Shown here: piece by piece, positions 1-64,000 of the stretch
How the letters are laid out: every line of letters starts with the position of its first letter
Position numbering within the stretch: position 1 is the first letter of the stretch
DNA from: Planctomycetota bacterium
Lineage (GTDB): Bacteria; Planctomycetota; GCA-002687715; CAIWVZ01
NCBI GenBank assembly: GCA_044222185.1
Contig: JBGANV010000006.1
Location: forward strand, 1 to 64,000
Direction of reading: 5' to 3'
Length of the DNA stretch: 64,000 nucleotides
Made by a program: the position numbers and the translations under genes
The notes under the pieces: generated by a model
Told to the model about the DNA's origin: nothing
What the model saw: only the letters and a program-made list of their open reading frames with translations
The model's database searches: none

Positions 1-278
1 CCTCGCTCGCGGTCGTCTGATAGAACTACGCGGCCAGTCCTACCGGACTCGGCACATCGTCAAGTCTCCGAGCATCGAGCCCGCCTCTCACACCGCCAAA
101 ATATCCGGAAAACGACCGCCAGAATTTCCGGAACCCACAACGGATCACGAACGTGGCGCGGCCGCGATGTGAACGCTCAAATGCGAACGTCGCGCGCCGC
201 ACTGCGTCGTTGAACGAGTCCCAGCTCACGAGCGCCCCGCCGCATGGCGACGGGACGCTCGAAGCGAAGAGCTCTCGT

Positions 279-1421
279 TCACGACGTGTCGCCGCCGGCG
301 ATCAGGCTGCGGATCTGCTCGGAGATTCCGCCCGAGCCGAAGACGAACGTCGTCTTCGCCCCGGCGAGCACTTCACGGAGCGACTCCATCTCCTTCAGCT
401 TGAGGAGGACGGGGTTCTCGGCGAGCAACCGGGCCGTATTGGCCTGGCTACGTGCCGCAGCCGTCTCCTCACGCCGACGAATGAGGTTCGCTTCCGCTTC
501 CTTCTCGGCCTGGATCACCTGGTTCAGGATCGCCTTCATCTCACCGGGCAGGATCACGTCCTTCAATCCGCACGTTCGGACGGAGAGTCCGATCTCGGTC
601 GCGCGCGCGGCGATCACCGAGGTGACCTCCGTCGCGATCGCTTCCTTGTCGGCGAGCAGTCCGTCGAGCGTGCGGACGCCGACCGCGGCACGCAGCGCGA
701 GCTGCGCTTCGCGATAGACGGCCTGCGAGAAGTCCGGCGTCGCCGTCGCGGCCTTCACCGGGTCGGTCACCCGATAGGCGACCGACAGGTTCAGCCTCAA
801 CGACACGCGGTCCTTCGTCAGGATCTCCTGTCCCGAGATCTCCGCCGCGATCTCACGTTGGTCGATGCTCGAGACGAGCAGCTTGCCCGCCGACTTCCAC
901 CAGACGTGACGACCCGGCGCCAGTGTCTCCACGAGTTTGCCGTTTCGGAACACGAGTCCCGTCGACGACTCGGGAATCACCGCGACCTCGAGGAACGTCG
1001 CCGCGTCGGGCTGCGAGAGGATCGCGTCCAACTCGGGCGACGTGAACCGCTCGTCCGTGACGTCGAACACGTCGACCTCGATCGTGAACGGCGAGCGCCA
1101 GTAGGCATACCGTCCGGCCGTGAGGAGCGCGTACACGCGTCCATCACGCCGGACGACGGCCCGCTTGGCGTCCGTCAGGTCGACGACCACGAGTTCGGCG
1201 CGAAGCGCCGCATCGTCGAGCAGCGCGTCGAGGTTCTCGTGACACAGACGCGTGTCGAGCGTGCTGACGACGTCGACGCGCGTGCGGCTCGGCGACCAGA
1301 GCCGTTCCCAGATACGGTGCGTGCCCGGCCCGAGGGTCCGGACGAAGCTGCCGTCCCGGAAAAGGAATCCGCGTTGGAACTTGCTGATGCGATAGGTGAT
1401 GGCCATGGAAACACTCCTCAC
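279..1421 (-). CDS. SPFH/band-7 (stomatin/prohibitin/flotillin-like) domain protein
   Basis: 380-aa ORF with two SPFH-like halves (…VFRNGKLVETLAPGRHVWW…; …GLKDVILPGEMKAILNQVIQAEKEAEANLIRRREE… coiled C-tail). The overlapping + strand ORF 153..1532 is Arg-rich antisense junk. Confidence 0.75.
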   Translation of the reverse strand: MRSVSMAITYRISKFQRGFLFRDGSFVRTLGPGTHRIWERLWSPSRTRVDVVSTLDTRLCHENLDALLDDAALRAELVVVDLTDAKRAVVRRDGRVYALLTAGRYAYWRSPFTIEVDVFDVTDERFTSPELDAILSQPDAATFLEVAVIPESSTGLVFRNGKLVETLAPGRHVWWKSAGKLLVSSIDQREIAAEISGQEILTKDRVSLRLNLSVAYRVTDPVKAATATPDFSQAVYREAQLALRAAVGVRTLDGLLADKEAIATEVTSVIAARATEIGLSVRTCGLKDVILPGEMKAILNQVIQAEKEAEANLIRRREETAAARSQANTARLLAENPVLLKLKEMESLREVLAGAKTTFVFGSGGISEQIRSLIAGGDTS

Positions 1422-1744
1422 GGATCAGGCCGACGCACCGACGCGGCGGCCGAAGGTGAATTCGAAAAGTGGGACCCGCCGGCCGGGCGATGGAGCGCCG
1501 ACGCGCCGCGAGGCGGCATCGAGCGTGCGTGACGGCCGGAGGCCGCGCGTGACGTCGCGCACGCGCACTCACGGGAATGCGGCGTGGCGACGCGCGCGCG
1601 GCGCGACCTCACGGACGGCTCGACGGCGAGCTTCGCGGCGTAGGGCCGGCGCGCACCTCGCGCGATCGCGAGTTGCGCGTCGACCGACGCACGATCGACC
1701 GACCGGCGGATCACCGGTCAAGTTCCACAGACTTGTGCTCCTAT

Positions 1745-1862
1745 CCGGGAGCGTCGGGGGGAGTCGAACCCCGGCCTTGCGGCCTTGCCATTTGTGGCAG
1801 GAATTGAACCTGCAACCGCGCCCGTCAGGGCGTGCTCTACCCTTGAGCTACACGTCTTCGTC
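1745..1862 (-). tRNA. tRNA-like locus: degenerate tRNA (canonical D-arm, TpsiC-arm) followed by GNRA hairpin and a second TpsiC-arm/3' fragment; anticodon not resolvable
   Basis: On the minus strand, in order: GTAGCTCAAGGGTAGAGCA (D-arm); CGCCC-TGAC-GGGCG (hairpin with only a 4-nt loop, so no valid 7-nt anticodon loop); GCAGGTTCAATTCCTGC (T-arm); GGCCGCAAGGCC (GNRA hairpin); CGGGGTTCGACTCCCC (second T-arm) then CGACGCTCC. The acceptor stems do not pair, so this is not an intact canonical tRNA. Confidence 0.35.
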
Positions 1863-2361
1863 ATGTCGAGACCGTGAACGGAACGCGAGTCCGGGAAGTG
1901 GGTGCGCACGCGCCCACTCCGTCTCGTGCCGTCGGTCGACGAAGGTCCTCTCCGCGTTTCTCGTGCGACATCTCCGATGCCGCCGCCAAATGCAGCGGGC
2001 CTCGAAGGTGTCACCTCCGAGGCCCGCGGTTGTTCGTCTCGTGTCGACGATCAGCGTGGGGGAGGTGCGGTGGGACGATGCAAGCCGTGACCCATGGGGT
2101 TCACGACTCGGCGGTCGTTGTCCAGTCGCTTGGTGCACCACGTCATGATCGATCTCCTTTCGCCGAACGCGCACGATTGCGCACTGGCGAGGGCGGGGAA
2201 TTTACAGCGGGATTTCGACGTGTCAAGCGGCGCGGAAAAAATTCGTGCACGCCACCGTTCGCACGCACTCGAGCGTGCATCCCGGACGTCACGCGATCGT
2301 CGTGACGTTCCCGTGACGCGACCGGTCGCGGTCGATCCGTAGGATTCACACGGAGCCATTC

Positions 2362-3501
2362 ATGCGCGTTTTCACCATGATCGTGTTCGCATGCGTTGCG
2401 ATCGTCGCGCAGGACGTGACGTGGACGGCGACGGATTTCACCGAGGGGCCCCGACTCGTCTTTCGTCACCAGGTCGCCGTCGATGCCGAGACGATGAACG
2501 TCCACGAGATGATCGCGCCCGGCATCGACGCGGTCCCGCGGACGTTCGCGCGGACGCCGTTGGCGATGATTCCGCAACTTCGTCTGGACGCGCGTCACCT
2601 CGTGATGAGTGCGGACGCTCCGTTGGGCCGCATCTTCACCGTCGACCTCGCCACGGGCCAGACCGACCTCTTGATCGCAGGACGGGGCGTGCGGGCCCTG
2701 ACCGCGGGCGCGGGCTCCATCGTTTATCGCAACGGTCGCGAGCTGTTCGTCCAAGCGATGCCGCGCAAGACGGAGCGGCCCGCCGTGAGCCTCGGCGCCG
2801 CCATCGCGATTTCGCCGCCGAACTCGGCGGGGTTCGCCGCAATCCTGGGTGAAGTTCCGGCCCACGTCTGGTTCATCAGTCCGGACGGCGGGACGCGCAC
2901 GGACCTCGGCGCGCTCGACGGCGTCCGCGAAACGAGCTTCGGAGTGAGCGTGAAGCTGGCGCCGAATGGACGCCGCGTCGCCGTCGGTGCGCCCATCGAC
3001 CAGATCGGGTGGTGCCTCACCGTGTTCTCGCGCGATGGAGCCAAGCCTGCCCGCGTGCTCGAGAACGTCTCGATCGAAGTCTCGCCGCTCTCCAGTGAGC
3101 TGCCGTCGTTCGAATTCCGCTGGCTCGACGATGCCGTCATCCGATTCTCCGAGACCCGGGTCGAAGAACGTGGGATCCAGGTCGAGGATGGGGAGTTCCA
3201 GTGGGTGGACATCGACGTCGATCGGCGGCAGCGGCTCGCCGAACGTCCCTATGCGAAGCTCGGTCTGCGCCACCAGCCTCCGCCCGAATCGCGGCCCGCC
3301 CGGTCGTTGGCCGGCAGTCGCCCGACTCCGCCCGACCCCGCGGACGCCTCCGAAACGCTGATCGATGCCCGTGGGCGCTGGTCCGCCGTCGTCCATGGGC
3401 CGTTCGTCGAGCACCCGGGGATCGATCTCGTCGATCTCTCGACCCAGGTGAGCCGCCGTGTCTTCGACGGCGTCGCGCTCGACGTGAAGTGGCTGCCTTG
3501 A
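2362..3501 (+). CDS. secreted hypothetical protein (N-terminal signal peptide)
   Basis: 379-aa ORF. N-terminus MRVFTMIVFACVAIVAQD looks like a signal peptide and the rest has protein-like composition. The antisense ORF 2143..3669 is Arg/Pro-rich junk. The stop codon abuts the repeat array. Confidence 0.6.
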   Translation: MRVFTMIVFACVAIVAQDVTWTATDFTEGPRLVFRHQVAVDAETMNVHEMIAPGIDAVPRTFARTPLAMIPQLRLDARHLVMSADAPLGRIFTVDLATGQTDLLIAGRGVRALTAGAGSIVYRNGRELFVQAMPRKTERPAVSLGAAIAISPPNSAGFAAILGEVPAHVWFISPDGGTRTDLGALDGVRETSFGVSVKLAPNGRRVAVGAPIDQIGWCLTVFSRDGAKPARVLENVSIEVSPLSSELPSFEFRWLDDAVIRFSETRVEERGIQVEDGEFQWVDIDVDRRQRLAERPYAKLGLRHQPPPESRPARSLAGSRPTPPDPADASETLIDARGRWSAVVHGPFVEHPGIDLVDLSTQVSRRVFDGVALDVKWLP

Positions 3502-3537
3502 TCGCGGCGGATCGCCGCGCTCCACCTCGTCGCAACC

Positions 3538-4041
3538 GCGGGGAGCGCCAGGCTCCAGCCTGGCCGGACGGCGGGGCTCCAGCCCCGCCCTGCGCGTCGA
3601 ACCCGGATCCCTCATCGCCATGCGAGCGGAAGGTCTCCCGAACGACGTGCGGCGTTGTAGAGCAGCCAACTCGGCATTCCCGGCCGGGCCGAGCCCTGCG
3701 ATCCGGCCGCGTGAAACGCTGCGTTCCGACGATCGCGAAAGCGGGGAGCGCCAGGCTCCAGCCTGGCCGGACGGCGGGGCTCCAGCCCCGCCCCGCGCGT
3801 CGAACCCGGATCCCTCATCGGCATGCGAGCGGAAGGTCTCCCGAACGACGTGCGGCGTTGTGGAGGAGCCAACTCGGCATTCCTGGCCGGGCCGAGCCCT
3901 GCGATCCGGCCGCGTGAAACGCTGCGTTCCGACGATCGCGAAAGCGGGGAGCGCCAGGCTCCAGCCTGGCCGGACGGCGGGGCTCCAGCCCCGCCCCGCG
4001 CGTCGAACCCGGATCCCTCATCGGCATGCGAGCGGAAGGTC
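3538..4041. repeat. tandem array of family-A palindromic element, 203-bp unit x about 2.5 copies (unit starts 3538, 3741, 3944)
   Basis: Near-identical units. Each begins GCGGGGAGCGCCAGGCTCCAGCCTGGCCGGACGGCGGGGCTCCAGCCCCGCC, which forms two hairpins (CCAGGCT-CC-AGCCTGG and GGGGCT-CC-AGCCCC). The array ends in the palindrome GGAAGGTCcgtcgatcGACCTTCC. Confidence 0.85.
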
Positions 4042-4060
4042 CGTCGATCGACCTTCCGCG

Positions 4061-4300
4061 ATGCAGCGGTCGGCCGACGTCGTTGCGATGGTCGGGTTCG
4101 CTTCGTCCGCGACCACGCAGCCAGAAAGCGATCCCATCGACCTTGCGCTCGTGGCGGGGGCGATCGAATCGCGCATCGCATCCGACGGGCGTGTCGGCGG
4201 CCCCGTGTCGTGCGACGAGACGTTCGAGAGCGATCCGGAGTTGTGGTGCCTCCTCGCGCTGCGCCGCATCGCGCCGACGGGCGCCGAGCACGCGGCGAGA
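4061..4300 (+). pseudogene. 3' gene remnant paralogous to the C-terminal part of CDS 5683..6993
   Basis: The translation …VVAMVGFASSATTQPESDPIDLALVAGAIESRIASDGRVGGPVSCDETFESDPELWCLLALRRIAPTGAEHAARL aligns at about 50% identity with …VRAMVGLALSAATERVVDPADLAKLQASIESEITSDGRVTGPVFRGEMFSGEPEMWCLLALSRMEGRTSARTARL. There is no N-terminal part; it begins right after the repeat array. Confidence 0.5.
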
Positions 4301-4579
4301 CTGCCCCGCGGCCGCTCGACCCAACCTTGGAAGCTGCCCACGCGCGCGTGTTTGCCGCCAGGGCGCGCGATCGCGCGTTCGAGCCGCGGCGACCTGCCGG
4401 CTTGCGTCGCCTTGCCCACGCGCGCTCACCCCCGATGCCTGCATTCGAGCGAGAGGCGATCCTGAGGATTGCCGACTCGTTCGACCGCGGGCGAATCCGT
4501 CGTGTACAGTCGCGCGATCACGGTCCGGCGTGACCGGTCGAGCCGGTCATCGAGAACTCGTCGCCATCAGGAGTCCAGG

Positions 4580-5627
4580 CATGATGCGAGCGGCACAACT
4601 CATCTTGTTCGTCTCGATCGCGGTTTCAGCGCGCGTCGCCGCGCAATCACCGTGCATCTGGGATCTGGCCGCGGATTGGAGCACGACGGCCAATCCGTCG
4701 GGCCCGTGGTCTTATGAAGCGGGCGGCGTGCCGTTCGCCACGTTCCAACCGAATTGGGTCGCGTGCAGCAACTCGTTCACGCCGAACCAGGGCGGATGGG
4801 CGGCGGCCAACTGCAACTTCGGACACATCCCCGTGGCGTTCCGGCTCTCGAGCATCGCGAACTTCCCGCTCGACATCGGTCAGGGCGAGGTCGGCGTTCA
4901 TTCCTGGGACGGGTTCAACGGTCCCCCTGGCTACTCGCCCGTGTCGATCACGTGGACGAGTCCCATCGCTGGCGTGATCGACGTCGACGGCAGCGCGTGG
5001 CTTGCGCGAACCATCGGACGGAGCGTCGCGTTCCTGCTGACGGTCAACGGCTCGCCGGCGGCGTCCGCGTCGCTCGTGAGCGGCGGGCCGTTCACGCGCG
5101 CGACCCCGTACTCGTTCGCGTCGTCGGGCGTCAGCGTCGTCCCGGGGTCGCAGGTGCGCATGCAATTCGTGACGACGTCGGCGGCCGGAGACTTCGTCGG
5201 CATGCGACTCACGATCCGCACGCAGAGCTGCACGATCGTTCCGACGACGACCTTCATCCCGCTCGCGACGGGAGGCGCGCAGACGCTGCTGTTGAATCCG
5301 GGGCCTTCGTTCGGAGGATCGACGTACCTCGTCGCGGGCACGCTCAGCGGCACGTCGCCCGGGATTCCGGTCGGCCCGTTCGTGGTTCCCCTGAACCCGG
5401 ACTCGTACTTCCTCTTCACCGTGGGCAACCCGAACACGCCACCGCTCGTGGGAAGCCTCGGAGTGCTGAGCCCGTCAGGGCAGGCCACCGCGCAGGTGGT
5501 GATCCCGCCGGGTACGCCGCCGGTGCTTGCCGGGCTGACGGCATTCCACGCCTATGCCGTGATCAATCCCGCGTCGTCGGCCGTGGTCTACGTCAGTGGA
5601 CCTGCGCCGCTGACGCTCGTTCCGTGA
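4580..5627 (+). CDS. secreted hypothetical protein
   Basis: ATG at 4580 is preceded by a GGAG-like site. Signal peptide MMRAAQLILFVSIAVSARVAAQ. The protein is rich in Gly/Ser/Thr/Pro, as is common in extracellular proteins. The ORF-track 5' extension from 4026 is repeat/non-coding sequence. Confidence 0.65.
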
Positions 5628-5682
5628 CGCCATGGGCAAGCCGGCGAGCAGCGCCAGCCTCCGTGATCCTCTCCTGTAAACT

Positions 5683-6993
5683 GTGCCCGTGATGAGAATC
5701 TGCCCCGGACTCTCCGTCGCGCTCGTCGCGCTCGTCGCGGGAAGTGCGACGTCGCGCGCGCAGTCGCCCGAGTCTCGCGGCGTCGACACGCGTCCGACGT
5801 CGAGACCGTCGGTACCGATGATCCTCCTGCGGCAGCAATCGGGGCTGATGGGAGGAGGTTCCTACTCGCTTCGTGTCTTCGACGACGGCCTCGTGAAGTA
5901 CAGCGGCGACGAACGCGCGCTCATCCGACGCGCCGAGGCGCGCCTCGACCGCGCAGACCTCGACCAGGTTCGTCGCCTCGCAAGCCAGGTCACCGATTCC
6001 TACACCAAGCTCGTCGGAACGTGCCCGGCCTGGCTCACGGTGGAAGCCACCGACGCGTCGGGCACGACGCGGACCATGCTCCACCCACGCGGCGGGGGAG
6101 AGGCGGGCCGGATCGCGAAGGAACTCCATGCCGTCGCGCGGACGGAGCGCTGGATGGCCGGAGACGGATATCTCGGCTGGCTCTCCGCGCACCAGGAGGA
6201 TGACGGGTCGTTCAGCTCGTCGGCGTTTCAAGAACGGTGTCGAGGCGGAGGCCGGCCATGTGCGGGTACCGGTCAGCCTGGTCAGGACGTCGCGGTCACG
6301 GCGCTCGCTGCCATCGCGTTCGTCTCTCATGGATCGGGATCGACGAATCCGAGGTTGCTGGCGGCGCAGCGATGGCTCGGTCGCCGCGTCTCCGGGATTC
6401 TGAAAACGGAGCCGCTCGACGTTCGGGCGATGGTCGGGCTCGCGCTGTCGGCGGCCACGGAGCGCGTGGTCGATCCCGCGGATCTCGCGAAGTTGCAGGC
6501 GTCCATCGAATCCGAGATCACGAGCGACGGCCGCGTGACCGGGCCGGTCTTTCGAGGCGAGATGTTCTCGGGTGAGCCCGAGATGTGGTGCCTGCTCGCA
6601 CTCTCCAGGATGGAAGGGCGCACGAGCGCGCGCACCGCACGACTCGAAGGACTCGGCCAACGGATCTGCGTCGGCATGCCGAAGGACGTCGAGCCGGAAC
6701 CCGCGGGGCACGACGAGATCCTGGCGGTCCTCCGGGGGCCGCGCCTCAGTCCGCCGGCGTATCTCTATCTCGCGAACCTGGCCACGTGGTCCGATCTGGG
6801 CTTCGTGCGCACGGCGAAGATCCGAAGCCAGCCCGCGGCCATGGTCGACGCTGCAGGCTGTGAGTGGGGCAGCTTCGAGCCGCGAGGGGACTGGGGCGCG
6901 CACTACGGCCGCGTCGGCACGACCGCGCTCGTCGTCATCGGCGCAGCCGTCGCGCAGTGGTCGACTCCGCTCGCCATGTTCCGCGTGCGGTAA
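5683..6993 (+). CDS. secreted hypothetical protein (paralog family with the 4061..4300 remnant; possible alpha-alpha toroid/PSO-like repeats)
   Basis: 436-aa ORF. Signal peptide MPVMRICPGLSVALVALVAGSATSRAQS. Motifs include …DGSFSSSAFQ…, …ITSDGRVTGPVF… and EMWCLLALSRM. Stop TAA at 6991-6993 directly abuts a family-A repeat. Confidence 0.65.
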   Translation: MPVMRICPGLSVALVALVAGSATSRAQSPESRGVDTRPTSRPSVPMILLRQQSGLMGGGSYSLRVFDDGLVKYSGDERALIRRAEARLDRADLDQVRRLASQVTDSYTKLVGTCPAWLTVEATDASGTTRTMLHPRGGGEAGRIAKELHAVARTERWMAGDGYLGWLSAHQEDDGSFSSSAFQERCRGGGRPCAGTGQPGQDVAVTALAAIAFVSHGSGSTNPRLLAAQRWLGRRVSGILKTEPLDVRAMVGLALSAATERVVDPADLAKLQASIESEITSDGRVTGPVFRGEMFSGEPEMWCLLALSRMEGRTSARTARLEGLGQRICVGMPKDVEPEPAGHDEILAVLRGPRLSPPAYLYLANLATWSDLGFVRTAKIRSQPAAMVDAAGCEWGSFEPRGDWGAHYGRVGTTALVVIGAAVAQWSTPLAMFRVR

Positions 6994-7185
6994 GCGGGAG
7001 CGCCAGGCTCCGCCTGGCTGGACGGCGGGGCTCCAGCCCCGCCACGTGCGTTGGAGCGCATTCCTCATCGGCATGCGAGCGGAGGGTCCGCCGATCGAGG
7101 TGCGGCGTTGGGGAGCGGCCACTCGGCATCTCCGGCAGGGCAGAGCCTTGCCGTCCGGCCGCGTGAAACGCGGTGCTTCGCGTCG
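6994..7185. repeat. single copy of family-A palindromic element between convergent genes
   Basis: GCGGGAGCGCCAGGCTCCGCCTGGCTGGACGGCGGGGCTCCAGCCCCGCC… followed by the same CATCGGCATGCGAGCGGA…GCGTGAAACGC tail seen in the 3538-4041 array. Confidence 0.75.
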
Positions 7186-7189
7186 GCGA

Positions 7190-8056
7190 TCATCCCTTCG
7201 CGCGGATGAACAGCAGGCAGTTGCCGTCGGCGCGCGACGCCGAGGACTGCACGCTCGCCATGAGCAGCTTGCCGTCGTCCGCGGAGACGGTGAACTCGAG
7301 CGTGTTCACGAGACGCGCAGGAGGGATCAGCGAAGGGTTGGTCGGCTGACTCTCCGTCGCCGACGCGAAGCGCTCGATGCGGCACGAGATGCCGAGGCGT
7401 CGCGTCGTCCCCTTGGCGTTGTCGGGAGAGACGCCGAAATCCATCACGGCTTCCTGGAAGCCGCCGAAGGTCTGAGCCCCAGACCGGTCCGTCTGCGTCA
7501 TGGGAATCTGCACCGCTTGCCGGACCTTCCACGGCTTGCCGTCATCCGCGGTGAGCGAGAGCTTCACGATCTCCGTGACGCTGCCCTTGCCGGCCGCATC
7601 GCGAACCTTCGCGAGCACGGCGTCAGCCTCGGTGGGATCGATCACTCCCGTCGACGTGCGTGGGAGTTGAAGTGATCCCTCCGCGCCGGGCGCGAGCATG
7701 AACAGGACGACTTCGTACGCCACGGGCTTGCGCGTCGCTGCGACCTTGCCGTGCGTGGCGGCGACGTCGAGCAGCGCGACGGCCCGCTGCACCGTCGCGA
7801 TCGCCGCGTCATCGCCAGCGACGATGATCGAGTTCGTGCGCGGATCCGCCAGGAGCGTCACGGATCGCCGGTCCTTCTCCCCGAGGAGCTGATGCACCGC
7901 CGGAACCATTTCGTCCGCGACCGCGTACTCGAGCCGCAGCACTTCCGTCTTGCGCGCCCGTGGCTTCTCCACGACAGGTGTCTCGTCCTGCGCAGCCATC
8001 GGTGGAACAGCCGCGAGGAGCATCAGCAAAACCAACGATGTTCGGAATGAGGTCAT
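7190..8056 (-). CDS. periplasmic protein with secretin-N (GspD N1-like) domain; no secretin C-domain
   Basis: Signal peptide MTSFRTSLVLLMLLAAVPPMAAQ. Segment VLRLEYAVADEMVPAVHQLLGEKDRRSVTLLADPRTNSIIVAGDDAAIATVQRAVALLD matches the secretin_N pattern (xLxY…DxRTNSLIV…LD). Confidence 0.55.
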   Translation of the reverse strand: MTSFRTSLVLLMLLAAVPPMAAQDETPVVEKPRARKTEVLRLEYAVADEMVPAVHQLLGEKDRRSVTLLADPRTNSIIVAGDDAAIATVQRAVALLDVAATHGKVAATRKPVAYEVVLFMLAPGAEGSLQLPRTSTGVIDPTEADAVLAKVRDAAGKGSVTEIVKLSLTADDGKPWKVRQAVQIPMTQTDRSGAQTFGGFQEAVMDFGVSPDNAKGTTRRLGISCRIERFASATESQPTNPSLIPPARLVNTLEFTVSADDGKLLMASVQSSASRADGNCLLFIRAKG

Positions 8057-8088
8057 GATCGTTTCTCCTGTCGGCGCGCTCGCCGAGG

Positions 8089-10563
8089 TCACGTTCGAAC
8101 CGGCGTTCCGGGCCCGGGAATGGGGACGCGGGCGTAACCCAGCGTATTCCGCCGGCAGGTCCCATGTCCGCGCGCGAGCCAATTGAAACGGGTTCCGGAT
8201 CGGGAACCCGACCCACGACGGCGGCTCGGTCGGGTCGCGGTAGGCGAACGACAGGTGATTCGCCGTCGCGAGGTCGGCGGGGCGTCTGGTGAGCAGGGGT
8301 GGGGGCTGAACCTCGGTCGTCGCGCGCGGAGCGCCAGGTCCACCGCCGCCTCGGCGGGGACTGGCCGGATCGCCGCGCGTCTCGCGCGGGCCAACTGACG
8401 TGGATTGGGGTTCGTTGCGAGATCACTTCTGTCCGCATGATCGTCGATTGGCTCGGTGCACGTCCACGCACTCCGGACCGGACGCCTCGGCTGCGCCTCG
8501 GTCGTCCGGCGATCCTGCCGCTCGTCCTCGCCCCGCTTCGCGGCGCTGCGGTTCGAGCGGCGCTCCGTGCGGCCCCGCGCGGCGATCGCGCTCGGCTCGC
8601 CCACTTCGATTCCGCGACACAGGTCCGGAATGGCGTCGACCGCGAGAATCCCCAGGTTCGCCACGACGCGCGCCGCCCGGGAACGAACCTTCGGCGATGG
8701 CGCCGTGAGCATGCGCCGGACTGCCGGCAGGGCTACGGCCGCCTCGGCGCCCCAGCGGTGCAGCCACGCGAGGATGATGGCTGCGTCGGCCTCGGTGGGC
8801 GACGCGGCGAGGCAGCGCGCGAGTTCCGAGGGCGTCGGTGCCCACGTCATCGGGAGATCCTCGATCATGTCATCCAGGGTCCGTCGCCAATCGCGGTCGA
8901 AGAGCTGACCGCGAGATTCGAGTACCTCGAGGAGCGACCGCGGGTCAGCGCCGGCCTTTGCGACGGCGATGAGGATCGCGCAGAAGCGACCATCGCCGTC
9001 CAGTCGAATCCGGCGGGCAGCCCGGAGAAGGGCGTCGACGGCCGGTCGCAGGCCGGCACGCGCCGCGAGGATGGCGTCCACGACTTCGGGTGCATCGTCG
9101 CCGCTGTCCGCATCGAGTGCTTCGGCAAGTCGCGCGACGACGCCTTCGGGCACGGGGTTCAGCGTGGCCAGCTTGCACAGGGCCCGCAGGCGCTCTTTTG
9201 GAGTCGGGCCCCAGTTGGCGTGTGCCTCCAGCATGGGTCTCACGATGGCTCCACTCGGATCCACGTGTGTCACGACTGTCAGGAGATTGAGCCTCAGTTG
9301 GGGATCGGCGCGGTCGTCGAGCAACGCGATGAGCCTCGGAAGGGCCACGCGGGCGGCTTCCCCCTGTCGGTAGAGCACCGTAAGCCAGTCGTTCAGCGTG
9401 CGGAATTCGTCGCACCAGGTCTCGTCCGGCTTCAGCCGCGTGCGCGCCAGCGCTGCGGTATCGGCCACCTCCGGCAGGAATTCCGCGATCGCCTCCGCGA
9501 GGCCCGGGGCCCGAATCAACTCGTCGCTCACCTCGGAGCCGAGGGCGATGCGGATCTGGCGTTGCACGTCGGAGGCAGCGGACCGATACCACCGGATGAT
9601 CGCCGGGCCGGAGACGCGTCCCGTGGGGTCGGCGCGCAGCAACACCGTCACGACCGCTTCTCGCCCGAATGCGTCCGTCGCAGTGGGCGCGATCGCTTCG
9701 ATTGCGGCGACGATCGACGACGGGTTCGCGCCCACGGCGGCCAAGGCCATGACGAGCACGTTCGCGGTGTTGGCGCGCTCGAAGGTGAAGCGCCCTCTCG
9801 CCAACGCCCGAAGCAACGCCGGAGCGCAGGCGCTCCCCTTGGGACCCAATGCCGCGGCCAGTCGAGCGGCGACCTTCGATTTCGAGTCATCGGCATCGTC
9901 GATCAATGGGATGAGACGAGGGACGAGAGCCGCGCCGCTGGCGTCGATCGCGGCGATGGCTTCGAGGGCGGCCGTGCGTGTCGCGAAGTCTGGCCAGGTC
10001 GTTCGACGAGTGATCGCCAAGAGCGCGGGCCTGGCAGTCGGTCCCAGCCAGTGCAGGATCCGTACGGCATCGGCAGCTTCGGGCTCATCGTTGGTCCGGT
10101 CGAGGGCTGCGGCGAGGGCTGCGACGAAGAGCGACGCGTTGTCGCCGACCGCGGCGCCGACGGCCGCACGGCTTGCGGCGGATGCGGCGTTCGCGTCGAG
10201 CACCGTCACCGCCGCATCGTCGGCCACGGCATCGACCACGTGGCGGATTCCGTGGATCGCGGCCCGACGCACCGTGGGCACGGGATCGGACGCCAGCCGC
10301 AGAAGGTCTGGCAGTCCCGGAACGGCGTGCGCGTCGAACGTCGCGATGTCGATCGCCACGCGCTCGCGCTCCGCGGCATCGGCGGCGGAAGACGCACGCC
10401 CAAGCGTTCTCAGCCGCTCAGCCGGTGATGGCGGAGGTCGCGTGTCGATCTGAGCGGGGACGAGTGATGCCGCCAGGCCCACGAGGCCGATGGCCATGAG
10501 CATCGATCGACGCGTCGAGCGGGCAACGATCGCGAACGCATCACGCGAATCCGAGTTGCGCAT
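8089..10563 (-). CDS. HEAT-repeat (PBS-lyase-like) protein; C-terminal about 170 aa of the ORF is translated family-B repeat (no in-frame stop until 8089)
   Basis: N-terminal signal/TM MLMAIGLVGLAASLVPAQ. Repeated …PDLLRLASDPVPTVRRAAIHGI… HEAT-like units. The real protein probably ends near 8600-8700. The tail RTERRSNRSAAKRGEDERQDRRTTEAQPRRPV is the same repeat-derived peptide seen in the antisense ORF 10796..12541. Confidence 0.6.
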   Translation of the reverse strand: MRNSDSRDAFAIVARSTRRSMLMAIGLVGLAASLVPAQIDTRPPPSPAERLRTLGRASSAADAAERERVAIDIATFDAHAVPGLPDLLRLASDPVPTVRRAAIHGIRHVVDAVADDAAVTVLDANAASAASRAAVGAAVGDNASLFVAALAAALDRTNDEPEAADAVRILHWLGPTARPALLAITRRTTWPDFATRTAALEAIAAIDASGAALVPRLIPLIDDADDSKSKVAARLAAALGPKGSACAPALLRALARGRFTFERANTANVLVMALAAVGANPSSIVAAIEAIAPTATDAFGREAVVTVLLRADPTGRVSGPAIIRWYRSAASDVQRQIRIALGSEVSDELIRAPGLAEAIAEFLPEVADTAALARTRLKPDETWCDEFRTLNDWLTVLYRQGEAARVALPRLIALLDDRADPQLRLNLLTVVTHVDPSGAIVRPMLEAHANWGPTPKERLRALCKLATLNPVPEGVVARLAEALDADSGDDAPEVVDAILAARAGLRPAVDALLRAARRIRLDGDGRFCAILIAVAKAGADPRSLLEVLESRGQLFDRDWRRTLDDMIEDLPMTWAPTPSELARCLAASPTEADAAIILAWLHRWGAEAAVALPAVRRMLTAPSPKVRSRAARVVANLGILAVDAIPDLCRGIEVGEPSAIAARGRTERRSNRSAAKRGEDERQDRRTTEAQPRRPVRSAWTCTEPIDDHADRSDLATNPNPRQLARARRAAIRPVPAEAAVDLALRARRPRFSPHPCSPDAPPTSRRRITCRSPTATRPSRRRGSGSRSGTRFNWLARGHGTCRRNTLGYARVPIPGPGTPVRT
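8325..8577. repeat. family-B repeat element, copy 1 (about 250 bp)
   Basis: GGAGCGCCAGGTCCACCGCCGCCTCGGCGGGGACTGGCCGGATCGCCGCGCGTC…ATGATCGTCGATTGGCTCGGTGCACGTCCACGC…GCGGTTCGAGCGGCGCTCCGTGCGGC is nearly identical to the copies at 10697-10942 and 10995-11236. Confidence 0.75.
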
Positions 10564-10696
10564 CGGAACTCAGGACTCGGCTCGCAGTCACCCTATTCCC
10601 GACGCAGCGAGATCTGCGTTCGTGGGCGACCCTACTGGAATGGGTTTCGGATCGTGAACTCGACCCACGACGGCGGCTCGGTGGGGTCGCGGTCTC

Positions 10697-11236
10697 GGAG
10701 CGCCATGTCCACCGCCGTCACGGCGGGGACTGGCCAGATCGCCGCGCGTCCCGCGCGGGCCAACCGGCGAGGAGTGGGGTTCAGTGCGAGATCACCTACG
10801 TCCGCATGATCGTCGATTGGCACGGTGCACGTCCACGCCCTCCGGACCGGACGCCTCGGCTGCGCCTCGGTCGTCCGGCGATCCTGCCGCTCGTCCTCGC
10901 CCCGCTTCGCGGCGCTGCGGTTCGAGCGGCGCTCCGTGCGGCGTCGCGATTGCGAGATCGAAAGGCGAGTGCCATCTCGACCGGGTCGCGGCTTCGGAGC
11001 GCCACGTCCACCGCCGTCTCGGCGGGGACTGGCCGGATCGCCGCGCGTCCCGCGCGGGCCAACCGGCGAGGAGTGGGGTTCAGTGCGAGATCACCTACGT
11101 CCGCATGATCGTCGATTGGCTCGGTGCACGTCCACGCCCTCCGGACCGGACGCCTCGGCTGCGCCTCGGTCGTCCGGCGATCCTGCCGCTCGTCCTCGCC
11201 CCGCTTCGCGGCGCTGCGGTTCGAGCGGCGCTCCGG
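10697..11236. repeat. family-B repeat element, two tandem copies (10697-10942 and 10995-11236)
   Basis: Direct repeats in the same orientation as copy 1 at 8325-8577. They account for the spurious 5' extension (10784-11467) of the FG-GAP ORF. Confidence 0.8.
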
Positions 11237-11467
11237 TCGGCCTGCGTCTCCTGCTGCGCCGCCAAAGATTCGCCCAGGAGCGCGATCAGCAGGACGGCGC
11301 GTGTCGTGGAGATCGTCATGTCGACCGCCACGATATCCGATGCGCGTGACGACGGGTGCGAACGATATGATGCCGCCTCGCGTCGCGGGCGGCCGGCGGA
11401 GCTGATCGCGGCGGGCGAACGGTCGACGGAGATTCCGGTGATGGAGCGAACGGCTTCGGTGACCCGC

Positions 11468-14419
11468 ATGCGGATCCTCTGCATTCGAGGACTCTTGGCG
11501 GCGATGATTTCGCCCGCGCTGGTTCAGGCTCAGGCGGGATACACCCTCGCCTCCGTGAGCAACCCGTCGGTCCTCAATCTGGATTTTGGGACGAGCGTGG
11601 CGTTCGTCGGAGACGTCGAAGGCGACGGCGTCGAGGACTACGCGGTCGGCGATCGTTACGCGCGCGCCGGCGGATCGGCGAGCGCGGGCGCGATCCACAT
11701 CATCAGCGGTGCGACGGGAGTGACGATCCGCGTGCACGCGGGCGTCGCGGGCGAAGGGCTCGGGGCCTCGGTCGCGGGGCTGGGCGACATCGACCACGAT
11801 GGCGTGCCCGACTACATCGGCGGGGCCCCGGCCGCGAGCCCGGGTGGCCGCGCCTACGCGTGGTCCGGTGCGACGGGCGCGCTGATCCACACGTTCAGCG
11901 GGACTGCGACGGTGGCGTGCATCGTCCCGTTTCCGTGCGCGCCGATCTCGGAGCAGTTGGGCGCGTCCGTCGCCGGGCCGGGAGATCTGAACGGAGACGG
12001 AACGCCGGACATCCTGATCGGAAGCCCGACACTCACGTTGTCGAATGCCGCCATCATGACGGGCGGAGCCCGCGTTTTTTCCGGTGCGAGCGGGGCAGCG
12101 CTTTTCGGCATCAACGGCGGCATCTCGTGGGCCGTGCTTGGCACCTCCGTCGCCGGCGGCGGCGATCTGAATCATGACGGGATCCCGGACATCGTCGTCG
12201 GGATGCCGCGGATTTCGCCGCTGCCGTACGGCAACACGCCGGGGGGCACCGGCTCGATCCACGCCATCGCCGGTGGAACGGGCGCGACGCTCTGGGTCGC
12301 GAGCGGCTCGCAGAGTGACGATCGCTTCGGCACGTCGATCGCGATCGTCGGCGACGTGAACGGGGACGGATCCGACGACGTGGCCGTGGGCGCACCAGGG
12401 TCGAGCCTCGGCGGAGTTCCGACCGTGCGCGTGGTTTCCGGGCAGAACGGGGCGACGCTCTTCAATACGCCAACCCCCGTCGGTGGCGATCGATTCGGCG
12501 CGGCGGTGGCGGCAGCCGGCGATGTCGATGGCGATGGCCATCTCGACGTCCTCGTGGGCGCGCCGCAGGCATTCAGCGGGACCGCGCTGTTCGCCGGCAA
12601 GGTCTACATCCTCAGCGGACTCTCGGGGGCGGTGCTGCGGACATACTCGAGTGCGACGGCTTACGACGCACTCGGGACTTCAGTGGCCGGTTGCCGCTCC
12701 ATCGACGGCGATGGAATCCCCGACGCGTTGATCGCGGCACCGCAAACCGTCGGCGCAGGCGGGCCCGGTCACGTGGAGGTCCGCTCCGGTGCGACGGGCC
12801 TTCCGATCCGCACGCACACGGGCGACCTGGGAATGCTGCGCTCGATCATCACTTCGACGATCGTCGTCGGCGATGTCGACGCAGACGGTCGGCCGGACAT
12901 CGCCGTCGCCATGCAGGACGGAGCGATCGCCGTCATCTCGGGCGCGACCGGGACGGCGATCCGCCGAATCGAGGGCCCACCACTCGCGCCTGGCACCACG
13001 TTCGAACTCGCGCCGCTCGGCGACGTGGATGGTGATGGCGCCGGCGACTTCGCGTCGCTCGCGGTCCTCTCGCTCGGCGGGACCGCGCAGTTGAACGTCG
13101 ATTCCGGCGCCACAGGGATGCCGCTCGCAAGCGTCTCGATCCCACGCTGCGGACTCGATCGAATCTCGCTCGCCGCCATCGCGGACGTGAACGGCGATTC
13201 GCGGAAGGATCTCGTGCTCGGCTTTCCGGCATCACCATCCGTGACGTGCGCGTCGTCAGGGGAGGTGCAGATCCGCTCCGGCGCGACCGGAGCGCTCTTG
13301 CGCTCGATCGCGACGAACCACTCGACCTACGATGGATTCGGGTTCGCGGTGAGCGGCGCCGGCGACCTGGATGGTGATGGAATCACGGACGTGCTCGTCG
13401 GCGCTCCGGCCACGCCGTTCCTCGGCGCGTTTGCAGCGGGCGCCGTCTACGGGTTCTCGACAGCGACGGGCCTGCAGTCGTTCGTCGTGTCAGGCACGTT
13501 GCAGAATCAGACGTTCGGCATCCGCGTGGCGTCGATTGGTGACCTCAACGGTGACGGCATCGCCGAGTTCGCCGCGACGAATCAGTTGAACGTGGCGGGC
13601 ACGTCGCCGGGTTCGGTGGAGGTGTGGTCGCCGCCCGCGGGACTGCTGTTGGCGACGATCGTGAACGCCGTGCCCTCGGAATCCATCGGCCGCGCGATCG
13701 CGGCGGTCGGCGACGCGGACGGAGACGGCGTGCCCGATCTCGCGGTGAGTGCGGGGACTGCGTCCTCCGGCGGAACGACGGCGGCGCGCGTCATCGTCGT
13801 TTCCGGCGCGACGTTCGCGCCCCGTTTCATGGTGCCCGATGTGACGCCCGGAGATCTCTTCGGGTGGACGCTCGCGCCGGCGGGTGACTGGAACGGCGAC
13901 GGCCTTTCCGACGTGATCGGGGGCGTGAGCGCGCTGCCGGGGCAGAGCGCCGTGCGCGTCGTCTCGTTCGCGGGGGTACCAGCCGGGTCGATGGCGGTCG
14001 GCAGCGGCTGCCCGCAGTCGAACGGCGACGTGCCGGTTCTCTCTGCCTTCGGCGGGCAGCCGACTGCGATCACCGGCAACCCGGCGTTCGGATTCGTGGT
14101 GTCGAACGCTCCGCCCGGCGTTCCGGGCGTGCTCGTCGTCGGCGGTTCAATGGCGTCCTGGGGCGGAACGAGCCTCCCACTTTCGCTTTCGAGCGCTGGG
14201 CTTCCCGGTTGCTCTCTCTTCGTGTCTCCGGACGTGCTGATTCCGTTCACGACGTCCACGGGCGTCGCAAGCCACGGATCGAAGTGGCTGTCGCTGCCCG
14301 TGCCGGTCGCACCCTCGCTCGTCGGCGCGCGACTGGCGTTCCAGGCGTACGCCGCCGCATCGACGGCGTCAGCGTTGCCCGGCGCCGTGACCCGCGCCGT
14401 GTCGATCGCGCTGCTCTAA
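11468..14419 (+). CDS. secreted FG-GAP (integrin-alpha-like) repeat protein, about 983 aa
   Basis: Signal peptide MRILCIRGLLAAMISPALVQAQA. More than 12 repeats of …GxSVAxxGDVNGDGxxDxxVGAP… (FG-GAP/VCBS-like). Stop TAA at 14417-14419 is followed immediately by a family-A repeat. Confidence 0.8.
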   Translation: MRILCIRGLLAAMISPALVQAQAGYTLASVSNPSVLNLDFGTSVAFVGDVEGDGVEDYAVGDRYARAGGSASAGAIHIISGATGVTIRVHAGVAGEGLGASVAGLGDIDHDGVPDYIGGAPAASPGGRAYAWSGATGALIHTFSGTATVACIVPFPCAPISEQLGASVAGPGDLNGDGTPDILIGSPTLTLSNAAIMTGGARVFSGASGAALFGINGGISWAVLGTSVAGGGDLNHDGIPDIVVGMPRISPLPYGNTPGGTGSIHAIAGGTGATLWVASGSQSDDRFGTSIAIVGDVNGDGSDDVAVGAPGSSLGGVPTVRVVSGQNGATLFNTPTPVGGDRFGAAVAAAGDVDGDGHLDVLVGAPQAFSGTALFAGKVYILSGLSGAVLRTYSSATAYDALGTSVAGCRSIDGDGIPDALIAAPQTVGAGGPGHVEVRSGATGLPIRTHTGDLGMLRSIITSTIVVGDVDADGRPDIAVAMQDGAIAVISGATGTAIRRIEGPPLAPGTTFELAPLGDVDGDGAGDFASLAVLSLGGTAQLNVDSGATGMPLASVSIPRCGLDRISLAAIADVNGDSRKDLVLGFPASPSVTCASSGEVQIRSGATGALLRSIATNHSTYDGFGFAVSGAGDLDGDGITDVLVGAPATPFLGAFAAGAVYGFSTATGLQSFVVSGTLQNQTFGIRVASIGDLNGDGIAEFAATNQLNVAGTSPGSVEVWSPPAGLLLATIVNAVPSESIGRAIAAVGDADGDGVPDLAVSAGTASSGGTTAARVIVVSGATFAPRFMVPDVTPGDLFGWTLAPAGDWNGDGLSDVIGGVSALPGQSAVRVVSFAGVPAGSMAVGSGCPQSNGDVPVLSAFGGQPTAITGNPAFGFVVSNAPPGVPGVLVVGGSMASWGGTSLPLSLSSAGLPGCSLFVSPDVLIPFTTSTGVASHGSKWLSLPVPVAPSLVGARLAFQAYAAASTASALPGAVTRAVSIALL

Positions 14420-14422
14420 TAC

Positions 14423-14840
14423 GAGGAGCGCCAGGCTCCGCCTGGCCGGACGGGCGGGGCTCCGCCCCGCCCCGAGCGTGGAGAGGTCCTCCGCACCTGA
14501 CGGCTTCATCCGACGACGATCGCCTCCGCCGCATCGGACGCGACACGTCGCCGCGCGTCGATCGCGTCACCGCCGATTCCGGCGCCCCGTGCCCCGCGAA
14601 GCCAACGGGGATTCGTCGACGGCGTATTCGAGGAGCGCCAGGCTCCGCCTGGCCGGACGGGCGGGGCTCCGCCCCGCCCCGAGCGTGGAGAGGTCCTCCG
14701 CACCTGACGGCTCCATCCGACGGCGATCGCCTCCGCCGCATCGGACGCGACACGTCGCCGCGCGTCGATCGCGCTCATCGCCGATTCCGGCAGGGCGGAG
14801 CCCTGCCATCCGGCCGGGTGGAACCCGGCGCTCCGGGCTG
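14423..14840. repeat. family-A palindromic element, two tandem copies (207-bp unit)
   Basis: GAGGAGCGCCAGGCTCCGCCTGGCCGGACGGGCGGGGCTCCGCCCCGCCCCGAGCGTGGAGAGGTCCTCCGCACCTGACGGCT… occurs twice, starting at 14423 and 14630. Confidence 0.8.
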
Positions 14841-14860
14841 CCGGTTACGATCCGCCCCGC

Positions 14861-17053
14861 ATGCGACGGAAGATCCAATCGAAGAAGGCGCGGCGGCAGG
14901 CACCCAAGCCGCGGAGCCGACCCGTGAAGCGTCAGCCCGCGGTCGGGCGCGCGGTCGATCGCAAGGACGGCGTCGACAAGGTGCTGGGGGCGGCGAAGTA
15001 CGTCGACGACCTCACGTTCCCGGGGATGCTCCACGGCCGCACGATCCGATCGACCGTGCCGAAGGGGTTCCTCCGCGCGGTGCGCTTCGCCTTCGACACC
15101 GACGGGTTCACGATCGTCACGCACCGGGACATTCCCGGTCGCAACGTCGTCGCGGTGATCGACGACGACCAGCCTTCGCTCGTCGCCGGGCCCATCGAGC
15201 ATGTTGCCGAGCCGATCCTCCTGCTCGCGCACGAGGATCGCGAGACGCTCCACGGCGCGGAGGTCCTCGTCGACGAGGCGCGCACCGATCCGAACTTCGA
15301 TCCCGAGGAGGCTTCACGCGTCTTCAAGGAGATCCGCATCGAGAAGGGCGACGTGCGCCGCGGCTTCGCCCAGGGCGATTTCATCGTCGAGGGCGAGTAC
15401 CGCACGGGGCATCAGGAGCAGCTCTACATCGAGACGAATGGGGTGATCGCCGTGCCCGAACCGGACGGCGGCGTCACCGTGTACGGTTCGCTCCAATGCC
15501 CGTACTACGTTCACCGCGCGCTCACCGTGCTCCTCGGTCTGCCCGAGTCCAAGGTGCGCGTCGTCCAGGTGGAGACGGGCGGCGGGTTCGGCGGCAAGGA
15601 GGAGTTCCCCTCGGTCATCGCCGGCCACGCGGCGCTGCTCGCGCTGAAAGCGACGCGCCCCGTGAAGATGATCTACGACCGTGCTGAGGACATGCTCGCG
15701 ACGACCAAGCGACATCCGTCGATCGTCCGCCACCGCACGGCGGTCGCTCGGGACGGGCGCATCACCGCCATGGACATCGACGTGCTTCTCGACGGCGGCG
15801 CGTATTGCACGCTCTCGCCCGTCGTCCTGTCGCGCGGCGTCATCCACGCGACGGGTCCCTATCGCTGCGACAACGTCCGACTGCACGGTCGCGCCGTGAA
15901 GACGAACACGCCGCCGAACGGCGCGTTCCGCGGCTTCGGCGCGCCGCAGACCCAGTTCGCCATGGAGGCGCACGTCGATCGGCTCGCGGACGCCGTCGGC
16001 CTCGACCCCGTGGCGTTTCGCGAGAAGAACCTCCTGCGCCCCGGAGACGAGACGGCCACGGGGCAAGTGCTGGAGAAGGACGCGAGCGCCGCGCGCGTGC
16101 TCCGCGCCGCCGTGCGCGCGACCGACTTCCGCCGTCGCCGCAAGACGCTCCAAGGCACGCGACGAGGCCTGGGCCTCTCGCTGTTCTTCCACGGCTCGGG
16201 ATTCACCGGCGGCGGTGAGATCAAGCTCGCGTCGAAGGCGTCGCTCGAGCTCACGGAACGCGGCGCGCGCATTCTCGTCGCGAGCACGGAAATCGGCCAG
16301 GGCACGCGGACGATGCACGCGCAGATCGTGGCGGACGCGTTGGGCGTGCCCTACGACGCGATCGAAGTCTCCGTCGCCGACACGGCGCGCGTACCCGACA
16401 GCGGACCCACGGTCGCGTCGCGTACGTGCATGATCGTGGGCAAGATCCTCGAGAGCTGCGCCCGCACCATGCGCGCGCGCGTCGGATCGCTCACGCATCG
16501 CGAGTATCTGAACCAGCACGGCCCGCTCGTCATCACGAAGGCCTACGACCGTCCCGAGGAACTCCATTGGAACGAGGACACCTACTTCGGTGACGCCTAC
16601 GGCGCGTACGGGTGGGGCTGCAACGTGGTGGAGATCGAGCTCGATCCGGACACGGGCGTGGTGAAGCCGATCCGGCTGACGGCCACGGTCGATTGCGGCA
16701 AGGCGATCCACCCCGTGCTCGCGCGCGGGCAGGTGGAAGGCGGATCCGTGCAGGGTTTGGGATGGGCAATCACGGAACGTGTCGTCATGAGAGACGGACG
16801 AATGGCGAACGCACGGCTGACCGACTACTGCATCCCGACCACGCTCGATGCGCCTCCGATCGACGTGATCTTCGTCGACTCGCCGTACCGCCACGGACCG
16901 TCGGGAGCGAAGGGACTGGGGGAGATGCCCATCGACGGCCCCGCGCCCGCGGTCGTCAATGCGCTGCGACATCTCGGCGTCGACGTGCGCGAACTGCCGG
17001 CCACCCCCGAGCGCATCCTCGCCGTGGGCATGCTGCGGGAGCTCCACCGATGA
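14861..17053 (+). CDS. xanthine dehydrogenase family molybdopterin-binding large subunit (CoxL/XdhA-type)
   Basis: 730 aa with aldehyde oxidase/xanthine dehydrogenase a/b-hammerhead and Mo-binding domains (…GGGFGGKE…, …QVEGGSVQGLGWAITE…). It is followed by the 2Fe-2S and FAD subunits, each with an overlapping stop/start. Confidence 0.9.
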   Translation: MRRKIQSKKARRQAPKPRSRPVKRQPAVGRAVDRKDGVDKVLGAAKYVDDLTFPGMLHGRTIRSTVPKGFLRAVRFAFDTDGFTIVTHRDIPGRNVVAVIDDDQPSLVAGPIEHVAEPILLLAHEDRETLHGAEVLVDEARTDPNFDPEEASRVFKEIRIEKGDVRRGFAQGDFIVEGEYRTGHQEQLYIETNGVIAVPEPDGGVTVYGSLQCPYYVHRALTVLLGLPESKVRVVQVETGGGFGGKEEFPSVIAGHAALLALKATRPVKMIYDRAEDMLATTKRHPSIVRHRTAVARDGRITAMDIDVLLDGGAYCTLSPVVLSRGVIHATGPYRCDNVRLHGRAVKTNTPPNGAFRGFGAPQTQFAMEAHVDRLADAVGLDPVAFREKNLLRPGDETATGQVLEKDASAARVLRAAVRATDFRRRRKTLQGTRRGLGLSLFFHGSGFTGGGEIKLASKASLELTERGARILVASTEIGQGTRTMHAQIVADALGVPYDAIEVSVADTARVPDSGPTVASRTCMIVGKILESCARTMRARVGSLTHREYLNQHGPLVITKAYDRPEELHWNEDTYFGDAYGAYGWGCNVVEIELDPDTGVVKPIRLTATVDCGKAIHPVLARGQVEGGSVQGLGWAITERVVMRDGRMANARLTDYCIPTTLDAPPIDVIFVDSPYRHGPSGAKGLGEMPIDGPAPAVVNALRHLGVDVRELPATPERILAVGMLRELHR

Positions 17054-17478
17054 AGTTCAGCCTGAATGGCAAACGCGTGGACGTCGTCGCGCCGCCGATG
17101 AAGCGGCTCCTGGACGTGCTGCGCGAGGAGTGCGGCCTCACGGGAACGAAGGAAGGCTGCGGCGAGGGCGAGTGCGGCGCCTGCACGGTCCTCGTCGATG
17201 GGGAGATCGTGAACGCGTGCCTCGTCCCGTTCGCGCACGTCGCCGGCACGCGCGTGACGACGGTCGAAGGGCTGCCCGCCGACCATCCGCTCGTGCGGGC
17301 TTTCGTGTCCGAGGGCGGAGCGCAATGCGGCATCTGCACTCCCGGGATGATGGTCGCGGCCTCCGTGCTTCCGAAAGACGCGTCGCGCGAAGACGTGTGC
17401 CAGGGCCTCGCCGGCAACCTCTGCCGTTGCACGGGGTACACGGCGATCGTGCGCGCGGTCGAGAAGGGTCAGTCGTGA
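17050..17478 (+). CDS. (2Fe-2S)-binding small subunit (CoxS/XdhC-iron-sulfur type)
   Basis: MKFSLNGKRV… with CGEGECGACTV and CGICTPGMM…CRCTGY motifs. ATG at 17050 overlaps the upstream TGA (ATGA). Confidence 0.9.
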   Translation: MKFSLNGKRVDVVAPPMKRLLDVLREECGLTGTKEGCGEGECGACTVLVDGEIVNACLVPFAHVAGTRVTTVEGLPADHPLVRAFVSEGGAQCGICTPGMMVAASVLPKDASREDVCQGLAGNLCRCTGYTAIVRAVEKGQS

Positions 17479-18317
17479 GGCCGCTCCTCTCCGAGTGTCA
17501 GTTGCTTCAGCCGCGGTCGCTTCCCGAAGCGTTGCGGATGCTGCACGAGGCCTGGCCCGCGATCCCCGTGGCCGGGTGCACGGACCTCTACGTGGCGATG
17601 AACGCCGGCACGCTCGGCGGCGGGCGCTTCGTCGACATCTGGGGTCTCGACGAGCTGCGGCCGATCCGCGTCGTCGGTGACGTGCTCACGATCGGCGCGT
17701 TGGCCACGTGGTCGCAGATCGCGCGGTCGGCGTCCGTGCGCAAGCGCCTGCCGATCCTCGTGGAGGCGGCGCGCCAGATCGGTGGCGTCCAGATCCAGAA
17801 CCGCGGCACGATCGGCGGCAACGTCGCCAATGCGTCACCCGCGGGCGATGGCTTGCCCGTGCTCGCGGTCGCCGACGCGGTCGTCGTCGTCGCCAGCGAA
17901 GCGCACGAGCGGCGCATCCCGTTCGGTTCGTTCTACACCGGGTATCGCAAGACGGCGCTCCTGCCCGGTGAGCTCATCGTCGCCATCGAGATCCCGCCCG
18001 TGGCGGGCAGGCAGTGGTTCCGCAAGGTCGGGACGCGCGCGGCGCAGGCGATCTCCAAGGTCGTCGTCGCCGGCGTTCGCGGCGCGACGCCGCGCCTCGC
18101 CTTCGGCAGCGTGGCGCCGACCGTGATCCGCGTTCCTCGCACCGAGCAGCACCTCGCCGCCGGTGGATCGCTCGCCGACGCGAAGAAGATCCTCCAGTCG
18201 GAGATCACGCCGATCGACGACGTCCGCTCGACGGCCGCGTACCGCCGAGCGGTTTGCGCGAACCTGCTCGAGCGGTTTTGGATCGAGACGTCGGCGTCGG
18301 CGCCTGGCGCGAGGTAG
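17475..18317 (+). CDS. FAD-binding medium subunit (CoxM/XdhB-type)
   Basis: GTG at 17475 overlaps the upstream TGA. FAD-binding motifs AGCTDLYV and IGGNVANASPAGD. C-terminal domain …EITPIDDVRSTAAYRRAVCANLLERFW…. The gene's 3' end is duplicated at 22608-22770. Confidence 0.85.
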   Translation: MRPLLSECQLLQPRSLPEALRMLHEAWPAIPVAGCTDLYVAMNAGTLGGGRFVDIWGLDELRPIRVVGDVLTIGALATWSQIARSASVRKRLPILVEAARQIGGVQIQNRGTIGGNVANASPAGDGLPVLAVADAVVVVASEAHERRIPFGSFYTGYRKTALLPGELIVAIEIPPVAGRQWFRKVGTRAAQAISKVVVAGVRGATPRLAFGSVAPTVIRVPRTEQHLAAGGSLADAKKILQSEITPIDDVRSTAAYRRAVCANLLERFWIETSASAPGAR

Positions 18318-18324
18318 GCGCCGG

Positions 18325-18768
18325 TCACTCCGATCCGTCGGACGTCGCGCCGACGACGCGAAAGCCCTCACGTTCGGCGCACTCGGCAAGCCGTGAATCG
18401 AAAGTCACGAACTCGACTTCCTCTGGCCGGTCGGCGACGGCGTAGAGTGCGGCCGCCAGCTGCAGGGAGTCACCGGCCCTGAGCGGATGGACCTCGAGGA
18501 TGCGCCGCGCGCGCTGAACCACGGCGGCGATGTCGGAGATCTCGACCCATCGTTCCGAGAGCCGTCGAAGAATGTCACGCGCCGCGCGCATCTCAGGCGA
18601 ACCGAGTCCGTGATCGCGCCGTCGGCGGCTGATCGCGGACCAGACCTCGACCGGCGTCAGGCACCACACGGACAGTGACGTGTCGCCCTCGTAGAGGCTC
18701 TCCGATCTCGCCGTGAATGCGTCGCGGACCAGGAGTGGGCAGACGGCCGACGAATCCCAGAACCTCAT
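18325..18768 (-). CDS. vapC: PIN-domain toxin (VapC-like)
   Basis: MRFWDSSAVCPLLV…PLRAGDSLQLAAAL…FVTFDSRLAECAEREG shows the PIN acidic residues. The ORF overlaps the upstream antitoxin ORF by 4 bp. Confidence 0.7.
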   Translation of the reverse strand: MRFWDSSAVCPLLVRDAFTARSESLYEGDTSLSVWCLTPVEVWSAISRRRRDHGLGSPEMRAARDILRRLSERWVEISDIAAVVQRARRILEVHPLRAGDSLQLAAALYAVADRPEEVEFVTFDSRLAECAEREGFRVVGATSDGSE

Positions 18769-19070
18769 CGGTCGTTTCTCCGTTCGTCGATCAACGCATC
18801 GACGACGCCGAAGGTCTTCGCGCCTGCCGGGAGGCGGCGCAAGTTGCGCGGCAGCGGCTTGAGCGTCCCGATCCTCGCTCCGCCCGAGCGGCGAAGGCGC
18901 TCGACCCACGGCGGAATCGTGCCGGCTTCGGACGGCGTCGCTGCCGTGATCGGTACCAGGCGTGCGACGGGAACGTTGCGGTCGCGGATCTCGATCGATT
19001 GTCCGCCCCGGACGGCGTCGAGGTATCGGCTGAGATGCGCCCGAAAGTGTGTGATGGGAATGCTCTTCAT
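18765..19070 (-). CDS. vapB: Phd/YefM-type antitoxin (VapB-like)
   Basis: 101-aa ORF MKSIPITHFRAHLSRYLDAVRGGQSIEIRDRNVPVARLVPI… (prevent-host-death fold pattern), translationally coupled to the PIN gene. Confidence 0.6.
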   Translation of the reverse strand: MKSIPITHFRAHLSRYLDAVRGGQSIEIRDRNVPVARLVPITAATPSEAGTIPPWVERLRRSGGARIGTLKPLPRNLRRLPAGAKTFGVVDALIDERRNDR

Positions 19071-19255
19071 GATTTGATCATTATGGTCAGAACAGTGAGC
19101 GCGTCAACGACGGCGGTCCCGGGGGTTACGACCCGATGACCGCCAGTGCCGCCCGCGAGCCGACCGTTGACGGGCCGACCCATCGACGGCGGTCTCGCGA
19201 AGTTCGCATCCTGCCGATGTCGATCGTCCATGCCTCCGTCGTTGGGCGGGCCGAG

Positions 19256-22200
19256 CTAACGCGGCCTGTGTCGCGCGTCTTGCAATGCGCCCGCGTCGAT
19301 TGCCCATTCGATCGCCTGGAGAACCGGCAGTTCGGCGATTTCGAGATGTCGTGACGCCACGCGTCGCCTGGTGCCGTCGCCGCGATCCAGCTCGAGGTGC
19401 ATCTCCAATGGGCCCGTGGATGGCACCGGAAAGGCTGCCGACCCGTCAGTCGCGACGGGCTCGCTCATCATTCCGACGAATGTGCGCTCGGGGGTTCGTT
19501 CCACGGTTTTCGCACGCATCTCGTACCGACCGACGACGATCCGCCAGGACTCGCGGTTCGCCTGATTCAACGTCGCATTCGTGATCCGGACTGCGAGTGT
19601 CGGAGCCGCGTCGAGCACGACACGCGCCGTTGCCTGCGCAATTGTCGACTCGGTGGTCAGCAACCCCCGTTTCGAGATCTGTATGGACACGGTTCCCGGC
19701 GGGACGACGAGAACCGCGCGACCGTGGCTGTTCGTGAGGCGCGCGGGTCGCGGGTCGCCGTAGGGTGCGTCCGCCTCGGTGACCGTGATCCTGGCATTAG
19801 CCACCGGACACCCGCTTCGATCCACGACGTCGATCGCACGGGCCAGGATGCGGTCGCGCAGATCGATGGGCTGAACCCGCACGACTCCCGACGCTGGAAC
19901 TTGGTGCCGTCGACCCTGGCGAACACGACAGGGTCGATGGGGGTATGGAGTCCCGCGAGCGAGACGGTGATGACGCCCATCCCGGACTGCAGGCCGCGGA
20001 TCCGGAATGTCCCAGCTGAATCGACTCGGTCTGCGGCGTGCGCCGCCGGATGACCACCGGTGGAGGGCGCGCCGGCGCAGCTGCCCCGAATCTCGACAAA
20101 CAGCTCGATTCCTGGGACGCCATCGGGGAGGAGCAGAGAGCCTTCAAGGACCGCCGCCCGGGGAACCCTCACGACGACGTTCCCGGCGCCGGCTCTGAAT
20201 GGAGTGGGGTCGGATGGAGGTGCGTCATCTCCTTCGACCGAGAGCTGGAATTCGCCGTCGTCCACTGGCGCATAGATGGCGAAACGTCCGTCGTCGTCCG
20301 TGGCGCCGACGAGAGTTGGATCGCGGGAGTCGGTGGACGCCCCCGCCTGCGCCGTGGTCCATCGAGCGTCGATGCGAAGCCTGGCGTTCGGGACAGCCGA
20401 GCCGAGATCATCACGCACGACTCCGGAGACGAGGCAGGGGACCGGTTCCATGACGACCGTTCCGAATGCGATGTCGCGGGGCTGGGGCGACTCCGAGGGG
20501 AGTTTCACCGTCGTACTGCGAGGCTGGGTGTGGTCGCGCCAGTTCCCGAAATCGCGTGACATGAGCGCGAGTCGAGCTCCGGGCACAACCCACGCGCGAT
20601 CGTCGACAGGGACTCGGAGGCAGCCATTGCTGTCGGTGCGCGCTCGAGCCGAGTTCATCACGTCGAATACCGCCGATCCCGCGCGGGCGGGAGCCACGTA
20701 CACGACGTGGTTCGCGATCGGCTGGTTCGCTTCGTCGACGAGTCGCGCGACGATGACGGGTTTGCGCGCGCCGACGGCGAGCGAAACGTGGACCTTCTCG
20801 CCGGCTGTCGTCGGCCCAGCGACCTCCACCGACGCGAGCGCGTGTTCGTGGTCGAGTGCGTGAAGCCTGACGAGAAATCTGCCGCCGAGCGCGACTGTGG
20901 GGAACACGCACCGCCCATCGCGAACTTCGCGCCAGGATGTGCCGCGTTCCCAGCCGTGAGGATCGTGGTCATTCGACTCCACGAGTGCGCTCGTGATTCC
21001 CGCATACGCTGTGCCGCGCAGCGGGTTGCCGTCCTCGTCCGTCGCGTCGACGACGAGCTGCCCGGTCTCTGGGAGCTTCAGTACGATCGGATCGATTGGG
21101 AGATGATCGAGGTCGATTTCCGTCGGCGGCGCATCCGGAAATTCGGGGCCGAGATGAACGGCGAACATGCGTCCAGCGACGACCATCGAGCGCCACTGCT
21201 GCAAGTGGCGAGCTGTGAAGCAGCCCGACGAATCGGTCGTCCCGACGTAGACGTCACCCCGCGGCAGCCCCACGGCGGACTGGGTGATTCGTACGGGTAC
21301 GTCAGCCGCTCCGTGTCCCGACGAGTTCTCGACACGCACCTGCAGGGTGAGGTCGGCGCCCAGTTCCAGCCGCAGCAGCGATGTGCGTCCTTCGGCAGGG
21401 CTCCACGCGCGCCATCGACCAGGGGCGTTCGCCGTCAGGCGGGCTTCTGGCAGGTGGTGCAGCGTTGCCACTCCGTCGCTGCCCGTCGTGGCGGTCATCG
21501 TCGGCGTGAGTCTCTGGTAGCCCCAGTCGAGGTCCGTGGCGAGGAGCGCGACGTCGGGACTCCGCGTGACGGGTCCTCGATCCCAAGCGGTCAGCGTCGC
21601 GCCCGAAAGCGGTGCACCCGTTTCCTGCGCGACGACGAGAACGCGGACTTCGTCGCGTCCGACGGTGCGGGCCTCGTCCGTGTTGGGGTCGAACGCCGAT
21701 GTCACTACGGGCGCCACGGCGCTGAAGTTGCTTGTGGTGGACGGCGGGTCGTCCGCGGGGCGGACTGCGGTGCGGTCGCTCCCGACGAGCATGGCGGCTC
21801 CATCGGGCGTGCCGCCTCCTTGCTGGACGACGATCATGACGGCGACGAGCAGAACGAGGGTCAGCGTGCCGGTCGCGATCTTCATGGTTGCTCCCCCGAT
21901 CGTGGCCGCCGCAGCGAGCGAGGCCGTCGTGGAAAGTGTCGGTGCAGCGCAATCGCCGAGAAGCGGGGAGAACGCAAGCACCCACGACGCACGATCGCCG
22001 CCGAACGAGGAATCGAGAGTCCGACGAAGCCGTTCGAGGCCACGTTTCAGACGGGTCTTCACCGTGCCGACGGGTTCACCCGTACGAGCCGCGACGTCAC
22101 GCGGCGGCAGCCCGTGCAGATAGCGGAGGATGATTGCGTCGCGATATGGGTCGCCGAGCGCGTCGATGGCGTCGATGAGTCTGCGCAGCTGCTCGACGGC

Positions 22201-22497
22201 AACGACGGTGTCCGCCGTCGCTTGCTGCGGCGGTGCCGGAAGGGCGTCGTTCTCGTGGATCGCCCGGCGTCGCTCGCGGCGGCGCGCATGTCGCACGACG
22301 TTGCGCGCAATGCCGCGCAACCACGCGGCCGGATGGACTCGCTCTGGGCGCAGAGTTCGCAGGGCCGCAAGCCACGTCTCTTGGAGGACGTCCTCCGGAT
22401 CGACACCAGGACCCAGCAGCGCACGAACGAGACTCCGCAACCCCGTCGTCTCTTGACGGATGAAGTCGTCGTCGAGGGGATGGTCTGCGGGCGTCAT
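19256..22497 (-). CDS. ECF sigma-70 domain fused in frame to a TM helix and about 850-aa extracytoplasmic region with carboxypeptidase-regulatory-like repeats; reading frame breaks near 19885-19895 (frameshift or sequencing error)
   Basis: The N-terminal 180 aa carry sigma region 2 and region 4 (…GLPPRDVAARTGEPVGTVKTRLKRGLERLR…). There is no stop before the TM segment MKIATGTLTLVLLVAVMIVVQQ. Repeats include …VSGVVRDDLGSAVPNARLRIDAR…. ORF 19657..22497 continues in the other frame as ORF 19256..19882 (…SGCPVANARITVTEADAPYG…). Confidence 0.6.
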
Positions 22498-22607
22498 GGA
22501 TGGCCCATCATGCCCGCTCGTGGCCGATCGGGGTCAGGCGGTTTGGGGGTTCTTGGTTTTCATCGAGCCGGCGGGGGCGTCACGCGGCTAATCCGGCGCG
22601 TCCACGC

Positions 22608-22770
22608 TGGCGGCGCAGGCGATCTCCAAGGTCGTCGTCGCCGGCGTTCGCGGCGCGACGCCGCGGAGATCACGCCGATCGACGACGTCCGCTCGACGGC
22701 CGCGTACCGCCGAGCGGTTTGCGCGAACCTGCTCGAGCGGTTTTGGATCGAGACGTCGGCGTCCGCCGCC
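22608..22770. repeat. duplicated fragment of the FAD-subunit gene 3' end (copy of 18037-18300 with an internal deletion of about 105 bp)
   Basis: GGCGCAGGCGATCTCCAAGGTCGTCGTCGCCGGCGTTCGCGGCGCGACGCCGC|GGAGATCACGCCGATCGACGACGTCCGCTCGACGGCCGCGTACCGCCGAGCGGTTTGCGCGAACCTGCTCGAGCGGTTTTGGATCGAGACGTCGGCGTC is identical to 18041-18093 plus 18200-18300. Confidence 0.85.
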
Positions 22771-22802
22771 GGAGCGGTGCGACCGTCACACGGACGATCC
22801 CA

Positions 22803-25800
22803 TCACGGCAACGGGTAGGGGAGCGCGAGATCCCGACACTCGACTCCGCCGCTGTGCGTGAACACGAGCTTCGACGTCGTGAGACCGCCCGTTCCGCTCC
22901 GCAGGAACCAGATCGTGCCGTGGTCGCCGACGTTGTAGAAACCCGTCTCGAGCACGACACGCGCGGTCGTGTCCAAGACCGGCGCCGTCATCGACCCACC
23001 GGTGCCCGGAATGAGCTTGTAGATCGAGAGCTTTCCGCCGGCCTCACCCACGGCGAGCGCGTCGCTCGTGCCGTCTCCGTTGATGTCGATGAAGCGGAGA
23101 CCCGTCACGCGACCCAACGCGTAGGACGCTCGGACCGTGACGGACGACGCAGTGACGTCCAGGAGGAACACGCTCTTCCCGGAGTAGGCCGTGCTCGTGC
23201 TGGCGAAGATCGCGCCCACGGCCGCCGTGTTGCCGTCCGCATCGCAGGCCGCGATGTCAGCGCAGCGCAGCGTGACGTTCGGCACCGGGGTCGACGTGAA
23301 GGGGACCGGCCAGCCGAGGCCGTGGCTTCCATACTGGACCATGTCACCGACGAACACGTTCCCGCTCTGCGAGCCGAAGAGCACGCGATCGAGGACGCCG
23401 CCGGGAGTGAGCGAGAGGATCTTCAGCGCGGCGTCCTCCGTGGCGGACAGCGTGTTGACGCCGAACGGTCCGATTGCGGACGCGAAGCCTGATGGCGGGG
23501 ACGGGATCGGAGCGAACGTTCCGGCCTCGTTCGCCTCGGCGACGCCGCTTGCGAGACGCGGGCACATGCCGTCAGGCAGGCTCGTGGCGCTGCTGCACGA
23601 CGACGCCCCGACGACCCAGTTGTGCTCGTTCGCCTTGTCGGACGACGCGACGATCAAGCCCCATTTCCGCGCCGCACGGAGGAAGCCAGACGGCGAGCCG
23701 CTGAACGGCATCACGTCGCCACCCTCCTCGAACAGCTCGTAGGACGCGTCGACGTCCGTGTCGGCCGTCCGCCGCATCTGCTTGGGGAGAACCTGGACGG
23801 ACGTGCTGGAGCAATCCTGCAGGCGGGCGACGGTGCGACCGCCGTTGGCCGTCAGTTCTGCACCCGTGGCGAGGTTGAACCGACGCAGCTTCCACGCGCC
23901 GACGGCCGTCGAACCACGCTCGAGGACCGCCAGCTCCCATTGCGATGCCGGAGACGCGACGAGGCGGACGTCGACGGCTGTCGTCGGGAGGCGCCCTGCG
24001 ATCGCGCTCGGTGCGGAGAGCGCCGATCCGGTCGTCGTGAGGAACCGGATTCCACCGACAGACGTGAACTGCACGATTCGATCCGTGCCGCCGATCGAGC
24101 CGAGCACGAACGCGCCGCCCGGCGTCGACGTGAGCGACGACGACACCGCCCCCGTGGTGAGATCGACCGAGTACAGCGCGCCCTGGTTCACGATCACCGA
24201 CGTGCTGCCGCTGACGGCGATGTGCTCGACCGGACCGCTGTTCGCGAGCGGAATGCGCCCGAGCGCCGCGCCGAGCGAGAGCGTCGGTACGGGGATGCAG
24301 GAATCGTACTCCTGGCAGACAGCGCACGGATCGGTGCCGCCGCTCGGCTTGCAGCCCGAGGGGATCGTCGGCAGCGTCAGGCTCGTGCTCGGCGGAACGA
24401 TCGCGATCGGAGTTCCAGTCGTCAGGTTGATCCGCGCTCCGGAGGTGTCGAGTACGGTCAGCCAGTTCACGAACGGGCTCACGTGCGTGTTCTGCTGCGA
24501 ACCGCCGCAGACGATCCACGTGCTGCCACCCGACCCGGAGACGAATTCAAAATCCCGTGGTTCGTACTCGAGGTACTCGGACGTCATCTCGACGACGAGC
24601 CGAGCGACGCCGCCCACCGTCGGGAACCCGAAGCGCGCGATGTGTCCCTTGGCGAGCGACGCGTACAGCCGTCCCTTGCCGCCTTCGCTGCGGATCATGA
24701 GCTTGCACGCCATGCCGATCGGCGCCTTGAACAGTTCCGCGCGCGTCCCAGCGTCTTCGATGACGAGAGTGTCGCCGTGATCGATGTACGCGACGTGCGG
24801 GCCGGCTCCGAACGACCATCCGGAGATCGAGCCCGACGTGATGGCGGTGACGTCGCGGCGGACCGGCGCACCTGGGAAGGCCGTCTCGGCGCCCGTCGCC
24901 GGGTTGAGATAGTGAATGCCGCGCATGTCACCCACGAGGACCGCGCCGCCCGATCCGATGGTGAGAGATTTCGGGTCGACGCCCGTGAACGTGCTCCACG
25001 CCATCGTCGGCGGGTTCGTCGTGAGATCGAATTTCCGGACGTACCCCTCGAGGCTCTTCACGTAGAGCGCATCGCCGCTGACGACCGCGGTGTCGAGCTG
25101 GAGACCGAGCTCCGTCCCGAGGCCGACCAGGCTGAACGTGGGCGACGAGATGTACGTGGGGTTCGGGTTCGTCGACGCCCGCGTCTGGAGCAGGAAGTCG
25201 TCGTAGGTCGTGTCCGGCGCGTAGGCGGGCGTGCTCGGCGTCGTCATGCATGCGGTGACTGTGGCGTTCGCGACGTGCGGCGGGACCCCCGGTGCGCAGG
25301 GGAGGCCGGCTCGCATGCGAATGAGCAGGTTCTTGATGGCGTCGTCATCGTCGAAGCCGCAGGTCTCGCCGTGACCCGAATCGTCGATGACCTGATAGTC
25401 GATCCATGCCGGCAACGCCGCCTTCGTCGCGTCGACGAGATCGCGCGAGGGGATCAGGCGGTCGTCACGGCCATCGACGATCGTCATGGGGATGCGGAAG
25501 TTGCCCGGGCTGTGAAGCAGATCCAGTGCGTCGAGCGACAGGCCGTACTGGCGTGCGATCGTGGCGCCGTTGTCCAGGTCCGAGTCGTCGAGGGGACGGA
25601 GCGGATGGAGACCGGACGCCCTGCGGCGCGTCTGGATGAGTGCGTGCCATGCCTCGTAGTGCCGATAGCTCGTCGGTGTCCCACGAACGTAGACCGCGTC
25701 GAAGACGTCGGGCGCGAGCGCCGCGGACGCGAGCCCGACGCCGGCGCCGTAGGACCCGCCGGTGCGAACGATGTAGTTGTACCCCTGAGCCCGCATCAGA

Positions 25801-26450
25801 CTCGCGATCATCACGCCCTGCTGAACGGAGAAGACCAGCGGTTGGTAGTAGACGGAGTCCGCCATTCGCACGACGGCGCAGCCGCGCTGAAGCCACGGCA
25901 TGGCCTGCGAGACGTCGAGCTCCGGCGGCCGATCGAACGGCGTGTTGATCGAGCCGTCCGTGCGCGTGGGGAAGTCGTAGACGACCGCCACGTCGGGGTC
26001 CGTCTGGGAGGCGGCCCACGTGGGATCGGGCACGTAGGCCGAAAACCACTGGCGGTTGACCTTGCCTGCCAAGCGGTAGACGGAGACGGGTGTTCCGTTG
26101 AACGAGACGGTCTCCACGCACGTCGGGTACGCCACGTAACTCGAGAGCTGGATGCTCGACGCGACCGGCGTGTCACATGCCCCACCCACATAGGCGCCGA
26201 CGCCGATGTCGTAGTAGAGCTCGCCCCAGTTCTGGAATAGGTCGTTGTTGAAGTTCAGGTGCCAGCCCGAGTGGAGATCGGGGTTGGTGGGATCGTAGAG
26301 GAACGGAATCCCTGCGCCGCCCATGTAGGTCGTTTGCGCAGCGGACGTCGCCGCGAGCAGGATCCAGGCGGCGAGCCACAGCGGCCGATTGCAGCTCCGC
26401 TCACGGCGGAGCATGGCTGCACGAGGTGACGGATCGGACATGGATGGCAA
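22803..26450 (-). CDS. large secreted protein: N-terminal alpha/beta-hydrolase (esterase/lipase-like, GGSYGAG nucleophile elbow) + C-terminal beta-propeller/FG-GAP-like region
   Basis: 1215-aa ORF. Signal peptide …NRPLWLAAWILLAATSAAQ (likely start MLRRERS at about 26414). Motifs G-x-S-x-G and …IDINGDGTSDALAVGEAGGKLSIYKL…. Antisense ORF 23622..26240 is Arg-rich junk. Confidence 0.7.
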   Translation of the reverse strand: MPSMSDPSPRAAMLRRERSCNRPLWLAAWILLAATSAAQTTYMGGAGIPFLYDPTNPDLHSGWHLNFNNDLFQNWGELYYDIGVGAYVGGACDTPVASSIQLSSYVAYPTCVETVSFNGTPVSVYRLAGKVNRQWFSAYVPDPTWAASQTDPDVAVVYDFPTRTDGSINTPFDRPPELDVSQAMPWLQRGCAVVRMADSVYYQPLVFSVQQGVMIASLMRAQGYNYIVRTGGSYGAGVGLASAALAPDVFDAVYVRGTPTSYRHYEAWHALIQTRRRASGLHPLRPLDDSDLDNGATIARQYGLSLDALDLLHSPGNFRIPMTIVDGRDDRLIPSRDLVDATKAALPAWIDYQVIDDSGHGETCGFDDDDAIKNLLIRMRAGLPCAPGVPPHVANATVTACMTTPSTPAYAPDTTYDDFLLQTRASTNPNPTYISSPTFSLVGLGTELGLQLDTAVVSGDALYVKSLEGYVRKFDLTTNPPTMAWSTFTGVDPKSLTIGSGGAVLVGDMRGIHYLNPATGAETAFPGAPVRRDVTAITSGSISGWSFGAGPHVAYIDHGDTLVIEDAGTRAELFKAPIGMACKLMIRSEGGKGRLYASLAKGHIARFGFPTVGGVARLVVEMTSEYLEYEPRDFEFVSGSGGSTWIVCGGSQQNTHVSPFVNWLTVLDTSGARINLTTGTPIAIVPPSTSLTLPTIPSGCKPSGGTDPCAVCQEYDSCIPVPTLSLGAALGRIPLANSGPVEHIAVSGSTSVIVNQGALYSVDLTTGAVSSSLTSTPGGAFVLGSIGGTDRIVQFTSVGGIRFLTTTGSALSAPSAIAGRLPTTAVDVRLVASPASQWELAVLERGSTAVGAWKLRRFNLATGAELTANGGRTVARLQDCSSTSVQVLPKQMRRTADTDVDASYELFEEGGDVMPFSGSPSGFLRAARKWGLIVASSDKANEHNWVVGASSCSSATSLPDGMCPRLASGVAEANEAGTFAPIPSPPSGFASAIGPFGVNTLSATEDAALKILSLTPGGVLDRVLFGSQSGNVFVGDMVQYGSHGLGWPVPFTSTPVPNVTLRCADIAACDADGNTAAVGAIFASTSTAYSGKSVFLLDVTASSVTVRASYALGRVTGLRFIDINGDGTSDALAVGEAGGKLSIYKLIPGTGGSMTAPVLDTTARVVLETGFYNVGDHGTIWFLRSGTGGLTTSKLVFTHSGGVECRDLALPYPLP

Positions 26451-26887
26451 TCCCTTTCAGCGGTTGCGGACCGAGGCGAATCGATGAAGTCGTCGTCCGC
26501 CATCTAGTGGGAAATCCGCACGAACCCGGACGTGTGCCCGTCGCGTTTCTGACGACATGCCCGAGGACGCTCGGGTCCGGGTCTGTGTGAAGGAGGCGCC
26601 GTGATGGAGATGGCGACAGGTGGCCGGCGCGATCCGACCGTTCCTGCGACTTGCTGAGCGCGTAGTCGTCGTCGGCGAGTGCGTGCCGTCCATGGTGGGG
26701 GTGCGCCATCGCGGTAAGCGATCCTGTGTTCGTGGTGATCACGGCCGTCGCCGAGAAGCTGTTCCGCGGGGGGAAACGCACGCGCGGCGCTCCGGCCGGG
26801 GTCGCCGTGTCCCGTCCCTCCGCTCAGTGATGCGACCGAGTCCCCCCTGACGCCGACGTCGCGCGACTCGCTTCCTGGAGAGCTGAC

Positions 26888-27892
26888 ATGAGAACGGACA
26901 GACGCAGTCTTCCGCGTGCGGTGCCCGTGGGCTTCACCGCCGCCGCGCTGCTGCTCGTGGGGTGTTCGAACAACGATTCCTGGTTCTCGGGGAGTTCCGA
27001 CGCCGAGGGATCGACGTCGGCCGCGAGTGCCTCCATCGACGCGGCGACGGAACCGCCGTGGGACGGCTTCGTCGACACGTTCGCGCAGGCGAACGGCGTT
27101 CGCATCCATTACCGGATGAGCGGCCAGGGACCGGCCGTCGTCCTGCTCCACGGCTACACGCAGACGGGGTACATGTGGCACGGCGTGGCTCCGACCCTGG
27201 CGCAGCGCCACACCGTCATCGTTCCGGATCTGAGAGGCGCGGGCGCCTCGGAGAAGGCGCAGGGCGGTTACGACAAGAAGACGATGGCGCAGGACGTCCA
27301 CGCGCTCCTCGCCATGCTCGGAATCCCGCGGGCCACGGTCGTCGGTCACGACATCGGCCTCATGGTCGCCTATGCGTTCGCGGCCCAATTCCCCGAGGCG
27401 ACGGACCGCGTCGTGCTCATGGACGCGTTCCTTCCCGGCGTCGGCGATTGGACCCGCGTGTGGCTCCTGCGTGACCTGTGGCACTTCCACTTTCACGGCG
27501 AAGTGCCGCTCGCGCTCGTCCGCGGACGGGAGCGCATCTACCTCGAGCACTTCTGGAACGACTTTGCGGCCGACCGCAACCACTCGGTCCCCGAGGCCGA
27601 CCGCCGCATCTACGCCGCGGCCTACGCCCAGCCGGACGCCATGCGCGCGGGCTTCGCCTACTTCCAGGCGTTCGAACAGGACGCGGCCGACTTCGCGCAG
27701 TTCGCGCGGACGCCGCTCGCGGGTCCCATGCTCGTCCTCACGGGCGAGAAGGCGTCGGGCCAGACGTTGATCGATCAGGCCCGCCTGGTTTCGAACGACG
27801 TCCGCGGCGTGATCGTCCCAGGATCAGGCCACTGGCTCATGGAGGAGGCCCCGGAGAAGGTCGTTCCCGAGCTCCTCGCGTTCATCGATTGA
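26888..27892 (+). CDS. alpha/beta hydrolase (epoxide-hydrolase/haloalkane-dehalogenase-like) lipoprotein
   Basis: Lipobox LLLVGCS. NGVRIHYRMSGQGPAVVLLHGYTQTGYMWH…VVGHDIGLMVAY is the classic HGxP plus nucleophile-elbow pattern. Confidence 0.85.
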   Translation: MRTDRRSLPRAVPVGFTAAALLLVGCSNNDSWFSGSSDAEGSTSAASASIDAATEPPWDGFVDTFAQANGVRIHYRMSGQGPAVVLLHGYTQTGYMWHGVAPTLAQRHTVIVPDLRGAGASEKAQGGYDKKTMAQDVHALLAMLGIPRATVVGHDIGLMVAYAFAAQFPEATDRVVLMDAFLPGVGDWTRVWLLRDLWHFHFHGEVPLALVRGRERIYLEHFWNDFAADRNHSVPEADRRIYAAAYAQPDAMRAGFAYFQAFEQDAADFAQFARTPLAGPMLVLTGEKASGQTLIDQARLVSNDVRGVIVPGSGHWLMEEAPEKVVPELLAFID

Positions 27893-27931
27893 AGGCCGTT
27901 CTCTTCTTCCACACTCACGGAGTGAATCGTC

Positions 27932-28606
27932 ATGGCGAACTACAACAAGCTCTACACCCCGCAGGACTCGGCGATCGTGTTCATCGACATGCAGCCCCAG
28001 ATGTTGTTCGGGGTCGGCAACATGGACCGCGCGACGCTCGTCAACAACACGGTGCTCCTCGCGAAGGTGGCCAAGGAGTTCCGCGTCCCGACGGTGCTGA
28101 CGGCCGTCGAGACCGAGTCCTTCAGCGGCTACGTGTTTCCCCAACTGCTCGACGTGTTCCCAGGCCAGCCGGTCATCGAGCGTTCGTCCATGAACTCGTG
28201 GGACGATCCGGGCTTCCGCAAGGCGATCGAGGCCACGGGGCGCAAGAACATCCTCATGACCGGGCTGTGGACGGAAGTCTGCATCACCTGGCCGACGCTC
28301 GAGATGATCGCGGCGGGCTACACCGTGTACGTCGTCGACGATTGCTGCGCGGCGACGTCGCCGGCCGCGCACGAGGCCGCGCTCTCGCGCATGGTGCAGG
28401 CAGGCGCGATCCGGGTGACGACGATCGCGGCGCTCCTCGAGTGGCAGCGCGACTGGGCGAACAAGGAGCACTACGCGGCTTTGATGGGACACCTGAAGCA
28501 GCACGGCGGAGCCTATGGCGCGGGCATCGAGTACGCCTACACGATGGTGCACAAGGCCGCACAGTCCGCGCAGAAGCCGCAGGTCCCGGGGAAGAAGCCT
28601 CACTGA
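27932..28606 (+). CDS. isochorismatase-family cysteine hydrolase
   Basis: …AIVFIDMQPQM…ILMTGLWTEVCITWPTLEMIAAGYTVYVVDDCCAA… shows the Asp-Lys-Cys triad pattern of the YcaC/isochorismatase family. Confidence 0.85.
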   Translation: MANYNKLYTPQDSAIVFIDMQPQMLFGVGNMDRATLVNNTVLLAKVAKEFRVPTVLTAVETESFSGYVFPQLLDVFPGQPVIERSSMNSWDDPGFRKAIEATGRKNILMTGLWTEVCITWPTLEMIAAGYTVYVVDDCCAATSPAAHEAALSRMVQAGAIRVTTIAALLEWQRDWANKEHYAALMGHLKQHGGAYGAGIEYAYTMVHKAAQSAQKPQVPGKKPH

Positions 28607-28636
28607 GGCGGGCGCGTCCGCCAGGACGGGGCGCGA

Positions 28637-29221
28637 ATGCCGCCAATGATTCCGATGCCAGCCGAGTTGACCGTGGTCGTGCACCGTCGCATCCGCCACG
28701 GCCGTGAAGCCGAGTTCGAGGTCGCCATGCGCGACTTCGTTCGGCTCGCCATGGATGCGCCCGGGCACCGGGGGATCACGATTCTCGCGCCCGCCGCCGG
28801 CGAGCGGGATTACCTGATCGTCGACCGGTGGCACGACGAGCCGTCGCGCCGCGCGTTCACCGGGTCCGCGGAGTATCTCGGTTGGATGCGGCGCGTGGGC
28901 GAGCTCACCGATGGACCGCCTCGCATCGAGGAGCTGACGGGCCTCGAAGGGTGGTTCCGGGGCGAAGGCCCCCACCACGCCATGCCGCCCCGCTGGAAGA
29001 TGGCCATCGCGACCTTCATCGGTGTCTGCCCCACGGCGTCGGCGCTGAGCCTGACGATCGGTCCGACCGTGCGCTCGTGGCCGTTCATCGTGGGGCAGAT
29101 CGCGTTCAACGCCTGCGTCGTGGGCCTTCTGACCTGGTTCGTGATGCCTTTCGTGACGCGCGTGCTCAAACCCTGGCTCGTGCCGCCATCGAGGAACGCA
29201 AGAGGGGAGTCCAACTCATGA
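28637..29221 (+). CDS. ABM (antibiotic-biosynthesis-monooxygenase)-like domain protein with C-terminal 2-TM segment
   Basis: N-terminal segment …TVVVHRRIRHGREAEFEVAMRDFVRLAMDAPGHRGITILAPAAGERDYLIVDRWHDEPSRRAF… has an ABM-fold-like pattern. C-terminal hydrophobic helices. The stop overlaps the next start. Confidence 0.5.
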   Translation: MPPMIPMPAELTVVVHRRIRHGREAEFEVAMRDFVRLAMDAPGHRGITILAPAAGERDYLIVDRWHDEPSRRAFTGSAEYLGWMRRVGELTDGPPRIEELTGLEGWFRGEGPHHAMPPRWKMAIATFIGVCPTASALSLTIGPTVRSWPFIVGQIAFNACVVGLLTWFVMPFVTRVLKPWLVPPSRNARGESNS

Positions 29222-31059
29222 ACGTCGATCCTTCCGCGTCCGCGGACCTCATCCTCACGAATGGAAACGTCGTGACGCTCGATCGCGCCAACCCGGTCGC
29301 CGAGGCCGTGGCGATGCGCGGGGGCGAGTTCGTCGCCGTGGGAACGGCCGCCGCCGTCGCCGCGCACCGGGGCGCCGCGACCCGGGTCGTCGACCTGGGA
29401 CGACGCACGGTCATCCCAGGACTCGACGATTCGCACCTCCACGTGATCCGGGGCGGCCTCAACTTCAACATGGAGCTTCGCTGGGACGGCGTGGCGTCGC
29501 TGGCGGAGGCGCTGACCATGCTCGAAGAGCAGGCGCAGCGGACCCGTCCGCCTCAATGGGTGCGCGTCGTCGGCGGTTGGACGGCGTTCCAATTTCGCGA
29601 GCGCCGCATGCCGACGCTCGACGAGCTGAACGCGGCGGCGCCGGACGTTCCCGTGTTCGTCCTCCACCTGTACGACCGGGCGCTGCTGAACGCGGCGGCC
29701 TTGCGCGCCGTCGGCTATACGCGTGAGACGCCGGACCCGCCCGGCGGCCGGATCGCGCGCGACGGGCGCGGCAACCCCACGGGGCTGCTCCTCGCGAAAC
29801 CCAACGCCCTCATCCTCTACAAGACGCTGGCCATGGGCCCCAAGCTCGGATTCGACGACCAGGTGAACTCGACGCGCCAGTTCATGCGCGAGCTCAACCG
29901 CCTGGGGCTCACGAGCATCATCGACGCAGGTGGCGGGTTCCAGAACTACCCGGACGACTACCGCGTGGTGGAGAAGCTCCACGCGGACGGCGAGCTCACG
30001 CTGCGGCTGGCCTACAACCTCTTCACGCAAAACGCTGGGAGCGAGTTCGACGACTTCGCGAAATGGGCGACGGTGACGGCGCCGTACCGCGGCGACGCGT
30101 TCTACCGGATGAACGGCGCGGGCGAGATGCTCGCCTTCTCCGGTGCCGACTTCGAGGACTTCGTCGAACCCCGGCCCGATCTCCCCGCGAAGATGGAAGC
30201 TGATCTCACGAAGGTCGTGCGCCTGCTCGTGGCGAACCGATGGCCGTTCCGCCTTCACGCGACGTACGACGAATCGATCACGCGCTTCCTCGACGTCTTC
30301 GAGGCCGTCGATCGCGAGGTGCCGTTTGCCGGCCTGCGGTGGTTCTTCGATCACGCGGAGACGATCTCGCCGCGGAACGTCGATCGCGTGCGCGCGCTCG
30401 GTGGCGGGATCGCGATCCAGCATCGCATGGCGTTCCAGGGCGAGGCTTTCGTCGATCGCTACGGCGCGGCCGCGGCGGAGGCGGCGCCGCCGATTCGCCG
30501 CATGCTCGACGCCGGCATCCCCGTGGGCGCCGGAACGGACGCTACGCGCGTCGCGACCTACAACCCCTGGGTCGCGCTGCACTGGCTCATCAGCGGGAAG
30601 ACCGTCGGTGGAGCCACGATCGCCTCCGCCGCGAACCGGCTCGATCGCCGCGAAGCGCTGCGGCTCTACACGGCGGGGAGCGCGTGGTTCTCCGCGGAGG
30701 AGGATCGGAAGGGGACCATCGCCGTCGGGCGTTTCGCCGACCTCGCCGTCCTCACGGCCGACTACTTCTCAGTGCCGGAGAGCGAGGTGCCGTCGATCGA
30801 ATCCGTGCTGACGGTGGTCGCGGGGCGGATCGTCCACGCGGCGGCCGAGTTCGAGAACCTGGCGCCTCCGCTGCCGCCCGCGAGTCCTGATTGGTCGCCC
30901 GTTCGTGCGTTTGGCGGATACGGCGCGAAGAAGCGCGCGCGGCCCGGCGGCGAGATGGCGGGCGGGGCGGCGCACGGATTCCACGCGCATCGTCCGCACG
31001 GTCACGGCGCCGGTGGCGACCTCTGGGGAGCGCGAGGCTGTGACTGCTTCGCCTTCTGA
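29218..31059 (+). CDS. amidohydrolase-family (Amidohydro_3-like) metal-dependent hydrolase
   Basis: 613 aa. …DLGRRTVIPGLDDSHLHV… (HxH metal site), …GAGTDA… and …HAAAEFENL… are typical of the amidohydrolase 3 family. Antisense ORF 28810..30582 is junk. Confidence 0.85.
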   Translation: MNVDPSASADLILTNGNVVTLDRANPVAEAVAMRGGEFVAVGTAAAVAAHRGAATRVVDLGRRTVIPGLDDSHLHVIRGGLNFNMELRWDGVASLAEALTMLEEQAQRTRPPQWVRVVGGWTAFQFRERRMPTLDELNAAAPDVPVFVLHLYDRALLNAAALRAVGYTRETPDPPGGRIARDGRGNPTGLLLAKPNALILYKTLAMGPKLGFDDQVNSTRQFMRELNRLGLTSIIDAGGGFQNYPDDYRVVEKLHADGELTLRLAYNLFTQNAGSEFDDFAKWATVTAPYRGDAFYRMNGAGEMLAFSGADFEDFVEPRPDLPAKMEADLTKVVRLLVANRWPFRLHATYDESITRFLDVFEAVDREVPFAGLRWFFDHAETISPRNVDRVRALGGGIAIQHRMAFQGEAFVDRYGAAAAEAAPPIRRMLDAGIPVGAGTDATRVATYNPWVALHWLISGKTVGGATIASAANRLDRREALRLYTAGSAWFSAEEDRKGTIAVGRFADLAVLTADYFSVPESEVPSIESVLTVVAGRIVHAAAEFENLAPPLPPASPDWSPVRAFGGYGAKKRARPGGEMAGGAAHGFHAHRPHGHGAGGDLWGARGCDCFAF

Positions 31060-31099
31060 TTCCAGCCGCCGGCGGTCGCACGTGCGGACGCTCCGTCGA

Positions 31100-31858
31100 T
31101 CAGGCGAGGAACCCGCCGTCGACCGTGATCGTCGTCCCGGTGACGAACGATGCGTCCGGGCTCGCCAGGAACACGACGGCAGGAGCGATCTCTCCGACCT
31201 CGGCGTAGCGCCGCATGGGGATCAGGGCACGCTGCATCTCGGCGCCAGCGCCATCGGCGGGGTTCATCTCCGTGTCGGTGGATCCCGGCTGGACGACGTT
31301 CACGGTGATCTTGCGTCGCGCCAGGTCTTGAGCTGCACCCTTGGAGAATCCGACGATGGCGGCCTTCGTCGCGCAGTAATCCGCGAGACCCGGGAGCCCG
31401 GCGCGGGCGCCGAGCGCCGATCCGATCGTGATGATGCGGCCACCCTCGGGCATCACGTTCACGACGCTGCGGATCGCGGCGGTGACGCCGGCGACGTTGA
31501 CGGCATAGAGGCGATCGATGGCCTGCGGACCGACGTCATCGGAGTCGACGGGAGCGACGAAGAAGACCGCGGCGCTGTTGACGAGGATGTCGATCCGCCC
31601 GAACTCGCGGGCGACGTTCGCGACGAGGCGCTCGACCTGCGTCTTGTCGGCCTGGTCGGCCTGGACGGAGATCGCTCGGACGTCGTGCTTCTCCAGCTCC
31701 TGGACGACGGCCTGCGCTCTGTCCGCCGACGTGACGTAGCTGATGGCGACGTGCGCGCCCTCTCGCGCGAGAGCGTGTGCGATGGCGGCACCGATGCCGC
31801 GCGAACCGCCGGTGACGAGCGCGACCTTGCCCGTGAGCTTGCGTGCCGTTGGATTCAT
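31100..31858 (-). CDS. SDR-family oxidoreductase (3-oxoacyl-ACP-reductase-like)
   Basis: MNPTARKLTGKVALVTGGSRGIGAAIA…NSAAV…YCATKAA… has the TGxxxGIG cofactor motif and the YxxxK catalytic dyad. Confidence 0.9.
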   Translation of the reverse strand: MNPTARKLTGKVALVTGGSRGIGAAIAHALAREGAHVAISYVTSADRAQAVVQELEKHDVRAISVQADQADKTQVERLVANVAREFGRIDILVNSAAVFFVAPVDSDDVGPQAIDRLYAVNVAGVTAAIRSVVNVMPEGGRIITIGSALGARAGLPGLADYCATKAAIVGFSKGAAQDLARRKITVNVVQPGSTDTEMNPADGAGAEMQRALIPMRRYAEVGEIAPAVVFLASPDASFVTGTTITVDGGFLA

Positions 31859-32072
31859 GAGGTGGATCTCCGATGACTCGATTCCTGGGATGCGTGCGTG
31901 GAATTCGCGGTTCGTCGCCTGCAACTCGCGACGACGTGAGGGGACCGCGCGCCCATGCCCTCTCACCTGAGCGGGCATGGAGGACAGTGCCGTGATTACG
32001 GGCGCGAACCTGAGCTCGGCGATCGGAGCCCGAGCTGTCCACACGCGAAAGCCGGTCGTAAGATCCCCCCTC

Positions 32073-32720
32073 ATGTTGGAGGCGCAGCACACGACCGCGG
32101 TCGTCCAGCGATACCTGAGCGAGCTCGCCGACCTGCGGGGCGACGCGCCGGCCGAGCCGGTGATCCGCTCGCTCCTCGGCGCCGCGGTCCGGCGGCTTCA
32201 TCTCCTGTGTGCCTCGCTTCTGCACCGCAGCTACCCGCGGCTGACCCGACCCCCGCTGAACCTGCACTCCGACGAGATGCTGAGCGCCGTCGTCGAGCGC
32301 CTGCTGAAGGCCATGCGCGAGGTTCGTCCCGGCACCGTGCGGCAGTTCTTCGCGTTGGCGCACCAGCACATGCGCTGGGAGCTGAACGACCTGGCCCGCC
32401 GCCTGGACGAACAGCCGCCTTCACTCGAGCTGCGCGAAGCCGTGGCGCCGACGCCCGAGAGCGGTCCGGTGAGCGTGAGCCCCGTCGCTCGCCGCATGCT
32501 CGAGACCATCGAGGGCCTGCCGGAGGACGAACGCGAGACCTTCAGCCTGGTGCGGATCCAGGGCATGACGCAGGCGGATGCGGCGCGAATCCTCGGCGTC
32601 TCGACGAAGACCGTTCAGCGACGCCTCAATCGGAGCCTGATCCTCCTGGCGGAGAAGCTCGGCGATCTGCGACCCGCGCCGGGGGCGGAGACGGCCGACG
32701 GCTCGATCGGCGTCCCGTGA
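32073..32720 (+). CDS. ECF-type sigma-70 factor
   Basis: Region 2 (…LLGAAVRRLHLLCASL…) and region 4 helix-turn-helix (…ETFSLVRIQGMTQADAARILGVSTKTVQRRLNRSL…). It lies directly upstream of a Ser/Thr kinase. Confidence 0.8.
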   Translation: MLEAQHTTAVVQRYLSELADLRGDAPAEPVIRSLLGAAVRRLHLLCASLLHRSYPRLTRPPLNLHSDEMLSAVVERLLKAMREVRPGTVRQFFALAHQHMRWELNDLARRLDEQPPSLELREAVAPTPESGPVSVSPVARRMLETIEGLPEDERETFSLVRIQGMTQADAARILGVSTKTVQRRLNRSLILLAEKLGDLRPAPGAETADGSIGVP

Positions 32721-32764
32721 ACGGCGACGGTGGCGAGCGTGCGAAGAACGGACGAGGCGTGCAG

Positions 32765-35700
32765 ATGGCCGAGGACGCGCGGTTGCGGAGGCTCGTCGAA
32801 GAGGCCCTCGACTCGGGTCTCTCGCCCGAGCAGTTGTGTCGCGACTGCCCCGAGCTGCTGCCGGAACTGAAGTCCCGTTTGGCGGCGATCCGACGCGTCG
32901 ACGCGCAGGTCGACGCCCTGTTTCCGTCGCCTACGTCGACGCCTTCCACGGAATCCCAGCCGGTCTCGCTGGTGGACGACGAGCTCCCGCAGATTCCCGG
33001 CTACGAGATCGAGGCGGTCCTGGGACGGGGCGGAATGGGCATCGTCTACAAGGCACGACAGGTCGGACTGAAGCGGTCCGTCGCGATCAAGATGCTGCTG
33101 GCCGGTCGGTTCGCCAGCGCGCGTGATCGCGTTCGATTCGAGACGGAGGCCGAGGTCGTCGCGGGCCTGCGTCACCCGAACATCGTCCAGATCTACGACG
33201 TGGGGACGAACGATGGGCGGCCGTACTTCACCATGGAGTTCATGGTCGGCGGCAGCCTGGCGGAGCGCCTCGCCCATGCGCCCCAGCCACCGGCGGAGGC
33301 GGCCGCGCTCCTCGTGACGCTCGCGCTCGCCGTCGATGCGGCGCATCAAAGCGGCGTGATCCACCGGGATCTCAAACCGTCGAACGTTCTGCTCGACGCC
33401 GACGGCACGGCGAAGGTCAGCGACTTCGGGCTGGCCGAGCGCGTCGATGCGAACTCGGGGTTCACGCCGAGTCTTACGGTGCTGGGGACGCCGAGCTACA
33501 TGGCGCCCGAGCAGGCCGATGGCGATCCCCGCGCGTCGGAGCCGACCGTCGACGTGTACGCGCTCGGCGCGATCCTCTACGAGATGTTGACGGGGAGGCC
33601 TCCGTACCCGCGCGGGACGAGGACGGCCCGCGAGCCGCGCGCCTTCACGCAAGACCCCGTGCCGCCATCGCGACTCAATCCGTCGGTTCCCAGAGACCTC
33701 GAGACCATCTGCCTCACGTGTCTGCGGGGGAAGCCCGAGCAGCGCTACCGCAGCGCCGGCGCGCTCGCGGCGGATCTCCGGCGGTTTCAGCGGGGGGAGC
33801 CCGTCGACGCCCGACCCGTGAGCGCGATCGAACGGCTGTGGAAGGCCGCGCGCCGCAACCCCGCGCGTGCGGGGCTCCTCGCCGCAACCGTGACGGTGCT
33901 CGCGGCGGGGATCTGGCTCGTCGCGTGGCTCGGCTGGCGGCGGTCGATCCTGGAGCGCGGCGTGAACGACGATCTCGTCGTCGTCGCGCAGCACGAGCGC
34001 GAGGCCCGTTGGGCGGATGCGCGCATGGTCCTCGAGCGCGCCAAGGCGCGGCTCGACGCCGGGGGCGGCGAAACCCTGCGGAACCGCCTGGAACGGGTCG
34101 ATCGCGATCTGGTCCTCGTCGCCACGCTCGAATCGATCCGCCTGCGTCGGCTCGTCGCGGTCGACGACGGGAAGCTGGACCCGCGCGCCAACCGTGGCTG
34201 GGCGGACGGGCGTTACGCCGCGGCATTCAGCGGTGCCGGTCTGGGGCAAGTCGGTGATGATCCAGACGCCGTCGCGAAGCGGCTCGCGTCGTCCGACATC
34301 CGCTTTGCGCTCGTCGCCGCGCTCGACGACTGGGCCGTGTGTGCCTCGCGTGACGAGGACAGGGCCCGGAGGACGTGGATCCTCGACGTGGCGCGGCGGG
34401 CGGATCCCGAGCCGTCGGCGTGGCGCGATCGGGCACGTGATGCGGCGAAGTGGACCGATCCCGCATTCCTCGAAGAGTTGTGTCGCACCGCCCCCAAGAC
34501 CGCGCGCGCCACCCCGCTCTGCTCGGGAGTGGCGGATCGGATCGTCTCCGCCGGGGGTGATGGGGCCCCGCTGCTGCTGCGGATCCAGGCGGATCACCCG
34601 GGTGACCTTTGGGCCAACATCGCGCTCGGCCTCGCGCTCGGCGAGCGCGACCCACGAGAGGCGCTTCGCTACTTCCAGGCCGCGTTGGCCATCCGGCCCG
34701 ACGTCGGCGTGACGCATCACAATCTGGGCACGGCGCTCGGAGTGCTCGGGCGATACGACGACGCGATCGCCGAACTGCGCGAGGCCGTTCGCATCGAACC
34801 CACGTGGGCCGAGTCCCATTCGAACCTGGTCAACGCGCTTCAGATGAAGGGACTGCTGGCTGAGGCCGTCGACGCCTATCACCTCGCCCTGGAGCTCGAA
34901 CCGGCGTCGGCGAACGTGCGCGCGAACCTCGGCAAGGCTCTCGTGGCGCTCGGACGGCCGAAGGATGCGCTCGTGGAATACCGCGAGGCGCTGCGACTCG
35001 CACCCGGTCGGAACCACGTGAGGCTCGGACTGGGGTTCACGCTGATGCGGCTCCACCGTCCAGCGGAAGCGAGCCTCGAGTTCGCGACGGTGGCACGCGT
35101 CGATCCGCGATCGCCGTCGGCACAGGTGGGACTGGGCGATGCGGCGATGGCGCAGGGGCGGCCGATCGAAGCCCAGCGAGCCTACGAGACGGCGCTCGCC
35201 CTGGGGCCCAACGACTCGGCCGCGAACGCAGGGATGAGCGAGGTCCTCAGGGCGCGCAGGCAACTCGGCGCCGCTCTCGAACACGGACTCACCGCGATCC
35301 GACTCGATGCCAGGAATGCGCAGGCGCACAACAGCTGTGGGATCACGCTCCAGATGATGGGGCGCCTCGACGAGGCCATGGCCCAATACCGCGCTGCGAT
35401 CGCCTTGGAGCCGCAGTTCTCCAGCGCCCATGCGAACCTCGGAAACGCGCTCGGCGATGCCTGCCGTCTGGAGGAGGCCGTCGAGAGCTTCCGCAAGGCG
35501 CGCGACATCGATCCCGAATCGGCGAACACGCACGCGGGACTCGCACAGGCCCTGCGTCTCCTCGGACGATTCGACGAGGCGCAAGCCGCCATGCGTCGCG
35601 GAGTCGAGCTGACTCCAGCGTCGCATCCAGCGCGGCGTCTCTACGAAGCCGAACTGCGGCGGCTCGATCGGCTCACGGCGCTCGCGGTGCGGCTGCCTGC

Positions 35701-36190
35701 GATCCTCGCCGGGCGCGACACGCCCGCGAATGAGGCCGAAGCGGTCGAGATCGCGGAGGTGTGTCGCCTGAAGGGCGCCGGCCTGGAGTCCGCGCGACGA
35801 TTCCGCGCGCTCTTCGAGAGCAACCCCGCACTCGTGGCAGACCCGCGCGACTCGAATCGCTTCCACGGTGCCTGCGCTGCGGTCGCCGCCGGCACGGCGG
35901 CCGCGGCGGATCCACCGCTGACCGAGGCGGAGCGAGCCGCATGGCGGCAGACGGCGAGAGCGTGGCTCGCGGCCGACCTGTCCGGCATGGCGGACAACGT
36001 CGATCTCGCCTCCGACGAATACCTCGCGTGGACGCGGCGCACGCTCGCCCAGTGGCTCGTCGACGGCGCGCTCGCCGGCATCCGGGACGACGCGGCTCTC
36101 GCGCGAATTCCGGCGGACGAGGTGCAGGCGTGTCGGGCTCTCTGGCGCGACGTGCAGGCGGTCCGAGAGCGTGCACGCGCTCCGGAATGA
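32765..36190 (+). CDS. Ser/Thr protein kinase with single TM and long C-terminal TPR-repeat region
   Basis: Kinase subdomains: GRGGMGIVYKA, VAIKM, HRDLKPSNVLL, DFGLA, GTPSYMAPE. TM segment LLAATVTVLAAGIWLVAWLGW. About 700 aa of TPR-like repeats follow (…AEAVDAYHLALELEP…). Confidence 0.85.
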   Translation: MAEDARLRRLVEEALDSGLSPEQLCRDCPELLPELKSRLAAIRRVDAQVDALFPSPTSTPSTESQPVSLVDDELPQIPGYEIEAVLGRGGMGIVYKARQVGLKRSVAIKMLLAGRFASARDRVRFETEAEVVAGLRHPNIVQIYDVGTNDGRPYFTMEFMVGGSLAERLAHAPQPPAEAAALLVTLALAVDAAHQSGVIHRDLKPSNVLLDADGTAKVSDFGLAERVDANSGFTPSLTVLGTPSYMAPEQADGDPRASEPTVDVYALGAILYEMLTGRPPYPRGTRTAREPRAFTQDPVPPSRLNPSVPRDLETICLTCLRGKPEQRYRSAGALAADLRRFQRGEPVDARPVSAIERLWKAARRNPARAGLLAATVTVLAAGIWLVAWLGWRRSILERGVNDDLVVVAQHEREARWADARMVLERAKARLDAGGGETLRNRLERVDRDLVLVATLESIRLRRLVAVDDGKLDPRANRGWADGRYAAAFSGAGLGQVGDDPDAVAKRLASSDIRFALVAALDDWAVCASRDEDRARRTWILDVARRADPEPSAWRDRARDAAKWTDPAFLEELCRTAPKTARATPLCSGVADRIVSAGGDGAPLLLRIQADHPGDLWANIALGLALGERDPREALRYFQAALAIRPDVGVTHHNLGTALGVLGRYDDAIAELREAVRIEPTWAESHSNLVNALQMKGLLAEAVDAYHLALELEPASANVRANLGKALVALGRPKDALVEYREALRLAPGRNHVRLGLGFTLMRLHRPAEASLEFATVARVDPRSPSAQVGLGDAAMAQGRPIEAQRAYETALALGPNDSAANAGMSEVLRARRQLGAALEHGLTAIRLDARNAQAHNSCGITLQMMGRLDEAMAQYRAAIALEPQFSSAHANLGNALGDACRLEEAVESFRKARDIDPESANTHAGLAQALRLLGRFDEAQAAMRRGVELTPASHPARRLYEAELRRLDRLTALAVRLPAILAGRDTPANEAEAVEIAEVCRLKGAGLESARRFRALFESNPALVADPRDSNRFHGACAAVAAGTAAAADPPLTEAERAAWRQTARAWLAADLSGMADNVDLASDEYLAWTRRTLAQWLVDGALAGIRDDAALARIPADEVQACRALWRDVQAVRERARAPE

Positions 36191-36319
36191 CGGACGCCGC
36201 GAGCGCGGAAGTCTGAGCGGAGGGAGCCTATTCGGGCTCGCCGTCACTTCGCGCGACGCGGCGACGCTGAATGAGCTGCACGGCGATCTGCACGAAGGCC
36301 GTGCAGAAAGGGGCGCTTC

Positions 36320-36793
36320 ATGCGTTTCAAGACGAAGGATCTCCTCGTCACGGTGCTGCCGAAGGCTCAGCTCAATCCCGAGCTGATCAAGGCGTGCCTG
36401 TTCCACACGTTCGTATGTCGCCATCCGACTTTCGGATGCGCGCACTGCTCCCTGTTCGTCAGTTGCACGCCGTGCTCGCACCACGGCACGTGTTTCGGTT
36501 GCTCGATCGCCATCAGCAACGGCTGCTTCGGGAACTCCTGCGGACCGGGACACTCGGCGTGCGATCCCACCATCTTCTGCGGTGCGGGAACTCGCGACCC
36601 GTTCGTGATCCAGCACCTGGAGGATCTCATCACGCTGAAGGCGGACCTCCAGGACACCCTCAAGCAGCTCGACGCGATCCAGAAGGACGGGCTACCGAGC
36701 GCCATCACCTCGAAGGCGGACGCGGACGCCATGGAGAAGGGCCTGAGCGAAGCACTCGAGCAGGTCCGAGCGGCGAAGAAGGCGCTGAAGTAA
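36320..36793 (+). CDS. Cys/Ser/Thr-rich small protein (12 Cys, 6 His in residues 26-87) with C-terminal amphipathic helix; candidate lanthipeptide-like precursor or metal-binding protein
   Basis: Strong Shine-Dalgarno (AAAGGGG) 7 nt before the ATG. Core ACLFHTFVCRHPTFGCAHCSLFVSCTPCSHHGTCFGCSIAISNGCFGNSCGPGHSACDPTIFCGAG. It lies immediately upstream of the kinase-LanC gene. Confidence 0.6.
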   Translation: MRFKTKDLLVTVLPKAQLNPELIKACLFHTFVCRHPTFGCAHCSLFVSCTPCSHHGTCFGCSIAISNGCFGNSCGPGHSACDPTIFCGAGTRDPFVIQHLEDLITLKADLQDTLKQLDAIQKDGLPSAITSKADADAMEKGLSEALEQVRAAKKALK

Positions 36794-36799
36794 TTGGAA

Positions 36800-36863
36800 C
36801 GCGCGGGTTCACGGACCCGCGAATGCCGTGCGGTCCGCGAAACGGGAGCGTCTCGCGGACCGC
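36800..36863 (+). promoter_or_regulatory. two consecutive strong hairpins between the precursor-like ORF and the downstream enzyme genes (putative attenuator/processing site)
   Basis: Hairpin 1 at 36801-36821: CGCGGGT-TCACGG-ACCCGCG. Hairpin 2 at 36830-36863: GCGGTCCGCGA-AACGGGAGCGTC-TCGCGGACCGC (11-bp perfect stem). No U-tract follows. Confidence 0.45.
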
Positions 36864-36883
36864 ATCGCGCGTCGCGATTGCGA

Positions 36884-38063
36884 GATGACCATGACACACG
36901 AACTTGCCGGAGAGCTCGCTCGTCGCCGCTTCCGCACGGGAAGCGCATTCGAGCTCGTTCTCGTCGACCGACTCCCGATCGAGGAGCAGGCCGCTCTGTC
37001 CGAACTGCGAAACGACCCCGAGTTCTACGGCGTGCTGCGACCGCGCGGGGATGGCGGGCGGACGGTGAAGGTCGTCGATCGCGACACGGCGTTGCTGTGG
37101 TTCACCCAGATGTCGCCGGGAGTCATGCCCGGCTTCGTGTGGCGTGAGGACCCGGTCGAGGCCGTCCGCGGTGTCACGCAGCTCGTGTTGGACGGCGTCT
37201 TCGAGATGGAGTGCGACGGGGCATTCGTGAGCGGACCGGATGCGGTGCGCCACTTCGCGGGCGCGCGGCGCCAAGGCCGCGTCGGGCGCCTGCAGCGCAT
37301 CGCGCTGGACGCGCTCGCGTACGCCGAGACGTTGCCGGCGGAAGACGGCCCGAGCCTCGCGAACCGGCTGTACGAGTACGGGCGCGTGCCGATCTCCCCG
37401 GAGTGGGCACGACGGCTTCCAAACGCAGACGCGGTCCTCGCCTACGTGGGCGCGGCGCCCGGCACCGACGTTCGAGGCCGGCTCGAGACCACCTGGGAGG
37501 CGCCCAAGGAAAGGACGCAGACGAGCTGGCTCATGTGGTCGTGCCGCCGGCGGTCGGATCTCGGCGCGCGCTCCGCGACGTTCAAGCTCTACGTGAGTCC
37601 GTCCGTCGAAGACCTGCCGCGTGCCTTCGCCGCGGTGCTCGCACTGCAGGCGAACCGGCCGATGCACTGGAAGATCGGAAGTGACGCCGCGGGACTCCTC
37701 CGCCCGGACAAGATGGTGCTCTACTTCGCGGACCAGGAACGGATGCTCGCGACCGCGGGCGAGCTCCAGGCGGCCCTGCGCGGAGCGACGCCGCACGGCG
37801 TGCCGTTCACCGCCGAAATCGCCGACGACGGCCTCCTGTCCTGGGGCATGGATCCGCCGATCGCCGAGCGCGTGCTCGCGTGGCAGGAGCCGGAGAGCTG
37901 GAGGCTGTGGGTCGTGCGGCGCCTGGCCGCGGCGTTGTGTTCCGCGCGCGGCGCGAACGCCTCGACGCTCCGGCCGGCGGAGTTCGCGCTCGAGCGGCTC
38001 CGACACGAAGGTGTGGACGTGGACGCGTGGACTCCATCCGTTTCGATCTGGCGCGCCGCCTGA
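36884..38063 (+). CDS. hypothetical 393-aa protein between precursor-like ORF and kinase-LanC gene; possible lyase-type partner (HopA1/LanY-like or OspF-like) — unverified
   Basis: Protein-like composition (…FKLYVSPSVEDLPRAFAAVLALQANRPMHWKIGSDAAGLLRPDKMVLYFADQERM…). The antisense 640-aa ORF is Arg/His-rich junk. I can recognise no family from sequence alone. Confidence 0.6.
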
Positions 38064-38078
38064 GGCGGGAGTTTCAAC

Positions 38079-47242: not shown

Positions 47243-48526
47243 TCAGGGCTTGTCGCCCGTTCCGGGTTTGTTGTCGCTCGCGGAGTACTTCTTCAGCAGC
47301 GCCTCGAGTCGGGGGTCGTTCTTGATGTTCGCGAGGTCCAGATCTTCGCGAACCCAGGCGATGTTGCGGTAGCCGCTCTGGAACGCCTTCTCGAGCCGAT
47401 CGATGGCCTCGTCGGACTTCTTCAGCTGGGAGTAGGCGCATGCGAGGTTGTAGTAGGTCGTCCCGAGCGCCTGCTGCATCCGGGGATCGATCTTCGCGTT
47501 GCCGAGGATGGCGATCATGGCCTCGAAGTGCTTCACCGTCTCCTCGCGGAGCCATGCGTCCTGGTAGCTCTGGGCGAGGACGCTGTGGATGTCGATGGCG
47601 CGGTTGCGAAGGTCGCCATCCTTCTTCATGACGGCTTGCTTCTTCTCGTCGGTGTCCGCGGCCTTCACCTCGTCCGCGAGCTTCTTGGCATCCTCCGAGA
47701 TCTTCGCGAGCTGCTCGAGCGCGGGCTTGATCTCCGCGTCGAACAGGTCACGGCTTCCGAGGCGGACCAGGATCGTCGCCGTGAGGCTCTTGACGTCGGG
47801 CTTGGTCGCCTTGTCGGCATAGAGGGCCTTCAAGGCTTCCGCCTGCTTCTTGTCGCCGAGCTGCGCGACGCCCTCCGCGGCCATGCGCCGCTGCTGCGCG
47901 CTGAGGGACGGGTTCTTGTAGATCTCGAAGAAGGCATCCGCGATCTTCTCGCGGTTGTACTTGTCGAGCATGGCGTACATGCCCGGGTAGTTCCCGCCCT
48001 TCGTCGCGGCCGTGCGGACCTCGTTCATGCAGAGCGTGAGGTAGATGCGTGCCTCGACGCGTTTCAGGACGTCCGCGACGTCGGCGTTGTCGCTCGCTGC
48101 GGCCGCGGTGGCGATCGGCGCCAGGCCCTTGTCACGGAGTGCCAGGAGTTCCTTCGTGGCAGTGATGAGCGTCGTGACGGCGGAGTCGACGGATTTGGCG
48201 TCAGGCGCGGCCGCGGGGGCCGGACGTGACTTGGCGATGTCGCCGACGGCTCCTGCGATCGTGCCGGTGGCCGTGCTTTCGGCCTTCGCCTTGTCGTCGA
48301 TCGCCTTCTTCGCGGCTTCGCCGAGGCCGAAAACCGCGCGCGACGCCTCGATGAAGGCCTTGACCTTTCCGCCCGAGTCGCCGGTCGGCTGCGTCGTCGG
48401 TTGCGAGGCCGGGCGCGCCTCGCCCGCACCGCCTCCTTGGGGGAAGCCTCGGTCGACGGGGGCAGCTAGCGCCTGGAAACCGAAAGTCAGGGCTACGCAC
48501 ACCGTCGCCAATCGCGTGACCGTCAT
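47243..48526 (-). CDS. secreted hypothetical protein with Lys/Ala-rich coiled region and TPR-like C-terminus
   Basis: Signal peptide MTVTRLATVCVALTFGFQALAAP. Low-complexity AAAPDAKS… linker. C-terminal …TYYNLACAYSQLKKSDEAIDRLEKAFQSGY… (TPR-like). Confidence 0.6.
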   Translation of the reverse strand: MTVTRLATVCVALTFGFQALAAPVDRGFPQGGGAGEARPASQPTTQPTGDSGGKVKAFIEASRAVFGLGEAAKKAIDDKAKAESTATGTIAGAVGDIAKSRPAPAAAPDAKSVDSAVTTLITATKELLALRDKGLAPIATAAAASDNADVADVLKRVEARIYLTLCMNEVRTAATKGGNYPGMYAMLDKYNREKIADAFFEIYKNPSLSAQQRRMAAEGVAQLGDKKQAEALKALYADKATKPDVKSLTATILVRLGSRDLFDAEIKPALEQLAKISEDAKKLADEVKAADTDEKKQAVMKKDGDLRNRAIDIHSVLAQSYQDAWLREETVKHFEAMIAILGNAKIDPRMQQALGTTYYNLACAYSQLKKSDEAIDRLEKAFQSGYRNIAWVREDLDLANIKNDPRLEALLKKYSASDNKPGTGDKP

Positions 48527-48813
48527 CGTTCTGCCTCCGCTCGTCTTCGAATGAGAAATGATGGTGTTCCTGAGGGGACGAAGAATACCTCGCTCGCCTT
48601 GACGGCGGCAACCGCGTTGGGCTCCCCGCGAGTCGCGGGGATCACGGGCGCGCCGCGCCACCGGGCGATCGTCTCCGTCAGAGTCTGAAAAAACGGAAGT
48701 CGTAGGTAGATAGATAGCCGTCGGCTGGGCGCCGGCCGCCCAGCGGGGCGGGGGCCGGGCACGCGGCAGGAAACCACGCAACTCTCGGGGCTCGATCCCG
48801 TAGTGGGGAGGTC

Positions 48814-49365
48814 GTGTCAACCGGTCAGCCAGAAGGTCCAACGGACCGCGAGATCCTCATGCGCGCCGCGCGAGGGGATCGCAGCGCCTTCGGGCTGTTC
48901 TTCGACCGACATGCTGCGGCCGCCTGTCGCTACGCCTCGCGCTTGACGCGGGATCGCGCGACGGCTGAGGATTCGGTCCACGAGGCCTTCGTGCGCCTGA
49001 TCGACGCCGCGCGACGTGGAGTGTTCGACCCCGACCGCGGAACGCCGCGCGGGCTGCTCTTCCGGACGGTGCGGAACATCTGCATCGACTGGTTCCGCCA
49101 CCGGGCGAAGGAGTCCCAGCTCGACGACGCCAACCGTGAGTCCGGTTCCGAGGGTCGCGACGCGGCATTCGAAGCGCGCGACGATTTCGAATCCCTGATC
49201 GCCGGCATCACCGAGCCGCAACGCACGGCGTTGCTGCTCCGCGTCGATGGCGGATTGTCCTACGACGAGATTGCCACCGTGCTGGACGCCACGCTGCCGC
49301 AGGTGAAGACCTGGATCTTCAGGGCGCGCAGGGTCTTGTCCGAGCAGTGGCTGGAGACCTCTTGA
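48814..49365 (+). CDS. ECF sigma-70 factor (RpoE-like)
   Basis: Region 2 …DSVHEAFVRLIDA…NICIDWFR…. Region 4 …LLLRVDGGLSYDEIATVLDATLPQVKTWIFRARRVL…. GTG start; the stop overlaps the anti-sigma start. Confidence 0.85.
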   Translation: MSTGQPEGPTDREILMRAARGDRSAFGLFFDRHAAAACRYASRLTRDRATAEDSVHEAFVRLIDAARRGVFDPDRGTPRGLLFRTVRNICIDWFRHRAKESQLDDANRESGSEGRDAAFEARDDFESLIAGITEPQRTALLLRVDGGLSYDEIATVLDATLPQVKTWIFRARRVLSEQWLETS

Positions 49366-49898
49366 CGAGGCATGCCATGTGGTGTGACGTCGATTCAGAA
49401 GAACTGAGTTCGTGGGTGGACGGCGAGATCGGCGACGCTCGGGCTGAAGAGCTTCGGGCGCACGTCGTGACCTGTCCGGCCTGCCGTGCCGAGTTGGAGC
49501 AGATCCGACGTGTCGACGACACGATCCGGAGCCGCGCCGTCTCCGGCGACCTCACGAGTCTGCGGGAGCGGGTCGTCGCAGCGACGCCCGCAGATCGGTG
49601 GCGGTCCGTGTGGCGATGGGGGTCCGCGGCCGCGGCTCTCCTCGTCGCCGCCGTGCTGGGGAGTCGATGTGGCGAACCGGTCCTGAATCCTGCACACGTG
49701 GATCCGGATCCGCGCGTGAAGGTGCAGGAGGCGTACGTCGACTCGCTCGAACTCGATGCGGCTTCGCTTCGCGTCGAGCTCCTCGCGGCGTCCACGGATT
49801 CGCCGGCGGGAGTCGAGTTGAATTCCAAGATCGATGCGGTCCTGCTCCGTCTCGAGCGGCTTCGCCGCGACGGACTGGTGCCGTTGAAGGGAGAATGA
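49347..49898 (+). CDS. zf-HC2-type anti-sigma factor (single TM)
   Basis: …HVVTCPACRAELEQ… is the HxxxCxxC anti-sigma zinc motif. TM segment WGSAAAALLVAAVLG. Translationally coupled to the sigma gene. Confidence 0.7.
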   Translation: MAGDLLTRHAMWCDVDSEELSSWVDGEIGDARAEELRAHVVTCPACRAELEQIRRVDDTIRSRAVSGDLTSLRERVVAATPADRWRSVWRWGSAAAALLVAAVLGSRCGEPVLNPAHVDPDPRVKVQEAYVDSLELDAASLRVELLAASTDSPAGVELNSKIDAVLLRLERLRRDGLVPLKGE

Positions 49899-49899
49899 C

Positions 49900-51813
49900 A
49901 TGCGTACGCGCTTCGTGCTGGTGGCGCTGGTTCTGGCCGCTTGGGTTTCTGCACAGAGTGCGAACACGTCGCCGGTGGCACCCGCGCAGCCTTCGGGACA
50001 GGGGGCCTCGGCATCACCAGTCACACCCGTGGCGCCGGCGGCGCCCGTTGCACCGGGGACCGTGTCTGGCGTGGGCGCCGGCACATGGTCCGGCGCAGGG
50101 TCCGGCGCAGGGTCCGGCGCAGGGTCCGGCGCAGGGTCCGGCGCAGGGTCCGGCGCAGGGTCCGGCGCAGGGTCCGGCGCAGGGTCCGCGCCAGTTGCGC
50201 CTGGCCCTGGGGTTTCGGAGACGCGACCGGACGCCATCGGCGGAGCGACTGCGCCGGCGACCGGGATCGGCCTCGAGCCCGCGTCCACCACGATCGGCGT
50301 CGGGACGTGGGTCAGGGAGGCGCCCGCGGCGTTGGCGCCGGAGACCGCCGTGGAAGTCGGCGCTGGGCTGTCCGCCATCGAGTTGCCGGCGGAACTCGCC
50401 GACGGCGTCGGCGAGGAGGTCTGTGACGCCATCGAGCAGCTGGTCGATGCGTTGAAGGCGGACGCGCTCTCGAGCGAAGCCACGGAAGCGACGGGAAAGG
50501 ACGAGCGAGCTGCGGTCACGGCGCTGACCGAGTCCATGCGGCGCATCTGGGTGTGGAACGACGAGAGCATCCACGCGGTCGACGGCGAGAGGGTCCTCGT
50601 CGTCACGAAGCAGCCCGACGGCGGCCACACGGGGACCGTCAAGAGCGACGTGTCCGCACTGGAAGACGCCCGTGGCGCCATCGAGCGCGCGACGGAGTCC
50701 GTGAAAGACGGCATCGGCGGCCTGCCGAAAGGCGTCCGAGCGAAGTTCAAGGCGTTCTACGATCGCAAGCGCGCGGAGGTGGCGGCGCACGTGAAGGCTG
50801 CCATCGATCAGTGTCTTTCGAACGTCGCGTCGACGTCGGCCGCCCGGGCCGCGAGAGACCGCGTTCTCAACTCGGCGATTCGCGACTACCAGGTGGCCGT
50901 GCAGCGATCGGTGAAGGCGCGGGCGACCGAACCGGCCGAGAGATCTGCGGGGCCGGGCGCGCGTGATGCCGCGGCCCAGCAACAGGCGGCAGCGGCTCGT
51001 CTCGCCGAGGCGGAACGGGCCCTCGCCGACGCTCGCGCCCGGCTCGAGGCCACCGTGTCCAAGGAAGGTCAGGACCGCGCTCGCGCCCAGGTCGACGGTG
51101 CGTTGAGCGAGAGCATCCGCAAGCGATACCAGTCCGTTCTCGACCTCGCGCGCCAGGAATCGGACCTCACGGAGCAGGTGCGGAGCCGCGACAGCAAGCT
51201 CGCCGAGACGAAGGCTCTGATGGACGCGCTTCGTCTGGCCGAACAGAACGCGCAAGTCGGCCGCGAGGAGACCGAGCGGCGTCTCGTCGAGCTGAAGGAG
51301 CAACGGAAGGTTCTCGACCGCGCGATCGACGAGGCGACGAAGCAGGCGCTGCGCGAGAAGGCTCACCGACTCGAGGCTGAAGCGGCGCGCCGTCGCGCGG
51401 AAGCCGAGGCACGTCGTGCCGAAGAGGAGATGAACCGCGCACAGGAGGCGAAGGCCCGTGCCGAGCGCCAGGCCGACCGACTGGCCAACGGCGGAGCGCA
51501 GTCCTCGGGCACGTCGCCTCGGGGCTCCGGAGTGTCCACGTGGCTCGGCGGCAACGCGACGGCATCGGAGTCGCCAGCGACCCGGCCCTCCATCTCCCGA
51601 GCGGGGGGTGGACTCGGGCAGCGCGGGTCGCAGCCCTACCCGGGCGGTCGGCCGGGCGCGACCGGGATGGGTGGCGCAGCCGGCGGCCAATGGGCGAGCG
51701 ACAGCCTCCTCCGGTCGAACGATGCGGAGATCCAGCAGCTGCGCGCAGAGTTGGATCGCCTGCGCCGCGAGGTCGAGGAGCTTCGCCGCGTGGCGAATCA
51801 ACGCAGCCGCTGA
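49900..51813 (+). CDS. secreted protein with (GAGS)n low-complexity segment and about 350-aa Ala/Arg/Glu-rich coiled-coil C-terminus
   Basis: Signal peptide MRTRFVLVALVLAAWVSAQS. Contains the (GSGA)x8 repeat. C-terminal …AEAERALADARARLEATVSKEGQDRARAQ… is heptad-like. Confidence 0.65.
   Translation: MRTRFVLVALVLAAWVSAQSANTSPVAPAQPSGQGASASPVTPVAPAAPVAPGTVSGVGAGTWSGAGSGAGSGAGSGAGSGAGSGAGSGAGSGAGSAPVAPGPGVSETRPDAIGGATAPATGIGLEPASTTIGVGTWVREAPAALAPETAVEVGAGLSAIELPAELADGVGEEVCDAIEQLVDALKADALSSEATEATGKDERAAVTALTESMRRIWVWNDESIHAVDGERVLVVTKQPDGGHTGTVKSDVSALEDARGAIERATESVKDGIGGLPKGVRAKFKAFYDRKRAEVAAHVKAAIDQCLSNVASTSAARAARDRVLNSAIRDYQVAVQRSVKARATEPAERSAGPGARDAAAQQQAAAARLAEAERALADARARLEATVSKEGQDRARAQVDGALSESIRKRYQSVLDLARQESDLTEQVRSRDSKLAETKALMDALRLAEQNAQVGREETERRLVELKEQRKVLDRAIDEATKQALREKAHRLEAEAARRRAEAEARRAEEEMNRAQEAKARAERQADRLANGGAQSSGTSPRGSGVSTWLGGNATASESPATRPSISRAGGGLGQRGSQPYPGGRPGATGMGGAAGGQWASDSLLRSNDAEIQQLRAELDRLRREVEELRRVANQRSR
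50089..50184 (+). repeat. perfect 12-bp tandem repeat (TCCGGCGCAGGG) x8 inside CDS 49900..51813
   Basis: Eight exact copies encode (SGAG)n. The flanking sequence GTCCGGCGCAGGGTCCGCGCC shows degenerate copies. Confidence 0.9.
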
Positions 51814-51832
51814 GCTGTGGCGGTCGTGAAGG

Positions 51833-52549
51833 TCAGGCGTCGTCGCGCGTGATCGTGCGTGTGGCGCCGCCCGGCAGACCTACGATCAGGAGCGCGGCCA
51901 TGTTGACGAACAAGCCGTGCTCGGCGATCCCGGGAACGCCATCGAGCGACGCGGCCAACCGACCCGGATTCGGTATCTGGCCGAATCGGCAATCGAGGAT
52001 CCAGTTGCCGTTGTCCGTCACGTAGGTCGCGCCGTCCTTCTGGCGTCGCAGGCCGGGCTCGCCGCCGAGCCTGCGGATCTCGTCAGCCACGACCCGTGAC
52101 GCAAATGGGATCACCTCGACGGGCAGCGGAAACGCGCCGAGCGTCGGCACGAGCTTCGTCGAGTCGGCGATGACGATGAACCTCTTCGCCGCGCGCGCGA
52201 CGACCTTCTCGCGAAGATGCGCGCCGCCGCCGCCCTTGATCAACGCGAGTCGCGCGTCGGCCTCGTCCGCGCCGTCGATGGCGACGTCGAGCGACGTGAC
52301 GTCGTCGAACGTCAAGAGCGGAATGCCTTCGCTCTCGGCCAGGCGACGCGTGGCTTCCGACGTCGGAAGACCCCGGATCTTCAACCCCTGGCGCACGAGC
52401 TGGCCGAGGCGCTTCACGGCGTAGGCCGACGTGGATCCGCTGCCGAGGCCGACGATCATGCCGGACTGGACGAACTCGGCGGACTTGTCCCCGGCGGCTT
52501 TCTTCTGGGCTTCGAGATCGTTCATGGGCGACGGTGTCGGTTGGGGCAT
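51833..52549 (-). CDS. rpiA: ribose-5-phosphate isomerase A
   Basis: 238 aa. …GMIVGLGSGSTSAYAV…DVAIDGADEAD…LIKGGGGAHLREK… is the canonical RpiA motif set. The upstream 300-aa extension in the ORF track is non-coding. Confidence 0.9.
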   Translation of the reverse strand: MPQPTPSPMNDLEAQKKAAGDKSAEFVQSGMIVGLGSGSTSAYAVKRLGQLVRQGLKIRGLPTSEATRRLAESEGIPLLTFDDVTSLDVAIDGADEADARLALIKGGGGAHLREKVVARAAKRFIVIADSTKLVPTLGAFPLPVEVIPFASRVVADEIRRLGGEPGLRRQKDGATYVTDNGNWILDCRFGQIPNPGRLAASLDGVPGIAEHGLFVNMAALLIVGLPGGATRTITRDDA

Positions 52550-52560
52550 GACGGCGACCT

Positions 52561-53853
52561 TCAGCGGAGCGTCTTGAGCAGTTCCGCGAGTCTCGGCATG
52601 GCGCGGTCGATCTCGTTTTCGGACACGGCGCCCACGGAACAGCGGAACCACCCGTCGTTCGACCGGAAGTCGAACGATTGGAACGGGACGAGCGCCACGC
52701 CCGCGCCCTCGAGCACGTAGCGGCGGATGTCGTCGTTCGTCTCCAGCGTCCGACCGTCGGCGGTCGTGCAGCCGTTCGCCTGAATGCGCACGGTGAGGTA
52801 GATCGCGCCCATGGGCTCGATGCTCTCGACGGGCAAGCCCGCGCGCTTCATTCCCTGGAACGTGGCGTGGAGTCTGTTGAGGCGGCTCTGGACACCGTTG
52901 CGGAAGGTCCCGCGGAACGCCTTCACGGCTTCCACGTCCCCGAGGAAGCCAGCCGTCGCGACCTGCTCGGCGCGAGGGGCCCACGCTCCCACGTGACCGA
53001 GGATGTCCGACATGCGCGAGATCACGGCGGGCGGCCCGAGGCCCCACCCGACCCGCACGCCCGTGGCCGCGAACGCCTTCGAGATGCCGTCCACGAAAAT
53101 GGTGTATGGCGCCATTGCGGGGCGGAGGCTGACGGGGTTCACGTGCGTGACCGCGCCGAACGTCAGCATCCAATACACCTGGTCGTACATGACGTAGAGA
53201 GGCTTGCGCGCGGAGCCGCGGCGCCGGTTCTCGTCGAGGACGGCATCGCAGATGGCAGTGAGCGCATCGGCGGTGAACGCCGTGCCGGTGGGATTCAGCG
53301 GGGAGCAAAGCGCGAGGAGGCGAGCGTCGGCGAGGTGCGGGCGGAGCAACTCGGCGGTCGGGAGGAAGCGCGTCGCGGCGCTCGAGGGGACGGCGATGGC
53401 GCGGGCACCGACCATGTGGCAGTAGTGGTTGTTGTTCCACGACGGCGCGGGGTAGACGACGACCTCGCCCGGATCGACGAGCGCGCGGTAGGTCGCGTAG
53501 ATGATCGGGCGCGAGCCGCCGGCGATCACGATCCCGCCAGCAGGGTAGTCCAGCCCGAACTCCCGCTTGAAGAGCGCGAGCACGGCCTCGCGGAGCGGTG
53601 CGATGCCGTTCGATGGTGGATAGTTGGTTTCGCCTGCGCGGAGAGCGTCGGCGATCCGTGTCTCCAACGGCCCGGGGATGCGGAACTGCTTTGCAGAGAA
53701 GTCACCGACCGTGAGGTCGAGGATCTCGCGGCCCTTCGCCTTCAGGTCGCGCACGTCGGCCGCGATCTTCAGGATCTCGGAGCCGATCAGTCCGTTCGCC
53801 ATCGTCGAGACGAGTCCGTCGGCGCGATGGGGTGTGTCGAAGCTCAGTGGCAT
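52561..53853 (-). CDS. PLP-dependent aminotransferase (class I/II, aspartate-aminotransferase fold)
   Basis: …NYPPSNGIAPLREAV… and …FVDGISKAFAATGVRVGW… (the SKxF PLP-lysine motif). Confidence 0.85.
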   Translation of the reverse strand: MPLSFDTPHRADGLVSTMANGLIGSEILKIAADVRDLKAKGREILDLTVGDFSAKQFRIPGPLETRIADALRAGETNYPPSNGIAPLREAVLALFKREFGLDYPAGGIVIAGGSRPIIYATYRALVDPGEVVVYPAPSWNNNHYCHMVGARAIAVPSSAATRFLPTAELLRPHLADARLLALCSPLNPTGTAFTADALTAICDAVLDENRRRGSARKPLYVMYDQVYWMLTFGAVTHVNPVSLRPAMAPYTIFVDGISKAFAATGVRVGWGLGPPAVISRMSDILGHVGAWAPRAEQVATAGFLGDVEAVKAFRGTFRNGVQSRLNRLHATFQGMKRAGLPVESIEPMGAIYLTVRIQANGCTTADGRTLETNDDIRRYVLEGAGVALVPFQSFDFRSNDGWFRCSVGAVSENEIDRAMPRLAELLKTLR

Positions 53854-53916
53854 GCGAAGTCTTTCCAAAGGCCCGGAGGCGGGCAGCGCGACGCCGACGC
53901 CAGCGTCGCCGGATTC

Positions 53917-54267
53917 TCAAACAGCGAACTCCGTCGGGGGCTTCGGAACCGGTGGCGGCGCCGTCCCGGCGGCGTAGCCGATCCGCCGCAGCAGTGGGAA
54001 GCCGTAGAGCCCCAGGTTGTGGCCGTCGTCGAAGCCGATCTGGAATGCGTACTGGCCGACGGTCTTCAGCGACTTCACCTTGATGCCCGCGAACGTCTCG
54101 CGAGGCGGCGGTTCGGGCGCAACGCCGTGGCCGGTGCACTCGGCGCAGGGACACCGCGCCCGCAAGTGGTCCGCGGGGTAGTGCGTCGTCGTACCGTCCG
54201 ACCAGGTGATCGTCAGGACCTGATCGCCCAGGATGAGGTCAGCGCCAGTCGGAATGGGATCGGCCAT
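53917..54267 (-). CDS. DUF971 (gamma-butyrobetaine-hydroxylase N-terminal-like) small protein
   Basis: 116 aa MADPIPTGADLILGDQVLTITWSDGTTTHYPADHLRARCPCAEC…, typical of DUF971 with the CPCAxC zinc motif. Confidence 0.7.
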   Translation of the reverse strand: MADPIPTGADLILGDQVLTITWSDGTTTHYPADHLRARCPCAECTGHGVAPEPPPRETFAGIKVKSLKTVGQYAFQIGFDDGHNLGLYGFPLLRRIGYAAGTAPPPVPKPPTEFAV

Positions 54268-54390
54268 GGGGAATTGCCTCGCGCGGCGGTGCAGCGTCGC
54301 ATGCGCCTGATGCCGCCTCAAGGCGAGATGGGCCCAACTCCGCATCTCGGTATGCTCGCGGGCGGACCTGCAACCGCAGAACCTGACACC

Positions 54391-54738
54391 ATGCCAAGGA
54401 TCGAGACCGTCACGGTGCGGATCACAACGGGCTCTCGGGGCTGCGAGGCTCCCGTCCGGATTCGCTTCAACAGCTTCGAGCTCCCCCTGAAAACCACCCA
54501 CGGGGGGACGGCGCCTGGTGAGCGCTACGAAGGTACGTTCCGCCTGAGCAGCATCGGCCACAGTTGCGCGCTGATCGGCCCCCGCTCCGGGCCATGGGAC
54601 CTGGAGCGGCTGGAGGTCGTGTTCGACTACGGTCCCGCGCAGCCCGCCGCGGTGCACGATTTCGGGACGGTGATCCTGGAGATCGGTCAGGAACTCGACG
54701 TTCTGACGAAGCCTCCGCCGCCGGCGTTCGACGTGTGA
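54391..54738 (+). CDS. small hypothetical protein (115 aa)
   Basis: MPRIETVTVRITTGSRGCEAPVRIRFNSFELPLKTTHGGTAPGERYEGTFRLSSIGHSCALIGPRSGPWDLERLEVVFDYG… has protein-like composition. It sits in a gap between two minus-strand genes. This is the C-terminal part of ORF 52678..54738, whose remainder is antisense junk. Confidence 0.4.
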   Translation: MPRIETVTVRITTGSRGCEAPVRIRFNSFELPLKTTHGGTAPGERYEGTFRLSSIGHSCALIGPRSGPWDLERLEVVFDYGPAQPAAVHDFGTVILEIGQELDVLTKPPPPAFDV

Positions 54739-54764
54739 CGCGGGGTGGGGGCGTCGCGCGCCGC

Positions 54765-55373
54765 TCAGTGCGACGGCGCGTAGTAGGGATTGGCGCCGGC
54801 CGCGTGATCCGTCGAGTCGACGACGTTCACCACCTCGGGCACCTTCTCCTTGATCGACTTGGTCACGCCTTCCTTCAGTGTGGCACTGGAGCTGGCGCAG
54901 CCGTGGCACCCGCCGCCCATCTTGATGACGACCGTGTCCTTCGTGCAGTCGACGATCTCGATGAACCCGCCGTGTGACGCCACGGCGGGGTTGATCTCGA
55001 AGTCGAGGACCTTCTGGACCTTCTCGCGGATCACTTCTTCTGGCGGAAGCGTGGAGACGTAGCCCGGTCGAACGAGGGGCTGCCCGCTCGTGATCGCCGC
55101 GCGGATCGCCGCGCCGCATTCCTTGGCGAGGACGGCCCACTGCGCCTGTCCATCCTGGGCGACGGTGACGACGGGGCCCGTCATGACCACCTGGCGAACG
55201 CTCGCGAGCGCGAACAGGCGCTCGGGAATCGCCGAGCCCTTGGCCTGCTGGGCGTCGTTGAAGTAGGCGGTTCCACCGTCGTAGACGGAACGGTCGACCT
55301 CGAATGCGCACTTCCTGGGGTTGGGGGAGAGCCGGGCCGTGATGCGAATGACGAGCTGTTGATCCACGTTCAC
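54765..55373 (-). CDS. NfuA-like Fe-S cluster assembly protein (Nfu_N + NifU C-terminal domains)
   Basis: Nfu_N-like …LVIRITARLSPNPRKCAFEV…. NifU C-domain …INPAVASHGGFIEIVDCTKDTVVIKMGGGCHGCASSSATLKEGV…. Probable GTG start at about 55373; the upstream ATG at 55421 is also possible. Confidence 0.75.
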   Translation of the reverse strand: MNVDQQLVIRITARLSPNPRKCAFEVDRSVYDGGTAYFNDAQQAKGSAIPERLFALASVRQVVMTGPVVTVAQDGQAQWAVLAKECGAAIRAAITSGQPLVRPGYVSTLPPEEVIREKVQKVLDFEINPAVASHGGFIEIVDCTKDTVVIKMGGGCHGCASSSATLKEGVTKSIKEKVPEVVNVVDSTDHAAGANPYYAPSH

Positions 55374-55444
55374 ACTCCGCGACCTGGGATGAATGGGAGC
55401 CTCTATAACACGGCGGTCCACACGCGCTGATGCTGCTGAAAACG

Positions 55445-55490
55445 AAAACGGCCGGCAACCGTGAGGCTACCGGCCGTTCAATCACGCGCA
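55445..55490 (-). terminator. Rho-independent terminator downstream of the RRM gene
   Basis: On the minus strand: AACGGCCGG-tagcctcacggttg-CCGGCCGTT followed by TTCGTTTTC. Confidence 0.5.
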
Positions 55491-55500
55491 GGGCGCGTGT

Positions 55501-55869
55501 CTACCAGCGTTCGCGATGACGCGGTCCGCCGCCGCCGAAGCCACCACCGCCTCGGCCGCCGCCACCACCACCACGACCACCACCGCCGCCGAATCCGCCG
55601 CCGCCGCCACCGCCACCCTGGCGGCCTGACGACGTCGCGAAATCGACCTTGATGGTGCGACCATCGATTTCCTGACCGTTCATTTCGGACTGGGCGCGAT
55701 CGCCGTCAGTGTCGTTCTTGAACGTCACGAAGCCGAAACCGCGCGAGCGGCCCGTCTCCTTGTCGGTCAGAACGATTGCGTCGGAGATTTCCCCGAAACG
55801 CGCGAACGCCTCGCGGAGTCCATCGGTCGTCGTGGCCCAGGCGAGCCCGCCGACGAAAAGCTTCTTCAT
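55501..55869 (-). CDS. RRM-type glycine-rich RNA-binding protein
   Basis: [50 protein letters not shown]… carries RNP2 and RNP1 motifs, followed by a (GGGGRGG)n tail. Confidence 0.85.
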
Positions 55870-56190
55870 GTGCACTCGATCCCTGTCAAGCACCTCCCAC
55901 GAAGAGAACTCGGCGATCGCGCAACGGCGCACGGTCTTCGGGCAAGTCCCGCGAGACCTCCGTGGGTTCGTTCAATCCGAAACAACGTTCCCATGGCAGG
56001 TCGCGCGCTTGGTCAGTTCGAACGGGCATTCTGCCTGACTGGAGCGAAACTCGCCCGGATGCATCGGGCCGGGGGTTGAACAGGGCGGATGCTACATGAC
56101 TTTCCACAGCCCCGCGAGGGGAGGTCTTGATAATTGTTGAGTGTTCTGCCTCAGGTTCGCGGCTCGTCGTTCACGTGAACGGAAGCCTCC

Positions 56191-64000: not shown

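Follow-up and report, generated by a model that had tools for sequence, protein, structure and literature searches.

Repeats of the REP and REPIN type, together with the RAYT (TnpA-REP) proteins associated with them, are known from work on E. coli and Pseudomonas (Nunvar 2010, PMC2817692; Bertels & Rainey 2011, PMC3116915; Messing 2012, PMC3479197). The repeats are short, G+C-rich extragenic hairpins with a bias toward gene 3' ends, they occur in inverted pairs (doublets) that can fold into long hairpins, and in an arrangement called a REPtron they bracket a single Y1/HUH RAYT gene. Classical REPs carry a GT[AG]G foot, and their families are species- or genus-specific. The BIMEs of enterobacteria are oriented clusters of REPs that lie between genes, have conserved linkers, and are amplified in tandem. 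Among the RAYTs, TnpA-Y1 subclass 2.4 (Quentin et al. 2018, PMC6006769) is equivalent to RAYT Group 4 (Bertels et al. 2017, PMC5581495), and the in-frame insertion of REPs in the transposase gene has been called unique to this subclass (PMC6006769). TIRtrons (TIRYT; Di Nocera et al. 2013, PMC3733652) are tyrosine-transposase genes flanked by inverted repeats of a non-GTAG type.

The 64,000-nt stretch of DNA analysed here (the window) contains repeats that resemble these systems. Direct-repeat searches and alignment identified a non-coding unit of ~203 nt at three loci (3538-4075, 6993-7183, and 14421-14838), with six units in total, all on the + strand, which bears out an earlier note on this DNA that had counted a repeat element of ~205 bp five or more times. 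We consider the elements to be REP/REPIN-type repeats in BIME-like clusters, of the kind tied to Y1/HUH RAYTs, with a probability of roughly 0.8. This reading would explain the double-hairpin arrays without a new regulatory device.

The basic module is a REP of ~24 nt, composed of a 5' foot GGGA-N, a G+C-rich stem of 7-8 bp (CGCC-AGGC/GCCT-GGCG), and a TCCN loop. Two versions of it follow each other at the start of a unit: REP-a reads GGGAGCGCC-AGGC-TCCA-GCCT-GGC, and REP-b, a diverged copy of REP-a, reads CGGACGGCG-GGGC-TCCA-GCCC-CGC, with two stem pairs changed on both sides (CCAGGC/GCCTGG versus CGGGGC/GCCCCG). Each full unit is a long imperfect palindrome: a tandem pair of REPs at the 5' end and two REPs in inverted orientation at the 3' end enclose a spacer of ~90 nt. 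A covariance model matched at the three loci only within the window and found the REP order + + - - in every full unit. Because paired tandem REPs are inverted around a spacer, the unit can be regarded as a compound REPIN, able to fold into four separate local hairpins or into a single long one. The terminal inverted repeats, and with them the long-palindrome structure of each complete unit, had been overlooked in the earlier note, which described two perfect palindromes per unit; these are indeed present in units 1 to 3, whereas units 4 to 6 have a 3-nt loop in one or both hairpins (CCAGGC-TCC-GCCTGG and GGGGC-TCC-GCCCC), with the stem kept. The foot is (Y)GGGA-N on every copy, and neither strand has a GT[AG]G next to the stem.

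The first locus is a tandem array. Tandem Repeats Finder reported 3538-4041 with a period of 203 nt, 2.5 copies, 98% matches, and no indels, and over 3538-4075 the tandem units are 96-98% alike. Unit 1 (u1; 3538-3740, + strand), which was recovered by Tandem Repeats Finder, alignment, the covariance model, and inverted repeats, comprises REP-a at 3541-3564 (+), REP-b at 3567-3590 (+), and an inner inverted REP at 3680-3708 (-), with covariance-model scores of 41.2, 18.9, and 25.3 bits, followed by a degenerate outer inverted REP at ~3703-3731 (-). Unit 2 (u2; 3741-3943, +) is 96% identical to u1 and has the same four REPs, located at 3744-3767 (+), 3770-3793 (+), and 3883-3911 (-, inner inverted), the outer one again being degenerate. 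Unit 3 (u3; 3944 to ~4075, +) consists of the head, with REP-a at 3947-3970 and REP-b at 3973-3996 (both +), and the first part of the middle, and has no inverted arm. It diverges from ~4042, where it is closer to u4 than to u1 or u2, and its segment 4010-4074 was recovered at 75% by the direct-repeat search. As the 3' part is present in diverged form, u3 is not simply cut at 4041 but continues past the end given in the earlier note (3538-4041, 2.5 tandem units). The array closes in a palindrome, as had been stated, which measures 28 nt (4032-4059) rather than 24 nt and has 10-bp arms (GCGGAAGGTC/GACCTTCCGC) around an 8-nt loop. Its first arm is part of the repeat unit and its second arm is unique.

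The second locus is a single complete unit (u4; 6993-7183, +) between convergent genes (stops 6993 and 7190), with REP-a at 6996-7018, REP-b at 7021-7044, an inner inverted REP at 7132-7160, and a degenerate outer inverted REP at 7155-7183. In u1, u2, and u4, the degenerate outer inverted REP scores below the covariance-model threshold. The third locus comprises unit 5 (u5; 14421-14627, +), which has the head, with REP-a at 14424-14446 and REP-b at ~14450-14474 (both +), and a family-specific middle but lacks the inverted arm, its 3' 59 nt being unique, and unit 6 (u6; 14628-14838, +), a complete palindromic element that scores 36.1 bits. The latter has REP-a at 14631-14653, REP-b at ~14657-14681, an inner inverted REP at 14784-14814, and an intact outer inverted REP at 14810-14838. 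The direct-repeat search matched 14419-14566 to 14626-14773 at 98%. The third locus does hold two units, as previously claimed, but with u1-u4 they have only a ~55-nt head in common, to which u6 adds a ~60-nt tail (the alignment shows u5 to have no tail); the ~90-nt middle of u5 and u6 is unrelated to that of u1-u4. The terminal inverted repeats of u6 (14632-14665 versus 14801-14834) are 34 nt long and 79% complementary, and its predicted fold has a free energy of -141.5 kcal/mol (z = -6.7 versus shuffles); the folds of u2 and u4 have z = -2.3 and -2.7, respectively.

All copies in the window lie within 11.3 kb, and scans with up to 6 mismatches and the covariance model run without filters detected no further copies in the other ~50 kb. 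The 42-nt head has three exact occurrences in the window, against 0 expected from 100 shuffles, and the G+C content is 66-72% throughout.

Outside the window, at least 120 metagenome stretches contain a match to a 21-nt core (GAGCGCCAGGCTCC-N0-1-GCCTGGC); they derive from soils, sediments, and other sources, and their contigs have a GC content of 0.35-0.76. The consensus of these matches is YYYGGGAGCGCCAGGCTCCAGCCTGGC, and the 24-nt REP of u1-u3 matches it exactly. Among the matches listed, most cores have an inverted counterpart at a distance of 55-400 nt. For 84 of these 142 heads, the outer stem (GGCGCTCCC, with one mismatch allowed) is matched 30-420 nt downstream, and 44 non-redundant complete elements were obtained when the full inverted partner was required. 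Arms of two REPs, as in the window, were found at 11 or more loci on unrelated contigs, and tandem heads recur as well (for example, in metagenome loci L112, L144, and L171). At several metagenome loci, the complementarity extends into locus-specific flanks. The window's linker is in none of the metagenome matches listed, and a 28-mer query (GCGCCAGGCTCCN{0,1}GCCTGGCYGGACGG), which includes this window-specific linker and is hence more specific than the shorter core, had 0 matches in 185,579 species-representative genomes. A BLAST search with a short REPIN found no match in 72,556 plasmids, tblastn with 24 window proteins found no close relatives among the REP-bearing contigs, and a full-text literature search by REP sequence found no paper containing it.

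The confinement of the window copies to 11.3 kb and the unmatched linker-containing 28-mer are what a purely local tandem or segmental duplication would produce, in which case the likeness to metagenome motifs would be coincidental. Such a coincidence strikes us as extremely improbable, because the 24-nt REP of u1-u3 equals the metagenome consensus exactly and the two-REP arm architecture also occurs on at least 11 unrelated contigs. Moreover, the three loci differ in their flanks, and the shared ends enclose two distinct middles.

To these we added an alignment of 56 REP sequences, made up of the window copies and of inverted partners that had not been chosen by the search pattern. In the 7-bp stem, 88.5% of cells are paired, five of the seven pairs are changed on both sides, and at one stem pair A-U changes to G-C 12 times. 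The covariation score was reached by none of 500 shuffles, and slid registers were only 12-48% paired.

The units begin 2-40 nt past a stop codon at all three loci, and the stop codons quoted in the earlier note (3501, 6993, 7190, and 14419) are all correct. A TGA at 3499-3501 precedes the first REP at 3541, a TAA at 6991-6993 precedes the REP at 6996, and a TAA at 14417-14419 precedes the REP at 14424; the TCA at 7190-7192, the stop of a minus-strand gene, is located 7-10 nt beyond the u4 tail. All six window heads are in the sense orientation relative to the gene upstream. For the high-GC loci among the matches listed, ORFs called crudely from GC3 indicate that the bias toward gene 3' ends is family-wide: of the cluster flanks, 88 face a 3' end and 55 a 5' end (one-sided binomial p = 0.0036; 26 clusters were scored as inside an ORF, and over-long 5' ORF extensions may hide some 5'-end cases), and 17 clusters lie between convergent versus four between divergent genes (one-sided binomial p = 0.0036). 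Stop-codon distances at these loci cluster at 7-11 nt; their median is ~25 nt.

A selected cis-acting 3'-UTR RNA element, whether stabilising or attenuating hairpins or a small RNA gene, would share this 3'-end bias, the stable hairpins with covarying stems, and the sense orientation of six out of six window heads, and its repetition would reflect function rather than mobility. We nevertheless regard it as unlikely. The elements have no match to an Rfam family (Rfam 15 gave nothing at the gathering score and only chance-level matches at E up to 10), and no T-run, hence no intrinsic-terminator signature, accompanies the hairpins. The metagenome copies occur in both orientations and beside unrelated genes, and the association with RAYTs described below accounts directly for the repetition. 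Since the elements are near-palindromic, covariation cannot separate RNA from single-stranded DNA. The terminator role proposed in the earlier note is not supported: lacking a T-tract after the hairpins, the elements misfit the intrinsic-terminator pattern, and the interval 3000-15500 has three terminator-like sites, a number below the shuffle mean, all of them outside the elements. It is plausible that, as a secondary effect, transcribed hairpins at the 3' end of the upstream gene could shield its mRNA from 3' exonucleases.

Other readings of the arrays were examined and set aside. G+C is flat across the three codon positions in the first array, and the flanking genes have a GC3 of 0.82-0.88; without codon-position GC periodicity, the long ORFs that cross the array are spurious, and a coding repeat is ruled out. 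A CRISPR-like array is likewise ruled out, as the "spacers" between the repeats are identical and the period is 203 nt. Short elements such as that of metagenome locus L096 prompted a comparison with tRNA-like cloverleaves, which found no ARAGORN or Rfam support, and a cloverleaf is needless because the RAYT association explains the fold. For a putative gene remnant at 4061-4465, GC3 resembles that of coding DNA over ~4050-4350 alone, and Pfam gave no match. In an annotation, 3538-4075, 6993-7183, and 14421-14838 are best left as non-coding repeats, since the several long ORFs crossing these stretches are spurious.

We compared ~1,100 ORFs from the 120 metagenome loci among the matches listed, all against all. 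One non-housekeeping family is common to four REP loci, and it is Pfam Y1_Tnp; the other recurrent ORFs near REPs, such as ABC transporters and kinases, are as chance predicts. With tblastn, the number of Y1_Tnp loci among the matches listed rose from four to six. With NCBIfam NF047646 ("REP-associated tyrosine transposase", cut-off 80), the six Y1/HUH proteins reach 82-100 bits, and their best PDB match is 4ER8, the E. coli TnpA-REP. The repeat is directly beside the RAYT gene in four of these six motif-ascertained loci. In L113, mirror-image REP clusters bracket the gene (+ + - / gene / + - -), and in L174, L154, and L171 a REP is located within 10-40 nt of it.

The reverse approach started from the protein. 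A search found 3,904 clusters of RAYT homologues at E <= 1e-20, whose source names include Flavobacteriales, Anaerolineae, Kryptoniota, Acidiferrum, and Lentisphaerota, and eight loci were fetched by protein alone, including those in Flavobacteriales, Anaerolineae, Kryptoniota, and Acidiferrum MAGs. All eight have the same type of repeat at both gene ends, in inverted orientation. These repeats keep the foot (Y)GGGA-N-CGCC and the loop TCCY, and their inner stems are compensated (AATC/GATT, ACGC/GCGT, ATTC/GAAT, and GATC/GATC), so that full stems covary, e.g., GCCAATC/GATTGGC and GCCACGC/GCGTGGC. In 10 RAYT sequences, the motifs MPNH[V/A]H, REYWDR, and YIHxNP are invariant. REPs also encode peptides (GNANLPIG and NREIGVP) at the RAYT termini and, in several of the proteins, in frame between the HuH and Tyr motifs. 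The association of the repeat type with RAYT genes is thus established in both directions, at loci of other organisms; within the 64-kb window, tblastn found no RAYT gene.

These results also bear on a classical MITE, i.e., a deletion derivative of an IS with terminal inverted repeats of ~27-48 bp that is moved in trans by a DDE transposase. Complete units do have terminal inverted repeats, related elements range from 55 to 400 nt, u1-u4 and u5-u6 have the same ends around different middles, and a 265-nt "family B" has the same CGGAGCGCC/GGCGCTCCG termini. However, the flanks of the 44 complete elements (among the matches listed) are inverted complements or unrelated to each other and show no target-site duplication, since direct repeats are missing from them. 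No DDE transposase recurs in 650 kb around the 120 loci among the matches listed, where the Y1/HUH RAYT is the only recurrent mobile-element gene. In addition, the inverted repeats contain hairpins with covarying stems, as would be expected where a folded single strand is recognised and not of a double-stranded transposase binding site. A MITE is accordingly a very unlikely identity for these elements. Of the two comparisons drawn in the earlier note, the MITE-like one is disfavoured by the missing target-site duplication and DDE transposase, and the REP/BIME-like one is supported by the hairpin, the covarying stem, the inverted pairs, the 3'-end bias, and the RAYTs in related loci.

As REP/REPIN-type repeats, the window elements agree with the described systems in being short, G+C-rich extragenic hairpins with a 3'-end bias that form inverted doublets, and in related loci a lone Y1/HUH RAYT gene, whose product passes NF047646 and has 4ER8 as its best structure match, is bracketed by this repeat. 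They differ from classical REPs in that the foot is GGGA-N instead of GT[AG]G, in that an arm in the window has two tandem REPs and the spacer measures ~90 nt, which makes the 203-nt unit about twice as long as a typical REPIN, and in that foot and loop are conserved over a contig GC of 0.35-0.76 and in MAGs labelled as several phyla. The family as a whole differs from described REPs in the absence of the GT[AG]G foot, in the two REPs per arm of some lineages including that of the window, and in the conservation of foot and loop across very different genomes. Like BIMEs, the elements form oriented clusters between genes, with conserved linkers and tandem amplification (2-2.5 units here); unlike them, their unit order is + + - - instead of strictly alternating Y and Z REPs, and their linker motifs are unrelated.

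The RAYTs next to the repeat carry NH[V/A]H, WQ/WH-REYWDR, and YIHxNP, are ~195-250 aa long, and come from several phyla, and their REPs have a stem bottom of consecutive G-C pairs and in-frame insertions. In all of this they resemble subclass 2.4, and they fit that subclass by motif signatures and in-frame insertions. The REPs reported for subclass 2.4 are of the canonical GT[AG]G or "double-foot" kind (PMC6006769), whereas GT[AG]G is absent here, and the proteins may instead belong to subclass 2.6 (YIH[QN]NP, "atypical secondary structures"). TIRtron repeats, some of which are described as "double palindromic" or self-complementary (PMC3733652), form families of moderate abundance with dimers and clusters, which is a likeness to the elements studied here. 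Their shared motif is GGGGWSAS (PMC3733652); GGGGAGCG of the window matches it at seven of eight positions, and the metagenome consensus matches fewer.

At five of the protein-ascertained loci (L205/L206, L207/L208, L210, L211, and L212), the RAYT and its REPs are nested in a type I restriction-modification operon, with hsdS on one side and hsdR on the other. Amino acid identities among the five are 79-91% for HsdM, 74-86% for HsdR, and 50-69% for the RAYT. The motif-ascertained locus L174 has a RAYT that is 58-63% identical to those of the five and occupies the same position between hsdS and hsdR, in an unrelated type I operon whose HsdM and HsdR are only 25-28% identical to those of the five loci. 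The Flavobacteriales locus has an HsdR-like gene 4 kb from its RAYT, and L207 has REP pairs inside the hsdM and hsdR reading frames. A literature search that paired RAYT, Y1, IS200, or COG1943 with type I restriction or defence islands found no paper linking them.

If the window elements are REPINs, the way in which they arose can be sketched by analogy with the E. coli TnpA-REP and the TnpA of IS200/IS605. A RAYT encoded elsewhere in the genome would recognise the foot and the hairpin in single-stranded DNA and would cut and rejoin beside the REP, so that REPINs may spread into intergenic DNA. The copies that persist would mostly be those shortly after a stop codon, where they would be harmless, and arrays of 2-2.5 units might then grow by slippage or by unequal exchange between repeats, which would fit because the duplicated 203-nt unit includes the linker and part of the left flank. 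The recombinational activity that the earlier note read from the tandem amplification is plausible in this light, and we infer from the analogous systems that the window copies are, or once were, mobilised via single-stranded intermediates by a RAYT of the source genome.

A broader proposal, which we put forward tentatively and consider possible rather than probable, is that one REP lineage (foot GGGA-N-CGCC, loop TCCN, and a freely covarying inner stem) is common, together with its RAYT, to distant phyla, as the REPtron travels in mobile type I restriction-modification operons between hsdS and hsdR and seeds REPIN populations in new hosts. The nesting of the RAYT in type I operons could be the route by which the REP lineage reached distant phyla. 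If true, this would be a horizontally spreading REP/RAYT system, in contrast to the vertically inherited, species-specific ones of Pseudomonas and enterobacteria. It would bear on whether REPIN-RAYT systems are strictly vertical genome symbionts, and it may hint that a Y1/HUH nuclease and type I restriction are functionally linked. The family itself extends REP biology by a non-GTAG foot, by two REPs per arm, and by a foot and loop that are conserved while the stems covary across base compositions, and further by a RAYT partner that is often nested in type I restriction operons.

For the 379-aa protein encoded upstream of the first array, a search of 5.8 billion proteins yielded a single, distant homologue. 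The only conserved neighbour is a xanthine-dehydrogenase-like gene at the third locus, whose relatives in Acidobacteriota and Planctomycetota MAGs are at most 71% identical. The REP, at up to 4 mismatches, is absent from 80 xanthine-dehydrogenase-like loci (1.3 Mb), and no synteny was gained from them. Another data set (run SRR28480390) contains a short-read contig that is identical to 111-3567 of the window and ends 3 nt past the first REP hairpin. A contig break at the REP fits a repeated sequence, although the local array alone could suffice to cause it.

At six of the approximately 14 examined loci of the REP-associated tyrosine transposase (RAYT), the RAYT homologue and its flanking REPs lie within a type I restriction-modification operon, in the order hsdS, RAYT homologue with REPs, hsdR. 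Five of these loci, which were found by protein search, carry members of one operon family (L205 7399-13296, L207 7248-13131, L210 5351-11137, L211 5403-11026, and L212 5358-11059), with identities of 79-91% for HsdM and 74-86% for HsdR, and only 50-69% for the RAYTs. The operon at the sixth, found by REP motif (L174 149-8083), is of a different type I family unrelated to the first, with 25-28% identity for HsdM and HsdR, and the RAYT slot is unchanged. Among the papers listed by keyword searches of a literature library, none connects RAYTs with type I operons.

REP or REPIN copies also occur inside genes, and the reading frames stay intact despite them. Such in-frame copies were found in L207 (7943-8014 and 11548-11619), L174 (3488-3509), and two further RAYT-bearing loci, L204 (10448-10471) and L202 (597-620). 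One copy separates the HsdM_N and N6_Mtase domains, and another is located in the interior of hsdR; the others are within the RAYT gene, in the interval between the HuH and Tyr motifs, and the encoded peptides are GNANLPIG- or NREIGVP-like. In L204, which comes from an Anaerolineae MAG, genes for a NACHT protein and a reverse transcriptase (RVT_1) and terminase- and capsid-like genes lie after the RAYT (13695-20663), and this phage-like region includes three tandem REPs (18377-18466).

The window contains a second repeat, family B, of approximately 265 nt, with three copies (8308-8573, 10677-10942, and 10976-11241) that are 89-96% alike, two of them in tandem with a period of 299. Its 5' end consists of CGGAGCGCC and a long hairpin and its 3' end is GGCGCTCCG, and this outer-stem foot at the termini is identical to that of the family A units, the REP/REPIN repeats of the window. 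Given this common foot, family B may be another element mobilized by the enzyme proposed to move family A. Copy 1 is within the 3' part of a HEAT-repeat ORF (8089-10563, minus strand), and the other two overlap a 1,211-aa FG-GAP ORF at its annotated 5' end; the true start of this FG-GAP ORF is probably farther downstream.

The gene remnant that the earlier note placed directly 3' of the first family A array corresponds to a short plus-strand ORF (4061-4465). It has no Pfam match, its coding-like GC3 is limited to about 4050-4350, and it may be a remnant or a small gene. A secreted-looking protein with the signal-peptide-like sequence MMRAAQLILFVSIAVSARVAAQ starts near 4578. Between the Band_7 gene and a 379-aa gene, positions 1794-1853 (minus strand) score 37.5 bits against the Rfam tRNA model and align with positions 5-66 of its 71; ARAGORN called no tRNA there, and the stretch may be a pseudogene or a fragment of a tRNA.

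Elsewhere in the window, an 808-aa protein (38079-40505, plus strand) combines a kinase-like and a LanC-like domain, as class III/IV lanthipeptide synthetases do, and many large ORFs neighboring its gene have no Pfam match. Two segments, 62 and 113 nt long, each occur twice with 96-97% identity, the copies lying approximately 4.5 kb apart (18033-18311 and 22604-22776). Within the ORF at 49900-51813, 9.2 copies of the 12-nt unit CCGGCGCAGGGT with 97% identity (50078-50188) form an in-frame four-residue coding repeat.

Follow-up and report, generated by a model that had tools for sequence, protein, structure and literature searches.

The window, which is the whole 64-kb stretch of DNA that was analyzed, contains three copies of a 241-nt repeat that we call family B. 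This repeat forms a discrete unit, the two ends of which are shared by the three copies in the window and by a 74%-identical copy elsewhere, and it is not protein-coding. Family B is an uncharacterized but ordinary kind of small repeat element in a GC-rich host chromosome. It is best explained, and probably so, as a small non-coding bacterial repeat element of the MITE-like or REP/BIME-like kind.

Copies and boundaries of the family-B repeat

A repeat search placed three direct copies at 8308-8573, 10677-10942, and 10976-11241. Refinement reduced these to cores of exactly 241 nt each (c1, c2, and c3), which are listed here with the features around them.

8089..10563, - strand: HEAT-repeat ORF, 824 aa as publicly annotated; the exact protein is in NCBI
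8166..8241, + strand: module L on the left of c1; blastn aligns its 76 nt to 10618-10693 at 84% identity
8242..8326, + strand: segment between module L and the core in c1 only, 83 nt more than in c2 (alignment)
8327..8567, + strand: family-B core c1, 241 nt, within the 3' part of the annotated HEAT ORF, which runs on the opposite strand; inverted-repeat ends at 8327-8335 and 8559-8567
10618..10693, + strand: left module L of c2, ending 54 nt before the HEAT ATG at 10563
10696..10936, + strand: family-B core c2, 241 nt, in the space from which the HEAT and FG-GAP genes diverge; terminal inverted repeats at 10696-10704 and 10928-10936
10937..10994, + strand: c2-c3 spacer, the last 12 nt of which repeat the end of module L (GGGTCGCGG...)
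10995..11235, + strand: family-B core c3, 241 nt, forming a tandem of 299-nt period with c2; terminal inverted repeats at 10995-11003 and 11227-11235

The cores are 93.4% (c1/c2), 94.6% (c1/c3), and 98.3% (c2/c3) identical, with copy-versus-copy E-values of 1e-55 to 1e-63 in nhmmer. This confirms the three near-identical, same-orientation copies described in the first-pass annotation, whose coordinates were off by a few bases only. All three lie inside 3 kb in a single orientation, and TRF reported c2 and c3 as an array with a 299-nt period at 10684-11235. Neither nhmmer nor blastn found a fourth copy in the window.

In all three copies a perfect 9-nt inverted repeat, CGGAGCGCC...GGCGCTCCG, forms the two ends of the core, and GC-rich hairpins sit just inside both ends. 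The right boundary is identical in the three copies despite unrelated right flanks, which have no similarity past 6 nt; the c2-c3 spacer had no significant similarity to the other right flanks. To the left, c1 and c2 have in common the 76-nt module L, which lies outside the core. Within the c1 module the minus strand has a terminator-like hairpin (8210-8189), found in a scan in which the count of terminator-like sites was below shuffle expectation. An imperfect direct repeat, CTCGGTCG(GG)TCGCG, flanks the segment present only in c1. We detected no target-site duplication at any of four copies, the three in the window and the homolog described below. The longest words shared between flanks are 4-6 nt, are not adjacent to the element ends, and have a chance frequency of 0.13-0.81. 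Given the sequence common to c1 and c2 beyond the core, core transposition in this genome is at most conjectural.

A homolog, L005B, was found at 5477-5707 of L005, an unrelated 9.7-kb contig from another genome. It has 74% identity over 241-245 nt and matches positions 78-322 of the c2 query (10695-10939), essentially from inverted repeat to inverted repeat. This is the sole substantial DNA similarity between L005 and the window. The homology begins and ends at the same inverted repeats as the window copies, showing that family B is a discrete conserved element and not a by-product of the HEAT gene. L005B differs from the window copies by two 7-nt indels and has its own inverted repeat of 30 nt at 73%. 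Blocks of 11-16 nt, such as GTGCGAGATCACC and CCGGACGCCTCGGCT, are fully conserved between the window and L005B, and the least conserved block (12/30) falls in the right-hand part of the alignment. L005B is located in an intergenic gap between convergent genes unrelated to those of the window, and the orientation of the element relative to its neighbor genes differs between the two. A mini-version consisting of the two termini only is present at L005 1573-1621.

We also looked for copies more widely. In genome and metagenome collections, a census that rested on a single 20-mer from the core (a pattern of the inverted-repeat ends was judged the better choice) gave only chance matches inside unrelated coding genes. 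The plasmid collection gave no match. Viral contigs were searched with two patterns, one of which gave two chance coding matches and the other nothing. A six-frame protein proxy search found no annotated ORF over any copy besides the HEAT protein itself. Among the 34 predicted proteins of the window, Pfam identified no transposase, RAYT, integrase, or reverse transcriptase.

Reading frames across the repeat

The HEAT ORF has no stop before 8089 and passes through c1. Its HEAT domain matches stop at aa 653, and residues ~665-824 are encoded by c1, module L, and spacer. The Arg-rich tail that the first-pass annotation had noted is real: it is about 160 aa long, contains 22.5% arginine and 11.9% proline, and is included in the public annotation. 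Codon score along the ORF drops to the non-coding level inside the repeat. With one copy in its reading frame, the HEAT ORF runs on for ~160 codons to the next chance stop, and the tail is probably a meaningless translated repeat. We were unable to reconstruct the proposed recent insertion into the 3' end of this gene, as in silico deletion of the element with ten boundary choices restored no nearby stop and there is no target-site duplication. On the other side of the repeats, the FG-GAP ORF (10784-14419) does carry the false upstream extension suggested for it, and the public FG-GAP start, at 11318, is outside the repeat. The proteins of the window are singletons in the protein collection.

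The family-B element is not under protein-coding constraint. Differences are spread evenly over codon positions both between c1 and c2 (10/10/11) and between L005B and c2 (14/14/11). Codon scores in the repeat range from -0.15 to +0.15 versus a coding mean of 0.45, and none of the tested frames had a Pfam match. The ORF over L005B is spurious, with GC1/2/3 flat at 0.72/0.73/0.75 and a codon score of -0.16.

These results bear on the idea that the repeat truly encodes the C-terminal tail of the HEAT protein, or that of a paralog since lost, with c2 and c3 as remnants of deleted gene copies. All three copies keep one minus-strand frame open, which in c2 reaches its stop right at the end of module L. 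Third-position GC in this frame reaches ~0.82-0.90 in parts of c1 and c2, and the public annotation carries the 824-aa HEAT protein as such. Nonetheless, we regard a coding origin as very improbable and rejected a protein-coding reading of the open frame, given substitutions without third-position bias, codon scores within the non-coding range, silent Pfam searches, and, in L005, a homolog with 7-nt indels that is overlain by a spurious ORF beside unrelated genes. The first-pass annotation had reasoned that orthologous HEAT genes ending in a conserved tail encoded by this sequence would make the repeat coding-derived. We found no ortholog of the HEAT protein, and an exhaustive search yielded no HEAT protein that ends in a tail of this kind. 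The earlier preference for an element over HEAT-derived coding sequence is also supported by a homolog with the same ends in non-coding DNA of another genome with unrelated neighbors.

Alternative origins and likeness to known repeats

We also weighed two further alternatives. The copies could be ordinary intergenic DNA duplicated around the HEAT gene by replication slippage or unequal crossing-over, with no mobility and no element. Such an origin would account for three copies within 3 kb in one orientation, the 76-nt flank that c1 and c2 share outside the inverted repeats, the 299-nt tandem of c2 and c3, and the lack of a target-site duplication; the window also contains another local duplication, a gene fragment at 18033-18311 that is copied at 22604-22776. 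We consider it doubtful that this is the whole explanation since a homolog with the same ends occurs in a different gene context in another genome where the rest of the contig is unalignable at the DNA level, three copies whose right flanks are unrelated stop at the same right boundary, and inverted-repeat ends are present.

Alternatively, family B could be a structured non-coding RNA gene or a cluster of cis-regulatory RNA or DNA sites conserved by function, for example to serve neighboring minus-strand genes as a leader or terminator module. The 74% conservation between genomes that have no other alignable DNA, the several fully conserved 11-16-nt blocks, and the terminator-like hairpin in the left module of c1 are consistent with this. 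Across the four sequences, pairing is kept in 93% of predicted pair cells, and three pairs within the element are compensatory. For the terminal helices the figure is 96-98%, and helix 3 and helix 11 each have one compensatory change. By contrast, the central helices break in the L005 homolog and predicted folding gives no stability beyond that of shuffled sequence (z of -1.28 and -0.58). No Rfam family matched the repeats, whether the cutoff was the gathering threshold or E<=5. The element is oriented differently toward its neighbor genes in the window and in L005, an RNA gene would not typically occur in tandem and partial copies, and terminator-like sites are fewer than expected from shuffles. 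We therefore think an RNA or regulatory function unlikely.

The explanation that we favor is a small repeat element. Family B would be a 241-nt non-coding DNA repeat with short terminal inverted repeats (CGGAGCGCC / GGCGCTCCG) and a GC-rich hairpin inside each end. It may have spread in the past by means of a trans-acting transposase or recombinase that recognized these ends and is not encoded in the window. The local triplet would then have arisen by duplication or unequal recombination, which fits both the 76-nt flank common to c1 and c2 and the tandem of c2 and c3. Effects on neighbors would be incidental: the HEAT protein would gain a translated tail, hairpins might act as terminators, and the repeats would offer a substrate through which the HEAT gene could be deleted or duplicated.

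Bacterial MITEs, such as the Correia elements of Neisseria, are small and non-coding, have terminal inverted repeats, and are found between genes or sometimes over gene ends. Family B resembles them in its small non-coding unit, its terminal inverted repeats (9 nt perfect, and 30 nt at 73% in the homolog), its location between genes or at a gene end, and its capacity to alter neighboring ORFs and supply hairpins. It differs in that the perfect inverted repeat is just 9 nt, no target-site duplication was detected, and there are only three clustered copies in 64 kb plus one in L005. We know of no parent IS of family B. REP/BIME elements and REPINs are mobilized by RAYT (Y1 HUH) transposases and reach high copy number. 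In a partial likeness to these, family B has conserved GC-rich imperfect palindromes at its ends in inverted orientation and showed no target duplications. Tandem arrangement is another likeness, seen in c2/c3 and in the arrays of a neighboring repeat, family A, which is placed just after stop codons as REP/BIME elements are. However, the family-B unit is far longer than a REP doublet, its two end hairpins differ in sequence, it has no conserved GTAG-type head, and there is no RAYT gene in the window. Rickettsia palindromic elements (RPEs) insert into protein-coding genes and are translated. The c1 copy is similar in being a palindromic repeat in an annotated ORF that adds residues to the predicted protein, but it sits at the 3' end where it abolishes the expected stop and is not an in-frame internal insertion. 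The HEAT tail, by comparison, is a predicted sequence. A diversity-generating retroelement was rejected on the basis of mixed substitutions (T>C, T>A, and G>A being commonest), no A bias on either strand, and no reverse transcriptase in the window. An integron cassette (attC) was rejected because there is no integrase in the window and no RYYYAAC/GTTRRRY pair at the ends of the 241-nt repeat.

Family A occurs at 3541-4138, 6995-7180, and 14421-14835 of the same window. The first-pass annotation had raised the possibility that the two families are related through two short blocks. One of these, GGAGCGCCAGG, heads both families; the other, GGCGGGGACTGGCCGGA, is found in only the three family-B copies even when 3 mismatches are allowed. 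Family A carries parts of GGCGGGGACTGGCCGGA, namely CTGGCCGGA and GGCGGGG, in reversed order. In addition to the GGAGCGCCAGG head, the best family-A copy has a GGCGCTCCG tail, and the two families have the same end layout of motif, hairpin, CCGGA, and second hairpin. Both form tandem arrays and are extragenic. The rest of the element is not alignable between them, with a best z of about 5 against a mononucleotide null, which is weakly above shuffles. Unit length is 203-207 nt in family A versus 241 nt in family B, and family A, unlike family B, is absent from L005. The possible kinship of the two families is based on the common terminal motif and similar hairpin layout. The shared GGAGCGCC ends hint at a common mobilizing enzyme. 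A search of the literature found no paper on the family-A head sequence.

Exchange between copies and consequences for neighboring genes

All 16 variable sites among c1-c3 are within core positions 11-144, and the remaining 97 nt, on the right-hand side, are identical. This distribution indicates gene conversion or sequence exchange among the three local copies. Recombination between copies, as proposed in the first-pass annotation, is plausible and has left a trace in the confined variable sites and in an identical run of 103 nt common to c1 and c2. Between genomes, it is this identical right-hand stretch of 97 nt that is conserved least.

With this arrangement, the HEAT gene might be excised or amplified in the manner of a cassette. 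In a stronger form, c1-HEAT-c2 would be a composite mobile or amplifiable cassette, in which an orphan gene between direct copies of a TIR element is moved by the transposase of the element acting at the outermost ends or is looped out or amplified by recombination; otherwise, the 241-nt unit would represent a structured module of RNA or DNA that is new and has been conserved in different genera. We consider these possibilities quite unlikely.

None of the implications of family B would surprise a specialist. Identical direct repeats of ~100 nt on both sides of an orphan gene are a ready substrate for its loss or amplification. In another genome, the same element underlies P0005, a 244-aa "protein" that is a spurious ORF, and gene calling in GC-rich genomes would benefit if such repeats were masked.

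Family-B copies and their boundaries

A repeat search of the window found three direct copies of family B, each about 266 nt long (8308-8573, 10677-10942 and 10976-11241), and comparison of copy with copy by nhmmer gave E = 1e-55 to 1e-63. Tandem Repeats Finder reported the second and third as an array with a 299-nt period (10684-11235). The three sets of coordinates proposed in the first-pass annotation are therefore right to within a few bases. No fourth copy was found in the 64 kb by nhmmer or word-7 blastn. The GC content of the window is uniform at about 69%, and the similarity among the copies is far beyond chance.

Each copy has a core of exactly 241 nt from inverted end to inverted end. 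Core identity is 93.4% between c1 and c2, 94.6% between c1 and c3, and 98.3% between c2 and c3. All three cores start with CGGAGCGCC and end with its reverse complement, GGCGCTCCG.

Inverted-repeat ends of the family-B cores
c1: 8327-8335, CGGAGCGCC; 8559-8567, GGCGCTCCG
c2: 10696-10704, CGGAGCGCC; 10928-10936, GGCGCTCCG
c3: 10995-11003, CGGAGCGCC; 11227-11235, GGCGCTCCG

Each inverted repeat is followed on its inner side by a GC-rich hairpin, GCCAGGTCC-ACCGCCG...CGGCGG-GGACTGGC at the left end and GCCGCTCG...CGAGCGGC at the right. To the right of the core, c1 and c2 share six further bases (TGCGGC), beyond which flank comparison showed the right flanks of the three copies to be unrelated. A 76-nt module left of the core is common to c1 and c2 at 84% identity (8166-8241 and 10618-10693); c3 retains only its last 12 nt. 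In c1, module and core are set apart by an extra 83 nt (8242-8326) absent from the other copies. An imperfect direct repeat of 15-17 nt, CTCGGTCG(GG)TCGCG, brackets this segment, which has its own hairpin (GGCGAA...TTCGCC) and could have arisen by slippage or as a second small insertion.

The reading frame through c1 and a homologue in another genome

The order on the minus strand is c3, c2, the HEAT-repeat ORF (10563 to 8089), c1 and a gene with a Secretin_N domain (8056 to 7190); the FG-GAP gene is on the plus strand, in divergent orientation. The last HEAT/Arm Pfam match lies at residue 653 of the HEAT protein and c1 starts at about residue 665. No stop interrupts the frame through c1 before 8089, which lengthens the ORF by a tail of 160 residues that is 22.5% Arg and 11.9% Pro, compared with 10.4% and 6.6% in the body. 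The first-pass annotation was correct that there is no stop before 8089 and that the tail, which it put at about 170 aa, is Arg-rich. The exact 824-aa product is deposited in NCBI on a 408,107-bp contig. As also proposed earlier, the upstream extension of the FG-GAP ORF is false: the plus-strand ORF from 10784 is spurious, the deposited protein has its start outside c3, at 11318, and a signal peptide first appears around 11444-11468. A short minus-strand ORF (11095-11319) has a signal-peptide-like N-terminus (MTISTTRAVLLIALLGESLAAQQ) resembling the start of the Secretin_N protein and continues into c3, where it is in another frame and ends at 11095. Its codon score is marginal (0.11-0.16) and it may be the remnant of a gene start.

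We considered whether the repeat is itself protein-coding. All three copies share one minus-strand frame free of stops, with raised third-position GC; in c2 it is closed by a stop where the left module ends. Codon usage was scored with a log-odds model trained on 14 long window ORFs with typical coding GC1/GC2/GC3, for which coding windows averaged 0.45 and non-coding frames -0.40. The HEAT body scored 0.2-0.47 and the repeat -0.15 to +0.15. Differences between c1 and c2 are spread evenly over codon positions 1/2/3 (10/10/11), no tested frame of family B matched Pfam, no ortholog of the HEAT protein was found, and a six-frame concatenated query found no other annotated protein overlapping a family-B copy. 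On these results we rejected the protein-coding reading: protein-coding selection does not act on the repeat.

Searched exhaustively with phmmer, the c2 peptide matched the HEAT protein itself and also an Arg-rich protein of 244 aa, P0005 (E = 1e-5), encoded on L005, a 9.7-kb Logan contig of SRR28480390 (GC 69.1%). At the DNA level, L005 5477-5707 is 73-75% identical to the core over 241-245 nt. The alignment spans c2 10695-10939, essentially inverted repeat to inverted repeat; no other substantial DNA similarity links L005 to the window. P0005 has flat GC1/2/3 (0.72/0.73/0.75), a negative codon score and an overlap with a BON-domain gene, so it is a spurious ORF, and the element therefore lies in the space separating two convergent genes. 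The homologue lacks 7 nt at two places compared with the window copies, its substitutions are distributed 14/14/11 over codon positions, and its ends form a 30-nt inverted repeat (73%). L005 also carries a mini-version of about 50 nt with only the two B termini (1573-1621) and, adjoining the full element, partial copies of the second hairpin GCGCGTCTCGCGCGGGC (5789-5830 and 5450-5465). Thus, the 241-nt core is a discrete non-coding unit that is conserved and occurs among different neighbouring genes. The first-pass reading of an element rather than a coding tail is supported by the non-coding tests together with this homologue, and the test that it set for refutation, orthologous HEAT genes ending with a conserved tail encoded by this sequence, had a negative outcome.

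Exchange between copies and terminal hairpins

All 16 sites that vary among the window copies fall within core positions 11-144, and positions 145-241 are identical in all three; the chance of such clustering, assuming uniform sites, is about (144/241)^16, or ~3e-4. In the cross-genome alignment both indels and the least conserved block (12/30) fall in the right-hand part, so the identity of this part within the window reflects recent homogenisation (gene conversion) and not constraint. A 103-nt identical run is common to c1 and c2, one on either side of the HEAT gene. Identity of this length is ample for RecA-dependent deletion or duplication. Copies c1 and c2 would have the potential to delete or duplicate the HEAT gene in this way, and the gene as a cassette between copies is a possibility. 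A 1012-bp contig from another sample (L004, Logan SRR14932590) is about 99% identical to window 7150-8200 over the Secretin_N gene and 72 nt upstream, diverges abruptly at about 8128, near the c1 left module, and at its other end stops within family A. These breaks at both repeat families suggest strain-level variation or repeat-induced assembly breaks.

The repeats had no Rfam match at the gathering threshold or at E<=5, and the minimum free energy of c2 was not better than shuffles on either strand (z = -1.28 and -0.58). Four sequences were aligned, of which three are nearly identical, and 93% of the predicted pair cells were paired; the terminal helices were 96-98% paired with one compensatory change each, and the central helices were disrupted in the L005 homologue. 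This small alignment supports conservation of the terminal hairpins and nothing more. The sole terminator-like hairpin within 6900-11600 is at 8189-8210 on the minus strand (CGGGTTCCCGATCCGGAACCCG then TTTCAATT), within the annotated HEAT ORF and 100 nt ahead of its stop. If functional, it would end the transcript before the HEAT stop codon.

Possible kinship with family A and origin of the element

Family-A units are 203-207 nt long, with inverted ends of roughly 48 nt and two hairpins per end. Each occurrence starts a few to about 40 bases past the stop codon of a plus-strand gene.

Family-A copies in the window
3541-4138: tandem array of 2.5-3 units
6995-7180: single copy
14421-14835: tandem of 2 units

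The block GGAGCGCCAGG heads family A as it does family B, and the best family-A copy closes with GGCGCTCCG (14827-14835). As read from the sequence, both ends of family A follow one plan: GGAGCGCC, a hairpin GCCAGGC/GCCTGGC, CCGGA and a second hairpin, GGCGGGGC/GCCCCGCC. The left end of family B has the same plan and the same GGAGCGCC head, with a longer first hairpin. The overall alignment of A with B is weakly above shuffles (best z about 5, mononucleotide null), and a 28-nt end-to-end match scored within the null range. Kinship of the two families, resting on their ends, is plausible. Of the blocks earlier listed as common to both, the head GGAGCGCCAGG is shared and the 17-mer GGCGGGGACTGGCCGGA is specific to B.

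Two other repeats were seen in the window. The 3' end of a molybdopterin-dehydrogenase FAD-binding subunit gene (18033-18311) has a 96-97% identical copy 4.5 kb away (22604-22776). This copy has a 106-nt internal deletion and is a duplicated gene fragment or a pseudogene. A 12-nt tandem repeat, CCGGCGCAGGGT (50078-50188; 9.2 copies, 97% matches), lies within a predicted 594-aa ORF (50029-51813) without a Pfam match.

Family B probably has a mobile origin, to judge by its defined ends, its inverted repeats and its presence at an unrelated site in another genome. No target-site duplication was detectable at any of the four copies (three in the window and one on L005), which counts against membership of the classical MITEs. 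Pfam scans of 34 predicted window proteins detected no transposase, integrase, reverse transcriptase or RAYT; a core 20-mer gave only chance matches in coding genes across genome and metagenome collections, and viral contigs and plasmids yielded no genuine match. A recent insertion at the HEAT 3' end, as first suggested, was not borne out, as in silico removal with ten boundary choices restored no nearby stop. Because c1 and c2 share sequence beyond the core, duplication is a likelier source of the local copies than independent insertion. Family B is best described as an uncharacterised MITE/REP-like hairpin repeat, locally triplicated and homogenised, with one copy read through by the HEAT ORF.

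Follow-up and report, generated by a model that had tools for sequence, protein, structure and literature searches.

The window, by which we mean the whole 64-kb stretch of DNA that was analysed, belongs to a 408-kb contig and carries an operon in the order coxL (14861-17053), coxS (to 17478) and, last, coxM. The CoxM protein is identical to P0001 on the 408-kb NCBI contig, and its NCBIfam matches to xanthine-dehydrogenase-family models all fall under the equivalog cut-offs. Between coxM and an alpha/beta hydrolase gene lie a predicted toxin-antitoxin pair, a sigma factor fusion gene, a partial second copy of the coxM 3' end, a long ORFan gene and the relic of a transporter gene (Table 1).

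Table 1. Coordinates of the features of the coxM-hydrolase region, as positions in the window
Feature	Position	Strand	Evidence or remark
coxM/xdhB-type FAD-binding subunit gene, 280 aa, intact	17475..18317	+	Pfam FAD_binding_5 (E 7e-44), CO_deh_flav_C
Repeat copy A (R_A)	18039..18298	+	R1 18039-18092; copy-A-only 106-bp segment 18093-18198; R2 18199-18298
Tail A, current last 5 codons and stop of coxM	18299..18317	+	100% identical in related strain (L004)
VapC-type PIN toxin gene, 147 aa	18325..18768	-	Pfam PIN PF01850, 25.4 bits against a cut-off of 23.6
Phd/YefM-family antitoxin gene, 101 aa	18765..19070	-	Pfam PF02604 (38 bits), NCBIfam TIGR01552
Sigma-70-like promoter match TTGACG-16-CATAAT, a short way upstream of the antitoxin gene	19080..19107	-	Consensus match only
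ECF sigma (Sigma70_r2/r4) + TM + CarboxypepD_reg/Big_1 repeat fusion gene	19256..22497	-	Pfam; sequence identical in Logan unitig L001
Sigma gene upstream region	22498..22584	.	22447-22584 97% conserved in L004
Junction filler, ~24 nt	22585..22609	.	Matches neither L004 nor other window sequence
Repeat copy B (R_B), coxM 3'-end relic, frameshifted	22610..22763	+	R1' 22610-22663 abutting R2' 22664-22763
Tail B, alternative open continuation of the relic, 18 codons and stop	22764..22818	+	Unique in the window
Gene for a 1215-aa secreted ORFan protein	22803..26450	-	GC3 0.87, codon usage host-typical
ORFan gene upstream region	26451..26726	.	With 22610-26450, the block absent beside the hydrolase gene in the related strain
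Transporter gene relic, AcrB/RND family, last ~31 codons	26727..26830	+	Intact gene end in L078
Alpha/beta hydrolase gene, conserved right flank	26888..27892	+	Homology with L078

Genes downstream of coxM

The PIN toxin gene is convergent with coxM, the two stop codons lying 7 nt apart, and its acidic quartet (D5/E41/D100/D124) is invariant across three metagenome homologues. The antitoxin gene lies upstream of the PIN gene, and an ATGA overlap between the two can be read from the sequence. By its domains, its quartet and this overlap, the pair is classed as an intact type II toxin-antitoxin system with predicted toxicity. The promoter-like site in front of the antitoxin gene (one match found against 0.1 expected) was the sole relevant outcome of a promoter and terminator scan. 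Relatives of the pair are bare two-gene cassettes between housekeeping genes, without integrases. The pair was not found in a scan of viral contigs, and a query of concatenated ORFan, PIN and antitoxin sequences returned the ORFan self-match only, the short toxin-antitoxin parts evidently having been swamped.

The sigma fusion has the traits of its family, namely N-terminal Sigma70_r2 and r4_2 domains, a TM segment and a long CarboxypepD_reg/Big_1 extracytoplasmic part. Its relatives are proteins of 900-1100 aa, mostly from Planctomycetota MAGs, at 28-45% identity, and the surroundings of the two nearest homologues (L002 and L003) have nothing in common with this locus. A frameshift near 19885 splits the gene into two ORFs (19657-22497 and 19256-19882), so it may be a pseudogene. 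Non-coding DNA inside the block amounts to only two stretches, of ~185 nt and ~112 nt. On the right flank, the ORFan protein has no Pfam or NCBIfam match and no homologue beyond itself.

A preliminary description of this DNA had listed the same genes between the two copies, had seen no integrase in the window and had proposed a GC and codon-usage comparison of the interval with its flanks. Domain searches agree with that gene content (PIN, PF01850; Phd/YefM, PF02604; Sigma70_r2/r4 with a TM segment and CarboxypepD_reg). Pfam scans of ~40 ORFs of the window (64 kb of the 408-kb contig), comprising all cargo ORFs and ~35 others, likewise found no integrase, transposase or recombinase domain; no tRNA was found in the 64-kb window, and an Rfam scan returned nothing relevant. 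The comparison sets the interval apart: GC3 is 0.76-0.79 in the four cargo ORFs against 0.92 in coxM and 0.87 in the gene at 22803, and the toxin-antitoxin and sigma ORFs have a poor synonymous-codon fit relative to both flanks.

A partial second copy of the coxM 3' end

A 260-bp stretch at the end of coxM recurs 4.5 kb downstream, with 0 mismatches in the 154 bases that the two copies have in common. The common bases fall into two exact matches, R1 (54 nt, BLAST E-value 1e-22) and R2 (100 nt, E-value 1e-47). As reported by BLAST, the R1 match extends over 62 nt (18033-18094 and 22604-22665) at 97% identity, with both mismatches at 18037-38 and 22608-09. Copy B lacks an equivalent of copy A's 106-bp segment, which ends ...TCCTCCAGT, and there is CG microhomology at the deletion junction. 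R1' and R2' are mutually out of frame because 106 bp is not a multiple of three. The duplication announced in the preliminary description is thus real, with limits within a few bases of those given there, and the internal deletion, put at about 105 bp, measures 106 bp.

After R2 the copies diverge, which bears out the divergent end that had also been claimed for the downstream copy. Tail A reads '...SASAPGAR*', with its stop at 18315-17, and tail B (CCGCCGCCGGAGCGG) would read '...SASAAGAVRPSHGRSHHGNG*', with its stop at 22816-18. Tail B and the convergent ORFan gene have 16 nt in common, at the stop of the latter. Homologues of CoxM end '...FWxET', which places tail A and tail B alike past the end of the conserved protein; the repeat homology ends 17 nt before the coxM stop (within 6 codons), where the conserved CoxM sequence ends.

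On its left, copy B begins abruptly at 22610 after the unique filler, with nothing homologous beyond, and the junction between the two (J1, 22609|22610) is illegitimate. Near J1, 'ACGC' is common to both sides (18033-36 and 22604-07), 2 nt before the exact repeat, a weak candidate for a junction microhomology. Both edges of the repeat are sharp, residual homology past either of them having been ruled out by shuffle tests (p=0.86, 0.28 and 0.13). Further duplicated segments of 200-300 nt are present in the window.

Two Logan unitigs from sample SRR28480390, L001 (18269-22639) and L079 (22734-33514), agree with the window at 100% identity. Each of them breaks off exactly 30 nt into the repeat, the point at which a k=31 graph has to end when a repeat has two copies. 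The reads therefore contain tail A and tail B as well as the junction 22609|22610, and L079 confirms that tail B is contiguous with R2.

The locus in a related strain and in more distant genomes

A related strain is represented by two contigs from one sample (SRR14932591), L004 and L078, which are assumed to belong to one genome. L004 carries the coxM end with tail A (0 differences in 184), a PIN gene with three deletions and the antitoxin gene; the sigma gene is deleted from 19161 to 22447. Between the two strains, divergence amounts to 12.6% in the toxin-antitoxin segment and to 0-3% around it. Low GC3, codon misfit and this divergence mark a putative recombining accessory segment. L004 crosses R2 without a break, and since an identical second copy would force one, the second copy is apparently absent in that strain; this absence is read from a single unbroken 946-bp contig, because the ends of L004, probably coverage gaps, are not explained by the repeat.

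In L078, the hydrolase gene is preceded by an intact AcrB-family C-terminus comprising at least the last 118 codons (ACR_tran profile positions 931-1020 of 1021, E 1e-32). Homology to the window begins sharply at ~26727, so the block 22610-26726 is absent there, and in the window it is bounded by two truncated gene ends. The alignment as a whole (26727-27903) has 98.6% identity. Within it the hydrolase gene is ~99% identical (0.9% diverged, with 8 of 334 codons differing) and the AcrB relic is ~6% diverged (6 of ~100 nt differ, 5 of them amino-acid-changing). As the related strain has the cargo at coxM, apparently without the second copy, the variable piece is the coxM fragment with the ORFan block and not the cargo. 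Measured against the closest available genome, the strain-variable part is apparently "coxM fragment + tail B + 1215-aa ORFan gene" (22610-26726).

The preliminary description had proposed to compare the locus in related genomes and to look for an empty site, in which coxM is followed directly by the gene at 22803. The comparison gave a divided answer: the same cargo lies at the same place in one strain, but the second copy is apparently absent there. An empty site was not found, because the nearest other genomes are at most 68% identical and not syntenic (the nearest non-self CoxM homologue is 68% identical). A scan of GTDB genomes, in which the source genome is not a representative, returned 48 loci, none of them syntenic. 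Ten distant coxM loci had no insertions at the coxM end, and their neighbours were ordinary.

Origin of the second copy

The most economical account of copy B is that it is a displaced former gene end, because the homology breaks off no more than 6 codons from the coxM stop, at the limit of the conserved protein. We consider the odds to lie slightly in favour of a join between two haplotypes of the coxM-hydrolase region, through one homologous and one illegitimate crossover, after which the displaced coxM end decayed. The second copy looks like a recombination scar, neither an att site nor a functional element.

On this account, the interval between coxLSM and the hydrolase gene would be variable within the species, and at least two versions of it would have existed. 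Version 1, of which the conspecific strain has a degraded form, would run coxM, tail A, PIN/Phd, ECF-sigma fusion, ..., AcrB-family gene, hydrolase. Version 2, which we infer, would run coxM, tail B, the convergent 1215-aa ORFan gene, a truncated AcrB end, hydrolase. In the window, version 1 would then contribute its left part, followed by version 2 from 260 bp before the coxM end, and the coxM 3' end would be present twice because both of the joined pieces contained it. Such a product would need one crossover in the common sequence and a non-homologous join at 22609|22610 after the ~24-nt filler. It could have arisen through a single (Campbell-type) crossover of a circularised fragment bearing the coxM end, or through homology-facilitated illegitimate recombination (HFIR) of a linear fragment. 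The transfer may have taken the toxin-antitoxin/sigma block into a version-2 genome, or the coxM fragment and ORFan block into a version-1 genome. In the product, the upstream copy would complete the working gene, and the downstream copy would be a dead relic that later lost 106 bp between CG microhomologies.

Identical copies, sharp edges and an end of homology at the conserved limit of coxM are what would be expected of the divergence point between haplotypes that share coxM only. From a divergence of 6% in the AcrB relic, 0.9% in the hydrolase gene and 0/154 in the coxM relic, the AcrB relic appears to be old and the coxM relic young. An old AcrB relic beside a young coxM relic fits a version 2 that would be long-standing and a join that would be recent. 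Version 2 itself, an intact coxM with tail B beside the ORFan gene, was not observed: the predicted tail-B CoxM protein was absent in an exact look-up, and a degenerate lineage-specific coxM-3' pattern had 0 matches in JGI metagenomes.

That same result counts towards a duplication in situ, without any exchange of haplotypes, in a genome that already had the ORFan gene next to the toxin-antitoxin/sigma block. Either a 4.57-kb tandem duplication (unit 18039-22609) would have lost most of its second copy, or a coxM patch would have been laid down by template switching in break repair, the 106-bp 'deletion' being a second switch. The identity of the copies would suit such a recent local origin, as would the CG microhomology at the internal junction and the other 200-300-nt duplicated segments of the window. 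Two coincidences would be required, however. The end of the copy would need to fall no more than 6 codons from the coxM stop, as a random endpoint in a 4.5-kb unit would in ~1% of cases, and its position would need to coincide exactly with the point at which the related strain ceases to be homologous (22584 plus 24 nt). A duplication in situ also needs an unobserved haplotype of its own, with the toxin-antitoxin/sigma block joined directly to the ORFan block, and more events. Taking both of its forms together, we judge it unlikely.

We give a somewhat lower probability again to a decayed site-specific integrative element of the CIME kind, with an attP that mimicked the last 260 bp of coxM and a tyrosine or serine recombinase. 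Direct repeats here bracket a compositionally deviant block, the left edge of which gives the target gene its end back, and toxin-antitoxin modules commonly stabilise islands. The repeat itself speaks against this origin, since it is not a short core: 260 bp at 100% identity is longer and more identical than typical att cores. In such an element, just as improbably, attL would be R_A with tail A and attR would be R_B with tail B, the integrase and transfer genes having been lost or acting in trans. CIMEs by definition retain attL and attR without integration genes (PMC5704250), and the block is visibly decaying in the related strain. Yet the cargo contains no recombinase gene or remnant, and its two short non-coding stretches are all that is left between the genes. 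Furthermore, the coxM ends of the ten relatives carry no insertions, the relatives of the toxin-antitoxin pair are cassettes without integrases, the related strain has the block apparently without the attR copy, and the adjoining block on the right, which ends in a truncated AcrB gene, is itself specific to the strain. The preliminary description had left the choice between a site-specific integrative element and illegitimate recombination; the former is disfavoured by the lack of a recombinase or tRNA in the window, by the long identical repeat and by the related strain, and the latter fits better.

There is only a slim chance that the toxin-antitoxin/sigma block is an integrase-free mini-island, which would use the 260-bp coxM 3' end as a homology 'handle', spread among members of the species as a circular fragment by RecA-dependent single crossovers and be retained through its toxin-antitoxin pair. 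In a weaker form of this idea, the leader of the sigma-fusion transcript would contain the relic in antisense, which might couple that transcript to the coxM mRNA. An assembly artefact, in which an empty chromosomal site, with coxM followed by tail B and the ORFan gene, and a 4465-bp circular or tandemly amplified molecule with the toxin-antitoxin/sigma block, or a chimera of two strains, were threaded through the repeat, is the least probable of all: an exact repeat of 100 nt is beyond the resolution of a k=31 graph and both unitigs stop inside it, so that the connectivity of R2 is not independently seen, but unitigs contain both tails together with the junction 22609|22610 at 100% identity, so that these are real sequence, the related strain has the toxin-antitoxin genes on one contig with the 106-bp segment, R2 and tail A, which attaches the block chromosomally to a full coxM there, a 4.5-kb circle without a replication gene is not a plausible replicon, and ordinary 150-nt reads would span R1 and R2.

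If the two haplotypes were indeed joined, the locus would be a natural record of the shuffling of accessory blocks between strains of an uncultured high-GC bacterium without mobile-element machinery, and its young coxM relic and older AcrB relic would date two separate events. For island finders, direct repeats of a gene's 3' end together with toxin-antitoxin cargo are not by themselves a sign of an integrase-driven element. The locus opens no new biological question.

The locus resembles ICEs, IMEs and CIMEs that insert at gene 3' ends (PMC5704250) in its intact target gene, its toxin-antitoxin cargo and its compositionally distinct block. It differs from them in having no integrase or remnant of one, in its long and identical repeat, in a site that is not reused in relatives and in a sister strain without the second repeat, and the truncated gene of the neighbouring block points to illegitimate recombination. 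The toxin-antitoxin pair is like VapBC-type cassettes in its upstream antitoxin gene with ATGA overlap, its PIN acidic quartet, its promoter-like site and its scattered two-gene homologues in unrelated chromosomal contexts; this pair, its activity predicted, would be a passenger and not the cause of the duplication.

The closer parallels lie in recombination without a site-specific recombinase. When DNA with a fragment of the lacZ end was inserted in E. coli conjugation experiments, the event was in most cases a single crossover, and 109-950 bp of the homologous locus became duplicated (PMC3240628). The present locus is similar to this Campbell-type integration in that a direct duplication of a gene end, here of 260 bp, flanks the insert, no site-specific recombinase is needed, and one copy completes the gene while the other is a truncated remnant. 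It departs from the E. coli case in being a natural event with a hypothetical circular intermediate, a 24-nt filler and a remnant minus 106 bp. Junctions formed by HFIR have 3-10 bp of microhomology (PMC3240628), and HFIR explains the orphaned 3' gene fragments that are displaced downstream in T6SS and Rhs loci (PMC5361080; de Vries & Wackernagel 2002 and Prudhomme et al. 2002, as cited there). As in the 'displacement' described for T6SS effector-immunity arrays and Rhs/CDI loci (PMC5361080), a conserved gene would serve as homologous anchor, incoming DNA would bring its own downstream version, the old 3' part would be orphaned downstream and the second junction is non-homologous. Unlike in those loci, the anchor is a metabolic gene rather than a polymorphic toxin, and what was displaced is an identical copy instead of a diverged alternative C-terminus, with no plausible function. 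Classical HFIR usually deletes recipient DNA, whereas the outcome here is a duplication.

Duplication of the coxM 3' end

The genes coxL, coxS and coxM form an operon for a molybdoenzyme of the xanthine dehydrogenase family. The preliminary description claimed that the end of coxM is duplicated with an internal deletion. Self-BLAST, a MAFFT alignment and a gapless repeat search each confirmed this and gave two matching segments (E-values of 1e-22 and 1e-47). The first pairs 18033-18094 with 22604-22665 at 97% identity and is exact from 18039/22610; the second, R2, is exact over 100 nt. Copy B lacks 106 bp, which puts the two halves of this relic out of frame, and a CG dinucleotide is common to both sides of the deletion junction. 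There is no residual similarity outside either repeat edge. After R2, copy A ends in SASAPGAR* (tail A). The open frame of copy B continues for another 18 codons (tail B), its stop codon at 22816-18 overlapping that of the convergent gene. As CoxM homologues end at '...FWxET', both tails lie beyond the conserved protein.

Two Logan unitigs from sample SRR28480390, L001 (18269-22639) and L079 (22734-33514), match the window at 100% identity. Each breaks off precisely 30 nt into the exact repeat and neither crosses R2, because a k=31 graph must break at a two-copy repeat. Reads thus support tail A, the junction between 22609 and 22610, and tail B as genuine sequence. The arrangement is unlikely to be an artefact of assembly, as the junctions are present in independent unitigs and a contig from a second strain (L004) links full coxM to tail A.

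Features of the coxM locus and other repeats in the window
Feature	Position	Strand	Details
Copy A	18039-18298		coxM 3' end
R2	18199-18298; 22664-22763		exact
Segment missing from copy B	18093-18198
Tail A	18299-18317		coxM's own end
PIN gene			7 nt past coxM stop, convergent; D5/E41/D100/D124 quartet conserved
Phd/YefM antitoxin gene			upstream of PIN gene, ATGA overlap
Sigma-70-like promoter match			precedes toxin-antitoxin pair
ECF-sigma + TM + CarboxypepD_reg fusion gene	19256-22497	-	frameshift near 19885
Copy B (relic)	22610-22763
Tail B	22764-22818
Convergent ORFan gene	22803-26450	-	predicted secreted 1215-aa protein
AcrB/RND relic	26727-26830	+	directly upstream of hydrolase gene
~200-nt GC-rich intergenic repeat family	3538-4041; 6978-7171; 14419-14791		just 3' of genes
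299-nt tandem repeat (x1.8, 97%) and dispersed copy	10684-11235; 8319-8574		tandem in divergent intergenic region upstream of FG-GAP gene
12-nt tandem repeat CCGGCGCAGGGT x9	50078-50188		within ORF 49900-51813
Rfam tRNA match	1794-1853	-	37.5 bits; model positions 5-66 of 71

The toxin-antitoxin pair and the sigma-fusion gene form a cargo between the two copies. The frameshift leaves the fusion gene as two overlapping ORFs, of 946 aa and 208 aa. The NCBI contig and L001 have the same sequence here, so this is probably a real pseudogene. Its family occurs mostly in Planctomycetota MAGs, with best non-self matches of 28-45% identity. A check of GC and codon usage, proposed in the preliminary description, distinguished the cargo from its surroundings: its four ORFs have a GC3 of 0.76-0.79 and a poor synonymous-codon fit, compared with a GC3 of 0.92 for coxM, 0.88 for coxL, 0.87 for the gene at 22803 and 0.88 for the hydrolase gene. 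Just two of ~33 other ORFs have a GC3 as low. The reported absence of an integrase also holds, with no integrase, transposase or recombinase domains in ~40 ORFs across 64 kb. ARAGORN called no tRNA in the 64 kb; the Rfam match may be a tRNA fragment or tRNA-like sequence. The 1215-aa protein has host-typical codon usage, no Pfam or NCBIfam domain, and only a self-match at E<=1e-3 among 5.8 billion sequences.

The ~200-nt repeat family has two tandem members, one of 203 nt (x2.5) and one of 207 nt (x1.8) that lies between the FG-GAP gene and coxL, plus one single copy that has diverged. The units contain hairpin-like motifs (GGCTCCAGCC / GGGGCTCCAGCCCC). The dispersed copy of the 299-nt repeat (~255 nt, 93% identity) lies 2.4 kb off. 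The ORF containing the 12-nt repeat has no Pfam match.

Comparison with a conspecific strain

A conspecific strain from a different sample (SRR14932591) is represented by contigs L004 (946 bp) and L078. L004 matches 18170-18353, from coxM across R2 and tail A, with 0/184 differences and without the break at R2 that an identical second copy would impose. Its PIN gene has three deletions and its antitoxin is 90% identical in amino acids to that of the window. It joins ~19161 directly to 22447-22584 (97% identity), the sigma gene's first 17 codons and upstream region, meaning that the body of this gene is deleted, and it ends 26 nt past 22584 in sequence without a match in the window. In L078, the hydrolase gene (alignment to window 26727-27903, 98.6% identity) follows an AcrB-family transporter gene whose C-terminal end is intact (L078 1-357; at least the last 118 codons; ACR_tran profile 931-1020/1021). 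Homology starts sharply at ~26727, so the window retains just ~31 last codons of this gene. These arrangements place truncated gene ends at both borders of 22610-26726 (the coxM fragment, tail B, and the ORFan gene and its upstream region), and it is in this stretch that the window departs from the nearest strain. The cargo is common to both.

Between the AcrB relic and the intact gene, 6/~100 nt differ (6%; 5/6 amino-acid-changing), against 0.9% for the adjacent hydrolase gene and 0/154 nt between the coxM relic and its parent. This suggests that the AcrB truncation is old and the coxM duplication recent, and thus that they were separate events. The toxin-antitoxin segment (18394-19162) is 12.6% diverged from L004, whereas its surroundings are 0-3% diverged, and in L004 it lies between deletions of 40 nt and 3.3 kb. 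The pattern indicates that this site has undergone exchange repeatedly and suggests allelic replacement of the cassette.

Distant relatives

An identical CoxM is located on a 408-kb NCBI contig; the next-best have 68% identity and come from Acidobacteriota or Gemmatimonadota MAGs. None of 48 related coxM loci has downstream genes in common with the window, and in 10 of them the neighbours after coxM are ordinary and diverse. Relatives of the toxin-antitoxin pair (45-61% identity) were found on 24 soil-metagenome contigs as bare two-gene cassettes flanked by housekeeping genes, with no integrases, cox genes or sigma fusions beside them. In two metagenome contigs, homologues occupy the same position (L068 2948-3672 and L074 6001-6414), with a mtnA-like gene on one side and a tsaD/lepA pair on the other, as judged by eye only. 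This shared position suggests that the family resides stably in the chromosome of another lineage.

Origin of the duplicated gene end

The most economical explanation is that the coxM-to-hydrolase interval existed in two haplotypes and that the window is a recent recombinant. One haplotype would carry the AcrB gene together with the toxin-antitoxin/sigma block, the other the ORFan gene directly 3' of coxM. The window's arrangement, with the coxM end present twice, would result from a single crossover within sequence common to both plus an illegitimate join between 22609 and 22610. Recombination between two haplotypes would account, without coincidence, for homology stopping where the conserved gene stops, for copy B lying at the very point where the sister strain ceases to resemble the window, and for the copies being identical. 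Identical copies would also be expected from an in-situ duplication or a templated repair patch, but either requires two positional coincidences. The preliminary description proposed a site-specific integrative element or illegitimate recombination, and this interpretation is partly supported: illegitimate recombination at the gene end fits better. An element once driven by an integrase and since decayed (a CIME in the sense of PMC5704250) is possible, but there is no trace of a recombinase and no recurrent use of the target, and no empty site was observed.

The structure is best read as a recombination scar of an already known kind and is of modest interest. Its main use is to document one such case and to warn that gene-end repeats alone do not justify inferring integrative elements. 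There is experimental precedent: in E. coli, a single crossover with circular molecules carrying a gene-end fragment duplicates 109-950 bp of the locus (PMC3240628), and homology-facilitated illegitimate recombination is the explanation given for orphaned 3' fragments at T6SS and Rhs loci (PMC5361080).

What the first reader, a model, noticed from the sequence alone, without database searches (positions are those of the whole stretch)
19256..22497. ECF sigma factor fused in frame to a TM helix and a large extracytoplasmic CarbopepD-reg-like repeat domain, with a frame break near the 3' end
- A complete ECF sigma (regions 2 and 4) runs without a stop into about 45 aa, then a predicted TM helix (TLTLVLLVAVMIVVQQ), then about 850 aa of beta-sandwich-like repeats (…VSGVVRDDLGSAVPNARLRIDAR…).
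- Normally the sigma factor and its membrane anti-sigma are separate genes.
- An in-frame fusion would mean either a sigma whose release needs proteolysis, or a recently lost stop codon.
- The ORF switches frame around 19885-19895: 946-aa ORF 19657..22497 continues as 208-aa ORF 19256..19882, which carries another CarbopepD-reg-like unit. The gene is therefore either a frameshifted pseudogene or the sequence has an indel error.
Basis: seen in the sequence. Interest (0 to 1): 0.6.

Follow-up and report, generated by a model that had tools for sequence, protein, structure and literature searches.

The report
Frameshifted membrane-tethered ECF sigma factor
This gene encodes a transcription (sigma) factor fused to a membrane anchor and a long outward-facing array of beta-sandwich domains; the fusion is normal for a large, uncharacterised family seen mostly in Planctomycetota genomes, and this copy is broken by a one-base deletion.

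Summary
ORF 19657..22497(-) encodes a complete ECF sigma factor, a 45-aa linker, one hydrophobic helix and a long beta-sandwich (CarboxypepD_reg-like) array. ORF 19256..19882(-) is its out-of-frame C-terminus.

The fusion is not a recently lost stop codon.
- 77 full-length homologues (715-1462 aa) share the architecture.
- An exhaustive search with only residues 1-230 found 146 further relatives. Of these, 114 are at least 600 aa and 143 carry the hydrophobic helix. None is a stand-alone sigma factor.
- A motif just after sigma region 4 (LD-x4-GGDR-xx-W-xx-AL) is as conserved as sigma region 2.

The frame break is a 1-nt deletion at about 19892-19894, inside the sixth of eight beta-sandwich units. 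Homologues align straight across it. It is not in a long homopolymer or a slippery site. An independently assembled contig from a public read set is identical. I therefore think it is real (about 0.65) rather than an error.

The gene lies with a Phd/PIN toxin-antitoxin pair in a 4.3-kb islet of lower GC3, bracketed by a duplicated gene end.

The likely mechanism, inferred and not shown, is release of the sigma factor by regulated proteolysis, as for IutY.

Verdict: a new, damaged member of a known kind. Interest is modest.

The parts
19256..22497 (-). Whole gene as it would read if one base were restored: 1080 aa plus stop (sigma, linker, membrane helix, eight beta-sandwich units).
   Evidence: ORFs and reconstruction. 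It aligns collinearly with P0003 (979 aa) and P0002 (1064 aa) through the break.
22264..22449 (-). Sigma region 2 (aa 17-78).
   Evidence: Pfam Sigma70_r2, E 1.2e-11. AF2 pLDDT is 86-93.
22024..22185 (-). Sigma region 4 (aa 105-158).
   Evidence: Pfam Sigma70_r4_2, E 2e-12. AF2 pLDDT is 91-97.
21958..22017 (-). Conserved motif just after region 4, LDSSFGGDRASWVLAFSPLL (aa 161-180). The family signature is LD-x4-GGDR-xx-W-xx-AL.
   Evidence: Conservation over 208 family sequences: L161 91%, D162 84%, G167 74%, R169 76%, W172 84%, A175 73%, L176 76%. It is also visible. AF2 predicts short helices at 169-180 with pLDDT about 78-91.
21823..21882 (-). Single predicted membrane-spanning helix (aa 206-225, KIATGTLTLVLLVAVMIVVQ).
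   Evidence: Kyte-Doolittle 19-mer maximum of 2.35. An equivalent segment is present in all 78 family members and in 143 of 146 further relatives.
19894..21651 (-). Beta-sandwich units 1-6 of the extracytoplasmic array (aa 283-868), in the first reading frame. It includes the Pfam CarboxypepD_reg hit at 20182-20430.
   Evidence: Pfam. AF2 strands with pLDDT mostly 80-93. Foldseek matches to pilin/CnaB and macroglobulin-type bead arrays.
19892..19894 (-). Frame break: one base is missing between codon Q868 (19896-19894) and S870 (19891-19889).
   Evidence: Sequence and three-frame translations. Homologue alignments cross the site without a gap of domain size. The sequence is identical in Logan contig L001.
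19259..19891 (-). Beta-sandwich units 7-8 and the C-terminal tail (aa 870-1080), in the second reading frame. The stop codon is at 19256-19258. It includes the Pfam CarboxypepD_reg hit at 19622-19828.
   Evidence: Pfam E 3.8e-7. Coding-type GC pattern by codon position. AF2 pLDDT is 87-93 across aa 861-900.
19657..19893 (-). Out-of-frame 78-aa tail that the 946-aa ORF reads after the break. It is not real coding sequence in that frame.
   Evidence: GC by codon position is 0.53/0.80/0.71, and the translation is rich in Arg, Ser and Pro.
18325..19070 (-). Phd/YefM antitoxin (18765-19070) and PIN-domain toxin (18325-18768), immediately downstream in the same islet.
   Evidence: Pfam PhdYeFM_antitox E 1.4e-9 and PIN E 4.9e-5. 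Gene calls on L001.
18033..18311 (+). Repeat copy 1: the 3' end of the intact FAD-subunit gene of a xanthine-dehydrogenase-type operon. It forms the left border of the islet.
22604..22776 (+). Repeat copy 2: a fragment of the same gene end, 96-97% identical, with a 106-nt internal deletion. It forms the right border of the islet, 107 nt upstream of the sigma start codon.

Best explanation
**What it is**
- The locus is one gene for a single-pass, membrane-tethered ECF sigma factor.
- From the N-terminus it has: cytoplasmic sigma regions 2 and 4; a conserved 16-20-aa motif; a variable Ala/Gly-rich spacer; one membrane helix; and about eight tandem transthyretin/Ig-like (CarboxypepD_reg-type) beta-sandwich domains outside the cytoplasm.
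- This architecture is the ancestral state of a large clade found mostly in MAGs labelled Planctomycetota. It is not a local accident.

**State of this copy**
- A 1-nt deletion at about 19892-19894 cuts off the end of unit 6 and all of units 7-8.
- The deletion is probably real and recent. Everything else, including every near-invariant sigma residue, is intact.
- The gene sits with a Phd/PIN toxin-antitoxin pair in a 4.3-kb, compositionally distinct islet bounded by a duplicated gene end. That fits an acquired, dispensable gene.

**How the family most likely works (inferred, not shown)**
- The outer array binds an envelope or extracellular ligand.
- Signal-dependent site-1 cleavage, followed by intramembrane (RseP-type) cleavage, frees the sigma domain to join RNA polymerase. 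This has been shown for the sigma/anti-sigma hybrid IutY.
- The conserved motif after region 4 would hold the tethered sigma inactive, or would serve as a processing or degradation determinant.
For: **Domains and helix (shown)**
- Pfam, NCBIfam and hydropathy results.

**The fusion is a family trait (shown)**
- 77 homologues of 715-1462 aa all carry sigma r2/r4. Nearly all also carry CarboxypepD_reg.
- All 78 family members have a hydrophobic segment 30-60 aa after region 4.
- An exhaustive phmmer search with aa 1-230 returned 150 hits at E<=1e-29. Of the 146 new ones, 114 are >=600 aa and 143 have the helix. The 12 shorter than 300 aa are mostly fragments that still contain the helix.

**Conserved motif (shown)**
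-.

**One gene across the break (shown)**
- BLASTP alignments to P0003 and P0002 run through aa 855-885.
- AF2 pLDDT is 87-93 over aa 861-900.
- Codon-position GC favours the second frame after the break.

**The break is probably real (inferred)**
- Logan contig L001, from read set SRR28480390, is 100% identical over 18269..22639.
- The site is not in a long homopolymer and has no X_XXY_YYZ slippery heptamer.
- The neighbouring xdh/cox genes are intact.

**Islet (shown)**
- Direct repeats.
- GC3 is 0.76-0.79 inside the islet against 0.87-0.89 outside.

**Mechanistic precedent**
- IutY (ECF243) is released by Prc and RseP. The same mechanism is proposed for ECF48/52/53 (PMC8999054).
- No separate anti-sigma gene lies next to three intact homologues.
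Against: - No read-level data were available. L001 may come from the same reads as the assembly, so it excludes an assembler error but not a systematic read error or a minority variant.
- The mechanism has no direct support here. Neither a protease site nor a protease gene was examined.
- The K/R bias around the helix is uninformative (1.39 against 1.43). The N-in/C-out topology therefore rests on domain logic alone.
- I could not inspect the AF2 coordinates, so whether the motif packs against regions 2 and 4 is unknown.
- No Pfam anti-sigma domain is detected in any family member.
- The host phylum is unresolved. The flanking CoxL gene is closest to Acidobacteriota MAGs.
Confidence: 0.6

Rival explanations
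1. The gene is intact in the organism. The missing base is a sequencing or assembly artefact, or a minority variant that was fixed in the consensus.
For: - It is a single 1-nt lesion in an otherwise undamaged gene.
- All near-invariant family residues are retained.
- The source is a metagenome-type assembly.
- Other family members also look frame-split in assemblies, for example P0081/P0082.
Against: - The sequence is identical in a separately assembled Logan contig.
- That contig is a clean 4.4-kb unitig that ends exactly in the repeats. This argues for accurate reads.
- The site is not a long homopolymer.
- The adjacent genes are uninterrupted.
Confidence: 0.3
2. A recently lost stop codon fused an ordinary sigma gene to its downstream membrane anti-sigma gene.
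For: An ATG-Lys (MK) lies just before the helix (..GGATMKIATG..) and could pass for an old start codon.
Against: - The fusion, the linker motif and the helix position are conserved in 77 + 146 relatives at only 35-48% identity.
- No stand-alone sigma factor appears among the nearest relatives.
- The 45-aa linker has no recognisable anti-sigma domain.
Confidence: 0.02
3. The two ORFs are meant to be read as they stand: either two overlapping genes or a programmed -1 frameshift.
For: ORF2 has a GTG start at 19882.
Against: - Homologues encode the region in one frame.
- There is no slippery heptamer at the site.
- ORF2 would start in the middle of a beta-sandwich domain, with no signal peptide or membrane helix.
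- The tail of the 946-aa ORF has a non-coding codon-position pattern.
Confidence: 0.03
4. Mechanistic rival for the family. The sigma domain is never released. It works while tethered to the membrane (as ToxR and CadC do), or it is a non-transcriptional cytoplasmic module of a surface protein.
For: - No protease site or anti-sigma domain was identified.
- The cytoplasmic linker is short.
- The extensions are highly variable, which Pinto & da Fonseca (PMC7671368) attribute to fortuitous capture of neighbouring sequence.
Against: - Regions 2 and 4 keep the canonical ECF residues and score above the ECF family cut-off.
- The only experimentally studied sigma / membrane-helix hybrid, IutY, is released by regulated intramembrane proteolysis (PMC8999054).
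- Strong conservation of the motif and the helix argues against a fortuitous read-through.
Confidence: 0.2

Closest known systems
IutY of Pseudomonas putida (ECF243), a sigma/anti-sigma hybrid
   Same: - One polypeptide with an N-terminal ECF sigma, one membrane helix and a periplasmic C-terminal part.
- The sigma is activated by release through Prc and RseP proteolysis (PMC8999054).
   Different: - IutY carries a FecR-type anti-sigma and signalling domain and works with a TonB-dependent transducer in iron signalling.
- Here there is no FecR domain. The cytoplasmic linker is about 45 aa with its own motif, and the outer part is an eight-unit beta-sandwich array.
Actinobacterial ECF52 (SCO4117), ECF48 and ECF53
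   Same: - An ECF sigma is fused through membrane helices to an extracytoplasmic region. In ECF52 that region is carbohydrate-binding.
- Proteolytic activation is proposed (PMC8999054, PMC5826349).
   Different: - Those groups have a zinc-finger (ZAS-like) anti-sigma domain after region 4, a proline-rich segment, and extensions of up to about 400 aa.
- Here there is no HxxxCxxC or zf-HC2, and the extension is about 900 aa.
Planctomycetal ECFs with large variable C-terminal extensions (ECF57, ECF01-Gob; the clade analysed by Pinto & da Fonseca 2020)
   Same: - The named family members carry the same phylum label.
- The extensions are very large and poorly conserved, while regions 2 and 4 are well conserved (PMC7671368, PMC7826278).
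   Different: - ECF57 is described with WD40-like repeats and two conserved cysteines linking regions 2 and 4 (PMC8999054).
- This protein has no cysteine in its sigma domain, and most family members have none.
- It has no WD40 hit.
- The conserved motif plus helix is not mentioned in the texts I could read.
Classical ECF sigma plus single-pass anti-sigma pairs (RpoE-RseA, SigW-RsiW), and SigI-RsgI of Clostridium thermocellum
   Same: - The signalling logic matches: an extracytoplasmic sensor, one membrane helix and a cytoplasmic sigma held at the membrane.
- RsgI senses polysaccharides with extracellular modules and is cut by RseP (PMC10328401, PMC12203970).
   Different: - Those systems use two separate genes, and a folded anti-sigma domain binds the sigma.
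- Here the sigma itself is the tethered protein.

Membership tests
ECF (group 4) sigma-70 factors | Regions 2 and 4 are present, regions 1.1 and 3 are absent, and the score is above the family cut-off. | tested here: met
   Pfam Sigma70_r2 and Sigma70_r4_2 hits, with no r3 or r1 hit. TIGR02937 scores 71.8 bits against a cut-off of 42.9.
Membrane-tethered ECF / CarboxypepD_reg family (this clade; unnamed) | Conserved LD-x4-GGDR-xx-W-xx-AL motif directly after region 4. | tested here: met
   LDSSFGGDRASWVLAF at aa 161-176. Column conservation is 64-91% over 208 sequences.
Membrane-tethered ECF / CarboxypepD_reg family (this clade; unnamed) | A single hydrophobic helix 30-60 aa after region 4, followed by tandem beta-sandwich domains. 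| tested here: met
Membrane-tethered ECF / CarboxypepD_reg family (this clade; unnamed) | One uninterrupted reading frame. | tested here: not met
   A 1-nt deletion at 19892-19894. Homologues P0002, P0003 and P0006 are intact.
ECF57 | WD40-like repeats in the C-terminal extension. | tested here: not met
   No WD40 or beta-propeller Pfam hit. The AF2 model is a bead array of beta-sandwiches.
ECF57 | Two conserved cysteines that could link regions 2 and 4 (PMC8999054). | tested here: not met
   There are no cysteines in aa 1-163 of this protein. Most of the 78 family members also have none.
ECF57 or any other ECF Hub group | Assignment by the group-specific HMMs of the ECF classification 2.0. 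| not testable with these tools
   The ECF Hub models and the supplement of PMC7826278 are not available here.
ECF48/52/53 | A zinc-finger (ZAS, HxxxCxxC) anti-sigma domain between region 4 and the membrane helices. | tested here: not met
   No zf-HC2 hit. The linker has one Cys and no HxxxCxxC.
ECF243 IutY-type hybrids | A FecR-type domain in the extension. | tested here: not met
   No FecR (PF04773) hit on this protein or in the precomputed Pfam lists of the 77 homologues.
NCBIfam planctomycete sigma subfamilies (TIGR02984 Sig-70_plancto1, TIGR02989 Sig-70_gvs1) | Score above the curated cut-off. | tested here: not met
   58.2 bits against a cut-off of 183.75, and 52.7 bits against 124.55.
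Type II toxin-antitoxin pair (neighbouring genes) | An adjacent, overlapping antitoxin (Phd/YefM) gene and PIN toxin gene. | tested here: met
   Pfam hits. Gene calls 3570-3875 and 3872-4315 on L001 overlap by 4 nt.

The most novel reading that the evidence does not exclude
The conserved LD-x4-GGDR-xx-W-xx-AL segment is a minimal built-in anti-sigma or processing element. On this reading the clade (at least about 200 clusters at 50% identity) is a distinct, unstudied class of one-polypeptide transmembrane sigma signalling. The sigma itself would be the substrate of regulated intramembrane proteolysis, and the fast-evolving beta-sandwich array would set ligand specificity. The islet context would further suggest that such modules move between genomes, possibly between phyla.
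Probability: 0.3. Interest if true: 0.6.

Novelty: new member of a known kind. Interest (0 to 1): 0.3.

Why it matters
- **Annotation.** The two ORFs should be treated as one disrupted gene. The sigma-helix fusion should not be 'corrected' into two genes.
- **Biology.** The case points to a large, experimentally untouched clade of membrane-tethered ECF sigma factors with a sharply conserved motif just after region 4. That clade is a tractable system for asking how a sigma factor anchored in the membrane is activated.
- **This copy.** On its own it is a damaged, probably dispensable member, so it adds little beyond that pointer.

Tried and rejected
- **Close orthologues.** I scanned GTDB representative genomes and JGI metagenome contigs with P0001, looking for an intact base at the break or an empty islet site. 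I found only one spurious distant sigma hit and then nothing.
- **Sigma-only word-index search.** One search returned short fragments and unrelated Verrucomicrobia-type ECFs and missed the long family members. I treated it as a candidate-selection artefact and replaced it with the exhaustive search.
- **Topology.** The K/R bias in the helix flanks was uninformative.
- **ECF-type promoter.** I looked for AAC-N15-18-CGT upstream of this gene and four homologues and found no match. GAAAC(C)-like words are present, but at inconsistent spacing.
- **ECF group assignment.** The supplement of PMC7826278 is not held. Pinto et al. 2019, Jogler et al. 2012 and Wiegand et al. 2020 are not held.
- **Source organism.** Cluster look-ups gave no names, and the CoxL product was not on record.
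- **Family-wide Pfam scan.** The alignment exceeded the size limit, so I used the precomputed domain lists.
- **Programmed frameshift and two-gene readings.** I considered both and rejected them (see the rival explanations).
Full report
**1. What is in the sequence**

On the minus strand, ORF 19657..22497 (946 aa) starts with a complete ECF sigma factor.
- Pfam Sigma70_r2 covers aa 17-78 and Sigma70_r4_2 covers aa 105-157.
- TIGR02937 scores 71.8 bits against a cut-off of 42.9.

The frame continues without a stop into a 45-aa linker. It then reaches the only strong hydrophobic segment of the protein, aa 206-225 (Kyte-Doolittle 2.35). A long region follows, with a significant CarboxypepD_reg hit (aa 690-772) and weak Big_1 and MG4 hits.

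ORF 19256..19882 (208 aa) lies in another frame and carries a further CarboxypepD_reg unit.

**2. The frame break**

After 'DGTKFQ' the 946-aa frame becomes rich in Arg, Ser and Pro.
- Its GC content by codon position is 0.53/0.80/0.71, which is not a coding pattern.
- The second frame shows the coding pattern of the rest of the gene, 0.69/0.53/0.76.

I joined the frames at Q868 to give a 1080-aa protein.
- It aligns collinearly with the two closest homologues, P0003 (979 aa) and P0002 (1064 aa), straight through the junction: 'RVDGTKFQ.SGVVRVQPIDLRDRI' against 'RVESGRVSTDERLNPIDLRGKL'.
- At nucleotide level, cag (Q868, 19896-19894) is followed by two bases (19893-19892) and then tcg gga gtc. 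One base is therefore missing.
- An AlphaFold2 model of the restored protein, built with the 78-sequence alignment, gives pLDDT 87-93 for aa 861-900. Strands on both sides of the junction belong to the same run of beta-sandwiches.

The two ORFs are therefore one gene, interrupted inside the sixth of about eight sandwich units.

**3. Is the break real?**

- There is no slippery heptamer and no long homopolymer at the site.
- A contig assembled independently by the Logan project from read set SRR28480390 (L001, 4371 nt) is 100% identical to window 18269..22639, including the deletion.
- That contig is a clean unitig that ends exactly in the flanking repeats. This suggests accurate reads.
- The neighbouring xanthine-dehydrogenase-type genes are uninterrupted.
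- Against this, I had no read-level data, and L001 may derive from the same reads as the assembly.

I put about 0.65 on a genuine deletion and about 0.3 on an artefact or minority variant.

All near-invariant residues of the family are retained. If the lesion is real, it is recent.

**4. The fusion is a family trait**

A search with the restored protein returned 77 homologues of 715-1462 aa.
- All carry sigma r2/r4, and nearly all carry CarboxypepD_reg.
- None carries a known anti-sigma domain.
- All 78 family members, this gene's own ORF included, have a hydrophobic segment 30-60 aa after the end of region 4.

That search favours long hits, so I repeated it without that bias. I ran an exhaustive phmmer search of aa 1-230 alone against 1.84 billion cluster representatives.
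- The best 150 hits all have E<=1e-29 and 35-48% identity, and most matches extend into the linker and helix.
- Of the 146 new proteins, 114 are >=600 aa, 20 are 300-599 aa and 12 are shorter than 300 aa.
- 143 of the 146 carry the helix. The shorter ones are mostly fragments that still contain it.
- No stand-alone sigma factor appears among the nearest relatives.

Three intact homologues on long contigs have no adjacent anti-sigma gene. The 'recently lost stop codon' reading is therefore refuted.

**5. A conserved motif after region 4**

Directly after region 4 the family shares LD-x4-GGDR-xx-W-xx-AL, which is LDSSFGGDRASWVLAF here.
- Conservation over 208 sequences is L161 91%, D162 84%, G167 74%, R169 76%, W172 84%, A175 73% and L176 76%.
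- The information content is comparable with region 2.
- The following spacer and the region just after the helix are not conserved.
- AF2 predicts short helices at 169-180 with intermediate to high confidence.

I could not inspect the coordinates, so whether this element docks on regions 2 and 4 is unknown.

**6. The outer part**

- The AF2 model has mean pLDDT 71.8. The sigma domain scores 85-97.
- It shows about eight beta-sandwich units between aa 283 and 1037.
- Foldseek matches are to bead-like arrays: Gram-positive pilins of CnaB type, the TIE protein and macroglobulin MG domains.
- These matches confirm the fold class and say nothing about a ligand.

**7. Mechanism (inferred)**

A sigma factor anchored by its C-terminus has two options. 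It can be cut free, or it can act at the membrane.
- The one experimentally studied sigma / membrane-helix hybrid is IutY (ECF243). Prc and RseP release it, and truncation makes it constitutively active.
- The same mechanism is proposed for ECF48/52/53 (PMC8999054).

I therefore favour release by regulated proteolysis (about 0.45). The conserved motif would act either as an in-cis inhibitor or as a processing or degradation determinant. Action while tethered is the main rival (about 0.2).

In this copy, loss of units 7-8 could either inactivate the sensor or deregulate cleavage. Neither outcome can be tested here.

**8. Comparison with known groups**

- ECF sigma factors with C-terminal extensions form 19 groups in the current classification (PMC7826278).
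- Planctomycetal ECFs with very large, poorly conserved extensions are described. They are attributed to duplication followed by capture of adjacent sequence (PMC7671368).
- ECF57 averages 5.3 copies per planctomycete genome (PMC7826278). It is described with WD40-like repeats and two conserved cysteines (PMC8999054). This protein has neither.
- The features of ECF48/52/53 (zinc finger) and of IutY (FecR domain) are also absent.
- The ECF Hub models could not be run.

I therefore file this as a new, damaged member of a known kind (ECF sigma factors with fused membrane-spanning extensions), in a clade that appears to be uncharacterised.

**9. Context**

The gene and a Phd/YefM-PIN toxin-antitoxin pair occupy 18312..22603.
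- The segment is bracketed by a direct repeat of the 3' end of the FAD-subunit gene.
- Copy 1 is 18033-18311, in the intact gene.
- Copy 2 is 22604-22776. It is 96-97% identical and has a 106-nt internal deletion.
- GC3 of the islet genes is 0.76-0.79, against 0.87-0.89 for the flanking genes.
- No integrase is present.

This looks like a small acquired islet, which fits a dispensable gene that can decay.

The host phylum is unresolved.
- Family members that carry an organism name are all labelled Planctomycetes or Planctomycetota MAGs.
- The flanking CoxL gene is closest (70-74% identity) to Acidobacteriota MAGs.

**10. Verdict**

The fusion and the frame break are real. Release by proteolysis is plausible. 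The lost-stop idea is refuted.
- The finding is ordinary at the level of this locus, and modestly interesting as a pointer to a large unstudied clade and its conserved motif.

Noticed in passing
window 18033-18311 and 22604-22776 (islet 18312-22603): The 3' end of the FAD-subunit gene is duplicated at 96-97% identity. The second copy has a 106-nt internal deletion. The two copies bracket a 4.3-kb segment that holds only the toxin-antitoxin pair and the sigma fusion. There is no integrase. A Logan contig spans exactly this segment and ends in the repeats.
   Followed up: partly
window 18325-22497 versus flanks 14861-18317 and 22803-26450: Third-position GC is 0.76-0.79 for the islet genes and 0.87-0.89 for the flanking genes. 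This suggests the islet was acquired horizontally.
   Followed up: partly
window 18325-19070 (-): An intact Phd/YefM antitoxin and PIN-domain toxin pair, overlapping by 4 nt, lies immediately downstream of the sigma fusion.
   Followed up: partly
window 14861-17053 (+): The closest named relatives of the CoxL-type molybdopterin subunit (70-74% identity) are Acidobacteriota MAGs (Thermoanaerobaculia, Vicinamibacterales). Named members of the sigma family are Planctomycetota MAGs. The host phylum is unresolved, and the islet may have crossed phyla.
   Followed up: partly
L006 6001-7499 (GCA_964268255.1); proteins P0081 and P0082: A related sigma+motif gene of 209 aa is followed 63 nt later by a 268-aa ORF that looks like the part after the membrane helix. 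A sister sequence (P0082) runs through a membrane helix into out-of-frame-looking sequence. Other members of the clade also appear frame-split in assemblies.
   Followed up: partly
window 1794-1853 (-): Rfam reports a tRNA match (37.5 bits, model positions 5-66 of 71). ARAGORN finds no tRNA in the window. It may be a tRNA fragment or a divergent tRNA.
   Followed up: no
window 22803-26450 (-): A 1215-aa ORF with good coding statistics (GC3 0.87) and no Pfam hit lies directly upstream of the islet on the same strand.
   Followed up: no
L002 5955-6000 and L003 4915-4959; window 22498-22570: The 40-nt leaders of the two closest homologues share 'CTGAGTCCTCG...CGTGCAC'. The window has a similar 'CTGACCCCGATCGGCC', and L002 has 'CTGAGTCCTCGATCGGCC'. 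GAAAC(C) words lie further upstream at inconsistent spacing. This may be a shared regulatory element.
   Followed up: partly
window 10658-14419 (+) and 7190-8422 (-): A 1253-aa FG-GAP repeat protein and a secretin-N-domain protein lie upstream of the xdh/cox operon. They are typical of genomes rich in large surface proteins.
   Followed up: no
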